45,604 nucleotides of DNA from a virus (Duplodnaviria; Caudoviricetes). A program made the translations under genes and the position numbers. The stretch spans positions 1 to 45,604 of IMG/VR virus record IMGVR_UViG_3300037755_000274; one strand, written 5' to 3'. A model generated the notes under the pieces. The model had not been told where the DNA came from, did no database searches, and saw only the letters and a list, made by a program, of their open reading frames with translations. Positions 1-45,604 of the stretch are shown piece by piece. The number at the start of each line of letters is the position of its first letter. Position 1 is the first letter of the stretch.

Positions 1-127
1 TGACCTTTGCAGGCGGGCATCTTCACGGTGCCCGCTCACAAAGTTCATCGAACAGCCGAGAGGGAAAGAGAGGATGCTTTACGATCCGAAGTGGGAAGTT
101 GAAACGAAAACCGATCCACTTTCTTTG
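1..127 (+). repeat. 127-bp terminal direct repeat, copy 1 (circular-assembly overlap)
   Basis: Identical to 45478-45604. Confidence 0.95.
5..43 (+). promoter_or_regulatory. Stem-loop in the early leftward-type transcript (processing or antitermination site?)
   Basis: CTTTG-cag-GCGGGCATC-ttcac-GGTGCCCGC-tca-CAAAG; no U-tract follows. Confidence 0.4.
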
Positions 128-385
128 AAAGCGTTCGTTGCGTGGCTTGAGAAGCAGCCTCCCGATACTGAATACAACTATTGGTGCACGACAGGCGAAT
201 GCCTGCTGGACACTTACATCTCACAAGTGACCGGCAAACCAAGTCGGCCGAGTGAGCTTCATCATGAGGTCTGCGGCGGCAAAAGCAACTATTACGAAAT
301 TGCCATGCCGAGGCCATGGACCTACGGGGCCGCGCTCGCACGCGCCCGCGCCGCCATCGCCAAAACAACCGGCTCTACCGCCTAA
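74..385 (+). CDS. Hypothetical protein with C-terminal ARARAAIAK module
   Basis: ORF with purine-rich leader upstream. Confidence 0.75.
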   Translation: MLYDPKWEVETKTDPLSLKAFVAWLEKQPPDTEYNYWCTTGECLLDTYISQVTGKPSRPSELHHEVCGGKSNYYEIAMPRPWTYGAALARARAAIAKTTGSTA

Positions 386-408
386 CCGCATCCATTCATG
401 CGGGGGAA

Positions 409-714
409 ATGAAAACCATGAACGTCTCCGATCTCATCTCTGCGCTGTCCTACGCCGGTCGCAATCCGTCATGGTCGGAATATGAAAAGGCCGCGCCGGT
501 CGATCAGCGGGCAATCGTCGCACGGTGGTGGGATATCTCACGGGACCTGTCGGTCACGCGCGATGAACAGGACTTCGCTTACTGGAATTGGCATCTCGCA
601 CTGATAGGCAGGCATGAAGATGACCCGCGCCGTCAACGGACCAAGCGCGATGAGACTTGCGAGGAATTCGAACGGCTGGACGACTGGACCGGTGAAAGGG
701 AGATCATGCCATGA
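409..714 (+). CDS. Hypothetical protein
   Basis: GGGGG RBS, ATG at 409. Confidence 0.7.
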   Translation: MKTMNVSDLISALSYAGRNPSWSEYEKAAPVDQRAIVARWWDISRDLSVTRDEQDFAYWNWHLALIGRHEDDPRRQRTKRDETCEEFERLDDWTGEREIMP

Positions 715-729
715 ACAAACGGCCCTTCT

Positions 730-1251
730 TTGATGGAATCAAACGAGACTAGGCAGGCGATGCTAGCAGAAACAACGGTTAAAAATGTCAGCGACAAATT
801 CAATGTGTGGCTTGCGCTACATACCGGTCAGCACAAGTGGATTGTCGCTCGCCGAAGCAAGGCGCGTGTCAAGGCTGGTTATGTTCTGTTTCTGACAGAA
901 AAAAAATTTAATGCACTCTTGAGCTATTTCGACAGGGAGATGGAAGAAGTGGAAAGTCCAGAGCTTCACCTTACAGAGCCTAATCCCGATCTCGCCAAAA
1001 AGCGCAAGGAGACTCACGCTGGTATGGCTTTTTGGGCCGGCACTGGTCCGGACGGAAAGACTTGTCGCGAGTGCGCTCACTGGAACAGTGGTGGCTATTT
1101 ATCTTCATGCGGCCTGCTTCGCGATTCACCGTGCGAAAAGTACGCGCGAATGATGAATTGCGTGGCGGGGCCACTTGTTCCGCATTACGCGAAGGCCTGT
1201 AAATATTTTGAACCGTGCGCCGATAACAGGCCGACCTATAAACACAAATGA
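730..1251 (+). CDS. Hypothetical protein with C-terminal Cys-rich (CxxC) domain
   Basis: GPDGKTCRECAHW...CEKY...ACKYF. Confidence 0.7.
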   Translation: MMESNETRQAMLAETTVKNVSDKFNVWLALHTGQHKWIVARRSKARVKAGYVLFLTEKKFNALLSYFDREMEEVESPELHLTEPNPDLAKKRKETHAGMAFWAGTGPDGKTCRECAHWNSGGYLSSCGLLRDSPCEKYARMMNCVAGPLVPHYAKACKYFEPCADNRPTYKHK

Positions 1252-1520
1252 AGGGCAGCGGTATGAGCAGCATACCAGCCGACGCAATCGTAGGTGATTG
1301 GATCGCCTGCAATAACGGAATCGGGCTCCGCAAATGGTTTGTTACAAGAACCATCACATGGGAGAGTGAAGGAGTCGCGCGTTCGCGTCCGGAGGTTCTG
1401 AGTAATGCCAGAGGCATGTATTGCAGATTTATCAGTTTTCAAACGGCTAATATCGTAGCCGGTAGAGAAAACCAAAAGAAGACCGTGGCAGTCGCCAAGG
1501 CCACCGGAGGCGCGCCATGA
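1248..1520 (+). CDS. Hypothetical protein
   Basis: ATGA overlaps with both neighbours. Confidence 0.6.
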   Translation: MKGSGMSSIPADAIVGDWIACNNGIGLRKWFVTRTITWESEGVARSRPEVLSNARGMYCRFISFQTANIVAGRENQKKTVAVAKATGGAP

Positions 1521-2068
1521 GCCGCAACTTCGGCGTCCCGCGTCATCCATATCAGCCGGTCCGTGGCTGTTTGTGGCGGCTTGTTGTGCTCGCCCTCGCA
1601 ATCGGCTTTTGGATTTTGTTCGGTATTTTCGTCTCCCATGCCCAGCCGGTGACCTGCAATCAACAGGGCTGCTCCGATTGGCACAAGCCGGCGAAACAGA
1701 AGAAACGTATCGTGCGCGCGGCCATCGACGGCAATTCGATTTCGCTCGCCGGCATCGTCGCGCCATTGAAGGCCAAGGCGCAAGAAATCGTGCGGGCCTG
1801 CGGCAGTAAAGTGGTTTCCGCTTATCGTCCAGGCGCGCGCATTCCATCCGGGCAACTGTCGAACCATGCCCGTCACCGCGCCGTCGATTTGCGGGGCAAC
1901 CCAAGCTGCATTTACGCGCGCTTGAGGGGCTGGCCCGGCGGCGTCTCGATCGATTACCCGCGCGCGCCCGGCGGGCCGCATGTGCATGTCTCGTACAACC
2001 GCAACATGGAATGGCGAGCGCGGTTCGTTCATCGCCATACGCGCACCTATCACGCGAGGGCAGAATGA
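1517..2068 (+). CDS. Exported/membrane-anchored peptidase M15-like (D-Ala-D-Ala Zn peptidase fold)
   Basis: N-terminal hydrophobic helix; SAYRP...SNHARHRAVD...HVHVS matches the M15 SxHxxxxAxD/HxH motifs. Confidence 0.7.
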   Translation: MSRNFGVPRHPYQPVRGCLWRLVVLALAIGFWILFGIFVSHAQPVTCNQQGCSDWHKPAKQKKRIVRAAIDGNSISLAGIVAPLKAKAQEIVRACGSKVVSAYRPGARIPSGQLSNHARHRAVDLRGNPSCIYARLRGWPGGVSIDYPRAPGGPHVHVSYNRNMEWRARFVHRHTRTYHARAE

Positions 2069-2325
2069 CCGAACGCACCCGCTTTATAGCTTGGATCACC
2101 AAGTATGCTTTGACTGAGGGAATCTATTCGGTCGATGTCGAGGATTGTTTTAATATATCCGAAAAAATGGTGACCGGCCTGAACCGGCGTGACGGCTGCT
2201 ACCACAAACCACACTGGCACCGGACGCGCAAAGAAGCCGTGGTGCAGGCTGAGAAAATGCGCGCAGCGAAGATCAGGTCGCTGCGCAAGAGTATCGCCAA
2301 AATGGAACGACTGGATTTTTCATAA
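2065..2325 (+). CDS. Hypothetical protein
   Basis: ATGA overlap, GAGGG RBS. Confidence 0.7.
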   Translation: MTERTRFIAWITKYALTEGIYSVDVEDCFNISEKMVTGLNRRDGCYHKPHWHRTRKEAVVQAEKMRAAKIRSLRKSIAKMERLDFS

Positions 2326-2438
2326 TGACGACACGCAACAACAGGCTTGAACAGCTTGAGGCCGCCAGAACTGAAATCCTGTCATGGATGCTGATTGGCA
2401 TCGGCGGCTTTATCGCAATCGCATGGGTGCTCCTGTGA
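2325..2438 (+). CDS. Small membrane protein (37 aa)
   Basis: TAATG coupling; C-terminal ILSWMLIGIGGFIAIAWVLL; below the ORF-track length cutoff. Confidence 0.55.
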   Translation: MTTRNNRLEQLEAARTEILSWMLIGIGGFIAIAWVLL

Positions 2439-2902
2439 ACTCGTTACCCATGCAAGGAAGCGGCAATCAGTCGGCGTCCGCTTCCAGTTTTTCACGGCTG
2501 CAAAAGCTGATGATCAAGCGGGGAGAGATGATCGAAAAGAAGGCGGACTTGCTGCGCGGCCATCAGCCAACGGCGGTCATCGAACGAAAGCTGATCGCGG
2601 TCACTGCCGAGATCATAGCGGAGGAAACAAGGTTGGAGGAGGAAAAAGTGCGATTGAAAGAATGGGATAGGCGCATCGCGCCGAAGCTGCAAGACCTTGA
2701 GTATTGCGGCAACACTATTGCGCGACACGCCAGACATATCGAGGCCACCATCAGGAACCTGGACGCCCGCCCGGCCTGGGAAACCAAGGCGCGGGAAAGT
2801 CTCGGACAGGCCGAGATCGAGCTTCGAACGGCGCTTGCCGTGGTTCAAATGGCACAGCGCCGGTACGACGCAATGCAGGTCATCGCGGAAGCAGCGGAGT
2901 AG
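2435..2902 (+). CDS. Hypothetical coiled-coil protein
   Basis: GTGA overlap; helical charged composition. Confidence 0.65.
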   Translation: MNSLPMQGSGNQSASASSFSRLQKLMIKRGEMIEKKADLLRGHQPTAVIERKLIAVTAEIIAEETRLEEEKVRLKEWDRRIAPKLQDLEYCGNTIARHARHIEATIRNLDARPAWETKARESLGQAEIELRTALAVVQMAQRRYDAMQVIAEAAE

Positions 2903-2907
2903 TAACA

Positions 2908-3675
2908 ATGTCAGTAGCCATCGCGTCAATCGGACACAACAGTCCGCCGGATACGATATCGGCGGCGCATGACACCATGCACGCATTGTCCGATTGGATG
3001 AAAGAACGCCCCGAGATTTCCAGCGAAGATGACGCCCGTGAAGCAAAGCGGTTGCTGGACCGGGCCACATCATGCGCAGACGAATTGGAAGCCGAGCGCA
3101 TCAAGCTTGTAAAGCCGCTTAACGAGCAGGTCGATACAATCAACTCACGCTATAAGGCCATTCACAACACGGACAAGAAAAGGCCGGCCATCCTCGACAA
3201 GATCGTTGCCGAGTTGAAAGACCGCCTTTCGTGTTTTCTGAGAGCCGAGGAAGCACGGCGGGAAGCCGTGGCAGAACAGAAACGCCTTGCAGCCGAGGAG
3301 GCCGAACGCGCGGCGCGCGAAGCCGAAGCCAAAGAGCAAGAGGCGATTGCAAACGCCAAGGCCGGCGAGCTTGGCGTTGACGTGACGCAAGTGGTGGTCG
3401 AAGCCGACAGCCGGTTTACAGAGTTCAAGAAAGCCAATCGAGAGGCCGCTCTAGCCGAACGTGAATCCCATGTCCGTATCGGCGGCGGCTGGAAGCGGTC
3501 TGCATCGCTGCGCGACAAGGAAACGCTGGTACTCGACAGCTACAGCAAGGCGATAACCGCGATAGGCCCACATCAGAAGATCGAAGAAGCCATTCTCTCC
3601 GCAGCCAGGGAATACCGAAAGAAGCATGGCGTGCTTCCGGCGGGTGTATCGGCTGCAATCACTCGACAAGTCTAG
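2908..3675 (+). CDS. Coiled-coil phage protein of the recombination module
   Basis: GGAG RBS; IGHNSPP N-terminus; Ala/Glu-rich coiled coil. Confidence 0.7.
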   Translation: MSVAIASIGHNSPPDTISAAHDTMHALSDWMKERPEISSEDDAREAKRLLDRATSCADELEAERIKLVKPLNEQVDTINSRYKAIHNTDKKRPAILDKIVAELKDRLSCFLRAEEARREAVAEQKRLAAEEAERAAREAEAKEQEAIANAKAGELGVDVTQVVVEADSRFTEFKKANREAALAERESHVRIGGGWKRSASLRDKETLVLDSYSKAITAIGPHQKIEEAILSAAREYRKKHGVLPAGVSAAITRQV

Positions 3676-3690
3676 CACAAGGATAAGCAC

Positions 3691-4077
3691 ATGAAAGTCT
3701 CGGAAGTGTTCCCCTCGAAATACATCGCCGCTGCCGATCTTAATAATCAGAACGTCCGCGTCACAATTTCTCGGGTCGAAATCGAGAAGATCGGGGACGA
3801 TACGAAGCCGGTCATCTATTTCAAGGGCAAGCAAAAGGGCCTCGTCTGCAACAAGACCAACAGCAAAACCATCGCCCAGATTTACGGCGACGAAACAGAC
3901 GATTGGGCCGGTGGCGAGCTGATCCTGTTCCCGATCATGACGGACTATCAGGGCAAGCCCGTGGAAGCCGTCCGCGTTCGTGCACCGCAGCCGAAGGACA
4001 ATCCGAAGCAGCAAGCACAACAGCCGCCGCCGCGCGAGACCGCAGAAACCGGCCTCGACGACTCCATACCTTTTTAG
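3691..4077 (+). CDS. Putative ssDNA-binding protein
   Basis: FPSKYIAAADL start; acidic DDSIPF C-terminal tail typical of SSBs. Confidence 0.7.
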   Translation: MKVSEVFPSKYIAAADLNNQNVRVTISRVEIEKIGDDTKPVIYFKGKQKGLVCNKTNSKTIAQIYGDETDDWAGGELILFPIMTDYQGKPVEAVRVRAPQPKDNPKQQAQQPPPRETAETGLDDSIPF

Positions 4078-4512
4078 GTGGGAAGAATGATCTGCAAGTC
4101 ATGCAGCCAAGAGAAGATGCCGGGGGAATTTTACCCCGGCGTCTTATCGAAATGCAAAGAATGCCACAAGTCTGCAATGCGCAAGCGCGCACGCACTAAC
4201 CCAAAAGTTCAAGAATATGACAGAGCCAGAGCAAAGACCGACAAAAGACGAAAACACAATAGAGAGGTATCGAAAAAATGGCGGCAAGACCATCCAATCG
4301 CATACAGAGCACAGAACATGGTCAACAACGGCCTGCGCGATGGAAAGCTAAAAAAGGGACCGTGTTCGATCTGTGGAGCGACCAATCACCTACATGCCCA
4401 CCATAGGGATTACTCAAAGCCGCTAGAAGTCACTTGGCTTTGCGCCAAATGCCACCATCGGCTGCACGCGGCTTTCCCTGAATTAGGTGGCCATTACGAG
4501 GTCAGAACATGA
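4078..4512 (+). CDS. HNH-like zinc-binding protein
   Basis: CxxC pairs; HAHHRDYSKPLEVTWLCAKCH. Confidence 0.75.
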   Translation: MGRMICKSCSQEKMPGEFYPGVLSKCKECHKSAMRKRARTNPKVQEYDRARAKTDKRRKHNREVSKKWRQDHPIAYRAQNMVNNGLRDGKLKKGPCSICGATNHLHAHHRDYSKPLEVTWLCAKCHHRLHAAFPELGGHYEVRT

Positions 4513-4712
4513 GTGAACAAGAGGCGGCAATGTTCACCGCGACGTATGCGGATTGGCGGATCATCAAGACTAGAAGCACGGTCGCAATTGTATTCGAAGT
4601 GCCGATAGAGGCGTCGGGGCACGCTTATAACGTCCTCGGTGGGATGCCGAGATTTGGTAGCGACAAGTGGTTTGCGATCGCTCGAATGCAGCAGCCGGAA
4701 AACAAGAAATGA
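4509..4712 (+). CDS. Hypothetical protein
   Basis: ATGA overlaps on both sides. Confidence 0.7.
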   Translation: MSEQEAAMFTATYADWRIIKTRSTVAIVFEVPIEASGHAYNVLGGMPRFGSDKWFAIARMQQPENKK

Positions 4713-5044
4713 AATTCCGCAATCCTCGCCAGCACCATGACGGCCACCTGGGGTTCATTCGCGGGTTGCCATGCTTGGTCTGTCTCGACAACACGGCCAC
4801 GGAAGCTGCTCACATACGCATGACCGATCTAAGGGCTGCAAAGAAAAATCCTGGGCTCGGCGCAAAGCCGCATGATTGGTGGACTGTTCCACTTTGCAAC
4901 CGTTGCCACCGTGAGCAGCACGAAATGAGCGAATCGGAATTCTGGGACACGAAAATGATCGACCCGATTTTCGTGGCAATGGCGCTTTGGATCAACACTG
5001 GAGATCACGAGTCTGGCGAGATCATCATCAGAGCGCAGCACTAA
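4709..5044 (+). CDS. DUF968/Ref-like HNH-type nuclease
   Basis: HLGFIRGLPCLVC...EAAH...KPHDWWTVPLCNRCHREQH. Confidence 0.75.
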   Translation: MKFRNPRQHHDGHLGFIRGLPCLVCLDNTATEAAHIRMTDLRAAKKNPGLGAKPHDWWTVPLCNRCHREQHEMSESEFWDTKMIDPIFVAMALWINTGDHESGEIIIRAQH

Positions 5045-5060
5045 TGACAGATCACCAAAC

Positions 5061-5606
5061 ATGAAACTCGGATATGCAGACCCCCCTTACATTGGATGCG
5101 CGCACTTGTACCGCGATCAGCCGGACTATGCCGGTGAGGTCGATCACGCCGCGCTGATCGACAGGCTGGATTCCGAATTTGACGGGTGGGTTCTACATGC
5201 CGCCGCCACGGCACAAAGCATGGCCGTACTTGGCCCTCTGGTTGAGACGACCGCCGCCCGATGGTGTTCATGGCGCAAGGGCTTCGCCGCGTTTAAGCGC
5301 AATGTCCCCGTCGCCTATGCGTGGGAGCCGGTCATCATCAGAGCCGCTCGCAAGCCCGTGGTCAGCAAGCGGCTAGTCATGCGGGACTGGATTGACACCG
5401 ACATTCAGGAGTCAATCACGCTCAAGCGCGGCCTGACTGGCGCAAAGCCGGAGGCGGTATGCCATTGGGCGTTTGAGCTGCTCGGGGCAAGACCAGAGGA
5501 TGAATTGTATGACTTGTTCCCGGGCACAGGCGCGGTGACGCGAGCATGGGAGACATGGAAGGGAAAATTCACACTACCGCCGTTCGAACTGACGGCGGTG
5601 GAGTGA
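5061..5606 (+). CDS. Putative amino (N6A/N4C) DNA methyltransferase
   Basis: Catalytic DPPY near the N-terminus; SAM-binding DLFPGTG near the C-terminus (beta-type order). Confidence 0.75.
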   Translation: MKLGYADPPYIGCAHLYRDQPDYAGEVDHAALIDRLDSEFDGWVLHAAATAQSMAVLGPLVETTAARWCSWRKGFAAFKRNVPVAYAWEPVIIRAARKPVVSKRLVMRDWIDTDIQESITLKRGLTGAKPEAVCHWAFELLGARPEDELYDLFPGTGAVTRAWETWKGKFTLPPFELTAVE

Positions 5607-5645
5607 ACGCCGCTAACGACTGATCAACATAAGCCGGAGGACACA

Positions 5646-5876
5646 ATGAAACTCTGCGATCTCGACGAAGCGGTTACGCTCATAAACTACCGCAAGAACT
5701 GTGAAGAGCTGCGCCGCTGCGCCGAGTCCGGCTTTATAGAATTGCGATTCACCGGCTGCTCGACTCCAGAATCGCACATCTCACTCGATTGTGTCCGTGA
5801 GGCGGTGAAAAAGGAGTGCGACCGGGTGATAGCCGAATATGAGGCAAAGCTAAACAGCTTGGGCGTCGAGGTATGA
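5646..5876 (+). CDS. Hypothetical protein (cassette-like)
   Basis: GGAGG RBS; bounded by junction sites. Confidence 0.7.
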   Translation: MKLCDLDEAVTLINYRKNCEELRRCAESGFIELRFTGCSTPESHISLDCVREAVKKECDRVIAEYEAKLNSLGVEV

Positions 5877-5915
5877 TAACGCCCGATGACAATCGTACTC
5901 TAGAGGAGCACCCCG

Positions 5916-6314
5916 ATGAGCAACCGCACTATCAAACAAACCTCAGCCCTTGCCGATCTGCGCATAGCGCACGAGGCACAGATCGAAGCCCTGACCGCGC
6001 CGGGGCTGACCGATGAGGAACGCGTGATCCGGTTCGGGGAAGCGGCTGGCTTTGGCGCAGGCGCCATAACGCTTGCCTTGGCGCGCCTCCGCTATGAAAG
6101 CCCATCCAATGTCGTGTGGCTCTTCGGACGATACGACCGCAGCCTATTCGGTGATCTTCCGGGTTGCCAGTGCCCTGTCATTGAGAACGATGTGGGCCGC
6201 GCCTCCTACCCCGGCATTCCATCTCTCATCCCTCTTGTCTGGCAGCCCGACCGTGCCACGCTGGAGTGCTTCGCCCGTGTGCAGCAAGAAACGAGATTTC
6301 CGAGCGCACGATGA
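5916..6314 (+). CDS. Hypothetical protein (cassette-like)
   Basis: GAGGAG RBS; bounded by junction sites. Confidence 0.7.
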   Translation: MSNRTIKQTSALADLRIAHEAQIEALTAPGLTDEERVIRFGEAAGFGAGAITLALARLRYESPSNVVWLFGRYDRSLFGDLPGCQCPVIENDVGRASYPGIPSLIPLVWQPDRATLECFARVQQETRFPSAR

Positions 6315-6344
6315 TGACAGCCCATTAGTAAAACCGAGGATGCA

Positions 6345-6626
6345 ATGAGCCACAAAGGCAGGTGTTTCCGAGATCGGCGCAAAACGCGGGCGCGCAAGAT
6401 GCGACAGGCAGCGCAGCGCAGGCGTGTCGCCCTGATTAAACGGGCTCTGGAGACAAGGGCCGTTTTATCGGAACCGGCCGCGCAACGCATGTCGGACGAA
6501 TCCCTCGCGACTGCGATCAAATACAAGCGACCGATTAAGGTATTGGACCTTGGCCTGACAACCGGCGTCGGACTGGCGGCTTTAGCTGGAGCTGCTTTGT
6601 TGGTGCGCGATCACAGACAACGATAG
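6345..6626 (+). CDS. Basic hypothetical protein with hydrophobic C-terminus
   Basis: GAGG RBS; bounded by junction sites. Confidence 0.6.
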   Translation: MSHKGRCFRDRRKTRARKMRQAAQRRRVALIKRALETRAVLSEPAAQRMSDESLATAIKYKRPIKVLDLGLTTGVGLAALAGAALLVRDHRQR

Positions 6627-6666
6627 TGACCAGCCCTGACCATCCAACTATTTGCCAGAGGACAAG

Positions 6667-6879
6667 ATGAGCGAGCCGAAATCTGGACAACCCTGGGCTT
6701 ACATCGCCCATAAAGACGGCAAGTGGGCTGGCGTTGCCGCTGCCAATATGCCGGCAAAAGACCTACGCAAATTCCTTGGCGACTTTGCCGCAGATGGGTT
6801 TGCCATCATGACGGTGTTTGACCGCAACGAATACGAGCGCGCTATCAGATCAATGGAAATGTGGCGTCCGGCGAGATGA
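6667..6879 (+). CDS. Hypothetical protein (cassette-like)
   Basis: GAGG RBS, ATG at 6667. Confidence 0.7.
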   Translation: MSEPKSGQPWAYIAHKDGKWAGVAAANMPAKDLRKFLGDFAADGFAIMTVFDRNEYERAIRSMEMWRPAR

Positions 6880-6926
6880 GATCGGCATTAACAGTTGATG
6901 ACCACCGACCAACATTGGAGCAAACG

Positions 6927-7109
6927 ATGAAACTCACATCAAAGATAGTGCCTTATTCGAGTGTCGTCGGCTCATCCGTCGCGCTCCACAACGAGAGCGG
7001 TCAGGTGGTGGCCATTGTAATGGTGACCGTTCCCAGCCCATCTTTCCCTTACAAGGAAACGGCCGCTCCAATCATTGAAAAGATCGCCAAGGCATTCGAC
7101 GGAGAGTGA
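6927..7109 (+). CDS. Hypothetical protein
   Basis: GGAG RBS, ATG at 6927. Confidence 0.7.
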   Translation: MKLTSKIVPYSSVVGSSVALHNESGQVVAIVMVTVPSPSFPYKETAAPIIEKIAKAFDGE

Positions 7110-7110
7110 C

Positions 7111-7368
7111 ATGCAGATGCGTCTCGCGTTTCGAGAAGAAGGCAATTTCTGGTCCGCCTACGTCGCACAAATGGGCACGATGGACGGCTCATTCTTGCTG
7201 GGCTCAATCATGTTCGGCGTGGTCGCTAACAACCCAGACCGAAAAGCGGCCTTTATGGGTTTGATGAAGGATGCTTTCGCCGACGCCGTGCAAGACGTTA
7301 CGGGCAAGCGGCCAGAGGAATGGGACGAAAGGTCAGCGCCAGAGTCTGAGCGCGCCGGCCACGGATGA
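7111..7368 (+). CDS. Hypothetical protein
   Basis: GGAG RBS; RLAFREEGNFWSAY...APESERAGH. Confidence 0.7.
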   Translation: MQMRLAFREEGNFWSAYVAQMGTMDGSFLLGSIMFGVVANNPDRKAAFMGLMKDAFADAVQDVTGKRPEEWDERSAPESERAGHG

Positions 7369-7391
7369 TAATGAGACATGACCAAACAACA

Positions 7392-7898
7392 ATGAAAATA
7401 TTGGATATCTCAGCAGGCCGGCGCGGAGTGTGGTTCGACAAGAACCACAGGGACGCAATCTATGTTGATATCAGGCCAGAGGTTAATCCTACGATTGTGG
7501 CCGACGCGCGGGCGTTGCCGGCGGAAGTCGGAAATGAATTTAACCTGATCGTGTTCGATCCACCACACAAGAACAACGGTGCCTCTGGCAAGATGGCACA
7601 CAACTACGGCCACTGGACCCATGCGCAAATTCAAAAAATTGTATGCGAGTGCGCCAAGGAAGCCTTTCGAGTCGCAAGGTCTGATGCCCTGATGGCATTC
7701 AAGTGGAATGACCACAGCATAAAGCTAGACAGCGCCCTTGCGTGGTTGGCTCCCTGGTGGGAGCCGCTATTCGGTCACGGCGTATCGGGGCAGCATCGTC
7801 ATGGATCGATGACCTCTTGGGTGATGTTGCGCCGGCGAGAAATGGAAATCAAAACCTTCACCAGCGCGGAAGGTGTCGAGGACAGACTGTTCGCGTGA
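7392..7898 (+). CDS. SAM-dependent methyltransferase (probably a DNA amino-MTase)
   Basis: Motif I ILDISAGRR followed by FDPPH. Confidence 0.8.
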   Translation: MKILDISAGRRGVWFDKNHRDAIYVDIRPEVNPTIVADARALPAEVGNEFNLIVFDPPHKNNGASGKMAHNYGHWTHAQIQKIVCECAKEAFRVARSDALMAFKWNDHSIKLDSALAWLAPWWEPLFGHGVSGQHRHGSMTSWVMLRRREMEIKTFTSAEGVEDRLFA

Positions 7899-7964
7899 AC
7901 GATGATAACGAGACGTCACCATAAAGAAACGGCAAGAGAGTGTTCAGCTAAAGAGGAGAACCTA

Positions 7965-8057
7965 ATGCTATTCGAACACCTGCTTGGAATGATCGCACCC
8001 GTGATCTTCGCTGCGGCGGGGCTCGTTCCGCTATGGCTGCCGGGCGTTTGCAACTGA
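7965..8057 (+). CDS. Small hydrophobic peptide (30 aa)
   Basis: GAGGAG RBS; MLFEHLLGMIAPVIFAAAGLVPLWLPGVCN. Confidence 0.45.
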   Translation: MLFEHLLGMIAPVIFAAAGLVPLWLPGVCN

Positions 8058-8067
8058 GGGGATTGTC

Positions 8068-8412
8068 ATGGCAACGGATGAAGAGATTAAAGTCGCCGTC
8101 AATGCCGCATTCGCCGGGTCGCGGCCGGTCGGATGTGGCGATGGCGGAACGTTCGTCACGCCGCCGCTAACACCGGAACGAATCATCGCCGCCATCGAAG
8201 CCGTCGGTCAAATGCGCGCGCAATCGGAGCCCGTGAGTGACGCGGCGCGGGAGATGCTGGCGGCGCTGGAATTGTTTATTCGCGATCTCGAATATTACAT
8301 CGGCAACCCGTCCGCATGGGAAAACTACAGCGATGATGTTTCCGAGCTAATGCGCGGCGTACACACACTTGCCCTCCCCGCCATCGCCAAGGCAAAAGAG
8401 CCGCACGTCTGA
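8068..8412 (+). CDS. Hypothetical protein with EMLAALE...AIAKA module
   Basis: GAGGGG RBS. Confidence 0.7.
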   Translation: MATDEEIKVAVNAAFAGSRPVGCGDGGTFVTPPLTPERIIAAIEAVGQMRAQSEPVSDAAREMLAALELFIRDLEYYIGNPSAWENYSDDVSELMRGVHTLALPAIAKAKEPHV

Positions 8413-8435
8413 AAAGACACCAGGGAGAATACGTT

Positions 8436-8714
8436 ATGAACGAAGCGATGCAACGTTGCCCGACCTGCAATATCGATTGGTCGCTCAATCCTCCCGTCAA
8501 ATGCCACGGCAGCAATCACTTCCGCTGCATCGAATGCAAGGCGGTTTATTCGGGAGAGATGTTGGCGGTGCCTGAGATGCTGGCGGCGCTGGAAAATATG
8601 CTCGTTGCCGAAGGGTATCAGGCACAAGAAGAAGCCGAACAAATAGCGCGTGCCGCCATCGCCAAGGCAACGGGTCAGCTCGAAACTTACGACGCTAAAG
8701 AGCCGTTAGCATAA
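8436..8714 (+). CDS. Zn-ribbon protein with EMLAALE...ARAAIAKATG module
   Basis: CPTC...CIEC; GGAG RBS. Confidence 0.7.
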   Translation: MNEAMQRCPTCNIDWSLNPPVKCHGSNHFRCIECKAVYSGEMLAVPEMLAALENMLVAEGYQAQEEAEQIARAAIAKATGQLETYDAKEPLA

Positions 8715-8726
8715 GGGGAGAAGGAT

Positions 8727-8903
8727 ATGGCGGACCCAGATGAGCTTGCCGAGAGGATTGCGAGGAAGGCCGCCGATGCGCTTGATCCTCTCCGGCTTGA
8801 AATGGCCATTAAAAAATGGCCGGCAGAGTTTCGCGTGATCATGTGGGAAGCGGTTGCCAGTGTAGCGATGCAACAAGCCGCAGAATCAAAACAAGAGAAA
8901 TAA
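8727..8903 (+). CDS. Hypothetical protein (58 aa)
   Basis: GGGGAG RBS; MADPDELAERIARKAADALDPLRLEM... Confidence 0.65.
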   Translation: MADPDELAERIARKAADALDPLRLEMAIKKWPAEFRVIMWEAVASVAMQQAAESKQEK

Positions 8904-8965
8904 GAACACCACCACGAACCCGATCTAACCACTAACGCGCCGTTAGCATAAGAGGAGAAAACAAC

Positions 8966-9193
8966 ATGGTGATTTGCTCTAGACCGGAATGTCAAACGAC
9001 AGCCGGCTGCCAATGTAATAACCCCATGACCAGGGGCGGAGCCCTGCGGCTAAGAGGCGATCATGCCCCACACAAAGTCATGACGCCGGAAGAATACGAA
9101 CGCGAGATCATCGTCGGCTGGCACGAGGTGTGTCGCAACGTTGACGGCATGGGCAGTGTCGGTATTCGGTATTTGGGCGCGACACAGAAATAG
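8966..9193 (+). CDS. Hypothetical protein with N-terminal Cys cluster
   Basis: GAGGAG RBS; ICSRPECQTTAGCQC. Confidence 0.65.
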   Translation: MVICSRPECQTTAGCQCNNPMTRGGALRLRGDHAPHKVMTPEEYEREIIVGWHEVCRNVDGMGSVGIRYLGATQK

Positions 9194-9203
9194 GAGCACC
9201 ACC

Positions 9204-9317
9204 ATGGACCCGTTCTGGCTAGGAGTTCTTGTAACCCTCGCAATCGAGGGCGGTCTGTTTGTCGGGGGTGGTTTGTTCTGCTTCGGATTTTTCCTTGTGA
9301 TGGTCAGGCTCGGGTGA
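9204..9317 (+). CDS. Small membrane protein (37 aa)
   Basis: GGAG RBS; MDPFWLGVLVTLAIEGGLFVGGGLFCFGFFLVMVRLG. Confidence 0.55.
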   Translation: MDPFWLGVLVTLAIEGGLFVGGGLFCFGFFLVMVRLG

Positions 9318-9329
9318 GCGGCGGATACG

Positions 9330-9620
9330 ATGACCGACGTGTCGGACCATAAGGAGCGCAAACCCCGGACCAAGAAGCGGGGCGGCCTCTTTGTGAACGA
9401 CGCGGAGTTGATCGAGCTGTTCAACGTGCCTGAGAAGACCGCGCGGGAAGCCATCAACGAGCTGGACCGCGACCCCAGGCGCTCCAAGTTTCCACAGCCC
9501 GTGCCCCTATGGGGCAATCGCCGGTACTGGCCGGCGGTAAAAGACTGGCTGGATCAACAGTATAGGACCGGCCAGCCAGGGGCGCAGCTTGTAACATTTC
9601 GTGAACGGAAAAGTGCGTAG
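9330..9620 (+). CDS. Probable excisionase / winged-helix recombination directionality factor
   Basis: LFVNDAELIELFNV...FPQPVPLWGNRRYWPAVKDWLD is AlpA/Xis-like; lies upstream of the integrase. Confidence 0.7.
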   Translation: MTDVSDHKERKPRTKKRGGLFVNDAELIELFNVPEKTAREAINELDRDPRRSKFPQPVPLWGNRRYWPAVKDWLDQQYRTGQPGAQLVTFRERKSA

Positions 9621-9699
9621 GCCATATTGACCTAGGCCAGATTGGCCGGTATGGTCGGATCATCAGCAAGGGCAATGATGCCCGGTGATGGAGATCAGG

Positions 9700-9888
9700 A
9701 TGAAATCGCGCACTCATACCGTGATGGTCACAGTGACTTTCGACAAGCCGTGCACGCGCCGGATTGCGCTACGGGAATTGAAGGACACTATTCACGGCAA
9801 CGAATATTGCACTCAATTCGAGGACAGTGAGCCGGGGGAATACAGGGTCCGCACGGTCAAGATGGCCCCTGAGAAGGTAGCGGCATGA
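9700..9888 (+). CDS. Hypothetical protein
   Basis: GGAG RBS. Confidence 0.65.
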   Translation: MKSRTHTVMVTVTFDKPCTRRIALRELKDTIHGNEYCTQFEDSEPGEYRVRTVKMAPEKVAA

Positions 9889-10100
9889 CCGGCCCCCAAT
9901 ACCGTGCCGCCCTCGAAACGCTTGGCCAGACTCAGGTCGGGGCGGCGCGGCTGTTCAAGATAGGCGAGCGCACGTCGCGCCGCTGGGCAGAGGAAGGTGT
10001 AACCGGGACGGCTGAGACTTTGATTAAGTTGATGCTTGCCGGCCTAGTCACCGTGAAAGATATCGAGAAGATCAATGCTCGCAAGTCCGCCAAAAATTGA
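9885..10100 (+). CDS. Small HTH (XRE-like) DNA-binding protein
   Basis: LGQTQVGAARLFKIGERTSRRW. Confidence 0.75.
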   Translation: MTGPQYRAALETLGQTQVGAARLFKIGERTSRRWAEEGVTGTAETLIKLMLAGLVTVKDIEKINARKSAKN

Positions 10101-11346
10101 CGACGCGCCCGGCCTGAAATGGCGGCGGCGGCGCACCGGATGGTCTGCCCGCTGGCAGGCCCGCGACGACTTGATCCAGCGCGGCGTGCTGCCGAAGCAG
10201 GTCAATATCTATTTCTGGCAGGGCGAAGAACTTACCAATGCCGCCATCAATCTCATTCGTGAGCGCTGCCAGCGACTCCAGAGCGATATGCTGGTCTGGG
10301 GACGTGGTGGGGTGAATACGACGGTCCAATACGACGGCACGGTGCAGGGTTTGATTGACTGCTACATGACGGACGAACTGTCGTCCTACCGCGAGGTCCG
10401 CTACTTCACCCGCAAGCACTACAATTCCCTCTGCCGCGTGCTGGCCCGGACGGAATACGAGGACGACGACGGCGTGAACTTGACCGTTGGCGAGACGCCC
10501 ATCGCAAATATCAAAGCGCGCCACTTGAAGCGGTGGCACCGAACCTGGACCGATGGCGGCCTTAAAATACCGATGGGCTATGCCGTCATTACGATGCTGC
10601 GCAATCTTGTCGGGTTCGGCGTGACCATTTTGGAGGACGATCAGTGCATCCGGCTATCCGCGATCCTGCATCAGCTTCGCTTCCCCATGGGCAAGTCGCG
10701 CAATTCCGCGCTGACCGCCGAGCAGGCCGCGATGATCCGCGATCTGGCGCGCACCAAGGGATACCCGTCAATCGCGCTGGCGCAGGCCATTCAATTCGAG
10801 TTCACATGGCGGCAGAAAGACGTAATTGGTGAGTGGGTGCCGATCCCGGAAAACGGGAGTTCGGATATCACCAACGGCCATGACAAGTGGTTGCGCGGGC
10901 TGCGCTGGAATGAGATCGACGAAAGCATGGTCGTCCACCATATCACCAGCAAGCGCCAGAAGCTCAGCGAGCCGGATATCCGCTACGCGCCGATGGTGCT
11001 GCAAGAGATGATGCTGACCTTCGGAACCGTGGAGCGCGCCGGGCTGCCGGCGAGCGGGGCCGTCATTGTCTGTGAGACAACCGGCCTGCCCTGGGAGCCG
11101 CAGTCGTTTCGAAATATGTGGCGGGCGCTTGCGACCGAGTGCGGCATCCCCACGACGGTGCGGAACATGGACACCAGGGCCGGCGCGATCACCGAGGCGT
11201 TCGCCGTCGATGCGCCTAGCGATATGATCCGCAAGACGGCCACGCACAGCAATATCAGCATGACCGGCAAATACAGCCGGGACGACGCCAAGGCGACCGC
11301 CGAAGTAATGCAATTGCGGGCCGCGTCACGGTCGAACAAACCGTGA
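10075..11346 (+). CDS. int: Tyrosine recombinase / phage integrase
   Basis: Catalytic R in FEFTWRQKD; RNMDTRAGAITEA in place of HxLR; ATHS; GKYSR tyrosine. Confidence 0.9.
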   Translation: MLASPPKIDDAPGLKWRRRRTGWSARWQARDDLIQRGVLPKQVNIYFWQGEELTNAAINLIRERCQRLQSDMLVWGRGGVNTTVQYDGTVQGLIDCYMTDELSSYREVRYFTRKHYNSLCRVLARTEYEDDDGVNLTVGETPIANIKARHLKRWHRTWTDGGLKIPMGYAVITMLRNLVGFGVTILEDDQCIRLSAILHQLRFPMGKSRNSALTAEQAAMIRDLARTKGYPSIALAQAIQFEFTWRQKDVIGEWVPIPENGSSDITNGHDKWLRGLRWNEIDESMVVHHITSKRQKLSEPDIRYAPMVLQEMMLTFGTVERAGLPASGAVIVCETTGLPWEPQSFRNMWRALATECGIPTTVRNMDTRAGAITEAFAVDAPSDMIRKTATHSNISMTGKYSRDDAKATAEVMQLRAASRSNKP

Positions 11347-11520
11347 AGAAACGCGGAGCGAACGAGACTAGAACAGGACAGGTGGCGCTTGGGTGGCGCG
11401 GGCATCTAAACCATTGGAATCTTTAGGGCCAATGTTAAGAGTCTGCAAACCGCAACATCAATGATTTCAAGGCCAGCGCCACCTAGAGAACGGTAAATGA
11501 ACAGTCAAGGAACGGCAGGA
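11347..11520. other. Candidate attP region
   Basis: Non-coding region directly after int; AT-richer centre (11405-11470) flanked on both sides by GAAC-containing repeats at about 11-bp spacing, like arm-type sites. Confidence 0.55.
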
Positions 11521-11766
11521 GACGGTTATGGACAAGGCAAAGACTGAGGCTGAAAGCTATAGCGCGGACCGTTTTGGCATTCAAAACCACCTCGGTGGCA
11601 TTTGGACGCCGGAAACATTCAAATCGGCAGAAGACGCGCAAGCTTTCCTGGATAATTCGAAGAAAAATTGGAAGGGGAATGGTCTGGATCGCCACAAGGT
11701 CATCCCGGTGAGCGTCACCATTTTGTCGCGAGCTGAGAACGGGCAGTAAACAGTCAAGGAACGGCA
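11486..11766 (+). repeat. 32-bp direct repeat (28/32 identical) at 11486-11517 and 11735-11766
   Basis: GAGAACGG-N6-AACAGTCAAGGAACGGCA brackets ORF 11528-11749. Confidence 0.9.
11528..11749 (+). CDS. Hypothetical protein
   Basis: GGAG RBS. Confidence 0.7.
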   Translation: MDKAKTEAESYSADRFGIQNHLGGIWTPETFKSAEDAQAFLDNSKKNWKGNGLDRHKVIPVSVTILSRAENGQ

Positions 11767-11802
11767 TGACGCGGCAGAATGTGCCGCTTGGAGGAGAGGA
11801 AG

Positions 11803-12090
11803 ATGGCGCAATGGCAGTCAGAACAGCAGCACGACGCTCCAGGCAATCCCCTGCAAGAATGGCGTATCGTCGACTTGGATAAGCATGACGTACAGGGCGA
11901 GGTGGTTGCCACAGTGTATCTGAAAGCCGCCGCACCGCTGATCGCCGCCGCGCCGAAGATGCTGGCGGCGCTTGAAACTTTAATCCGCTGGCATGACGCC
12001 GTCCCTGCGAAAGAGTTTATTCCGGGACCAATACATACGGTTATCGACCGCGCCCGCGCCGCCATCGCTGATGCGACCGAACTACAGTGA
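11803..12090 (+). CDS. Hypothetical protein with LIAAAPKMLAALE...RARAAIA module
   Basis: GGAGGAG RBS. Confidence 0.75.
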   Translation: MAQWQSEQQHDAPGNPLQEWRIVDLDKHDVQGEVVATVYLKAAAPLIAAAPKMLAALETLIRWHDAVPAKEFIPGPIHTVIDRARAAIADATELQ

Positions 12091-12114
12091 CACCGCAGAC
12101 AGGAAGGACGGCAA

Positions 12115-12333
12115 ATGAGCGAGTGGCAACCGATAGAGACGGCTCCGACCAGCCCCGAAACCGACCCTCCGCTGATTATGCTTTGGGTCGATGACGGCGG
12201 AATGAAGGGCAACGGGTGCCATGCTTTTGGACGTTGCTACCGTAGCGCCGATGGCACTGTGCGCGGCGTCCCTATCGGATTCCACGGATTCACATGCACC
12301 AAATGGCAGCCCCTACCAGACCCGCCGAAGTGA
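12115..12333 (+). CDS. DUF551-like phage protein
   Basis: MSEWQPIETAP...TKWQPLPDPP. Confidence 0.8.
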   Translation: MSEWQPIETAPTSPETDPPLIMLWVDDGGMKGNGCHAFGRCYRSADGTVRGVPIGFHGFTCTKWQPLPDPPK

Positions 12334-12370
12334 AGTTGGCGAATGATGATACCGCATTAGTGGGGACCGA

Positions 12371-12895
12371 ATGGCGCGAAAGACGAAAGCGCAAGAGCAG
12401 GCCGAAAGGGATGCCGCGTGGCAGGCCGAGCAGGAGCGCGTTCGCAAACTTGGCGACCTATTTTATGCCTTACCGGCAGGAGCACAAAAGATAGCCCTAC
12501 AGAAAGCCATGAGAGACAGAATAATAGACCTCTACAATGAATGCAGGCTTGAGCAGGGCGATGCGATACTAGAGTTCTTACCGAACGAGTTTGCACGCAA
12601 ATTGCTGGATTGGTACTTCCCAGATGACGATGCGCAAACATCACAGCCGCCGCCACCGACGCCAATCGAAGATGAAGCTACGGAGTCGCGGAAAGTTCAA
12701 GATCAACCACAATCACCCATCAGGGCGGACGGGGATGGTCCAAGCGAAGCGGACGCCGAAATCGTCGCCATCGCCAAAGACCTAGTGGCGCTTTGGCAGA
12801 ATCCAAATATCAAGGGACTACCGCGCGCCGAACGAAATGCCGCAATCGAGGAAACACGAAACCGCTTGATCGCAGCGGTGGGTATTAATGGATAG
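12371..12895 (+). CDS. Hypothetical protein
   Basis: GGGGA RBS. Confidence 0.7.
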   Translation: MARKTKAQEQAERDAAWQAEQERVRKLGDLFYALPAGAQKIALQKAMRDRIIDLYNECRLEQGDAILEFLPNEFARKLLDWYFPDDDAQTSQPPPPTPIEDEATESRKVQDQPQSPIRADGDGPSEADAEIVAIAKDLVALWQNPNIKGLPRAERNAAIEETRNRLIAAVGING

Positions 12896-12903
12896 AAAAT
12901 ATC

Positions 12904-13086
12904 ATGCACGATATAGACCTGACCGTAGTTGACGCGCTTCGCTTCGTGAAAGTGTCAATTACACACGATTGGCCATCTGGCCTAGAGCCGGCCGGTAATG
13001 GCTATTTGACAGGGGCAAGCTGCGCAATGCTTGTCTTGGAATTGAGGCGCGGTGGATACGAAATAGTTAAGAGCACTAACGGGTAG
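12904..13086 (+). CDS. Hypothetical protein
   Basis: ORF fills the gap and ends inside a junction site. Confidence 0.55.
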   Translation: MHDIDLTVVDALRFVKVSITHDWPSGLEPAGNGYLTGASCAMLVLELRRGGYEIVKSTNG

Positions 13087-13094
13087 TGACCAAA

Positions 13095-13364
13095 ATGAAA
13101 ATGCCATCCAAAACAGCAATGGATGTTGTGAATAGATTTCCCTGGTCAGCAAACGTTCGCCTCGACGGGGGGCTGGTTGGGCAGGAATATTTGGTGGCCG
13201 AAGCAATTGATTTAGCTCTTGCCGCCGAGCGCGAGGCTTGCGCGCAGATATGCGAGCAAGCGGCCCGCAGCCTGATTATCGGACGCAGGCGCACCAACCA
13301 AATTGATCGACACACGGCGGACGTGTTGATGGACAAGGCTCGCAAGATTCGCGAGCGGTACTAA
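13095..13364 (+). CDS. Hypothetical protein (AEREACAQIC motif)
   Basis: Motif common in small phage proteins; bounded by junction sites. Confidence 0.7.
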   Translation: MKMPSKTAMDVVNRFPWSANVRLDGGLVGQEYLVAEAIDLALAAEREACAQICEQAARSLIIGRRRTNQIDRHTADVLMDKARKIRERY

Positions 13365-13380
13365 GGAACGGTGACCACCG

Positions 13381-13575
13381 ATGAAATTGGAAATTCCAGA
13401 TCAGGCCCTTGTTGCGCGGTGCGGAGGGGACTGGGGTAATGCCACGTCTACCGACCTTGGCGCTATCGTGAAGCAATACCTCTATTCAAACCCACCCGTA
13501 TCGACGCGCAAGATGCAGTTGGGGCTATTCCTGGTTGACGTTCTAGAGAGTCATCTGGACCGTGGCGGCGATTGA
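13381..13575 (+). CDS. Hypothetical protein
   Basis: Bounded by junction sites. Confidence 0.65.
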   Translation: MKLEIPDQALVARCGGDWGNATSTDLGAIVKQYLYSNPPVSTRKMQLGLFLVDVLESHLDRGGD

Positions 13576-13610
13576 TGTGTGCTCACCATATAACTTTGGA
13601 GGATAGGCCG

Positions 13611-13997
13611 ATGGGATCATTGATTGAACGCCTGCGTATCGGATGCCCGTATCGGCACATCGAAGATGGCTCGGAAAATATCGAGCCGGACGTTAAGGTC
13701 GCTAACGAAGTCATGTTCGAGGCGGCAGACGAGATCGAGCGGCTGCGGGCTGAGCGCGATGAGCTATTCGAAGCCAACGGTGCCATAGCGAACACTATTG
13801 GAGCGGATGCATTGCGACTGCGAAAGGCATTGGCGTTTTATGCGCGCCCGATAGCCTACCAGGGCGACAACCAGCACAATAACGGCCAAGACCCATTCAC
13901 GCCTGCTGACGAACCGTATATTAAAAGCATAGGACGCGATGGCGGAGCCATAGCCCGCGAAGCACTCGCGGCAATCAAAGAGCACGATGGTGATTAA
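13611..13997 (+). CDS. Hypothetical protein (EAADEIERLR...LAFYA motif)
   Basis: GGAGG RBS. Confidence 0.75.
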   Translation: MGSLIERLRIGCPYRHIEDGSENIEPDVKVANEVMFEAADEIERLRAERDELFEANGAIANTIGADALRLRKALAFYARPIAYQGDNQHNNGQDPFTPADEPYIKSIGRDGGAIAREALAAIKEHDGD

Positions 13998-14030
13998 TGA
14001 TGACTATCGTACTCTAAGGGACAGCCAAAG

Positions 14031-14237
14031 ATGAAGATCACGGAAACTGGATTTGCTGCCATCAATATTGAAACTAAACCGCCTCACATCATGGTGTGGT
14101 CCATCTGCGGGACAGCTCGTGGCGTTCGAAAAGAGGTTGCCGACAACTGGCCGCCGCGCGACGGCGAACGGGATGGATGGAAAGCAGCGAAGCGCGATGG
14201 TGTGCGTGTTCGTAAGATCAAAATAGAGACCGTTTGA
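14031..14237 (+). CDS. Hypothetical protein
   Basis: AGGG RBS after a junction site. Confidence 0.7.
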   Translation: MKITETGFAAINIETKPPHIMVWSICGTARGVRKEVADNWPPRDGERDGWKAAKRDGVRVRKIKIETV

Positions 14238-14312
14238 ATTGTCGGCCGGCGAGGCTGGCCCACGAATTTACGTGATTGATGATCACCATCACACTCTAGA
14301 GGAACAGTCCTG

Positions 14313-14492
14313 ATGCCAGAAGTAAGTGCAGAGATGTTGCGGCACTGGCAAGAGATTGTTGATCAGGCGATGGGATGCATTCGAGGCGAGACGCCAGAGG
14401 ATTGCACCTTCGGCGAGGCCGAGGATGACACGTTTGAAAAATTGCGCGCCGTCGATGCTCAAATCTCCGCCGCCTTAGCCCGAAAGGAATAG
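14313..14492 (+). CDS. Acidic hypothetical protein (59 aa)
   Basis: GAGG RBS; MPEVSAEMLRHWQEIVDQ... Confidence 0.6.
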   Translation: MPEVSAEMLRHWQEIVDQAMGCIRGETPEDCTFGEAEDDTFEKLRAVDAQISAALARKE

Positions 14493-14621
14493 GCCGATGC
14501 CATAGCAGTTGCAGACTCCGCCGGGTAATAATCCGGGCAGTACGGAGCGAGCAAGGGGAACCGGCCGACGACCCGTCACTGCCGGCGAGGCCGGTTCCCC
14601 ACGAACCTAAAGGAATAGTCA

Positions 14622-14768
14622 ATGCCTCGATACACCGTCATCATTGAGAAAGGGTGGTCGTACATCGTAGGGCCTGACGGCTACCGCGAAGGCCCAATTC
14701 GCTATCAATGGGAGGCTCAGGAATGGGCCGATGAGATGAACCTGGAGGCTGCGCAGAGCGCAGAATAG
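14622..14768 (+). CDS. Hypothetical protein (48 aa)
   Basis: AAGGA RBS; MPRYTVIIEKGWSYIVGPDG... Confidence 0.6.
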   Translation: MPRYTVIIEKGWSYIVGPDGYREGPIRYQWEAQEWADEMNLEAAQSAE

Positions 14769-14796
14769 GCCCGCAAAATATTGATGAGCAGAGAAT

Positions 14797-15060
14797 ATGA
14801 ACGAGCGCAAATGCCCCCACAGGAATATAGTTGATTGTCCGCTCTATATCGGAATGCACATTGTTGGCGGGCATAGCTGTTGGTCTGATCGTTTGGAGGA
14901 AGGGCTTTGCGCGGTTGATCTCGGTGCCAACTATGACGGGCTAATTGAGGCGATGCGCGTTAAGCACCCGCGCGAGGTTGCAGAATGCGAATGGCGATCT
15001 GCACAGCGCGAAAGCCAGGAGCAGCGGAAGCGAAACATGCTCCTTGCTGGCATACACTAA
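14797..15060 (+). CDS. Hypothetical Cys/His protein
   Basis: CPHRNIVDCPLY. Confidence 0.7.
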   Translation: MNERKCPHRNIVDCPLYIGMHIVGGHSCWSDRLEEGLCAVDLGANYDGLIEAMRVKHPREVAECEWRSAQRESQEQRKRNMLLAGIH

Positions 15061-15088
15061 TAAGAGATTGACATAATAGGAGACCGAT

Positions 15089-15292
15089 TTGGACAGCCAA
15101 GACAAGGTCGTGTTCTTAGCGTTCGACAATCCGAACGCAGCGGCGGTCTGCACGATCACATTTATCGGATGCAAGAATTGCAAAAACAAGACCTTCACAT
15201 TACTGAAGGATGATCTTGACAAGTTCACCCTGGTCCGATGCGCTGCTTGCGGCAGCGACATAGGCCGGATGGGGTGGGCCGATGAATGCTAA
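15089..15292 (+). CDS. Zn-ribbon protein
   Basis: CKNC...CAAC; TTG start with GGAG RBS. Confidence 0.7.
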   Translation: MDSQDKVVFLAFDNPNAAAVCTITFIGCKNCKNKTFTLLKDDLDKFTLVRCAACGSDIGRMGWADEC

Positions 15293-15328
15293 TAAGCGAT
15301 TAACATAAGCCAAAGAGGAATAGGCCTA

Positions 15329-15502
15329 ATGGAAATAGAACCAGGAACTGAGATGGACCGCTGCCCGCGATGTGGTGGCTGGATCAGCCTCGGGCATGCC
15401 CTGGGGTCTGAATGTCGCGAGGGTTTACGCGAGGAAATAAAAACCCGCTCTCGGGCTGGTCTTGAGCCGGCACCTTGGCCGAAGTGCGGGGACGCAGAAT
15501 AG
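15329..15502 (+). CDS. Small CxxC protein (57 aa)
   Basis: GAGGA RBS; CPRCGG. Confidence 0.6.
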   Translation: MEIEPGTEMDRCPRCGGWISLGHALGSECREGLREEIKTRSRAGLEPAPWPKCGDAE

Positions 15503-15511
15503 TCATGGGCA

Positions 15512-15820
15512 ATGAACATCATGCGATATTTTAGACTTCCGGGAATGACGCGACGCCAAGCCTTGGGGCTATGGTGGTTCAATAATGTCAAACGCCACTA
15601 TCAGCACTGGCGGTTTAAACGGAGGTTCGGAGCCGAATGGGTAGCCAGCGGGCGCGACATAAAACGAATCCCAAAGTGCGGTGCGTTCTCACCTGAGACT
15701 TGGGCTTGGGCTCTCGAACAGGCAAAGAAGATAGAGAACAGAGGTTCGCCGCGCCAGGGAAAGCCGTTTTCTGAATTTCGCAAAGAGGTCGAGCGCCGGC
15801 AGAACCGCGTTAATAGATGA
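15512..15820 (+). CDS. Basic hypothetical protein
   Basis: ORF ends inside a junction site. Confidence 0.55.
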   Translation: MNIMRYFRLPGMTRRQALGLWWFNNVKRHYQHWRFKRRFGAEWVASGRDIKRIPKCGAFSPETWAWALEQAKKIENRGSPRQGKPFSEFRKEVERRQNRVNR

Positions 15821-15840
15821 TTAGCATAATAGGAGCTAGC

Positions 15841-16305
15841 GTGGCCAAATTTTCAAAAACGGCGTTATGGATTCGCGAGCATCTTGATTACACAGAGGAC
15901 GATTGCCTGATTTGGCCGTTCTTTCGTGACGCCAATGGGTATGGACGAGTAAAAGCCGGTACTACTATTGGGTGGGCTCACAGGGTAATATGCGAACTAA
16001 GAAATGGACCTGCCCCGCTAGGGCACGAGGCCGCACATAGCTGCGGTAATGGTCGCCGTGGCTGCGTAAATCCACGGCACCTTTCTTGGAAAACACGCCG
16101 AGAAAATCAGCTTGACCGCCGCCGTCACGGCACAAAAGCGGCCGGCGCCTACCGTTGGTCTCGCTCGAAACTTAAGATAGATCAAGTTCGCGAGATCAGG
16201 CGGCTGCGAGGTCTGGAAACCCAGAGGGCTATAGCTGATCGGTTTGGCGTCACAGACGCGACAATCCGAGATATCTATAGCGGCAAGAGTTGGCGAAACG
16301 CATAA
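15841..16305 (+). CDS. HNH endonuclease with C-terminal HTH
   Basis: CLIWP...GYG...AHR...AAHSCGNG...CVNPRHLSW...EN; TQRAIADRFGVT. Confidence 0.85.
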   Translation: MAKFSKTALWIREHLDYTEDDCLIWPFFRDANGYGRVKAGTTIGWAHRVICELRNGPAPLGHEAAHSCGNGRRGCVNPRHLSWKTRRENQLDRRRHGTKAAGAYRWSRSKLKIDQVREIRRLRGLETQRAIADRFGVTDATIRDIYSGKSWRNA

Positions 16306-16364
16306 TATTTTCAAGAGATTAGCATCTAACTCCAGAGGAGAATCCCAATGCTCCGCGCATGCGC

Positions 16365-16850
16365 CTACAAGTGGCGACCTGGAAAATGCAAAAAGAAACA
16401 GCGGAAGCGCCGACCACGCACGAAAAAACCCGCCGTGACAATCATCGGCGGGTCTCGTTTGAAAGTCACCACGGCGACCTGAGTCAACGTCCCAGGCGCG
16501 AAGCAAAAGTCGGTGCGGTTGCCTCCCGTTTCGAGATAGAACCACACGGCATGTCCGTTCGGATTGGGGTTTGTCAGCACCATGTAGGCCGGCAACGTGT
16601 GGTCGCCTTCTTTCAGGTGCAGCGTGACCGATCCGTCGCCGTTGAGGGTGTAGCCGCCATCGTAGCGATGCCCGTCGCTTTCGTCGCAGCACCATTGCCC
16701 TTGTGCGTTGCGCTGCGATTTGTACCAAGCTTGAATCTTCGGATCGGACTTGGCGTATTCAGGCTTCCACTTGGCCGCCGCACCACCCGCCGCGATCCAG
16801 GCCGCAAACGCAAGCCCGAGGATCGCGCCGACACAAAGAGGCGTGCGCAT
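16365..16850 (-). CDS. Secreted Cys-containing phage protein
   Basis: Signal-peptide-like N-terminus; WYKS...CCDESDG...CFAPG; the C-terminal extent is doubtful. Confidence 0.65.
   Translation of the reverse strand: MRTPLCVGAILGLAFAAWIAAGGAAAKWKPEYAKSDPKIQAWYKSQRNAQGQWCCDESDGHRYDGGYTLNGDGSVTLHLKEGDHTLPAYMVLTNPNPNGHAVWFYLETGGNRTDFCFAPGTLTQVAVVTFKRDPPMIVTAGFFVRGRRFRCFFLHFPGRHL
16423..16460 (-). terminator. Rho-independent terminator where the late and early arms converge
   Basis: ACCCGCCG/CGGCGGGT stem with an A6 tract on +, i.e. a U-tract on -. Confidence 0.6.
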
Positions 16851-17185
16851 TATGAGGAAATCGCCCGCATCCGCCGCCCGACAATCGCCGTAGGGATCAG
16901 GGCAATAAGGATTCCGGTATTGACCGCAGCCGCGCTCACCAGTGCCCATGGCGCGCAGATCGCGAGATCGGGAACGCGCAGGCCCGAGCAGAACAGCGCA
17001 ATGGAGAGAGCACCCAGCCCGGCGCGCTGCATCTGTTGCAGCGCCGTGTTGCCCCAAGTCGACGTCCAGCGATGTCCGACGAACTGCATCGCCATCACAG
17101 CCCCGAGCGCGGCCATGGTGGAGACCGTGAGGTGATAGAGCTGAAGCGGCGGCAGCAACGCGATGACGAGATCAGTCATCGGCAT
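16850..17185 (-). CDS. Membrane protein (lysis module)
   Basis: GGAGG RBS; three hydrophobic segments. Confidence 0.65.
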   Translation of the reverse strand: MPMTDLVIALLPPLQLYHLTVSTMAALGAVMAMQFVGHRWTSTWGNTALQQMQRAGLGALSIALFCSGLRVPDLAICAPWALVSAAAVNTGILIALIPTAIVGRRMRAISS

Positions 17186-17489
17186 GATGGTCCTCCTTGC
17201 CGATGAACGGAAGGGTGCCCTTGCTGATGAAACGCGAAGCGCGCCCCGCAAGTTCCCATCCGAGCATGCCGATCATGCATGCCGCGACACCACGCACCCC
17301 ATCGCCTTCCGGCAAGAGTCCGCTGAGATAGGTCGTGCCGACATAGGCAAACACGAGCCCGGTGAAGACGATGCCGACCGCTTCCCATCGTCCGACCTGC
17401 CTCCGCACGAACAGCGCAATGACAGCGCCCGAAAAGGCGGCGATCAGGTCAAACCCGCGTTCCGGGTCGAACAGGCCGCCGAAATTCAT
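17172..17489 (-). CDS. Holin-like membrane protein
   Basis: Three hydrophobic segments; located in the lysis cluster. Confidence 0.6.
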   Translation of the reverse strand: MNFGGLFDPERGFDLIAAFSGAVIALFVRRQVGRWEAVGIVFTGLVFAYVGTTYLSGLLPEGDGVRGVAACMIGMLGWELAGRASRFISKGTLPFIGKEDHHADD

Positions 17490-17657
17490 GGCCGTGCCCT
17501 TTCCGGTACTCCGGTGTGTTGTCGCCTCAAAGCCGCAACTGTGCTGAAATATAGTGCCGCCATCGTGACCCCCCTTTGATCATGGTGGTGTGGGCTTACG
17601 GCTTGCCGTGGCCCTGCCTCGGCCGGATGTTATCGGCATCCGGTCGGGGTGCTTGCT

Positions 17658-18047
17658 TCAACTCTTCACAATTCTCGCGATCTTTTCCAACGACCTTCCG
17701 CCGAACCATACTGACATTACCCATCCGGCCCAGACCTGCACGTCGCCGCCTAGAGCATCGGTCGTGCCCCATCCTAGAACCTTGTCGTACACCACAACCT
17801 TTGCCACGAAGATTGCGAATGAATAGGTGACGATAGCGCGCGGCAACGCGGTCCACCAACGTCCGCCCTCTTGCAACGAGAGTTGCGTCGCCAATTCTCG
17901 TTCACGCCGCCGTAACTCGATATCCTTTTCCGCCAGATCGGCGGCAATGCGCTCGCTGGTATTGCCGGCTGATAGCTTTGCTTTGTATCCACCGATGATA
18001 CCGTTAACGACCGGGCCACCGATAAGACTGGCGAGAATGGACCACAT
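17658..18047 (-). CDS. 3TM holin-like protein
   Basis: WWTALPRAIV...SVWFGGRSLEK resembles the GTA-type 3TM holin family. Confidence 0.65.
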   Translation of the reverse strand: MWSILASLIGGPVVNGIIGGYKAKLSAGNTSERIAADLAEKDIELRRRERELATQLSLQEGGRWWTALPRAIVTYSFAIFVAKVVVYDKVLGWGTTDALGGDVQVWAGWVMSVWFGGRSLEKIARIVKS

Positions 18048-18049
18048 GG

Positions 18050-18274
18050 CTACAAATCCGTAGCCCGTCGCCGCCTAAGGTATTCCGTCAAGACGCCCTG
18101 ACCGAACACGACGCCGGCAAAAATCAACTGCTGCGTTGTCGGCACGCCAGCCGACAACAGCGGGGAGAGGTCCGTCGAAACCAGGACGGCGATGACCGCA
18201 CCAACGAGCATTTGAAATCGCGCCCAGAAGATCGTTTCCGAGTCCTTGAACCAGTCCTTGATATCGTTCCACAT
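18050..18274 (-). CDS. Small 2-TM lysis protein
   Basis: KDSETIFWAR...TEYLRR; directly follows the endolysin. Confidence 0.6.
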   Translation of the reverse strand: MWNDIKDWFKDSETIFWARFQMLVGAVIAVLVSTDLSPLLSAGVPTTQQLIFAGVVFGQGVLTEYLRRRRATDL

Positions 18275-18277
18275 AGC

Positions 18278-19015
18278 TCAATCCCTCTTGCTGATCTTGT
18301 GAAAGGCGACAAAGGCCACGACCGCGACGGCCACGACAATCAACGCGATGCCCCACCATGGCAGCCCGGCTTTATAGGCAGCGCCGGCGGCAATGAGAGC
18401 CGCTATACCGGACGCGCCTCCGTTGGTGGTTGCCGGTATGGCATCCTTTGGAGCCTTGCCTGTGCTTACGTTCTTGCTCGCTTCCGGGATGGCCTGCGGC
18501 TTTTCCGCCATCGCCAGCGAGATCGACCGGCATTCGGAAACCCGCCGGCCCCAGCCTTTGCCGAACACCGGCCAGGTCTTGAGCCGCTTGAGGAAAGCGA
18601 TACGCTCATCGCAAATGCCGTTGATGATATCCGATGGTTTTTTGGCTTCGACCGCGCGCATGGTCTGAGGCCCTAGCACGCCATCGGCGGTCACGCCGAC
18701 GACCCGTTGCAGCACCTTCTTTGAGCGGCCGATGCCGGAATTCACGCCGTAGTCGAACACGGCGTAATCGACGCCGGCAGGTAATTCATCGCAGCGCTGC
18801 GCGTCCCAATATTTGGCGCGGTAGATGGATTTGGCCTCACTGACTTTCATGGCCTTGACATCGGCAGCCGTCGCATTCGGATTTACGAACTGCCGGTAGA
18901 CATGGATGGTGATGCCGAAATTGGTCGGCCCGCCGGGATCGGAGGGGTGATTGGAATAGCCACCCTCATGCGAAAGCAACCGCGTGAGGGCGGATTCATA
19001 GGTCCACGTTGCCAT
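18278..19015 (-). CDS. Endolysin, glycoside hydrolase family 108, with peptidoglycan-binding domain and C-terminal TM segment
   Basis: HEGGYSNHPSDPGGPTNFGIT; FDYGVNSG; DGVLGPQT; FGKGWGRRV. Confidence 0.92.
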   Translation of the reverse strand: MATWTYESALTRLLSHEGGYSNHPSDPGGPTNFGITIHVYRQFVNPNATAADVKAMKVSEAKSIYRAKYWDAQRCDELPAGVDYAVFDYGVNSGIGRSKKVLQRVVGVTADGVLGPQTMRAVEAKKPSDIINGICDERIAFLKRLKTWPVFGKGWGRRVSECRSISLAMAEKPQAIPEASKNVSTGKAPKDAIPATTNGGASGIAALIAAGAAYKAGLPWWGIALIVVAVAVVAFVAFHKISKRD

Positions 19016-19135
19016 GATGGCTCCAAGATTGGGTCTGATTTAGGAACTTAGTCAGTAGCGGGAACGCTCAACTTGCGATATATTGCGGCGGTGCCGCGCT
19101 CGGGCGCGTTGTTCAACCAGCCACAGGATTTACAA

Positions 19136-19474
19136 ATGTACCGTGTTGTCTTTTCCGCCTTGCTATTGGCCGCGTTCGCCGGCAACGCCTCCGCTCAATC
19201 AAAGCCGACAATTCTTGAAGCGAGTCACGGCCTCAATTGCCGGTCGCATCCAGGCAACAAGGTGAAGGTCGGCAACGCGACGGAAGCACTGCGCGCTATT
19301 TGCGCCAAGCAGGGCGCGACCTGTAGCTACAGGATCGACTCCAAGGAGATCGGCGATCCCGCGCCGGGGTGCGCGAAGGAATTCTTCGTGCGCTGGCAGT
19401 GCGGCGACAAGCAAGACAGTAACACGCTCGGATATCCGGCCGAAGGCAGCACCGCAGTCATCGCGTGCCAATGA
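19136..19474 (+). CDS. Secreted SUEL/rhamnose-binding-lectin-like protein (moron)
   Basis: Signal peptide ending ASA; ILEASHGLNC...C...CSY...GDPAPGCAKEF...C. Confidence 0.65.
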   Translation: MYRVVFSALLLAAFAGNASAQSKPTILEASHGLNCRSHPGNKVKVGNATEALRAICAKQGATCSYRIDSKEIGDPAPGCAKEFFVRWQCGDKQDSNTLGYPAEGSTAVIACQ

Positions 19475-19755
19475 CTATTCGAACCGCCATGGCCACACAG
19501 GATCAACCCACGATGGCGGCCATATCTCAAGTTTGCGAAGACCTGGAAGAGGCCCTGCACACCGCAGAGGTGCATAGCCGTCCCCGCCCGTGGCCGTTCA
19601 ACCGTATTCCCTATTGCCGATTATGCGGCGCGCTCGCACGGGAAAACAGCGGCGGCGCACCGCGAGAGAAAGACGATGGCATTCTTCACGATGAGAGTTG
19701 TGTGCTTGTGGTGCTTCCAGCAGTGATCGGTGATTTGAAGAAAGTCATCGGATAG
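19471..19755 (+). CDS. Hypothetical protein (CxxC...H...C)
   Basis: ATGA-coupled to the lectin-like gene. Confidence 0.55.
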   Translation: MTIRTAMATQDQPTMAAISQVCEDLEEALHTAEVHSRPRPWPFNRIPYCRLCGALARENSGGAPREKDDGILHDESCVLVVLPAVIGDLKKVIG

Positions 19756-19896
19756 GCCCGGACGGCTATTGAGCCGATCAGCGCAGCCGAGCCGCGATCT
19801 TGTCAAGGGTCGCGGGATCGTAGGTCGGCTCTGCGCCCCGGATCACGGGCTCACCGCCGAGCGCCCACACGATAATTCGTCGTAGCAGCTTGCGCA

Positions 19897-20259
19897 TCAC
19901 ATCAAATCCTTTAGTGCCTGTTTGAACTGGGACGCATTGATAGGCTGTTTGCCTTCAACGGCCCGTAGGCGGTTTTCGTGGTTGAAGCAGATTTTGGCGA
20001 CCGTCTCCACGGTCAGTTTGGTGGCCTGCGCATCCTGATAGCCATCAAGAACGGCTAACGCAGCCGGACGAAGCGAGTATTCGGCCAGAACCTCGCCCAA
20101 TTCTGCGGCGCTGCCAATTTTCGTCGCCACCCCGCCTTGCGCAATCCATGCGAGATATGCCGCGTTGTCGGTCGGCACAAAGTCTTCGGCGGCACTTGAG
20201 TATACCTGCGCGGTGTCGCCGCCGACGACCCAATACCAGTCTTGGGGATTGTACTGCAT
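19897..20259 (-). CDS. Tail-fibre-associated protein (chaperone-like)
   Basis: Follows the fibre gene; DWYW...VYSS...AYLAW. Confidence 0.6.
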   Translation of the reverse strand: MQYNPQDWYWVVGGDTAQVYSSAAEDFVPTDNAAYLAWIAQGGVATKIGSAAELGEVLAEYSLRPAALAVLDGYQDAQATKLTVETVAKICFNHENRLRAVEGKQPINASQFKQALKDLM

Positions 20260-20277
20260 GATAGCGTCTCCTTGGCG

Positions 20278-21138
20278 TTAAACGTATAAGCCGCCGGTCG
20301 CCGTCGAACCGGCGCTGTTACCAGGAAGGTAGCTTGCGCCGCCGCCAGCGGTAAATATCTCGCTGTTGAGATGCGAGCGGTACCGTACACCCGTGGCCGA
20401 TCCGTTGAATGTGTTCAAAAAAATGTCGATCAATGATAGATGCGAGGCGTTGGCGAAGTGCTGGCTGAAGGCGGGTGTGCCCGTAAGTGTGATCGTCAGA
20501 AACGTACCAGACCAGTAGCTCTTGCGGCCGCAGATGACGTGCCAGGGACCGCCGCCGTCTATCGTGTAGTTGGCGGTGATCTTGATCGAGCTGTTTCCCT
20601 GGACGTTCATGTGCCCGCTCGTGCAGGCACCGAAGATCACAGCGCCGGTTACAAGGCACAGGGCATAGTTCTCAACGTCGATGGCCCAATTGCTCGACGT
20701 AAAGTCAACGCCTTCGATGCTGACCTGCCCGAAGTTTTCAACGCGAAGCTTGCTCGACAGCACATATGAGCTTGGCGAGCCGGTGTTGCCGATGATCTTG
20801 ACCGACGAACCGGGACCGCCAACGAACGGTGCCGAGACCGTCGCCCCGGCATAGGTGCCGGCATTGCCGAGCTGTATCGTTGCATCATGGATCGACAGAT
20901 CGAGCGTCGCGACGACGTTGATTGCCTTCTGAAGGGTTGCGAAGGCTCCTGCGGACGAGTTGGTCAGGCCGTCGTTGCTGTCGCTGCCGTCAGTGCGGAC
21001 GTAATAGGTGCGGTTCGCGGTCAGCAAATCGCGTGCGGTGCCACCCTCTCTCAGATACTCGTATAAGTTCCTTATCGCGCGCGCTAGCTTTGTTGGGTCT
21101 CTTTCGTTCGCGGCTGGCACATAACCCGACACTGCCAT
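20278..21138 (-). CDS. Tail fibre/tailspike (beta-helix-like receptor-binding protein)
   Basis: RTYYVRTDGSDSNDGL...AFATLQKAI followed by beta-rich repeats. Confidence 0.75.
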   Translation of the reverse strand: MAVSGYVPAANERDPTKLARAIRNLYEYLREGGTARDLLTANRTYYVRTDGSDSNDGLTNSSAGAFATLQKAINVVATLDLSIHDATIQLGNAGTYAGATVSAPFVGGPGSSVKIIGNTGSPSSYVLSSKLRVENFGQVSIEGVDFTSSNWAIDVENYALCLVTGAVIFGACTSGHMNVQGNSSIKITANYTIDGGGPWHVICGRKSYWSGTFLTITLTGTPAFSQHFANASHLSLIDIFLNTFNGSATGVRYRSHLNSEIFTAGGGASYLPGNSAGSTATGGLYV

Positions 21139-21528
21139 TTAATCAGATTCCACATTCTCAATGTGCAGGGCTGGCGGCAATATCTCCACAGCATTGTTAT
21201 TGACAAGGCCGAACAGACGTTGCCGGCGGTAGCGCGCCAGCGCCGCGCGCTCGCGCTGGTTTTCGGTCTGCGGCTCGCAAACCTCGTTGCGGAAGCTTTC
21301 CTGCGCTGCGCCCGCCTCGCGGGTTAGATTGGCAACGTCGATCAGCAGGTCATGTTGCCAATCGTCGATGCACTTGTAGGTCCGGCCCGGTATGGGGCTT
21401 AGCGTGCGCGGGTCCATGCCGCTCATGCCGACCCACCGTTCGCACTCTCCATTCACCACAAGGTCGCGGCACTTGCGCGTGAACCCCGTGCGATGGCACC
21501 CGCGTTTTTCGTTCGGGAGCCCCTCCAT
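21139..21528 (-). CDS. Cys-containing hypothetical protein in the tail module
   Basis: C...C...CERW...C.D...AAQESFRNE. Confidence 0.65.
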   Translation of the reverse strand: MEGLPNEKRGCHRTGFTRKCRDLVVNGECERWVGMSGMDPRTLSPIPGRTYKCIDDWQHDLLIDVANLTREAGAAQESFRNEVCEPQTENQRERAALARYRRQRLFGLVNNNAVEILPPALHIENVESD

Positions 21529-21531
21529 GGG

Positions 21532-22266
21532 TCAGTCTTTCACGGCTATGATTGAACTTTGATATTTTGGACGCCATGAGCCATCCGACGTAACAGGGTG
21601 CGTATGGCCGTCAAGGTTAAGATCGAACGAAGCCCCCGTCCCCGCCTGTCTGCTGGTGCCTTGGTTGCCAGCAGTGGCAGCCAAGCCTGAGATAGTCCAA
21701 CTGCCGCCGTTACCGACTGTGCCGGTTGTAATCATCATGGCAACGTCGTTGTAAGCAGAGTTTGTTTCTTTCGTCCAAGTTGTCGGGGCCGCCGTTTGGT
21801 TGAAAATCATGCGCGTGCCGGACGGAGCGTCAAGAGCCCCTGCCATCCGTCCGATGAGTCTCCAAGCGCTATTAGCGTTGTCATAGACAAGATCATGGAT
21901 TGAATCATCTATAATGGCCCCGGACGGAACCGCTGTTCCGTTGAGCCATTCGATGGCTTTGGCTCCAAGACTATCGACATTGAGCGTTGGCGATGCCCCG
22001 TTTGTGTTGTTGAACCTCACGCGAATGGCTTGGCCGTCCATCGCGGAAAGCGAACTGAAACTCTGATTGGTCGTGACCGCGTAGGCCGTTGACGTGCCAG
22101 TCGTTACAAGGTCACCGGAATTATCGTCTCGCCATTTGGCGACGGCAGCCATCATCGCTCGTGCGGAATCGTTCACCGACGACGGCGACTGCCCTTCGGC
22201 CCAATTGATTGTAGAGTCACTGTTGCTGTTGCTGGACGCGGTCTGCGACCACTTATAAACGGTCAT
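21532..22266 (-). CDS. Tail fibre/needle-like virion protein
   Basis: WAEGQSPSSVNDSARAMMA N-terminus; PSGTRMIFNQTAAPTTW collar-like motif. Confidence 0.7.
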   Translation of the reverse strand: MTVYKWSQTASSNSNSDSTINWAEGQSPSSVNDSARAMMAAVAKWRDDNSGDLVTTGTSTAYAVTTNQSFSSLSAMDGQAIRVRFNNTNGASPTLNVDSLGAKAIEWLNGTAVPSGAIIDDSIHDLVYDNANSAWRLIGRMAGALDAPSGTRMIFNQTAAPTTWTKETNSAYNDVAMMITTGTVGNGGSWTISGLAATAGNQGTSRQAGTGASFDLNLDGHTHPVTSDGSWRPKYQSSIIAVKD

Positions 22267-22273
22267 GCCGTCC

Positions 22274-22978
22274 TCACGAAAAAGCCCCTCCGAATGGGAG
22301 GGGCTGTTGGATCATCGCCCGAAGGCGGGAGAGGTCTATGGGTGGCCGAGCCATCGGCATAGGCATAGGCGGCGGTCTAGCTGGCTCCATTTGCTCTTGC
22401 TCTTGTTGCGGAGACAGAAGCCCGCCCATTAGCTGCCCGCTTCCGAGCAGACCAGCCATCGGGTCCATTGGACTGCCAGACCGGCCAGAAAGAAGCCCAG
22501 CCATCGCAGGCTCGCGACTCACTGGACTAGCGCCGCCCATTTGAGCGCCGGTCTTCGCAATCAGGTCGGCAACCGTCATATTCTTAAGGAACGGATTAGC
22601 CTTTAGCGCAGCCTCGCCAAGCACTGACCCGGCCATGGCCGTAGGATCGGCTTGCAGCAGCGACAAGGCCCCCTGCGGCCCGGCAAAGTGTGCTAGGTAC
22701 TTGTTCCCCTCTGTGACAGGAAACCCGGCACCGGAAAGAACCTTTGCGTTTTCAGCGCCATAGGCGTCTATCATCGCCTGTGACAGACCAGGATCAGACC
22801 GCAACGCAAGGATTTCGCTGTCGGCCTTGCCTGTGGTAAGGTCCGGCCTGTGTCGTTTGATTATGTCAAGCCAAGTCGAGTCGAGGAATTGCCCGAGCCC
22901 AAACGCCGACGAACGCGGGTTTTTGGCGTAAGGATTACCACCAGATTCGATGCGGCTGACCCGATCAGAATAAGCCAT
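22274..22978 (-). CDS. Virion-associated lytic transglycosylase-like protein
   Basis: IESGGNPYAKNPRSSAFGLGQF...TW; YLAHFAG. Confidence 0.8.
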   Translation of the reverse strand: MAYSDRVSRIESGGNPYAKNPRSSAFGLGQFLDSTWLDIIKRHRPDLTTGKADSEILALRSDPGLSQAMIDAYGAENAKVLSGAGFPVTEGNKYLAHFAGPQGALSLLQADPTAMAGSVLGEAALKANPFLKNMTVADLIAKTGAQMGGASPVSREPAMAGLLSGRSGSPMDPMAGLLGSGQLMGGLLSPQQEQEQMEPARPPPMPMPMARPPIDLSRLRAMIQQPLPFGGAFS

Positions 22979-23003
22979 GAGGGGGATAACCTAGGGAACA
23001 CCT

Positions 23004-23198
23004 TTGATGGTGATCGTTGCTAATCTGGCCGTCATAGCCATTCTTTCCGTCCTCGCTTACACCCTTCTGGCAATCGGACCGCTGTTCAGCCTTGGAGCCC
23101 TTATTGGGTTCTTCTGGTGCTACTTCTCTTACGGATGCTGGCGCACAGACCGTGAATGGGAAAGAACGGCGCATTTTACCGACCCACCGCAAAGTTGA
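23004..23198 (+). CDS. Small 2-TM membrane protein (moron; possible superinfection exclusion)
   Basis: On the opposite strand inside the late operon; strongly hydrophobic. Confidence 0.55.
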   Translation: MMVIVANLAVIAILSVLAYTLLAIGPLFSLGALIGFFWCYFSYGCWRTDREWERTAHFTDPPQS

Positions 23199-25143
23199 CG
23201 CCGCCCATAGTTGTTGCCGCATTCGTAAGTTCACTTGGCACTCGTTGCGTAGCAGTAACTTGCCTGAGAATATCAGGAAGTCGCTCCATGCTTTGTGGAT
23301 TGATGAGCGTATCTGCAAGCACCCTGTCAGAACGAGATCGCAGCGTATCTCTCAGCCACCTTGGACCAGCGCCGACAGCGCGACGCAAGAGGCTAACACT
23401 AGAGCCGCCTGACATGGCATCCATAACAAGGTCGCCAACAATGTTCTTTGCGTCTTCTTGTTCGGCCAGCCGGCGCGCCGTTGCGCTGTTGCCAAGCGAG
23501 CGGCCAGCAAGTTGAGATGACGAAACTTCAAAATCGAGTCGCTGCATCCAGCGCTGCGCAGCATCAGGCGTTGGCATTATGGCGGCAATCTTCGCCCGCA
23601 TTTCAGGCGACCGAAGATATTTGGTCATATCTGCCATCTGAGCAGGATCATTCCCCATCTTTGAAATGATGGACGATATAGCCCCCTCTCTAAATGCTGA
23701 CTGCTCCGCAGTGCTTAATTCGCGAAATGCAGCAGTCATCTCTTCGGCAGACATATTTCTGCTAAGAACGTTGCGGCCTTGTTCAATTGCATCGAGATAA
23801 GCCGTTGGTCCAGACCAAGCATCCCGCGCCGCCCGATATGCCGATTGCCCGGTAGCCGGGTCAGTCGTCAGATTATCAAGCTCATTGCGCAACTGACGGG
23901 AAAGCCCGCCTATGTAGGACGCTTCATTATTTTTACCGGCGCGGGCCGCCGAACTAGCCATGTCGTCCAATTCACGCTTGGCATAATCCCAAAGCTGCAA
24001 GTTCGGGAATGCAACACGGCGGTCGGGGCCTGCCGTCTTGGATAGCCCGGCAGGCGTCATCTGCATCTTCGCATTGAACCCGCCGGTGAACCCATCAGAA
24101 ATGGAGCGGCCGCGCGCCTTGACGATTGCCGACTGGACAGCCTTCGATACCTCGTCAGCCGATAGCAAGCGCTCTAGCTCCGGTGTGTTCAATGGCGCAT
24201 CGAACTGTTCATATGCGGCACGATAGAGAGGACGCGCGGCATTAGCCCGACTATCCATTGTTTCTCTCATGGCCTGCATTGCGGAGCGGCTAGTCCCCGT
24301 AAGTGACCTAAGATCGCTGGAAAGCCTGATAGCCTGCCCTTGCTGCCGTCCCGTCAAAGCCGGGACAACAGTTGTCCGGCCCGCCCCTGGCGTCTGTGCC
24401 ACGCGCTCGACAAGACCGCGCACATTCTCGCCGCCGGCATCGGCCAAGGTTGCAACGCCGGGCCTGACTTGCCGCAATTGCTGAGCACGCGATAGCAGGG
24501 CCGCTGGCGTTGTATCGTCTCTGGTAATGGCCCTCGAAAGATCGGCCGCCGCCTGAGCGCGAGGTTTGAAGGCATTGCGGACACCGCCGGCTACCCTCGA
24601 CACGCCCCTCACAATAGAGGGCGTGGCAGCACCCAACACGCCACCCGTAACGGCACCTGTAGCAGCGCCACCAAGCCTCTGACCAGATTCAGCATCACCG
24701 GCACCAGCGACGGCACCGCCTGTCGCGCCAAGGCCACCAAATCGAATGGCTGACGGCAACCGAGATAAAGCGCCGGCTGCCCTGGTACCGGCAACTAGCG
24801 GAGCCGCCGCGATTGTTCCGGCTACCGCGCCACCGATCTGCCCCGGAATACTGATGGATGACGGAATTTGTTCATCCCGTGCCCGTTCACGCTTCAAATT
24901 CTGTTCATAGGTTCCGCCGCGCCCGGTCAGTTCGTCGGCCTTGGCGGCAAACTCATCGGCCCACCCTAGAGTAACACCGCTGGCGAGAGAGCGCACCACG
25001 TCATCGACATAACCAAGAGCACCTTTTGACGATTGCTGCCCGCGCATTCGTTTGATTTCGCCGGCAAGCGTGCGAGCGGCCTGAACGTCTCCGGCAGCAT
25101 CAGCGTTAACAAGTGCGGTGGAAAGCTGTTCAAGCGTTGCCAT
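23176..25143 (-). CDS. DNA ejection / internal virion protein (large)
   Basis: Ala/Gly-rich; TLGWADE motif; position in the tail module. Confidence 0.75.
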   Translation of the reverse strand: MATLEQLSTALVNADAAGDVQAARTLAGEIKRMRGQQSSKGALGYVDDVVRSLASGVTLGWADEFAAKADELTGRGGTYEQNLKRERARDEQIPSSISIPGQIGGAVAGTIAAAPLVAGTRAAGALSRLPSAIRFGGLGATGGAVAGAGDAESGQRLGGAATGAVTGGVLGAATPSIVRGVSRVAGGVRNAFKPRAQAAADLSRAITRDDTTPAALLSRAQQLRQVRPGVATLADAGGENVRGLVERVAQTPGAGRTTVVPALTGRQQGQAIRLSSDLRSLTGTSRSAMQAMRETMDSRANAARPLYRAAYEQFDAPLNTPELERLLSADEVSKAVQSAIVKARGRSISDGFTGGFNAKMQMTPAGLSKTAGPDRRVAFPNLQLWDYAKRELDDMASSAARAGKNNEASYIGGLSRQLRNELDNLTTDPATGQSAYRAARDAWSGPTAYLDAIEQGRNVLSRNMSAEEMTAAFRELSTAEQSAFREGAISSIISKMGNDPAQMADMTKYLRSPEMRAKIAAIMPTPDAAQRWMQRLDFEVSSSQLAGRSLGNSATARRLAEQEDAKNIVGDLVMDAMSGGSSVSLLRRAVGAGPRWLRDTLRSRSDRVLADTLINPQSMERLPDILRQVTATQRVPSELTNAATTMGGVNFAVGR

Positions 25144-26387
25144 TATCCACCGTATTTCTTCACAAGGTCGTCAACATTGGGAGCAGCTCTCGGTGCGGCT
25201 TGCGCAGGTGCCGTTGGTCGCTGCCCCGTACGCATTTCAAGAGCCTCGACATCCCTACGCTTCTGTTCAATGAATGCCTTGAGAACGGCTTGTTTTTCTT
25301 TCGGCGCTACATTCGGATCACCAAGAGTCGCGCGAAGAGTAGCGCCTTCCCTCTCAGTGAATTGAGCGCCGAACGTATCTCGCAAAAGAGGTAAAATCTG
25401 ATTGTTTACTGTCGACACATACTCAGCACGGGCAACGGCGGCCTCGCGCGGCTCCATACCAAGTTGCCTCTGACTAAAATCAAGTGCCTGGCCTCCAAGA
25501 GTGTAGGTCGCCTTATCTGACAACGCATCCAATTTTCTGACCACATTTTCAAGGCCGGGCATTTTGCTTTTTATACTTTCGAGCGACGCCTTCGCTTCTC
25601 CCACACCTTTGCCGACCTCCTCTTGCTCTTTCTTTCCGGCAATGTCTTTCGGAATGCTACCGATCCGTTGTCTTGTAATTGGATCGAGCAATATCGTCTC
25701 AGTTCCGGCGTCAATCTCGATTGGTTTTTTTGAAATCCTGTAGCCCTCGGGAAACTGCGATACGGTGCCCGTGCCGGACTTTCCGAGTTGCCCAACAGCA
25801 GGGTTACCTTCGGCGTCAACCATCGGAATTGCCTGTAGCCCATACTCGCCGGCGCCGGCGCGCTTGTTGGCGATCCAATCCGCAAGGCCGCCTTTGAAGC
25901 CCTGTCGTTTGGCGTACTCGTATTCTCGGATATCACTGGACGAACCACCTAGCCCGAGTTGTTTCTGCATTATGCTAGAAAGCAGCGCAGGGTTTGACGC
26001 CGCGATGCGCGCCACGTCAGGCGGTACGCCACGGGCCGCAAGCGCCTGTGCCGCCGCAAGCTGATTGCCATACTTCTGATCCTGTCCGCGCACCTTCAAT
26101 GCGAGCTTACCCGCGTTGCCGATCCCCTCGCCCCAATCACTTCCAGACGCCAGCCCCGCCCCAATAGCCAAAAGCATGTTGCCGTTAATGCCGGAAAGTA
26201 AGCCCTGTTGTGACTGCATAGGGGGAGAAGATGAAGATGGGTCAGGAGTAGGCTGAGAAGGAGCGGCGCGCGCCAACATATCCTGGCCGTCAAACCCGCC
26301 GGCCATGGCGAGCGGAGGCGTCGGCATGTCCAACAGCCCACCTCGGTAAGACTGCGGATTGAAATAATAGTCTAGCAGACCGGCCAT
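25143..26387 (-). CDS. DNA ejection / internal virion protein
   Basis: SDIREYEYAKRQG; LRDTFGAQFTEREG. Confidence 0.75.
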   Translation of the reverse strand: MAGLLDYYFNPQSYRGGLLDMPTPPLAMAGGFDGQDMLARAAPSQPTPDPSSSSPPMQSQQGLLSGINGNMLLAIGAGLASGSDWGEGIGNAGKLALKVRGQDQKYGNQLAAAQALAARGVPPDVARIAASNPALLSSIMQKQLGLGGSSSDIREYEYAKRQGFKGGLADWIANKRAGAGEYGLQAIPMVDAEGNPAVGQLGKSGTGTVSQFPEGYRISKKPIEIDAGTETILLDPITRQRIGSIPKDIAGKKEQEEVGKGVGEAKASLESIKSKMPGLENVVRKLDALSDKATYTLGGQALDFSQRQLGMEPREAAVARAEYVSTVNNQILPLLRDTFGAQFTEREGATLRATLGDPNVAPKEKQAVLKAFIEQKRRDVEALEMRTGQRPTAPAQAAPRAAPNVDDLVKKYGG

Positions 26388-27379
26388 CAGTAAAGCCCTC
26401 GTCCGAATAGACCTGTGCCGCCTGGGTTACCGAGGTTCATCGGTGCTCCGAAGCCACCCCAGCCACCAAGACCGCCACCCAGCAGACCGCCAGCCGGGCC
26501 TCCCGCAAGAAGACCTAGCCCCGTCAAGGCCCCGCCGAAAATTTGCTGGAAAGGGTTGCCACCGCTTTGCGTCGTTGTGTTGCTCTGGCTAGACTCAGAA
26601 TCAGTCTCAGTCCGACCGAACGACTGAGCCGCCGGCAGAATGAGATTTTCCGCCATTGCCGCGCGCTGCATCGGAAGGCCCTGCCGCTGCGCCTCGATCT
26701 CAAGCATTCGCTGGAATGGCGCGTCTCTGGCTTGCAACGCCGATGCCGCAGTCCCGACACCGGCCTGCCTGTTGCCAAGCGCGGTCTGGTCGAGATTAGA
26801 AAGCATCCCCGCCGTAGTATTGCCAGCCCCGTACAGGCCGGAAATCGCGCCAAGCTTGCGTCCCTCAAGGTCGTTCTGTGCTTGCAGCCACACCGGCGCG
26901 ACGGCACGCCCCGTGCCTTCCGCAACACTCTTACCGAACGACGCCGTGGACGGATCGTAACCCATGGCGGCGTATTGTGCCTTCACCTTGTTTAGAGCGT
27001 CTCCGCTGAGCTGATCGGTGAATTTAGTAAACGCTTCATTGCTGTAGGGATTGGTGTCTAGCGTTGTATAAGGAAGCAAGCCGCCGCGCAGTTCTTTCAG
27101 GTTATCTTGCACCATGCCGGTGCGATCCGTGCCGCCGGCCAAAAGATCGTTGGCAAGATTACCGATAGCAGGTGCATACGGGTTGCCCTGCATGGCATTA
27201 GCTTCGAGACCGCCCAACGCGCTATTTTCATTCCCGGTCAGTCCGAGCGATTTTGTCATGCCCGTGACTTGATTGAGAATGCTGTCGAGCGCGGGCCGCG
27301 TCTGTTCCCATGGTGACGTTTGGCTCGTCGCGTTTGAATTTGAATTTGAAGTGGTGGTTTGTGTTTTCTTGCCGCCCAT
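26387..27379 (-). CDS. DNA ejection / pilot protein
   Basis: MGGKKTQTTTS start; Gly-rich hydrophobic C-terminus. Confidence 0.7.
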   Translation of the reverse strand: MGGKKTQTTTSNSNSNATSQTSPWEQTRPALDSILNQVTGMTKSLGLTGNENSALGGLEANAMQGNPYAPAIGNLANDLLAGGTDRTGMVQDNLKELRGGLLPYTTLDTNPYSNEAFTKFTDQLSGDALNKVKAQYAAMGYDPSTASFGKSVAEGTGRAVAPVWLQAQNDLEGRKLGAISGLYGAGNTTAGMLSNLDQTALGNRQAGVGTAASALQARDAPFQRMLEIEAQRQGLPMQRAAMAENLILPAAQSFGRTETDSESSQSNTTTQSGGNPFQQIFGGALTGLGLLAGGPAGGLLGGGLGGWGGFGAPMNLGNPGGTGLFGRGLY

Positions 27380-27780
27380 TAGACAAGTTCCTTTTCAAAG
27401 ATGACGGCCAGCGGCTTGTATTCAGGCAACATGCGTTCCCACCCTCTGCGGCCGATTATTCGGCAGCGTTGGCAACCCTCGTCTCTTGCGTATTTTTCAA
27501 GAACTTCCAGGAGCGGAGTGCATCGCGCCTGATCTGTGGCACCCCATGCGATAATCTCGCAAACCCGCTCGCCATATTCCTCTAAAAGTCGAGTCGCCCC
27601 GGCTCCGATCACGTCCTTTTCATCAATGGCCAGCCACAACAGTGCTGCCCCGCTAAGAACATCAAATTCAACATCACGCGCGTCTTGCAGGCCTACGCGA
27701 TCCATCGCTGAATAAACATGGTCCCGAGCCAACTGCCACGCCGCAACGGCGCGGTCTGGCGAAACGCAAATCAGGTTCAC
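27379..27780 (-). CDS. GNAT-fold-like virion assembly protein
   Basis: LEKYARDEGCQRCRIIGRRGWERML; lies between the tail hub and ejection genes. Confidence 0.65.
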   Translation of the reverse strand: MNLICVSPDRAVAAWQLARDHVYSAMDRVGLQDARDVEFDVLSGAALLWLAIDEKDVIGAGATRLLEEYGERVCEIIAWGATDQARCTPLLEVLEKYARDEGCQRCRIIGRRGWERMLPEYKPLAVIFEKELV

Positions 27781-29465
27781 CGCATCCCCGTTTGGGAAAA
27801 TTCCGGCTCAATGCCTGTCGCAAACGTCCACGCCGTTCCAGCCGGAATGCGGATTTTAGCGCGAGCATACCGTGTGTCCCGGCGCATCGGGCAAATACCG
27901 TTGCTGTTAATCGTGCTTTCCGATACTTCGGTAGGCGTCTCGCTTAGGACCGAACGGTGACGAATTGAGCCGCGCGCGTCCGTGGCGTCCGTGATTGGAC
28001 GAATGCCGTTGACGTAAACCCTGCGATTGTTGTCCAGCGCTTGTTCCGCCGTCTCAAGGACGGCTTCAAGATTCGAACCGTCGAACAGTCCAAGCTTGTG
28101 ATCCGTACCGAACGCGGCCAGCGAAGACGAAACCGCCGTTGCTACCGAGTCCAATGAAAATTCGAGTGCATCAACGCTTGCCGACACGCTGTCTAGCCCA
28201 TCGAGCGTTAAACCTGGCTTTACCAGCGCGCCAAGATACTCACCTTCAACATCTAACGGCGTCCAGCGATCCAGAACATCGTCGAAGCAAACCACCTTAT
28301 CGAAGGTGCTGGACGAATGACCATCGGTCTTATAGCCCCAGAATACGCGCGTTCCGTTCGGATCGGCCGCCCCGATGATAAGTTGAAGGTTGCCGACATC
28401 AAGCTCAGACGAAACCGTGCGGTCCACACGCTCCTTGCCGATGGGCGTTAGAGTATACCCGTCAAATTTGTAAAAGCCCTTAGGCGAATAGAAGAAAACT
28501 TTTCCGTTGGCGCGCACGATGCTATATGGACCGAGAAGCCCCAAGTCTTCTGCCAGCACTTCAATTTGAAACGCCAGTGTCGCGTCTGGAACGTAAGTCA
28601 GTTTTCGAATGACTGACTCTTGAAGAACCAGACCAAACTCTCCCCCGGCGACACCGCGCACAACACCGCCGAACGCCATGTCGCTACTGTTTGCTACACC
28701 TGTCGACCATTCCTCTGGATCGTCAAGATCGGACCATTGCACCCTTCGCGGAAACGACACGAGCCCGGTCAGAACAACAATCCCACCGACAACGGTTATG
28801 TAGCGCGCTGTCGGCGGCGACCCGCCAAGGTCTGCAAACGCCGCAGATGTGCCGAGTACATAGGACTGCGGCGCGCTGTTGGCCTGTACCGCAATAACGC
28901 GGTTTCCGTGCTGCGAAAACTGCCATTGGTCGGTCGATGGAACGTCCGAATAACTGTCGGTGAACGAGTGCGTACCGGAACCGGCGCTTGACGTATTAAC
29001 AGCCGACCCGCCAGACGTGGTCGAAACCTGAAAGGTGTCGTCGGCTGCCTCAATTACATAATAGACTGTGCCCGCCGTAAGCCCGGCCGGAAGCGTGCCA
29101 GAAGTCGAAAGAACGATTTGATCGTCATCACTAAGACCATGTGCTACAAGCGTAAACACAGCCGGCGAAGCGTTGCTGATCGAGGTTAGTGCCGTCACCT
29201 TGGACACCGGAACCCAACTCAGTGCCGTGTTGTCTAGACGCCATAGGCGGTCAACTGTGGCTGAGAAAATAACGATAGTGCCATCCGTATTTCTGGCGTC
29301 GAAATAGCCACGGCACGCGCTCGGAAGCGCTTCGGTGAAATCGTTTAGTGCCTTGACTGGTCCGTAGCCATCCCCTCTCGGCACCACGTTTTGCAGCGTG
29401 ACGGTGTGCTGGCCGTTGAAATCGGATACATCGGGACGCCATTCGCCAAACGAGAAGACCGTCAC
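27777..29465 (-). CDS. Tail hub / packaged-DNA stabilisation protein (P22 gp10-like)
   Basis: FGEWRPD start; beta-propeller-like repeats; RVQWSDLDDP; PIGKERVDR. Confidence 0.75.
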   Translation of the reverse strand: MTVFSFGEWRPDVSDFNGQHTVTLQNVVPRGDGYGPVKALNDFTEALPSACRGYFDARNTDGTIVIFSATVDRLWRLDNTALSWVPVSKVTALTSISNASPAVFTLVAHGLSDDDQIVLSTSGTLPAGLTAGTVYYVIEAADDTFQVSTTSGGSAVNTSSAGSGTHSFTDSYSDVPSTDQWQFSQHGNRVIAVQANSAPQSYVLGTSAAFADLGGSPPTARYITVVGGIVVLTGLVSFPRRVQWSDLDDPEEWSTGVANSSDMAFGGVVRGVAGGEFGLVLQESVIRKLTYVPDATLAFQIEVLAEDLGLLGPYSIVRANGKVFFYSPKGFYKFDGYTLTPIGKERVDRTVSSELDVGNLQLIIGAADPNGTRVFWGYKTDGHSSSTFDKVVCFDDVLDRWTPLDVEGEYLGALVKPGLTLDGLDSVSASVDALEFSLDSVATAVSSSLAAFGTDHKLGLFDGSNLEAVLETAEQALDNNRRVYVNGIRPITDATDARGSIRHRSVLSETPTEVSESTINSNGICPMRRDTRYARAKIRIPAGTAWTFATGIEPEFSQTGMR

Positions 29466-30094
29466 GGTGTAGGCCCTCGCAAATAAACACCGGCATTAGC
29501 ATGGTTGGCGCGGAAATCAGAACTATTCATGCCGGACACCAGCGCCTTTAGCATGGTTGATTGTTTCGTCGCTTCTGTGTCGTTTTTTACGAACAAGGCC
29601 GCTTCGAACAGCGCGCCGCGAAGGTATATGTTGGGACACTTAGTCAGCAGCCAGTTCGGATCGTTGTCTGCCAGCGGCGGAATAGTCCGGTAGTGCTGAA
29701 CTTCAATATCGTTCGATGCGAGCGGGAACGTATAGAGGCTAGAACCGATAATGGTGTAGTGATTGGCGAGCCCGGAATTGCGGCCGGGATAGTAATAATC
29801 GGCCATTTCCGGGGTGATGTATTCGAGCGGTCGCCTGATGCTCGCCTCTTCGACAACACGCCTCGGTTCGATGAACGTATCCGGCAGCGTCACGACGCCG
29901 CTTGACGGCGTAAGAGAGCTGGTGGCCTCCATGTCTCGCACGCGCAAAGGCTCAAGATCGTATGGCTCCCTTGCGCCGAAGTTCAGTAGCCCTTCCGCAA
30001 GCGTTATGAAATCACTCAAAAAGCTTGTTAGATCATCACGAGCAAGATGATCAGAAATCGCCGTTTTAAGTTGCGCATTGGTTGTGAATGACAT
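29462..30094 (-). CDS. Head-tail adaptor protein
   Basis: LKTAISDHLARDDL...FITLAE...NWLL...PNIYLRGAL. Confidence 0.75.
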   Translation of the reverse strand: MSFTTNAQLKTAISDHLARDDLTSFLSDFITLAEGLLNFGAREPYDLEPLRVRDMEATSSLTPSSGVVTLPDTFIEPRRVVEEASIRRPLEYITPEMADYYYPGRNSGLANHYTIIGSSLYTFPLASNDIEVQHYRTIPPLADNDPNWLLTKCPNIYLRGALFEAALFVKNDTEATKQSTMLKALVSGMNSSDFRANHANAGVYLRGPTP

Positions 30095-30448
30095 CTAAAC
30101 CCTGCCCCGGAACGTGCGGAACGGCCTGTAGTCCTGATGATTTAGTTGCCACTTGAAAAAATCCTGATCGCCGTCTTTCAACCGCTTGGCAAAATCTCGG
30201 TAAAACGTGTTCAGCGGAATACGGGCTACTACCTGACCATCACCGAACCGCTTGCCGTAGCTCTCGTCGAGCAAGCGGCTGTTGTCTTTCAGCATGGCGG
30301 GCTCGGCAAGGTTTTCCGTCTTTCGGAAGAAAATGCCCTTCTCCCGGTCCACCCAATGGATGTAGTGAACACGCAAGCCGTCCTCAGACGTTCCCTCGTA
30401 TATCCATTGGTCGTCTGGGATACGGGATGGGTCAGCTTGGGAGAGCAT
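30095..30448 (-). CDS. Conserved hypothetical protein (head module)
   Basis: VVARIPL...LNHQDYRPFRT. Confidence 0.7.
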   Translation of the reverse strand: MLSQADPSRIPDDQWIYEGTSEDGLRVHYIHWVDREKGIFFRKTENLAEPAMLKDNSRLLDESYGKRFGDGQVVARIPLNTFYRDFAKRLKDGDQDFFKWQLNHQDYRPFRTFRGRV

Positions 30449-30863
30449 CTTCTCTGGCCGCAAGGTTCTTGTTCAACAGACGCCGTGCCTCCTCAATCGG
30501 GAGCCTGATGACGGTCTCGGCCCATACCTTCGTATTGAACCCGACGCCGGGAAACGGCGCTGGCGACATCTCACCATCGATAAAGGAGGCCTCTTGCACG
30601 ACTGTACGATTGCCGGCGGAATCCTTTTGAACCCTTTCCTTTCGATGATAACCGACCACTTCGAAGTTACCCGCCGGGCGGTAGCTTTTGAGAAGCCGAA
30701 CCGGAAACAACCTTTCCTTGGGTTCTTCCTTTGGTTCCTCGGCTTTATTTTTCTCCATTGTAATGACGCGCTTGATGTACTGGTCTGACCAGTCGGGATT
30801 GACTTCAATACGGAGGTTCTTGGCCTGCTCAAGAAGCTCTGTTCGTTCGGATAGTTCGGTCAT
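30432..30863 (-). CDS. Hypothetical protein
   Basis: Overlap-coupled ORF. Confidence 0.7.
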   Translation of the reverse strand: MTELSERTELLEQAKNLRIEVNPDWSDQYIKRVITMEKNKAEEPKEEPKERLFPVRLLKSYRPAGNFEVVGYHRKERVQKDSAGNRTVVQEASFIDGEMSPAPFPGVGFNTKVWAETVIRLPIEEARRLLNKNLAAREDALPS

Positions 30864-31069
30864 GATGCAGTCCCTTCCTTGGGAGGTTGCGGTGTTAGTT
30901 CGACGCTCTCGGCACCGAGCATTTCCTTGAGTTGGTCGATAGTCACGGATTTTACGCCGATCTCTTCGACCAAGGAGTCAATCAGGGCGACGGCCCCCGT
31001 CGCCTGATGATAGACGGCGAGGGCCTTCTGCTGTTGGGCGACAAGCGCCTCACGACGCTTGCTCAGCAT
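30860..31069 (-). CDS. Hypothetical protein
   Basis: TAATG coupling. Confidence 0.65.
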   Translation of the reverse strand: MLSKRREALVAQQQKALAVYHQATGAVALIDSLVEEIGVKSVTIDQLKEMLGAESVELTPQPPKEGTAS

Positions 31070-31797
31070 TACGAACCACCGAAGTTTGCGCTGGTGTGCA
31101 GGGCGATGAAGTACGTCGTGCCAAGAATCTGGCATTTGAGCGTGTGCGTCATGCCGATCCCGGTCTTGGCATTGGATGCGAAAAGATCACCGGCACCAGC
31201 CGTGACGCCATTGAGATCGAACAGGAAGCCGTTATCGTCCATGGTCCCTGCATCGTCGCCATAGACGTTCATCGAAATGAACGACGTGCGGGTACCGGTC
31301 AGGGCTCCCGTCGCAAGTCCAAGCTCGATTTCGAGAGGGGCGTAACTGCCAGACGCCGTTCCCGCCGACAGGATCATCTCGGCAACGAACGCCGAACCCA
31401 ACCCAGTGACACCGCCTGTCGCGCCAAACTCTATCTGCGCTTTCAGGGCATTCGCCCATGAGCCCAGAATGACGTTGGTATCCAGTTCGAACCGGGCTCG
31501 ACCACCGACGCCACCAGCCCCGGTCATTGTGACGTTGTGAACGAATGGCTCGACGGACGTTCCGCCATCCGTGGACGCGCTGGTTACGCTAAAGTTGGGC
31601 TCCCCGAGCATCTCAAGAAGATTGACGCTATCGGCGTACTTCGCTTCGTAGTCCGCCGAGGCGTCGAACATCAGGAGAATGTCGGACGCGGTAGCTGTGC
31701 CAATGTCGCTCGCCTTGTTGGCGATGGCAAAGGCAAGCTTATTCAGAATGCGGTCGGTCGTTGCGCCGAGTCGGGCGCTATCGGCAGAGAGTGCCAT
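31069..31797 (-). CDS. Virion structural protein (possibly head fibre/decoration)
   Basis: Gly/Ala/Thr-rich; AAGGA RBS. Confidence 0.6.
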   Translation of the reverse strand: MALSADSARLGATTDRILNKLAFAIANKASDIGTATASDILLMFDASADYEAKYADSVNLLEMLGEPNFSVTSASTDGGTSVEPFVHNVTMTGAGGVGGRARFELDTNVILGSWANALKAQIEFGATGGVTGLGSAFVAEMILSAGTASGSYAPLEIELGLATGALTGTRTSFISMNVYGDDAGTMDDNGFLFDLNGVTAGAGDLFASNAKTGIGMTHTLKCQILGTTYFIALHTSANFGGS

Positions 31798-31835
31798 TGT
31801 GATATTCCTTCGGTTCTAGGTCGGGAGCACCAATG

Positions 31836-31862
31836 AAAAAGGGCGGCCCGAAGACCGCCCTT
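31836..31862 (-). terminator. Rho-independent terminator after the capsid genes
   Basis: GGGCGG/CCGCCC stem with a U5 tract on -. Confidence 0.8.
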
Positions 31863-31882
31863 CCGTTGCTTGTGTTGACCTG

Positions 31883-32272
31883 TTAGCCGGCAGAGTCAGG
31901 CGTCACGGTCGCGCCGGCACCGCCAGAGGTCCATGAGTTGAGCTGCCAGTTGTCAGCCTCAACCTTGATGACCTCGAAGTAATGGGTCGCCGGAATGGCG
32001 GCCTCATTGGTGCCGTCCGAATCAACGTCGTTGATCTCGGTCCCGGAGGAGGCGACGGTACGGACTTCACACCCGTTTGCCCCGATCCAGAACTTGCACT
32101 TGGCCCCGAGAGGCACGTCCGCAATAGCCGGAAGCGTGATGATGTTGTCCCCGCTGGCCGACGTGATGACGACAAAGCCACCCGATCCGGTGAAGGCGTG
32201 GGCCGGCACTAGTCCGGTGGTCAGGCCGTCCGAAGTGGCGGTGATGCCGAAGGACTGGAAGATTTCAGCCAT
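31883..32272 (-). CDS. Capsid decoration-like protein
   Basis: Directly after the MCP; beta-rich, ITLP motif. Confidence 0.6.
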   Translation of the reverse strand: MAEIFQSFGITATSDGLTTGLVPAHAFTGSGGFVVITSASGDNIITLPAIADVPLGAKCKFWIGANGCEVRTVASSGTEINDVDSDGTNEAAIPATHYFEVIKVEADNWQLNSWTSGGAGATVTPDSAG

Positions 32273-32284
32273 TGTCGTGTTCCT

Positions 32285-33295
32285 TTACGTGCTGGCCGTC
32301 AGGCCGTAAAGATCGGCCGCAACACCATGGGCAGCCTCGTTGTTGACAAAAAGCGTGTACTCAGTGACGAGCACGCGCTTTTCCGCATCGCCGGTTTTGG
32401 CCGGCTTCACCAACTTGATGTCGTCGAAGACGCCGAGCGTGACCATCTTCGGATCGATCAGGAAGCCGTTACGGGCAACCGACGCGCCGGCACGGGCCAT
32501 TTGACGGTTGGGGACAACCGCGATCAGCCCAAAGTCGGACTGATACATGTCCGCAGCCGCAACGATGGTGGCCTGACTCTTGCCCTTGACCTCCTTGCGC
32601 AGCGGAACGACATCGGCGTCGTCCATGAAGCGCGAGAAAACGGTTTTGACGTAGGGCGAGACCATCAACGTGTTGGGGTTGCCGCCAGCGTTGTAGGTGC
32701 TGAGAATGACGGAATCCAAGATCGCCTTGGTAAAGGCGCGCTGGGTTCCGTTAGTCGCGGCGTCCACAACAGAAGTTGACGAGTTGAACCCGCCCGATGA
32801 GCCGGTAGAGCCAAGATCGTCATTCGTCGCCAGCCATGCCCGGAACGCACCAAGCTTGCGATTGGTGGCACCGTCGCCGGAGCCGGCATTTGACGCCTGA
32901 TTGCCCAGAACAATCGACTCCATGTCGATGCGCAGCTCGACACCCTTCTTGGCGACCTCACGGGCCAGTTCGGACTTGCGCCCGGCCTTTGAGGTCTTTT
33001 CCTGGGTGCGCGAGATGATGATGCGCTTGTCGGAAATCTGGGTGTAGTTCCCGACCCTGGTAGTGGGCGTTATCGCCTCATACGTCCAGTCGTTGCCTTC
33101 CGGCTGGTTGTTGTCCGTATCAGGCGAAGCAAGCGTATCGGTCTGCCACTCAGGATGAGTGGAGGCGACGGATTTACGCCCAATCAGACTAAGGAAGGGC
33201 GTTTCTTCCGGGGTGATCTGGTGGATTTTGTCCGCCAGTTCCTCCCGGTTTCCTACGGCGTCGTAGGTCTCATAGGTGTTCGACACCTGGGGCAT
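32285..33295 (-). CDS. Major capsid protein (DUF5309/SU10-like family)
   Basis: GNREEL...PEETPF...HPEWQTDTL...NYTQI...KTGDAEK...EYTL. Confidence 0.9.
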   Translation of the reverse strand: MPQVSNTYETYDAVGNREELADKIHQITPEETPFLSLIGRKSVASTHPEWQTDTLASPDTDNNQPEGNDWTYEAITPTTRVGNYTQISDKRIIISRTQEKTSKAGRKSELAREVAKKGVELRIDMESIVLGNQASNAGSGDGATNRKLGAFRAWLATNDDLGSTGSSGGFNSSTSVVDAATNGTQRAFTKAILDSVILSTYNAGGNPNTLMVSPYVKTVFSRFMDDADVVPLRKEVKGKSQATIVAAADMYQSDFGLIAVVPNRQMARAGASVARNGFLIDPKMVTLGVFDDIKLVKPAKTGDAEKRVLVTEYTLFVNNEAAHGVAADLYGLTAST

Positions 33296-33307
33296 TTGGT
33301 TTCTCCG

Positions 33308-34348
33308 CTAAAGATCGAGGTCCATGAGCGCGCTAACCCCGGCGTCGAATGTGCCGGTTTTGCGCAGTTGCTCTTGCCTGACCTGCTTGTCGCGGGAGTT
33401 TTTCGCCTTCGGGTCCATGCGCCTCTTGCCGGACAACACCGGCTTGGATTGCATGGTTTCCTTGACTGCCGGTGCCTTCTTGCGCGCCCTACGGTACGCC
33501 GCTAGATCGCGGAATACCTTGTAGTTGCGGTGATCCATGGCATCGTTAAGCTCGGCCTCGGTGAAGCCGTACTCAGCCATCGTATCGACCGCCTCAGACC
33601 AGAACTTTCTATAGACTTCCGGCTTTTTCAATTCCGGCATGGTCTCAAGAAGCTTCTTGGCCTCCTTGGAGCGCAATTCCTTTTGCTGATTTTGCTGCTC
33701 TTGCGCCATACGGGCCTGTTCGGCCTGTGACGCATATTGCAGTTGATTCAGCGCACCTACACGTTTGTCGTAGTCAGCCTTTTGCCCCATGTACCTGATC
33801 GGATCGTAATTGGGTGAGTTCTGGTCCAATAACGATTCGTCCGGCATCTGCGGCGCAAACTGCTGGGCGACTTGAAGGAGAAAGTCCCGCTCTTGCTTCA
33901 AGGCTTGAGCGGTTTGATCCGTCTGAGCGCGGGTCTGTTCGAGGGTTTTTCTTTCCTCGGAAAGCTCCTGCGTCTTACGGGTGTAATCCCGCTGATAGAG
34001 ATTGTTTCGGGCGAGTTCTCCAACGGAGATCACGGTTCCATCGTCAAGCGTGAACTTCGCGTCTTTCGACACAAAGCGCCCGCCGGACGACTCACCAGAG
34101 CCGTCTTCACCTTCACCATCTACTGTTTCGTCTATCTCAGCGTCGGCGTCCTCGGTCCCTTCGCCTTCCTCCGGCTCATCGCCTTCGGTCGTCTCGGTTT
34201 CCTCTGGATCACCCTCTTGGGCCTGATCTTCTTCCTTGGGGTCCGTTACCGGGTCTTTCAGAAGATCGGAGATGGCATCAGCGCCGTCTTGAACAGACAA
34301 CGCCTCGTCGCCACCAGTCGCCTCTTGGGCGAGGTTGGTGTCAGACAT
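33308..34348 (-). CDS. Scaffolding protein
   Basis: Acidic N-terminus, QRDYTRKTQELSEERK, DHR motif; directly upstream of the MCP. Confidence 0.85.
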   Translation of the reverse strand: MSDTNLAQEATGGDEALSVQDGADAISDLLKDPVTDPKEEDQAQEGDPEETETTEGDEPEEGEGTEDADAEIDETVDGEGEDGSGESSGGRFVSKDAKFTLDDGTVISVGELARNNLYQRDYTRKTQELSEERKTLEQTRAQTDQTAQALKQERDFLLQVAQQFAPQMPDESLLDQNSPNYDPIRYMGQKADYDKRVGALNQLQYASQAEQARMAQEQQNQQKELRSKEAKKLLETMPELKKPEVYRKFWSEAVDTMAEYGFTEAELNDAMDHRNYKVFRDLAAYRRARKKAPAVKETMQSKPVLSGKRRMDPKAKNSRDKQVRQEQLRKTGTFDAGVSALMDLDL

Positions 34349-34381
34349 TCAGATTTTCCTTTCGGGAATTAGCCAGCGATC

Positions 34382-34627
34382 CTAAGCGAAGGGGCTGGCT
34401 TCGTCTTGCACGGTCTTTTCCGCTCCCATGATGAAGCGCTCTAGTACCGTGCTGATTTCATCGACCACAGTGACCTTGCTTTGCAGCCGCAGGATCATCG
34501 TCTTGTCGTCGGCATTGGCAGCGGCCAGCGCGTTAAGCGCGTCGGCGCGGATATCCTCCAATGCCTTGAGGAATATTGGATCGTTCTTGAGACGGTCGGC
34601 TTCCTTGGCGAGGTGGTCGGGGTTCAT
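34382..34627 (-). CDS. Small conserved protein between portal and scaffold
   Basis: EADRLKNDPIF. Confidence 0.7.
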   Translation of the reverse strand: MNPDHLAKEADRLKNDPIFLKALEDIRADALNALAAANADDKTMILRLQSKVTVVDEISTVLERFIMGAEKTVQDEASPFA

Positions 34628-34998
34628 TAGTCAATCCAAACGTACAGCACGCCCTTCAAGGCGTTCCCGCCATTGGCAATCGTGGCTTTGATAGGCTCAG
34701 CAACAGCCATCACACCTTCGACAGGCTCGCCGCTGCCGGCATAGAGCGATGCGGTCCCCGTCTCATCGCTGGTGGCATAGCGCGGTAGCTTCTGAAACGC
34801 GCTGGTCCCGATGTCGTCCTGGTTGGCATAGACGAAGCCGGTCTGTACGCCGGCAATATCTAGGTCCGCGCCGGTATCGAGCGGTGACGTGCCGTCAGGG
34901 ACGTAACGATATTGCCGGAAGTCCCCAGCCCTTGGCGTGATAATTTCAGACCATGCCCCGGAGGAATTGGTCACGATATTGAATTGGTAGATCGCCAT
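34627..34998 (-). CDS. Hypothetical beta-rich protein
   Basis: AGGA RBS; TAATG coupling. Confidence 0.65.
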   Translation of the reverse strand: MAIYQFNIVTNSSGAWSEIITPRAGDFRQYRYVPDGTSPLDTGADLDIAGVQTGFVYANQDDIGTSAFQKLPRYATSDETGTASLYAGSGEPVEGVMAVAEPIKATIANGGNALKGVLYVWID

Positions 34999-35009
34999 TT
35001 TCGTTTTCC

Positions 35010-37211
35010 TTAACCCGGCTCGCCGCCCATGTGGACGCCGGATGTTTTCTCACTTGCAGCGTCCGCTTTCATCCCAGCATTGATAATGCCCATCTCGCGC
35101 TTCATTTCGATCTCGCGCATCGCCAGCCGTTCCTTCAATTCCAATTCGGCAACAAGCTGGCGTTCTTTCAGACCCATCTCAGCGGCGATCTGCTGCTCCT
35201 TGAGCGCAAATTCACGCTCCATCTTGATCATTTCGAGCTGACCGCTCTGCTGCATTTCCTGGGCGCGCATTTGCTGCTCAACCTGCATTTTCTGCATATC
35301 AAGCTGCATTTGAGCCTGGGCCTTGCCGGTCTCAGCCTCGATCTTCATCTTGGCCTCAGCGATCTTCGGGTCTTCCCGGCCCTCGGCGTCGGCTTTCATC
35401 TGCTCAAGCGTCTCGGGCTTGATATCGAGGTAGAACTGTTCCGGGTTCTTGATGCCAGCGCTTTCCGCCAGCTTGATCAACGTCATGTTGACCTTGGGCA
35501 GCATTTCAAGCGCCTGTTCCGCAAAGCCGGCACCGGCCAAACGATCCGTAACCGCCATTTGGCCGCTCAGGATCGTATTGAGCATTTGGATATCGCGGTC
35601 GCGCGATCCGGTGCCGAGCCCGATGTTGATGGTGCAATCCATGTTTGCGTTCCACGAACGCGGGTCCATTTCCACCCATTCGTCGCGGAGCCTAATGGTC
35701 CTGGGCCTGTCCTGGTGCTTCACAATCAGTTTCAGGATTTGCCCGAACACCCGCCGCCATCCGAGTTCGGCCTGATTGCGGGCGATCAACTCGATTTGCG
35801 AATAGGCCGAGTCTTTCTGGTTCTGGTTCGCCGTGGCGGTCTGGTTTTGCAGCGCCTCCGGGTCCAGAGCCATGGTGGACCTGGATACTCCGGTACGCAT
35901 TTCCCGCACGTTGTCGAAATGCTGTAGCCCAAGCAGGGCCTTGTCGCCGATGAATGGTACAGGAAGAGCCGTGGGCGGTTGTGTTGCCTTTTTCGTCCAA
36001 ACAGTCCCGCCGAACTTCGGACTGCGCAGCATGTCCGGGTTAGATACGGTCCCCTCTTCCGCTGTGGTCAGAGGATTATTGACCCAATACAGATTATCTA
36101 AAAACTGCCGCGTCAGCACCGTCTTGACGCGCTGAATGTCGGACACGTCGTCGGAAACCGACCGCGCATCCCAGCGGTGCGGAACCGGCTCACAAGGAAT
36201 ATCCGAAAACGGTACGTCGTCTTCCCACACTTCCCAATCCAACAACTCCCCTGCCCCGGAAGCGCCTGCATAAAACGCCCTGATTGTCTCGGCTATCCCA
36301 TCCCCGTCCGCATCTGCCTTGACGTAGCACTCGTACAACTCGACCAGCATCATCGAGTCGTCGCCAACCATGTTGAAAAACGACTGCGCATCGTCCTCAC
36401 GCGCAATCTTTTCCTCTGCCATGGTGGAAAAACGATCAACCGGCAGGTTTTCGACCAACTCCTTGTCAAACCCCATCTCGATCAGGTCGGAGCGGCTTAC
36501 ATCGTCACGGTGGGCACAAAACCGCGCCTTCTCAATACTGGTGGCCTCTCGATCAAGCAGAAAGTCCTCAGCCTCGATACACTCGACTCGCAACCGTCCA
36601 GACCTTGTGATCCGCTTGACCTTCACGTCATAGGTAGGAATTGGCTGCTCTATCGGCTGACCGTCCGGCCCAGCCATGAGCATAACCTGCGGCTCGCCCT
36701 CTTTCTGAGCCACGATCTCAATGGATTGCTCCGACTGCAAAATCGCAATCTGCTCTTCCGTCATTCCCGAATGTTCGGTGTACTCGCATTCCTCCTTATC
36801 GTCCCACCAGTGCTTGACAATGCCGTTGCCGAGCAACAGCGAGTCATGCGTTGCATCCCATAAAATCCGGTATCCAGGATTGTCTTTCAGAAAGACATAG
36901 TTGCAATAGTCCGTCGCCTGTTTGGCGAATTCCTCGTCCCGTTGTGTTTCTGGCTCGTAAACAGCAATTTGATCCGAGGCCGTGAACACCCGGATAATGC
37001 CCGGCAGCATCCAGCCAATGGTGTCAGCCACGTCACGAGAGACGACCGATGAGCGACCTTCCATTGCCGGCGTGTCGTCCATCTGCCCGCGATAGTATTC
37101 CATCGCCTTGGCGCGCTTCTTCGACAGCTCGGTATCGTCATATGTAATGGCCGAACGGATTTCGTTCGACAGCAGAGCTTTTAGTTCTTGCTCCTCTAGC
37201 CGCTCTGCCAT
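35010..37211 (-). CDS. Portal protein
   Basis: 733 aa; EYYRG...GRSSVVSRDV...PGIIRVF; long Gln/Met-rich C-terminal helix as in P22-type portals. Confidence 0.9.
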   Translation of the reverse strand: MAERLEEQELKALLSNEIRSAITYDDTELSKKRAKAMEYYRGQMDDTPAMEGRSSVVSRDVADTIGWMLPGIIRVFTASDQIAVYEPETQRDEEFAKQATDYCNYVFLKDNPGYRILWDATHDSLLLGNGIVKHWWDDKEECEYTEHSGMTEEQIAILQSEQSIEIVAQKEGEPQVMLMAGPDGQPIEQPIPTYDVKVKRITRSGRLRVECIEAEDFLLDREATSIEKARFCAHRDDVSRSDLIEMGFDKELVENLPVDRFSTMAEEKIAREDDAQSFFNMVGDDSMMLVELYECYVKADADGDGIAETIRAFYAGASGAGELLDWEVWEDDVPFSDIPCEPVPHRWDARSVSDDVSDIQRVKTVLTRQFLDNLYWVNNPLTTAEEGTVSNPDMLRSPKFGGTVWTKKATQPPTALPVPFIGDKALLGLQHFDNVREMRTGVSRSTMALDPEALQNQTATANQNQKDSAYSQIELIARNQAELGWRRVFGQILKLIVKHQDRPRTIRLRDEWVEMDPRSWNANMDCTINIGLGTGSRDRDIQMLNTILSGQMAVTDRLAGAGFAEQALEMLPKVNMTLIKLAESAGIKNPEQFYLDIKPETLEQMKADAEGREDPKIAEAKMKIEAETGKAQAQMQLDMQKMQVEQQMRAQEMQQSGQLEMIKMEREFALKEQQIAAEMGLKERQLVAELELKERLAMREIEMKREMGIINAGMKADAASEKTSGVHMGGEPG

Positions 37212-37225
37212 TTATTCATCCCAAT

Positions 37226-37247
37226 AAAAAACCCCGCCGAAGCGGGG
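37226..37247 (-). terminator. Rho-independent terminator between terL and portal
   Basis: CCCCGC-UUCG-GCGGGG followed by U6 on -. Confidence 0.8.
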
Positions 37248-37270
37248 CAAACAGCAAAGTTTGTGAAGAC

Positions 37271-38566
37271 TTAAACGACCCATTCGTCGTCTGGTTCTGT
37301 CACGCTGACCTTCGAGCGCGGTTCTTCGTAGGCCACGCACATCAGGCCGAACGCATCCGCGCCATGGCTTGACCAATCGTGCTCCGGTCCAAGCCCGACC
37401 TCACGGTCATCATCGGATTTCTTTTCGTGATACCAGCCAAGCGCCTCGCGCCCCGCCTCTGTGGTCGCCTCATTGAACCAGATACTTGAGAACCGCCGCC
37501 GCGCCGCCTCTATACGCTGCCGGGCCGCACCAGTTCCCTGATTGGGAATTACCTCAGTCTCAAACCCTGCCGCCTCTAGCGCGGTCTGCCAGCTTGCATC
37601 GGCAATAGGATTAACCGGCGCGCCGTCATGCGGTAGTACACAAAGCGCATTCTCGTACTTTCGAGAGCGAAGCCAATCAATGTGAGCCGCAATGGGCTGG
37701 CCAACAGCCTCGTAATAGTCGAGAACCCTGATTTCCTTGCCGATGAATTGTGCTATCCAGATCGCAGTCGCGTCGGACTTCATCCCGCGACCGCCCAAGT
37801 CCCAGAATGCCCGCATCCGCATCAGCGGGTCTTTCGGCACCCTGCCGATTCGGCCTTGCTGTCTCGCCTCGCTCAAACACCTGGCGTAGTACGCACCATC
37901 GACAATCGTAACAAACCCGCCCTCCCAGATGTGATCATACTGATCTGGGCGCTTGTTCAGGTCTTCCGTCCTGATCTTGTCCAACGTCTCAGGAAACCAA
38001 GGATTGTCACGCCAGTTCATCTCAGCGATCTTGGCGTCTGCCGGCGGGTCTTCCCGAAACCTTTTGTGCGTCGCACTCTTCTTACGTTCAGGGTTCCATG
38101 TGACCCAGATTTCCGAGCCATCCTCACGAACGGTCGGAATAGCTTTCATCCAAGCCGTTTCCGATACCGGCTCGGCCTCATCCACCCATAACAATCGAAT
38201 GCGTGACTTCGACTTGATGCTGTCGAGGTTATGCCTAAGACCAATGAACGCGAACTCAATACGGCGGTCCTTGGTGCGAACGTATCTGTCGCCAACGTCG
38301 TAGTGTTCGCTCAGCCATGGCTCGGATTCGATAGCCGCCTTGACCTCGGCAAGAGAGCTGTCATCCAGCGAGTTCATAAACTCCCGGCCACAGACAATCA
38401 CACCGGGTAGGTTTTCCATCGCGAACTTGTAGCCCCAGACCGCTGCCATCTTGGCAAATGATCTGGTCTTGGCTGAACCGCGTCCGCCATAGGCTCCCCG
38501 ATATAGGGCCTGACCTTCAAAGACAGGAACAAGCTTCGGGGGAAGCTCAACCCTTGCTGTTGTCAC
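37271..38566 (-). CDS. terL: Terminase large subunit (PBSX-like)
   Basis: Walker A GGRGSAKT; Walker B WVDEAE; WDLG; HGADAF. Confidence 0.95.
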   Translation of the reverse strand: MTTARVELPPKLVPVFEGQALYRGAYGGRGSAKTRSFAKMAAVWGYKFAMENLPGVIVCGREFMNSLDDSSLAEVKAAIESEPWLSEHYDVGDRYVRTKDRRIEFAFIGLRHNLDSIKSKSRIRLLWVDEAEPVSETAWMKAIPTVREDGSEIWVTWNPERKKSATHKRFREDPPADAKIAEMNWRDNPWFPETLDKIRTEDLNKRPDQYDHIWEGGFVTIVDGAYYARCLSEARQQGRIGRVPKDPLMRMRAFWDLGGRGMKSDATAIWIAQFIGKEIRVLDYYEAVGQPIAAHIDWLRSRKYENALCVLPHDGAPVNPIADASWQTALEAAGFETEVIPNQGTGAARQRIEAARRRFSSIWFNEATTEAGREALGWYHEKKSDDDREVGLGPEHDWSSHGADAFGLMCVAYEEPRSKVSVTEPDDEWVV

Positions 38567-38960
38567 CGGGAACGATTTCCACGCGCGTTACTGTTTTGAT
38601 CGGGCCGCCATCCTCGCCGGTATGCGCAATTGATTGAAGCCTCGGATGCATATAAGCCGCAGCGTCTCTCGCGCATTCGTGCGCCATTTGCCGCAGCCCA
38701 GCAGCTTTCTTGACTTGCGAGAGAAGCAGCTTGAATTGCTCTTCCGGGTTCATATCGCGCCCGCTCACCTCTTCAGCACTCAAGCCCTCGATAACAGCCT
38801 CCGCGTCAAGCGCTACCTGCTGAAAATGCCGCATGTTGTCTAGCATAACCTCTAGCGGTGCCTTGCCCTCTGCCGAAGCGCGCTCGGCAACTTCTCGGGT
38901 TCGCCTTGTCAACGCCCCTTTCTTACGGCCGGACCCGTCGCGCTTACCGCCGCGCGACAT
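38547..38960 (-). CDS. terS: Terminase small subunit
   Basis: RGGKRDGSGRKKG...AAAYMHPRLQSI...GEDGGPI; upstream of terL. Confidence 0.8.
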   Translation of the reverse strand: MSRGGKRDGSGRKKGALTRRTREVAERASAEGKAPLEVMLDNMRHFQQVALDAEAVIEGLSAEEVSGRDMNPEEQFKLLLSQVKKAAGLRQMAHECARDAAAYMHPRLQSIAHTGEDGGPIKTVTRVEIVPGDNSKG

Positions 38961-39065
38961 TTTGATTTCCTTTGATTGTTTTCAAAACCACGGCATCTCT
39001 GCCTTTAATTGAATTTCGGCGCTTGGCTAGGGCCGCCCTAAAAACCCGCAATGTTGGAGAATGCC

Positions 39066-39096
39066 GAATTAGGGCTGTTTCGCGTTACGCTGTCAA
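39066..39096 (-). promoter_or_regulatory. Possible late promoter
   Basis: TTGACA (39096-39091 on -) upstream of terS; weak -10. Confidence 0.35.
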
Positions 39097-39125
39097 GGGG
39101 AAAATTCCTGCCCGTGGTCATCCGG

Positions 39126-39665
39126 TCATAGCCCCCAAATTTTGGCCAGCCGATAAAGGCCGTCTCGGATCAGAGTCACCGCACAAGCGCGCGCTTGTGG
39201 ATCGTTGTTAAAGCCGAATTTGCGGCCTATTTTTTCGAACTCAATCTCGGCACAAACACAGTCCTCCACCGCTTGCGACTGCCTTTGCCCCATTTCGTCG
39301 CACGCCTCTCGGTATCTCTGTCTGTGGAATAGCTGCTTTTCCGACTTCGGCATGTGCCCCATTGAGGAAAGGTCGCGGGCAAATACCCGGTCCATATCGA
39401 GCGATGTTATCTGCCCCGCCATCCCGGCATGAAACCAATGGTGACGAAATTTGATGCCCGCCTGGTATTCCCGCTCCTCAAGTTGACCGCGCCCAAAAGC
39501 CCGCTCCAATGGGCAGTCCCGCATGGTCATGGTGCCGGCGCTGCCCCTCGACTCTGCCACCTCGTAGGCGTTGCCGGCGTGGCGTAATCGTTCCGGTGTA
39601 GGGCGACCGACTTCGATTTTATGTGCCTTTGCCATTCTCACTTCCGTTTTTGTTTCACGTGGCAC
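39126..39665 (-). CDS. Putative late-gene regulator (lambda Q position)
   Basis: PTPER...GQL...YQAG...GLYRLAKIWGL; last early gene before the packaging genes. Confidence 0.55.
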   Translation of the reverse strand: MPRETKTEVRMAKAHKIEVGRPTPERLRHAGNAYEVAESRGSAGTMTMRDCPLERAFGRGQLEEREYQAGIKFRHHWFHAGMAGQITSLDMDRVFARDLSSMGHMPKSEKQLFHRQRYREACDEMGQRQSQAVEDCVCAEIEFEKIGRKFGFNNDPQARACAVTLIRDGLYRLAKIWGL

Positions 39666-39690
39666 CTATCCCCACTTTCGGACGATGCTG

Positions 39691-39987
39691 CTACGCCGAC
39701 GCCTTCGACTGAAACCGCGCGTCAAACCATTCCGGCCACTCGCACGGCGTCAAAAACTGGTTTATTTGCTGGCGTTTTAGCATCTTCATCCCCCAAGGTT
39801 GGAAACCGAGACGCCAATCGAAATAGCGTTCCCACGACTTAAGTTGTTCGGCGGTGTCATCTGTGACGATGAACCAGGGTGGGCTTTCCGGGTCATCAGT
39901 GATGCGCCGCACAAAATCCGTCGCCTGCTTCCAGTAGGCTTCCGCCGCTATCGCCGCTTCCGTTTTTTCCTTTTTCGTTTTCCACAT
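39691..39987 (-). CDS. Hypothetical protein
   Basis: GGAG RBS; WERYF...PCEWPEWF. Confidence 0.65.
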   Translation of the reverse strand: MWKTKKEKTEAAIAAEAYWKQATDFVRRITDDPESPPWFIVTDDTAEQLKSWERYFDWRLGFQPWGMKMLKRQQINQFLTPCEWPEWFDARFQSKASA

Positions 39988-40774
39988 CGCCTTGCTCCAA
40001 CATCATTTGATCCCGCGCCCACGCTGCCTTTTCCTCCGGTGTCATGCCCGGCGGCGGCCCCGTTCCACCCCCGTTTTTCGGCTGATAGTCCTCGAACCGC
40101 TGTTGATTGAGCCACGTCACCGCCTGCGCCACATAGGGCGTGCCCACATGGTTAAGCTTGCGTTCGTCGGCGGCGTAAGACTTGGCCGCCGATATGATCG
40201 TCTCAGCGGAGATTCCAGATTTGACGAAAGCCTCGAATTTCTTTCGAGCGGGGTGCTTTGGGTTTGCTCCCTGCCTTCTGGGGTAGGCTTTCCAAAATTC
40301 CTCGAATTCCAAATTCTTCCGGGGGCGTGTCGCGTCAGCGACCGCCCGAATATCCTTTCCTTTTCCCTTCCCTTCCTTATTCCCTTCCAGGTGGGAGGGC
40401 TCAGTGAGTTGTGCGTGAGCACTCACTGAATTTTCCCAATCAATTTTCAAATCCTTGATTTTACTTTCAGTTTTTCTATTGATGACCTGGTGTTCAGCAA
40501 ATGTGACGATGTGACCGTACCGACGACCATCAGAACCGATGCCGAGCCTCAGCCAACCTATGTTTGAGAGTTGATTGAGGCTGTCCTGAATACTCACTGA
40601 TGGCTCACGGAGTGGGCAGCACTCGGCTTTAACGAGCTTCGGGTTGGCGTTGAAGTAACCATCATCGTCCGCGTAATTGAGGAGCGCGCACGCGAGCATA
40701 TGTGTTGCTTCGGGCAACTCACTAAGAGCCTCATGCTTCCAAAATCCCGGCTTCACAGTGCGGATGCGCGCCAT
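39896..40774 (-). CDS. Phage replication initiator protein
   Basis: MARIRTVKPGFW...YADDDG; FEEFWKAYPRR...TWLNQQRFED. Confidence 0.85.
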   Translation of the reverse strand: MARIRTVKPGFWKHEALSELPEATHMLACALLNYADDDGYFNANPKLVKAECCPLREPSVSIQDSLNQLSNIGWLRLGIGSDGRRYGHIVTFAEHQVINRKTESKIKDLKIDWENSVSAHAQLTEPSHLEGNKEGKGKGKDIRAVADATRPRKNLEFEEFWKAYPRRQGANPKHPARKKFEAFVKSGISAETIISAAKSYAADERKLNHVGTPYVAQAVTWLNQQRFEDYQPKNGGGTGPPPGMTPEEKAAWARDQMMLEQGDVENEKGKNGSGDSGGSLLEAGDGFCAAHH

Positions 40775-41301
40775 CAGACAGCCTCCACCATGATCCGCAG
40801 CATCGCCTTATCGCTGTAACGCTTGCTGATCGACGCAATGACAATCTGAGCATCATCCACCCATACGATTCCGTTTAATGCGTCGGCGGCTGTCTTTAGA
40901 AGGTTGTCGATATCTGGTTTTCCAGTCGGTCGCACGACTCCGTTAAGCGCGTCGGTCTTTTTTCGCGCCGGCCAACTCTTGGGGATTTCAAATAGTGCCA
41001 GCATGTCTACCTTGACCGGCCCTTCAATCGGCTTACGACCGTGCATCGCCAGCTTGGCTTGCCATTTGAGATCAGTTTCGAAATTGCGCGTCTTTTGCGG
41101 GGTCCATACCCGTCCGCGTCCGAAGCGCGGTCTGCCCTTGGCAACGGGTGTGCCTTGAAGCTCGATAACAACCGAAGCCGTAACGGGAAGCACAAAAGGT
41201 CGGTCAACATAGGTCACCAAGTTCTTATTCTGCATTGCAGTATTTTTCTGTTGCTCATCTAGCGATACGGTCAAAATTCCATTCTTGGTCTTGCCGGTCA
41301 C
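40774..41301 (-). CDS. rusA: RusA-family Holliday junction resolvase
   Basis: PVAKGRPRF...KPDIDNLLK...DALNGIVWVDDAQIV; true start may be downstream. Confidence 0.9.
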   Translation of the reverse strand: MTGKTKNGILTVSLDEQQKNTAMQNKNLVTYVDRPFVLPVTASVVIELQGTPVAKGRPRFGRGRVWTPQKTRNFETDLKWQAKLAMHGRKPIEGPVKVDMLALFEIPKSWPARKKTDALNGVVRPTGKPDIDNLLKTAADALNGIVWVDDAQIVIASISKRYSDKAMLRIMVEAV

Positions 41302-41452
41302 GCAACAGAATGTGCGGCAGTCGATTGGCTATGTGATCCTCTGGAACCCATAGCTGACGCGCAATGTCCAACGTGTCCTTGCCGCCACGCCACAACATCA
41401 AAATTTCGGCGTCGCTCGGAGTGCCGTGGATGTATTGGCGCGGCGCATTCAT
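41255..41452 (-). CDS. Small HTH protein
   Basis: LWRGGKDTLDIARQLWVPE. Confidence 0.65.
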   Translation of the reverse strand: MNAPRQYIHGTPSDAEILMLWRGGKDTLDIARQLWVPEDHIANRLPHILLRDRQDQEWNFDRIAR

Positions 41453-41505
41453 GCCACCTGCCTATCGCTGCAATTGAAAGTGTCTGCCCTCGCCATGGTG
41501 TTCTC

Positions 41506-42048
41506 TCAGCCGCGCGGCTCTCCAAACTTTGGAAACTCTTTGCGCGCATACGACACCGCCGCAAACGCCCAATCCATGACCCCCGCACGATCCGACATGG
41601 TCTGTCTCAGGTGATTTTCCACGGGCTTGTATTTGCGCGCTGCATGGAAAACACACGTGTGATCCCTATTCCCGAATTGGCGGCCGATAAACGGCAGGCT
41701 TTTCGTGGTCAGCATTCGCGCCAGGAGCATCGCGATTTGTCGGTAATCGCAGATTTGCCGCTCCTTGCATTCCGAGATAAGTTCGCTCACTTGTAAATTT
41801 GCAAGAACGCAAACGGCTTCCTGGATTTCGTTTATTGTCGGCTTTTGTCGCTCCACAAACTGCACCGACATGGGTTTGCACCTCGCGCATTTCCGGTCGT
41901 CGTAAGGTGCTTGTGTCGGCATCTTCGGTGTTCGCTTCCAGCCGTAGCCCTTGACCCCGGCTGATTTTCCCCGCCGCAGGTCTATCCCCAAGTCAGTGAC
42001 AGGTGACGCTCGAAATATTCTCTGTTCGCGAACTTCCATGATGCTCAT
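41506..42048 (-). CDS. DnaA C-terminal (domain IV) HTH-like protein
   Basis: RQIAMLLARMLTTKSLPFIGRQFGNRDHTCVFHA. Confidence 0.85.
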   Translation of the reverse strand: MSIMEVREQRIFRASPVTDLGIDLRRGKSAGVKGYGWKRTPKMPTQAPYDDRKCARCKPMSVQFVERQKPTINEIQEAVCVLANLQVSELISECKERQICDYRQIAMLLARMLTTKSLPFIGRQFGNRDHTCVFHAARKYKPVENHLRQTMSDRAGVMDWAFAAVSYARKEFPKFGEPRG

Positions 42049-42533
42049 ACGTCACCCCATATTTCTGACAGCATTCCGCGCGTTCGTTTGACCGGCCTTT
42101 CAGGAATGCCGTTGTAACAAAGCCGATGGTGATAGGCGCAATAGCTTCCGCATTTAATGGGCTGTCCGCAAAACAGATAAGGCGCTGCGGTCCCTTGCGG
42201 AAAGCGGCACTGGTTCGGCCTTAAATCGAAAAACTCAATGCCGAGGAAATCAGACAAATCCTCTGGAGCAATAATGGGAGCGGATTTCTTTTTTTGGGTC
42301 AGCCTGTTTAGTAATCCAGAATCCGAGCTGCGTTTCTTGTGCTCAACTGTTTCGCCGTTTTTCGTGCCCGGTGGCCCAGCGCTTTCAAGCCCCATGCGGC
42401 GCTTCTTGCCAATTATTGAGTTGCGTGAAAATCGCGATCCCGTCCGCTGATTGATTTCTTGCGCAATCCAGGCGTTTGATCCCGTCTTGGTCAGCTCGCG
42501 GAGTAGATCAATGCGCTCGGTGGTCCAGGTCAT
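42045..42533 (-). CDS. gcrA: GcrA-like cell-cycle regulator
   Basis: MTWTTERIDLLREL...SRNSIIGKKRRMGL...CRFP...FCG...SYCAYH. Confidence 0.85.
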   Translation of the reverse strand: MTWTTERIDLLRELTKTGSNAWIAQEINQRTGSRFSRNSIIGKKRRMGLESAGPPGTKNGETVEHKKRSSDSGLLNRLTQKKKSAPIIAPEDLSDFLGIEFFDLRPNQCRFPQGTAAPYLFCGQPIKCGSYCAYHHRLCYNGIPERPVKRTRGMLSEIWGDV

Positions 42534-42841
42534 GCATCCACCGATTGCTTCGATGGATTGAGCATTTTAGTGAAGATCGAAATGTCGGTTTTGCGTTCGA
42601 CGATGGGGCTAAAGCATTCAGCGTTAAACCCGGGCTCATATCCGTTCGTCGATAAATGAAAATTGTCGTGTTCGACGAAGGTTAAAAGTGTGACTCTGTG
42701 CCAAACGTTTATGGTTTTGATTATCACCACGTCACCGAACTTTGGTGCGCTAATTCCGCTGCGCGCTAATTTTCGGCCCAACTCATTGCCCGCCGAACTT
42801 CGCCCGTTCGGTGTCACCTTCTGCCCCACATAGAAAGCCAT
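42530..42841 (-). CDS. Hypothetical protein
   Basis: MAFYVGQKV...PIVERKTDISIF; GGAG RBS. Confidence 0.7.
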   Translation of the reverse strand: MAFYVGQKVTPNGRSSAGNELGRKLARSGISAPKFGDVVIIKTINVWHRVTLLTFVEHDNFHLSTNGYEPGFNAECFSPIVERKTDISIFTKMLNPSKQSVDA

Positions 42842-42866
42842 CGTGCTCTCCCTTATTCGCGCGCAA

Positions 42867-43424
42867 TCACGCGCACGCTGCGCTTGCGCGCCTGCGTTTG
42901 TCTTCTTCAAACATCCACGTGATAATCTCAGACGCAAACGCCATTCGAATCAATCTTGGCATTTCAGCTTCACCGGAAAGCCATTGCCTGCAAACATCTT
43001 CCGGGTATTCAGAAAAGTCGGACAATCTCGCTAATCCTTCATGCGGCCACATCAAATCAATTAGATTGCCGAGTAAGATATGGAACGGCTGAGGAGGCGA
43101 AGGGACAAACGGCCTCACTTTCTTTTTTGGTTTGCGCGGCCCAACAAATCCTATTGCCTCAGGGCCTTTTGTTTTCAACGCGTCTATAACGTCGTGGACC
43201 TCTTTGCAGTTTTTAAACCATTCCCCGTGCAATCTGTGGTCGGCTAGAACACGATGAATGTGTTGCTCAAGGTGCCAAGACCCTTTGATGGCGCAAAGCA
43301 GCCGCAACTCCTTACCGTTTTGCCGCTGCAACTCAGCAACTCTTTCGGTCAGGTTTTTGGTGATACCGATCTTGATGCGGTCGCCGCCCTCCAAAAAATA
43401 TAAGTTGGTTTCAATCGACCGCAC
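42867..43424 (-). CDS. T5orf172/GIY-YIG-family protein
   Basis: LYFL...IKIGIT...RVAELQ...EQHIH...HRLHGEWF. Confidence 0.8.
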   Translation of the reverse strand: MRSIETNLYFLEGGDRIKIGITKNLTERVAELQRQNGKELRLLCAIKGSWHLEQHIHRVLADHRLHGEWFKNCKEVHDVIDALKTKGPEAIGFVGPRKPKKKVRPFVPSPPQPFHILLGNLIDLMWPHEGLARLSDFSEYPEDVCRQWLSGEAEMPRLIRMAFASEIITWMFEEDKRRRASAACA

Positions 43425-43782
43425 GTATTGCCTCCGCTATCCGTTGCGCACGTTGGAAGTCGCACCACCACTCTGCCTCGCTGCCATCCATAAAGGCATT
43501 GAGCCAAGTGCGGCCTTGATCTGTGCGTAAGAGTTGAACGATGAGCCAGCCCGGCGGCTGCCGGCGGGATGCTGGTTGCGTCGTGACGTATTTGTAGCAA
43601 CTGCCCTCTGGCGTGCCGGTGAGAAGATGCAGCGCGAAGCCCGCATCCTTGCCGAGCAAGGTCCGGCCAATAGAGCCGAACCAATCTGAATCGTCATTGT
43701 CGGATGCGGCAGTGGATTCACTGCCGTTTGCGGAAGCGCGATTTCTCGCGGAATTCTGCGAACTCGGTACTCTTTGCAACAT
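43411..43782 (-). CDS. Probable regulator in the CII position
   Basis: GAGGGG RBS; HTH-like central segment; follows cro and tR. Confidence 0.55.
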   Translation of the reverse strand: MLQRVPSSQNSARNRASANGSESTAASDNDDSDWFGSIGRTLLGKDAGFALHLLTGTPEGSCYKYVTTQPASRRQPPGWLIVQLLRTDQGRTWLNAFMDGSEAEWWCDFQRAQRIAEAIRAVD

Positions 43783-43850
43783 GACTTGTCCCCTCGATAC
43801 GCATGAACATGAACCGATTGGGTTTTGCCGTGCAGTCCCCCTCGCACGGC

Positions 43851-43896
43851 AAAAAAGACCCCGGCTGTGCAGCGTTGAGTCCGCGCAGCCGGGGTC
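43851..43896 (-). terminator. tR1-like terminator
   Basis: 14-bp GC-rich stem GACCCCGGCTGCGC/GCACAGCCGGGGTC (one mismatch on -) followed by U6. Confidence 0.75.
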
Positions 43897-43945
43897 AAGT
43901 TTCCACGCCCTGGGAGGAAACGACGGTCGTGTTGGACGTGGGGAA

Positions 43946-44028
43946 TGGTTCCGGCGCGGCGCGAAGCCGTGGTTGCCCATGGCTCACCCCCTCCGCTGCG
44001 GAAGGAGGGGTGCAATCGCCGCGCCGAA
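43946..44028 (-). ncRNA. Candidate structured RNA 2 (three-way junction, ACCA 3' end; C4-antisense-like)
   Basis: 12-bp closing stem followed by ACCA; two internal hairpins, one with a GCAA tetraloop. Confidence 0.5.
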
Positions 44029-44035
44029 CTCTGGA

Positions 44036-44160
44036 TGGTTTCTCGCGGGCCGGACTCGAAACCGGCTCCAGCAGGCGCCGTGCATGCGCAATCATGAGAA
44101 CGGTTACCGACTGGCCCGCCATTGCGACTGGTGGCGTGTCCTTCCACGCCGCCGCGAGAA
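44036..44160 (-). ncRNA. Candidate tRNA-like RNA 1
   Basis: 9-bp acceptor stem UUCUCGCGG/CCGCGAGAA plus ACCA; 6-bp D-like hairpin; T-arm GCCGG-UUUCGAGU-CCGGC; oversized middle arm. Confidence 0.55.
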
Positions 44161-44359
44161 CTCTGGATCAGAGGTATTGTGGTGTTGCACCCCATTACCA
44201 CTTTTGCGCGGTAATGGCCAGTCACAGGTTGTTTATGTCCCCGATATGCACCGGGGCGGGAATTTATTTCTTCGCGTGCAAATAGTTCAGGGCGTAGGCT
44301 TTCGACGTAATGAAAGCCGGGGGCTCGCCCATGGGACAGATTTTGCGTTTTCCGGCCCA

Positions 44360-44578
44360 TCAAACGCGGGCCTCTTCCAAGGGATACAGGTCGGGGCGAA
44401 GTTCATGGCGGGATACGCCAGTCGCCCGCTCAATCGGCAAAACGAACTCGCCCGGCACGCCCTTTTTGGATCGTTCCAGCCAATACCAGACCTGCGATTG
44501 CGTTGTCCCAATCTGGTCGGCCAAGGGCTTTTGCCCTCCGGCGGCCTCGCAAGCCCGGCGTAGTGCTTCGTTCGACAT
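44360..44578 (-). CDS. cro: Cro/YdaS-like repressor
   Basis: AGGQKPLADQIGTTQSQVWYW...IERATGVSRHELRPDLY; divergent from cI. Confidence 0.9.
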   Translation of the reverse strand: MSNEALRRACEAAGGQKPLADQIGTTQSQVWYWLERSKKGVPGEFVLPIERATGVSRHELRPDLYPLEEARV

Positions 44579-44584
44579 GAGGCC

Positions 44585-44656
44585 ACATTACCCACTTTTA
44601 GGTGAAATGCAACCTAAAACTCTGTGTGTTGAGGGCCACCTAAAATTCGGTAGACT
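44585..44656. promoter_or_regulatory. OR region: three operators plus divergent PR and PRM promoters
   Basis: Operators at 44589-44604, 44611-44626 and 44637-44652 (HACCTAAAW...GTR); PR TTGCAT-16-TAATGT on -; PRM TTGAGG-16-TAGACT on +. Confidence 0.75.
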
Positions 44657-44663
44657 CGTCGCT

Positions 44664-45047
44664 ATGAGGGACGTGGACCCGGAAGCATTTGCCAACCGTG
44701 TAAAGGCCCGGCTGGATAAGACCGGTATGAGTCAATCCGCCGCAGCCAAAGAGATTGGAATTCGCCAGCAAACCATGCAGAACGTATGTGCCGGTAAGGT
44801 CAAAAATCCACGGTTTATCAACGAATTAGCAGAAACTTTAACGACCACCAGGGTTTGGCTGTTGTATGGTGACCCGCCCGAGGTCGTTATCCCCGAAAAT
44901 TTACGGGAGCGCGCTGAGACCACATTGTCAGCCGTTGCCGATACGAGGCTCATAGAGGCGATTTCCGCGCTGGAACGTCTCGCTGGACCGCCCTCTCCTA
45001 AAAACGCATCCAAGGGCAAATCTGGGCGAAAGAGCCGGGCCGCATAG
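44664..45047 (+). CDS. cI: CI-like XRE repressor lacking a peptidase S24 domain
   Basis: FANRVKARL...MSQSAAAKEIGIRQQTMQNV...WLLYG. Confidence 0.85.
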   Translation: MRDVDPEAFANRVKARLDKTGMSQSAAAKEIGIRQQTMQNVCAGKVKNPRFINELAETLTTTRVWLLYGDPPEVVIPENLRERAETTLSAVADTRLIEAISALERLAGPPSPKNASKGKSGRKSRAA

Positions 45048-45068
45048 GCCATAACCAGGTCACCAGCC

Positions 45069-45098
45069 GGGGGTGCGGGAAACCGCCCCTCTTTTTTT
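45069..45098 (+). terminator. Terminator after cI
   Basis: GGGGGTGCGG-GAAA-CCGCCCCT followed by T7. Confidence 0.8.
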
Positions 45099-45107
45099 GC
45101 CTGCCCT

Positions 45108-45149
45108 CACCCATTTTTAGGTTGACACCTACCTAAATTCCTGTAGTCT
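45108..45149 (+). promoter_or_regulatory. OL/PL: two operators overlapping a sigma70-type promoter
   Basis: Operators at 45108-45123 and 45130-45145; TTGACA (45122)-16-TAGTCT. Confidence 0.75.
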
Positions 45150-45177
45150 CCCTCCATCGAACAGCCGTTGGAGGGAA

Positions 45178-45480
45178 GTGATGGGCGCGAAGTTCAAATA
45201 TCGAAACCCCTGGCACAAGCCGCATACGACCGACTACGGCCCGGAGGGCTACACGACCGACAAAAAGCCCATCGAGTATCGCGGCTTCCAAATCTTCAAC
45301 CGCTTCAAGGGCTGCCACGAACTGGTGAAGGGCGGCGTTTGCCTGACGCAACGCGCAGGCGGCGGCGCGCTTCATGAATTGGCGGATGCGTTGCTCGGGG
45401 AAAAGAATGAACACCCCGACTGGTTGGTCGCGAGCGCCAGGGCCATCGCTGAAAAACATAACCAAGCAATCGCCGCATGA
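45178..45480 (+). CDS. First PL gene, hypothetical protein
   Basis: GGAGGG RBS. Confidence 0.75.
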   Translation: MMGAKFKYRNPWHKPHTTDYGPEGYTTDKKPIEYRGFQIFNRFKGCHELVKGGVCLTQRAGGGALHELADALLGEKNEHPDWLVASARAIAEKHNQAIAA

Positions 45481-45604
45481 CCTTTGCAGGCGGGCATCTT
45501 CACGGTGCCCGCTCACAAAGTTCATCGAACAGCCGAGAGGGAAAGAGAGGATGCTTTACGATCCGAAGTGGGAAGTTGAAACGAAAACCGATCCACTTTC
45601 TTTG
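45478..45604 (+). repeat. 127-bp terminal direct repeat, copy 2
   Basis: Identical to 1-127. Confidence 0.95.

Follow-up and report, generated by a model that had tools for sequence, protein, structure and literature searches.

The window, that is, the whole analysed stretch of 45,604 nucleotides from a virus of the Caudoviricetes, holds an integrase module with accessory genes on either side, and short two-armed sites lie at the junctions of these genes (all features discussed here are on the + strand). The series opens just after a DUF968 gene with a site having GACAG as its five central letters (5041..5056). The slot between it and the next site, GACTG (5613..5628), is occupied by a gene for a 181-aa protein (5061..5606), which gave no library hit and has near its start a DPPY motif, presumably methyltransferase-like. 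Then follow the centres GCCCG (5876..5891), AGCCC (6314..6329), CAGCC (6626..6641), AGTTG (6888..6903), GAGAC (7368..7383) with its twin (7905..7920) and a DNA methyltransferase gene between them, GAGCC (8695..8710, within an ORF end) and GCGCC (8932..8947). Downstream of the integrase the centres are ACCGC, present as a half site (12087..12097) and as its full twin (12346..12361), GGGTA (13076..13091), GAACG (13361..13376), GTGTG (13572..13587, weak), TAATG (13990..14005), TGATG (14272..14287), GAGCA in a degenerate site (14781..14796), AAGAG (15057..15072), AAGCG (15289..15304), GGGCA with the left arm TCAT (15502..15517) and AGATG (15810..15825), which precedes an HNH endonuclease gene (15817-16305). 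The last element, again with the centre AAGAG (16308..16323), had been described as degenerate and indeed has a right arm only; in L025 the homologous HNH gene has the same 13 letters at its end.

Between the two series lie a probable excisionase (9330..9620), so named from its position and with homologs upstream of int in 64 integrase loci, a small HTH-like protein (9885..10100) and a tyrosine integrase (10075..11346, PF00589) with intact catalytic residues (R246, K271/K293, R368, H391 and Y400). Atlas features relate its N-terminus to arm-binding domains with a value of 0.95, which serves as a lead only. The adjacent attP (11381..11483) comprises direct arm repeats at 11381-11388 and 11392-11399, an inverted copy at 11476-11483 and two sites that we take to be IHF-like. 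The features of lambda-type integrases, namely an arm-binding-like N-terminal domain, the set R-K-x-R-H-Y and attP arm repeats, are present together; the enzyme is full length, arm-dependent in type and has a complete arm-type attP. Its probable attP core, TAAG AGTCT GCAA (11435..11450), has the geometry of the junction sites. The left arm fits their profile, but the right one does not (score −12.3; −6.6 for the core). Another contig from the source run diverges at 11436, within this core.

Reality and motif of the junction sites

A sequence-only reading had listed 20 sites; all their letters and coordinates proved right, and the sites at 15502 and 14781 together with the half site at 12087 were added. 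The window contains 26 matches to the motif TRAYN5RTBAVY, compared with 7.3 ± 3.1 in shuffled sequences (n = 100), none of which reached 26. Junctions were defined by a simple gene caller with six added ORFs. According to a fixed 16-letter rule (TRAY N5 RTBAVYA, at most one mismatch), which was built from the same sites it counts, 21 of 31 accessory junctions carry a site (10/15 at 5.0–9.3 kb and 11/16 at 11.5–16.3 kb), against 2 of 55 other junctions (0/12 core early, 0/4 xis-int and 2/39 late or replication). The motif had not been seen by eye at core recombination and late junctions, and by this count it is rare there. In a leave-one-out profile of 19 sites, with both strands of 16,400-45,604 as a background, 16 sites outscored all background positions, the exceptions being 12346, 13572 and 14272. 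The junction sites are therefore confirmed as real.

The sites have a single orientation, are intergenic and adjoin ribosome sites, and their arms reach 8 letters (ATG-N-TRAY / RTBA-V-CAT). The motif is more than an upstream stop codon, as had been argued: the left TRA is a stop at 5 sites and stands immediately after an overlapping ATGA stop at 5 sites; the motif stands downstream of the stop at 5613, 6888, 7905, 8932, 12346 and 14272, and the ORF reads through the left arm at 8695, 13076, 13990 and 15810. No co-variation between the arms of the window sites was registered in three counts of complementary pairs (8 observed versus 6.4 expected, 12 versus 8.6 and 5 versus 4.8; p = 0.27, 0.065 and 0.56, respectively), and the site is therefore not a hairpin. 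Long attC hairpins, which span 57-141 nt of the bottom strand and had already been reported as absent, were not detected by folding of 110-nt stretches at 21 sites either (z averaged −0.9 and −0.5, none below −2.6).

Ordered addresses and slot contents in related phages

Among 17 related phages (group B) 21 centres each recur in at least 4 phages, covering 145 of the 246 junction TAAY sites. Pairwise site order agreed in 676 and disagreed in 24 of 700 cases, compared with 58:41 and 21:10 in controls, while distinct slot contents between the same two sites amounted to 7/7, 8/8, 7/10, 7/7, 7/8, 11/12 and 8/8. Since every site carries a spacer of its own, the order is preserved instead of being shuffled. 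The idea of gene-cassette capture and shuffling thus survives in part: boundaries of recombination type, slot genes that differ and a spacer common to unrelated flanks are in line with it, while the conserved order is not. Conservation of the sites is dyad-symmetric and gapped, with C−3 in 114, A+12 in 119 and G+15 in 120 of 134 sites and variable letters between; the left TAA is a stop in only 71 of the 134. Arm preferences differ between the window (T/C−3, A+15) and group B (C−3, G+15).

Since no close relative of the window was found, only 5 of its centres could be traced in other phages. GACAG was registered at junctions of L022, L027 and L175, always upstream of int; GACTG follows it in L022 and L027, and GCCCG comes next in L027, so that the first three centres of the window reappear there in the same order. 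After the GACAG site the gene is a different one of 233 aa in L027 and one of 65 aa in L022. The centre AAGAG of 15057 has a like position in L174, and AAGCG of 15289 recurs downstream of int in L080 and L184. Identical centres at non-orthologous junctions of different phages gave 16 pairs versus 3.1 expected (no more than 9 in any of 500 shuffles), and all 19 identical-centre pairs are at the same side of int (11/11 classes, p = 3e-5).

Pairs of sites with the same address shared neither flank in 484 cases, both in 4, only the left in 2 and only the right in 12. One-sided pairs are few and 10 letters are shared by construction; with this in mind, identity ended 1-2 letters past the overlap in both left-only pairs and began 0-3 letters before the left arm in 6 of the 12 right-only pairs. 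L174 and L175 share an identical stretch of 611 bp, which opens at the first letter of the overlap in one site and closes 3 letters beyond the next site. Between unrelated flanks the median length of the identical run is 12 letters, of which 10 are given by construction; some addresses have a longer run that takes in the ribosome site (95th percentile, 21 letters). Sharp homology boundaries in integrase-family loci fell within a strict site in 4 of 179 cases (controls 0-8). For the expectation that indel breakpoints fall in the sites the result was mixed, with a fit in the few pairs that have one shared flank and no enrichment over all boundaries.

Relation of the sites to the integrase family

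At junctions of 99 integrase-family loci the motif with spacer 5 occurred in 60 of 2003 cases, spacers 2-10 giving 12-33. No enrichment was registered in capsid relatives lacking this integrase family (8/1160 junctions; other spacers 5-19) or in other parts of 12 integrase-family genomes (5/427; other spacers 1-14). Motif enrichment follows the integrase family rather than capsid kinship. The junction sites match the att core of this family in geometry, with inverted arms on either side of a putative 7-bp overlap. A site of this geometry lies at +4 to +5 from the midpoint of 9 out of 20 attP regions, with nothing motif-like there in 11; the summed score at the common attP offset is 10.8 versus −63.8 ± 17.7 (0 of 2000 shuffles as high). 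For a prophage with a 45%-identical integrase, comparison of its end with the empty host site gave a match starting at GC-TAAC-GAGCC-RTTA, and the centre of this attachment core is that of the window site at 8695. The prophage that matches best in its attachment core bears a single junction site close to int. In group B the attP core also counts among the ordered addresses; its right half recurs at a junction between genes in a phage that has a different integrase. More distant members of the family use tRNA genes for integration.

Forms that lack both the N-terminal domain and attP arms occupy 23 of the 99 loci and are scattered over a quick tree; of the 22 that were aligned, 20 retain R, K, R, H and Y. 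The site rate is 23/508 junctions in their loci and 32/1316 in the others (p = 0.022, kinship not corrected for). Eight address-bearing phages found by DNA pattern include none with a full integrase-family gene; a remnant of it is present in one and a different integrase in three, and two phages that are near-complete (98% and 100%) gave no PF00589 match. No protein family was common to all address-bearing phages.

Proposed addressed gene exchange and its alternatives

Separation of accessory genes, an order kept with different genes and the match to att cores together suggest an address system as the likely explanation. We lean towards considering the ordered two-armed sites, each with a 7-letter centre specific to its position, as core-only crossover sites of the integrase family, which would support in-register, slot-wise gene exchange between phages, and we infer that the enzyme acting there belongs to this integrase family. 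Cleavage would occur after TRA on each strand, leaving a 7-bp overlap Y-N5-R, and recombination would need identical overlaps in both partners. The 7-bp overlap of HK022 integrase may be arbitrary as long as both partners have the same one (PMC7736782), and most tyrosine recombinases require overlap identity (PMC2817482). Such a demand would bar deletion and reshuffling inside one genome and allow only in-register crossovers between co-resident genomes, that is, an infecting phage and a prophage or two co-infecting phages. One crossover would swap everything past a site, and two would swap one slot. The enzyme may be an armless form or the full-length integrase working at a low rate, and may act in trans; for HK022 integration in E. 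coli the arms are described as essential (PMC7736782). Duplication of an adjacent site followed by drift is the likely origin of new addresses, as near-identical neighbours in the window suggest. We see even chances that this is a natural multi-address cassette exchange of temperate alphaproteobacterial phages, served by a lysogeny integrase family that repeatedly sheds its arm-binding domain and using ordered orthogonal 7-bp overlaps community-wide. If so, single genes would be swapped in register among phages differing in capsid, integrase and recombination genes, and phage mosaicism at gene boundaries would have a dedicated enzymatic source. Such an address system was not found in the literature searched.

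The same addressed exchange may be performed by a host-encoded or other tyrosine recombinase, with the likeness to the integrase core reflecting convergence or a shared CtrA-box-like preference. This is possible but considerably less probable. It would suit the persistence of addresses where phages have a different integrase or none at all and differ in their capsid and recombination genes, and the unlike arm preferences of the window and group B are as expected from different hosts. However, enrichment tracks the integrase family, attP cores and one attB share the geometry, armless forms with an intact active site sit in the arrays, and one address pattern gave 2 hits versus 7 control hits in 401 host-family genomes. 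The dif consensus has a 6-bp centre and arm bases unlike those of the junction sites; only spacer class 5, that is, a 7-bp centre, was enriched here and not the Xer-type one.

Doubtful, too, is the view of the sites as short homology linkers for phage general recombinases without any site-specific enzyme, which corresponds to the classical boundary-sequence model (PMC3029335). It needs no common enzyme, accounts for fixed order and shared centres, and agrees with the longer identity at some addresses and with most mosaic boundaries lying outside the sites. Yet the typical identical run is limited to 12 letters, which is short for single-strand annealing proteins, and the one gapped dyad frame at all addresses is not required by homology alone and equals the integrase core.

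Quite unlikely is a dispersed operator or stoperator, read by the 9885 HTH protein, as had been offered for an alternative, by host CtrA or by an MrpR-like recombinase-fold repressor. Single orientation and intergenic position beside ribosome sites would befit operators, the spacing TAA-N7-TTA is that of the CtrA box TTAA-N7-TTAA (PMC9437464), the attB found is a CtrA-type box in a host promoter region, and MrpR is a recombinase-fold repressor binding a repeated phage element (PMC10516654). But of 21 sites only 2 have at most one mismatch to the CtrA box, while 5 have two and 14 have 3-4; presence or absence of the 9885 HTH gene makes no difference to site density (15/492 versus 48/1718 junctions, p = 0.76), which deprives this version of support; and sigma-70-like promoters are not in excess (4 versus 7.3, in a test that is weak for the host group concerned). 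Operator function would not explain why spacers are specific to their position and persist between unrelated flanks. Late and replication operons, which are also places for stoperators, are nearly free of sites (2/39). The catalytic tyrosine is retained in armless forms, whereas MrpR has the recombinase fold without the catalytic residues.

IntI reactions at attC do not need spacer identity, which matters at the junction sites. A true integron-type array, with IntI reordering cassettes at attI/attC-like sites, is hardly credible because of the fixed order (676/700), even though TAAC-N5-GTTA includes the core consensus RYYYAAC and GTTRRRY and attI-derived minimal cassettes are described in PMC12901181: the 10075 protein matches only PF00589 and has no NCBIfam match, IntI included, at E 0.1, and attC-like folding is absent. 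As a working mechanism, the integron-like arrangement initially proposed is not supported.

Among known systems, pdif modules of Acinetobacter plasmids (XerC/XerD) are another case of simple tyrosine-recombinase sites, variable in their centres, at the borders of accessory genes. These are 11-6-11 sites of alternating orientation, not known to have a fixed order and read by host XerCD, whereas the window sites have a 7-bp centre, one orientation, fixed addresses and a phage setting. Integrons and delta-attI cassettes (PMC12901181) are alike in having single promoterless genes in one orientation and a core like RYYYAAC/GTTRRRY; the window differs in lacking the attC hairpin, IntI and a single insertion point, and in order that is kept. 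Mycobacteriophage stoperators (PMC3029335) and the SPbeta element SPBRE bound by MrpR (PMC10516654) are likewise many co-oriented intergenic copies, but stoperators are described there as asymmetric 13-mers with one consensus genome-wide. The window sites are dyads confined to accessory genes, with variable inherited centres, catalytically intact candidate enzymes and an unlinked HTH. Lambdoid boundary sequences (PMC3029335) and T4 PeSL cassettes (PMC2839356) are similar as short repeats at gene boundaries marking module exchange; they rely on homology of longer, alike elements, PeSL being a promoter plus stem-loop, in contrast to a gapped dyad of 13-19 bp whose centre changes from position to position. 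Close in type are the lambda and HK022 att cores and engineered recombinase-mediated cassette exchange (PMC7736782), which have inverted arms and a 7-bp overlap identical in partners, different overlaps making orthogonal sites. The window integrase is of the same heterobivalent type with an arm-type attP, but its junction sites have no arm sites beside them, armless enzyme forms occur, and one genome bears about 20 natural core-only sites with different overlaps in an order common to phages.

Junction sites and their surroundings in the window

The window, a phage record of 45.6 kb, is complete, bears direct terminal repeats and has a lambdoid layout, where recombination and accessory genes occupy 0–16.3 kb of the plus strand, structural and lysis genes belong to the minus strand, and repressor and Cro-like genes lie at 44.3–45.0 kb. 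A near DNA relative was found neither in the phage collection, where only one gene was matched, nor by single-protein and long-pattern scans. Since the portal is nearest to those of Rhizobium phages (55%) and relatives of the integrase were found in genomes of Hyphomicrobiales, the host is likely a member of this order. Two minus-strand products, a GcrA-like protein (42045–42533) and a protein with the C-terminal HTH domain of DnaA (41506–42048, Pfam), are look-alikes of host cell-cycle regulators.

All 20 junction sites listed by the sequence-only reading are present. The pattern TRAYN5RTBAVY was registered 26 times compared with 7.3 ± 3.1 expected by chance from shuffled sequence, and in leave-one-out scoring 16 of 19 sites exceeded every position of the 29-kb late half. 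By one fixed rule, sites were found at 10/15 and 11/16 junctions of two accessory blocks (5.0–9.3 and 11.5–16.3 kb) and at 0/12, 0/4 and 2/39 junctions outside them. As had also been claimed, the motif is not merely the upstream stop codon: its left arm is frequently no stop codon. The arms show no co-variation. The site is therefore a double-stranded dyad composed of TRA, a seven-letter centre Y-N5-R, TBA and outer ATG/CAT, and its reading as an RNA hairpin was rejected. Near-identical spacers at neighbouring sites (6 versus 1.2 expected, p = 0.0004) were considered as target duplications, but this explanation was weakened because GACAG and GACTG turned out to be inherited as two distinct addresses.

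Leader strings of 9–11 letters, common to unrelated genes, precede ribosome sites at 5896, 14010, 14292, 16328 and at 14487, 14763, 15318; they form two families, suggesting common ancestry of slot leaders. Three small genes (8068–8412, 8436–8714 and 11779–12090), two of which match phrog_1273, share C-terminal stretches with 16–21 near-identical bases. The first gene past attP is flanked by an exact 18-bp direct repeat (11500–11517 and 11749–11766) that departs from the junction motif. Close to where the excisionase gene ends (9592–9604) lies the element TAAC ATTTC GTGA, conserved with a longer shared context in relatives (loci L018, L035, L039, L074, L496 and L503); rather than representing an address, it may serve int as a promoter or operator.

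Ordered addresses shared with other phages

At 2003 junctions of 99 loci carrying relatives of the integrase, five-letter spacers were registered 60 times, compared with 12–33 for other spacer lengths. No such enrichment was found in capsid relatives without the integrase (8/1160 versus 5–19), in other portions of 12 genomes of the family (5/427 versus 1–14) or for distant integrase relatives found in host genomes (16 versus 7–16). An array as dense as that of the window was observed neither in a profile scan of 81 loci nor in a pattern search of 50 records. Identical centres occurred between phages at non-orthologous junctions in 16 pairs versus 3.1 expected, and identical-centre pairs lay on the same side of int in 19 cases out of 19, with a median offset of 0.7 kb versus ~3.7 kb. 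A scan with one shared site gave 37 loci; in 11, 8 of which were new, the site lies at a like junction of a phage with 53–61% GC. Scanning with a 14-base pattern returned mostly AT-rich chance matches, with an HNH-end pattern 17 loci (the only relevant one already known), and with one address pattern nothing above control across 401 genomes of the host family.

Address-bearing loci of the one-site scan together with 9 integrase-bearing loci compose a set of 17 phages (group B), in which about 20 position-specific centres, or addresses, follow a single order. When no list was given in advance, 21 centres were found to be shared by 4 or more of these phages, and their pairwise order agrees in 676 cases and disagrees in 24, while control 5-mers gave 58:41 and 21:10. 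Conservation of the sites is gapped and symmetric. The slots between consecutive addresses are mostly 170–500 bp long, and the gene they contain differs from phage to phage in almost all cases, as judged by BLASTP, which possibly over-splits short proteins. A few gene families were found in different slots in different phages; genes, therefore, can change address. The window belongs to this address system: its order GACAG, GACTG, GCCCG is repeated in L027, and GACAG followed by GACTG in L022, in both relative loci with other genes between, and two further centres, AAGAG and AAGCG, are found again in other phages on the downstream side of int. The remaining window centres were not found elsewhere among the loci examined.

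Attachment core and armless forms of the integrase

The protein encoded at 10075–11346 (+) is a tyrosine integrase of 423 aa with intact catalytic residues, whose N-terminal part, as a lead, resembles arm-binding domains. Downstream of it attP is composed of two direct 8-bp repeats and one inverted copy with the core between, and the same arrangement was found in 33 loci of the family. Among the 20 intervals no longer than 86 letters (13 longer ones were left out), 9 have a site of junction geometry placed +4 to +5 from their midpoint, and the summed score was 10.8 versus −63.8 ± 17.7 in 2000 shuffles. One prophage, whose integrase is 45% identical, has its end at CTAAC GAGCC GTTAAC, and its empty-site relative matches this end from two letters before TAAC onward. 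Judging by these sequences, the junction geometry appears to be the crossover core of the integrase family. The attB site is kept in 15/17 close host loci and 0/7 distant ones. In sequence it resembles a CtrA box, is conserved and precedes a host gene (11330–11350 of locus L180 (L467); loci L468–L483 and L487). The target of this integrase therefore seems to be a promoter element, not a tRNA gene. The host gene, having only weak library matches, is presumably of PilZ type. Second attachment ends were looked for in five prophages and not found.

The attP core of the window is TAAG AGTCT GCAA at 11436; its left arm fits the junction profile (top 0.13% of 8-mers), while the right arm does not. 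A 464-letter contig of the source run (depth 3.2) shares 11436–11465 and departs from the phage leftward, and we read it as a putative integration junction. The tRNA-Lys anticodon was dropped as a target, since the contig branches off one letter too late. One gene of L555 (~5992; L515) is followed by the core and the IHF-like site, which make up the right half of attP in group B; the integrase of this phage is unrelated and has 345 aa.

The family gene lacks an N-terminal match in 23 of 99 loci, a class including a few doubtful members (e.g. L045, L076, L178 and L188). Most of these armless genes begin with the core-binding domain and lack attP arms, the next gene following directly. They are scattered over the quick-search integrase tree, where one clade is sister to the integrase with mapped attB, and apparently arose several times. 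The catalytic set is kept in 20 of 22 aligned forms, and junction sites occur about twice as often next to them (23/508 versus 32/1316, p = 0.022, uncorrected for kinship). Armless, catalytically intact members without attP lie inside accessory arrays in L012 (3414–4388), L171–L175 (~10000–11000) and other loci. These enzymes could also serve other ends, such as resolution of genome dimers. The integrase frame of L076 (~2750–3800) opens with an excisionase-like stretch fused to the core-binding domain, as if formed by deletion.

Proposed exchange at like addresses and its alternatives

Phage genomes that differ gene by gene at precise boundaries are a long-open question. The usual answer, as given in PMC3029335, is illegitimate recombination with selection, favoured because boundary sequences are unseen at most junctions. 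The simplest account of the addresses is that core-only sites with identical 7-bp overlaps would recombine. Because the overlap differs from position to position, most sites of a single genome would be incompatible with one another, and two genomes could cross over in register at like addresses, one crossover exchanging an arm of the array and two exchanging one slot. Positions of cleavage, dependence on the overlap and identity of the enzyme are what we infer. Arbitrary but matched 7-bp overlaps have a precedent in HK022 integrase (PMC7736782), and overlap identity is needed by most tyrosine recombinases (PMC2817482).

Among same-address pairs, 484 of 502 classified share neither flank. Where the left flank is shared, identity ends just past the overlap (2/2); where the right one is shared, it starts at the left arm in 6 of 12 pairs, 4 others differing in the centre and 2 in the right arm. 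Sharp mosaic boundaries among family loci coincide with a strict site in only 4 of 179 cases, which does not exceed controls, and most exchange in the family therefore happens elsewhere. No product of such a reaction was observed. No skipped-cassette form was found in contigs of the source run, which is possibly the one that the window came from; such contigs lose rare variants. These contigs break at 15803–15829 (the 15810 site) and at 16740–16769, close to where the late operon ends.

HK022 integration depends on the arms as an essential element (PMC7736782), and the full length of the window enzyme was counted against the core-only reading. Two near-complete address-bearing phages gave no tyrosine recombinase match, three others carry another integrase and one a remnant, and no protein common to all address-bearing phages was found. 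The exchange enzyme must, therefore, often act in trans or be that of the host. Exchange by a host recombinase, to which the same data give room, is nevertheless unlikely in our estimate, and that the sites are short-homology linkers is more doubtful still. An operator function is quite improbable, since CtrA fails on consensus (as given in PMC9437464) and the HTH protein at 9885, proposed as an alternative by the sequence-only reading, fails on co-occurrence. An integron can practically be dismissed: it fails on IntI, attC and order.

With ordered boundary sites of defined geometry and candidate enzymes at hand, a site-specific route can be tested directly, and an armless tyrosine recombinase with ~20 natural orthogonal overlaps would also be a ready tool for multiplex cassette exchange. 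In the literature searched, which covered few subscription journals, no natural ordered-address system was found. The connection to a mapped attachment core and the armless enzymes are likewise new with this analysis. The matches were integrons (PMC12901181), PeSL cassettes (PMC2839356), MrpR (PMC10516654), stoperators (PMC3029335), pdif plasmids and engineered cassette exchange (PMC7736782). Among known kinds the pdif module comes nearest, and the novelty of the junction-site system rests on its ordered, shared addresses.
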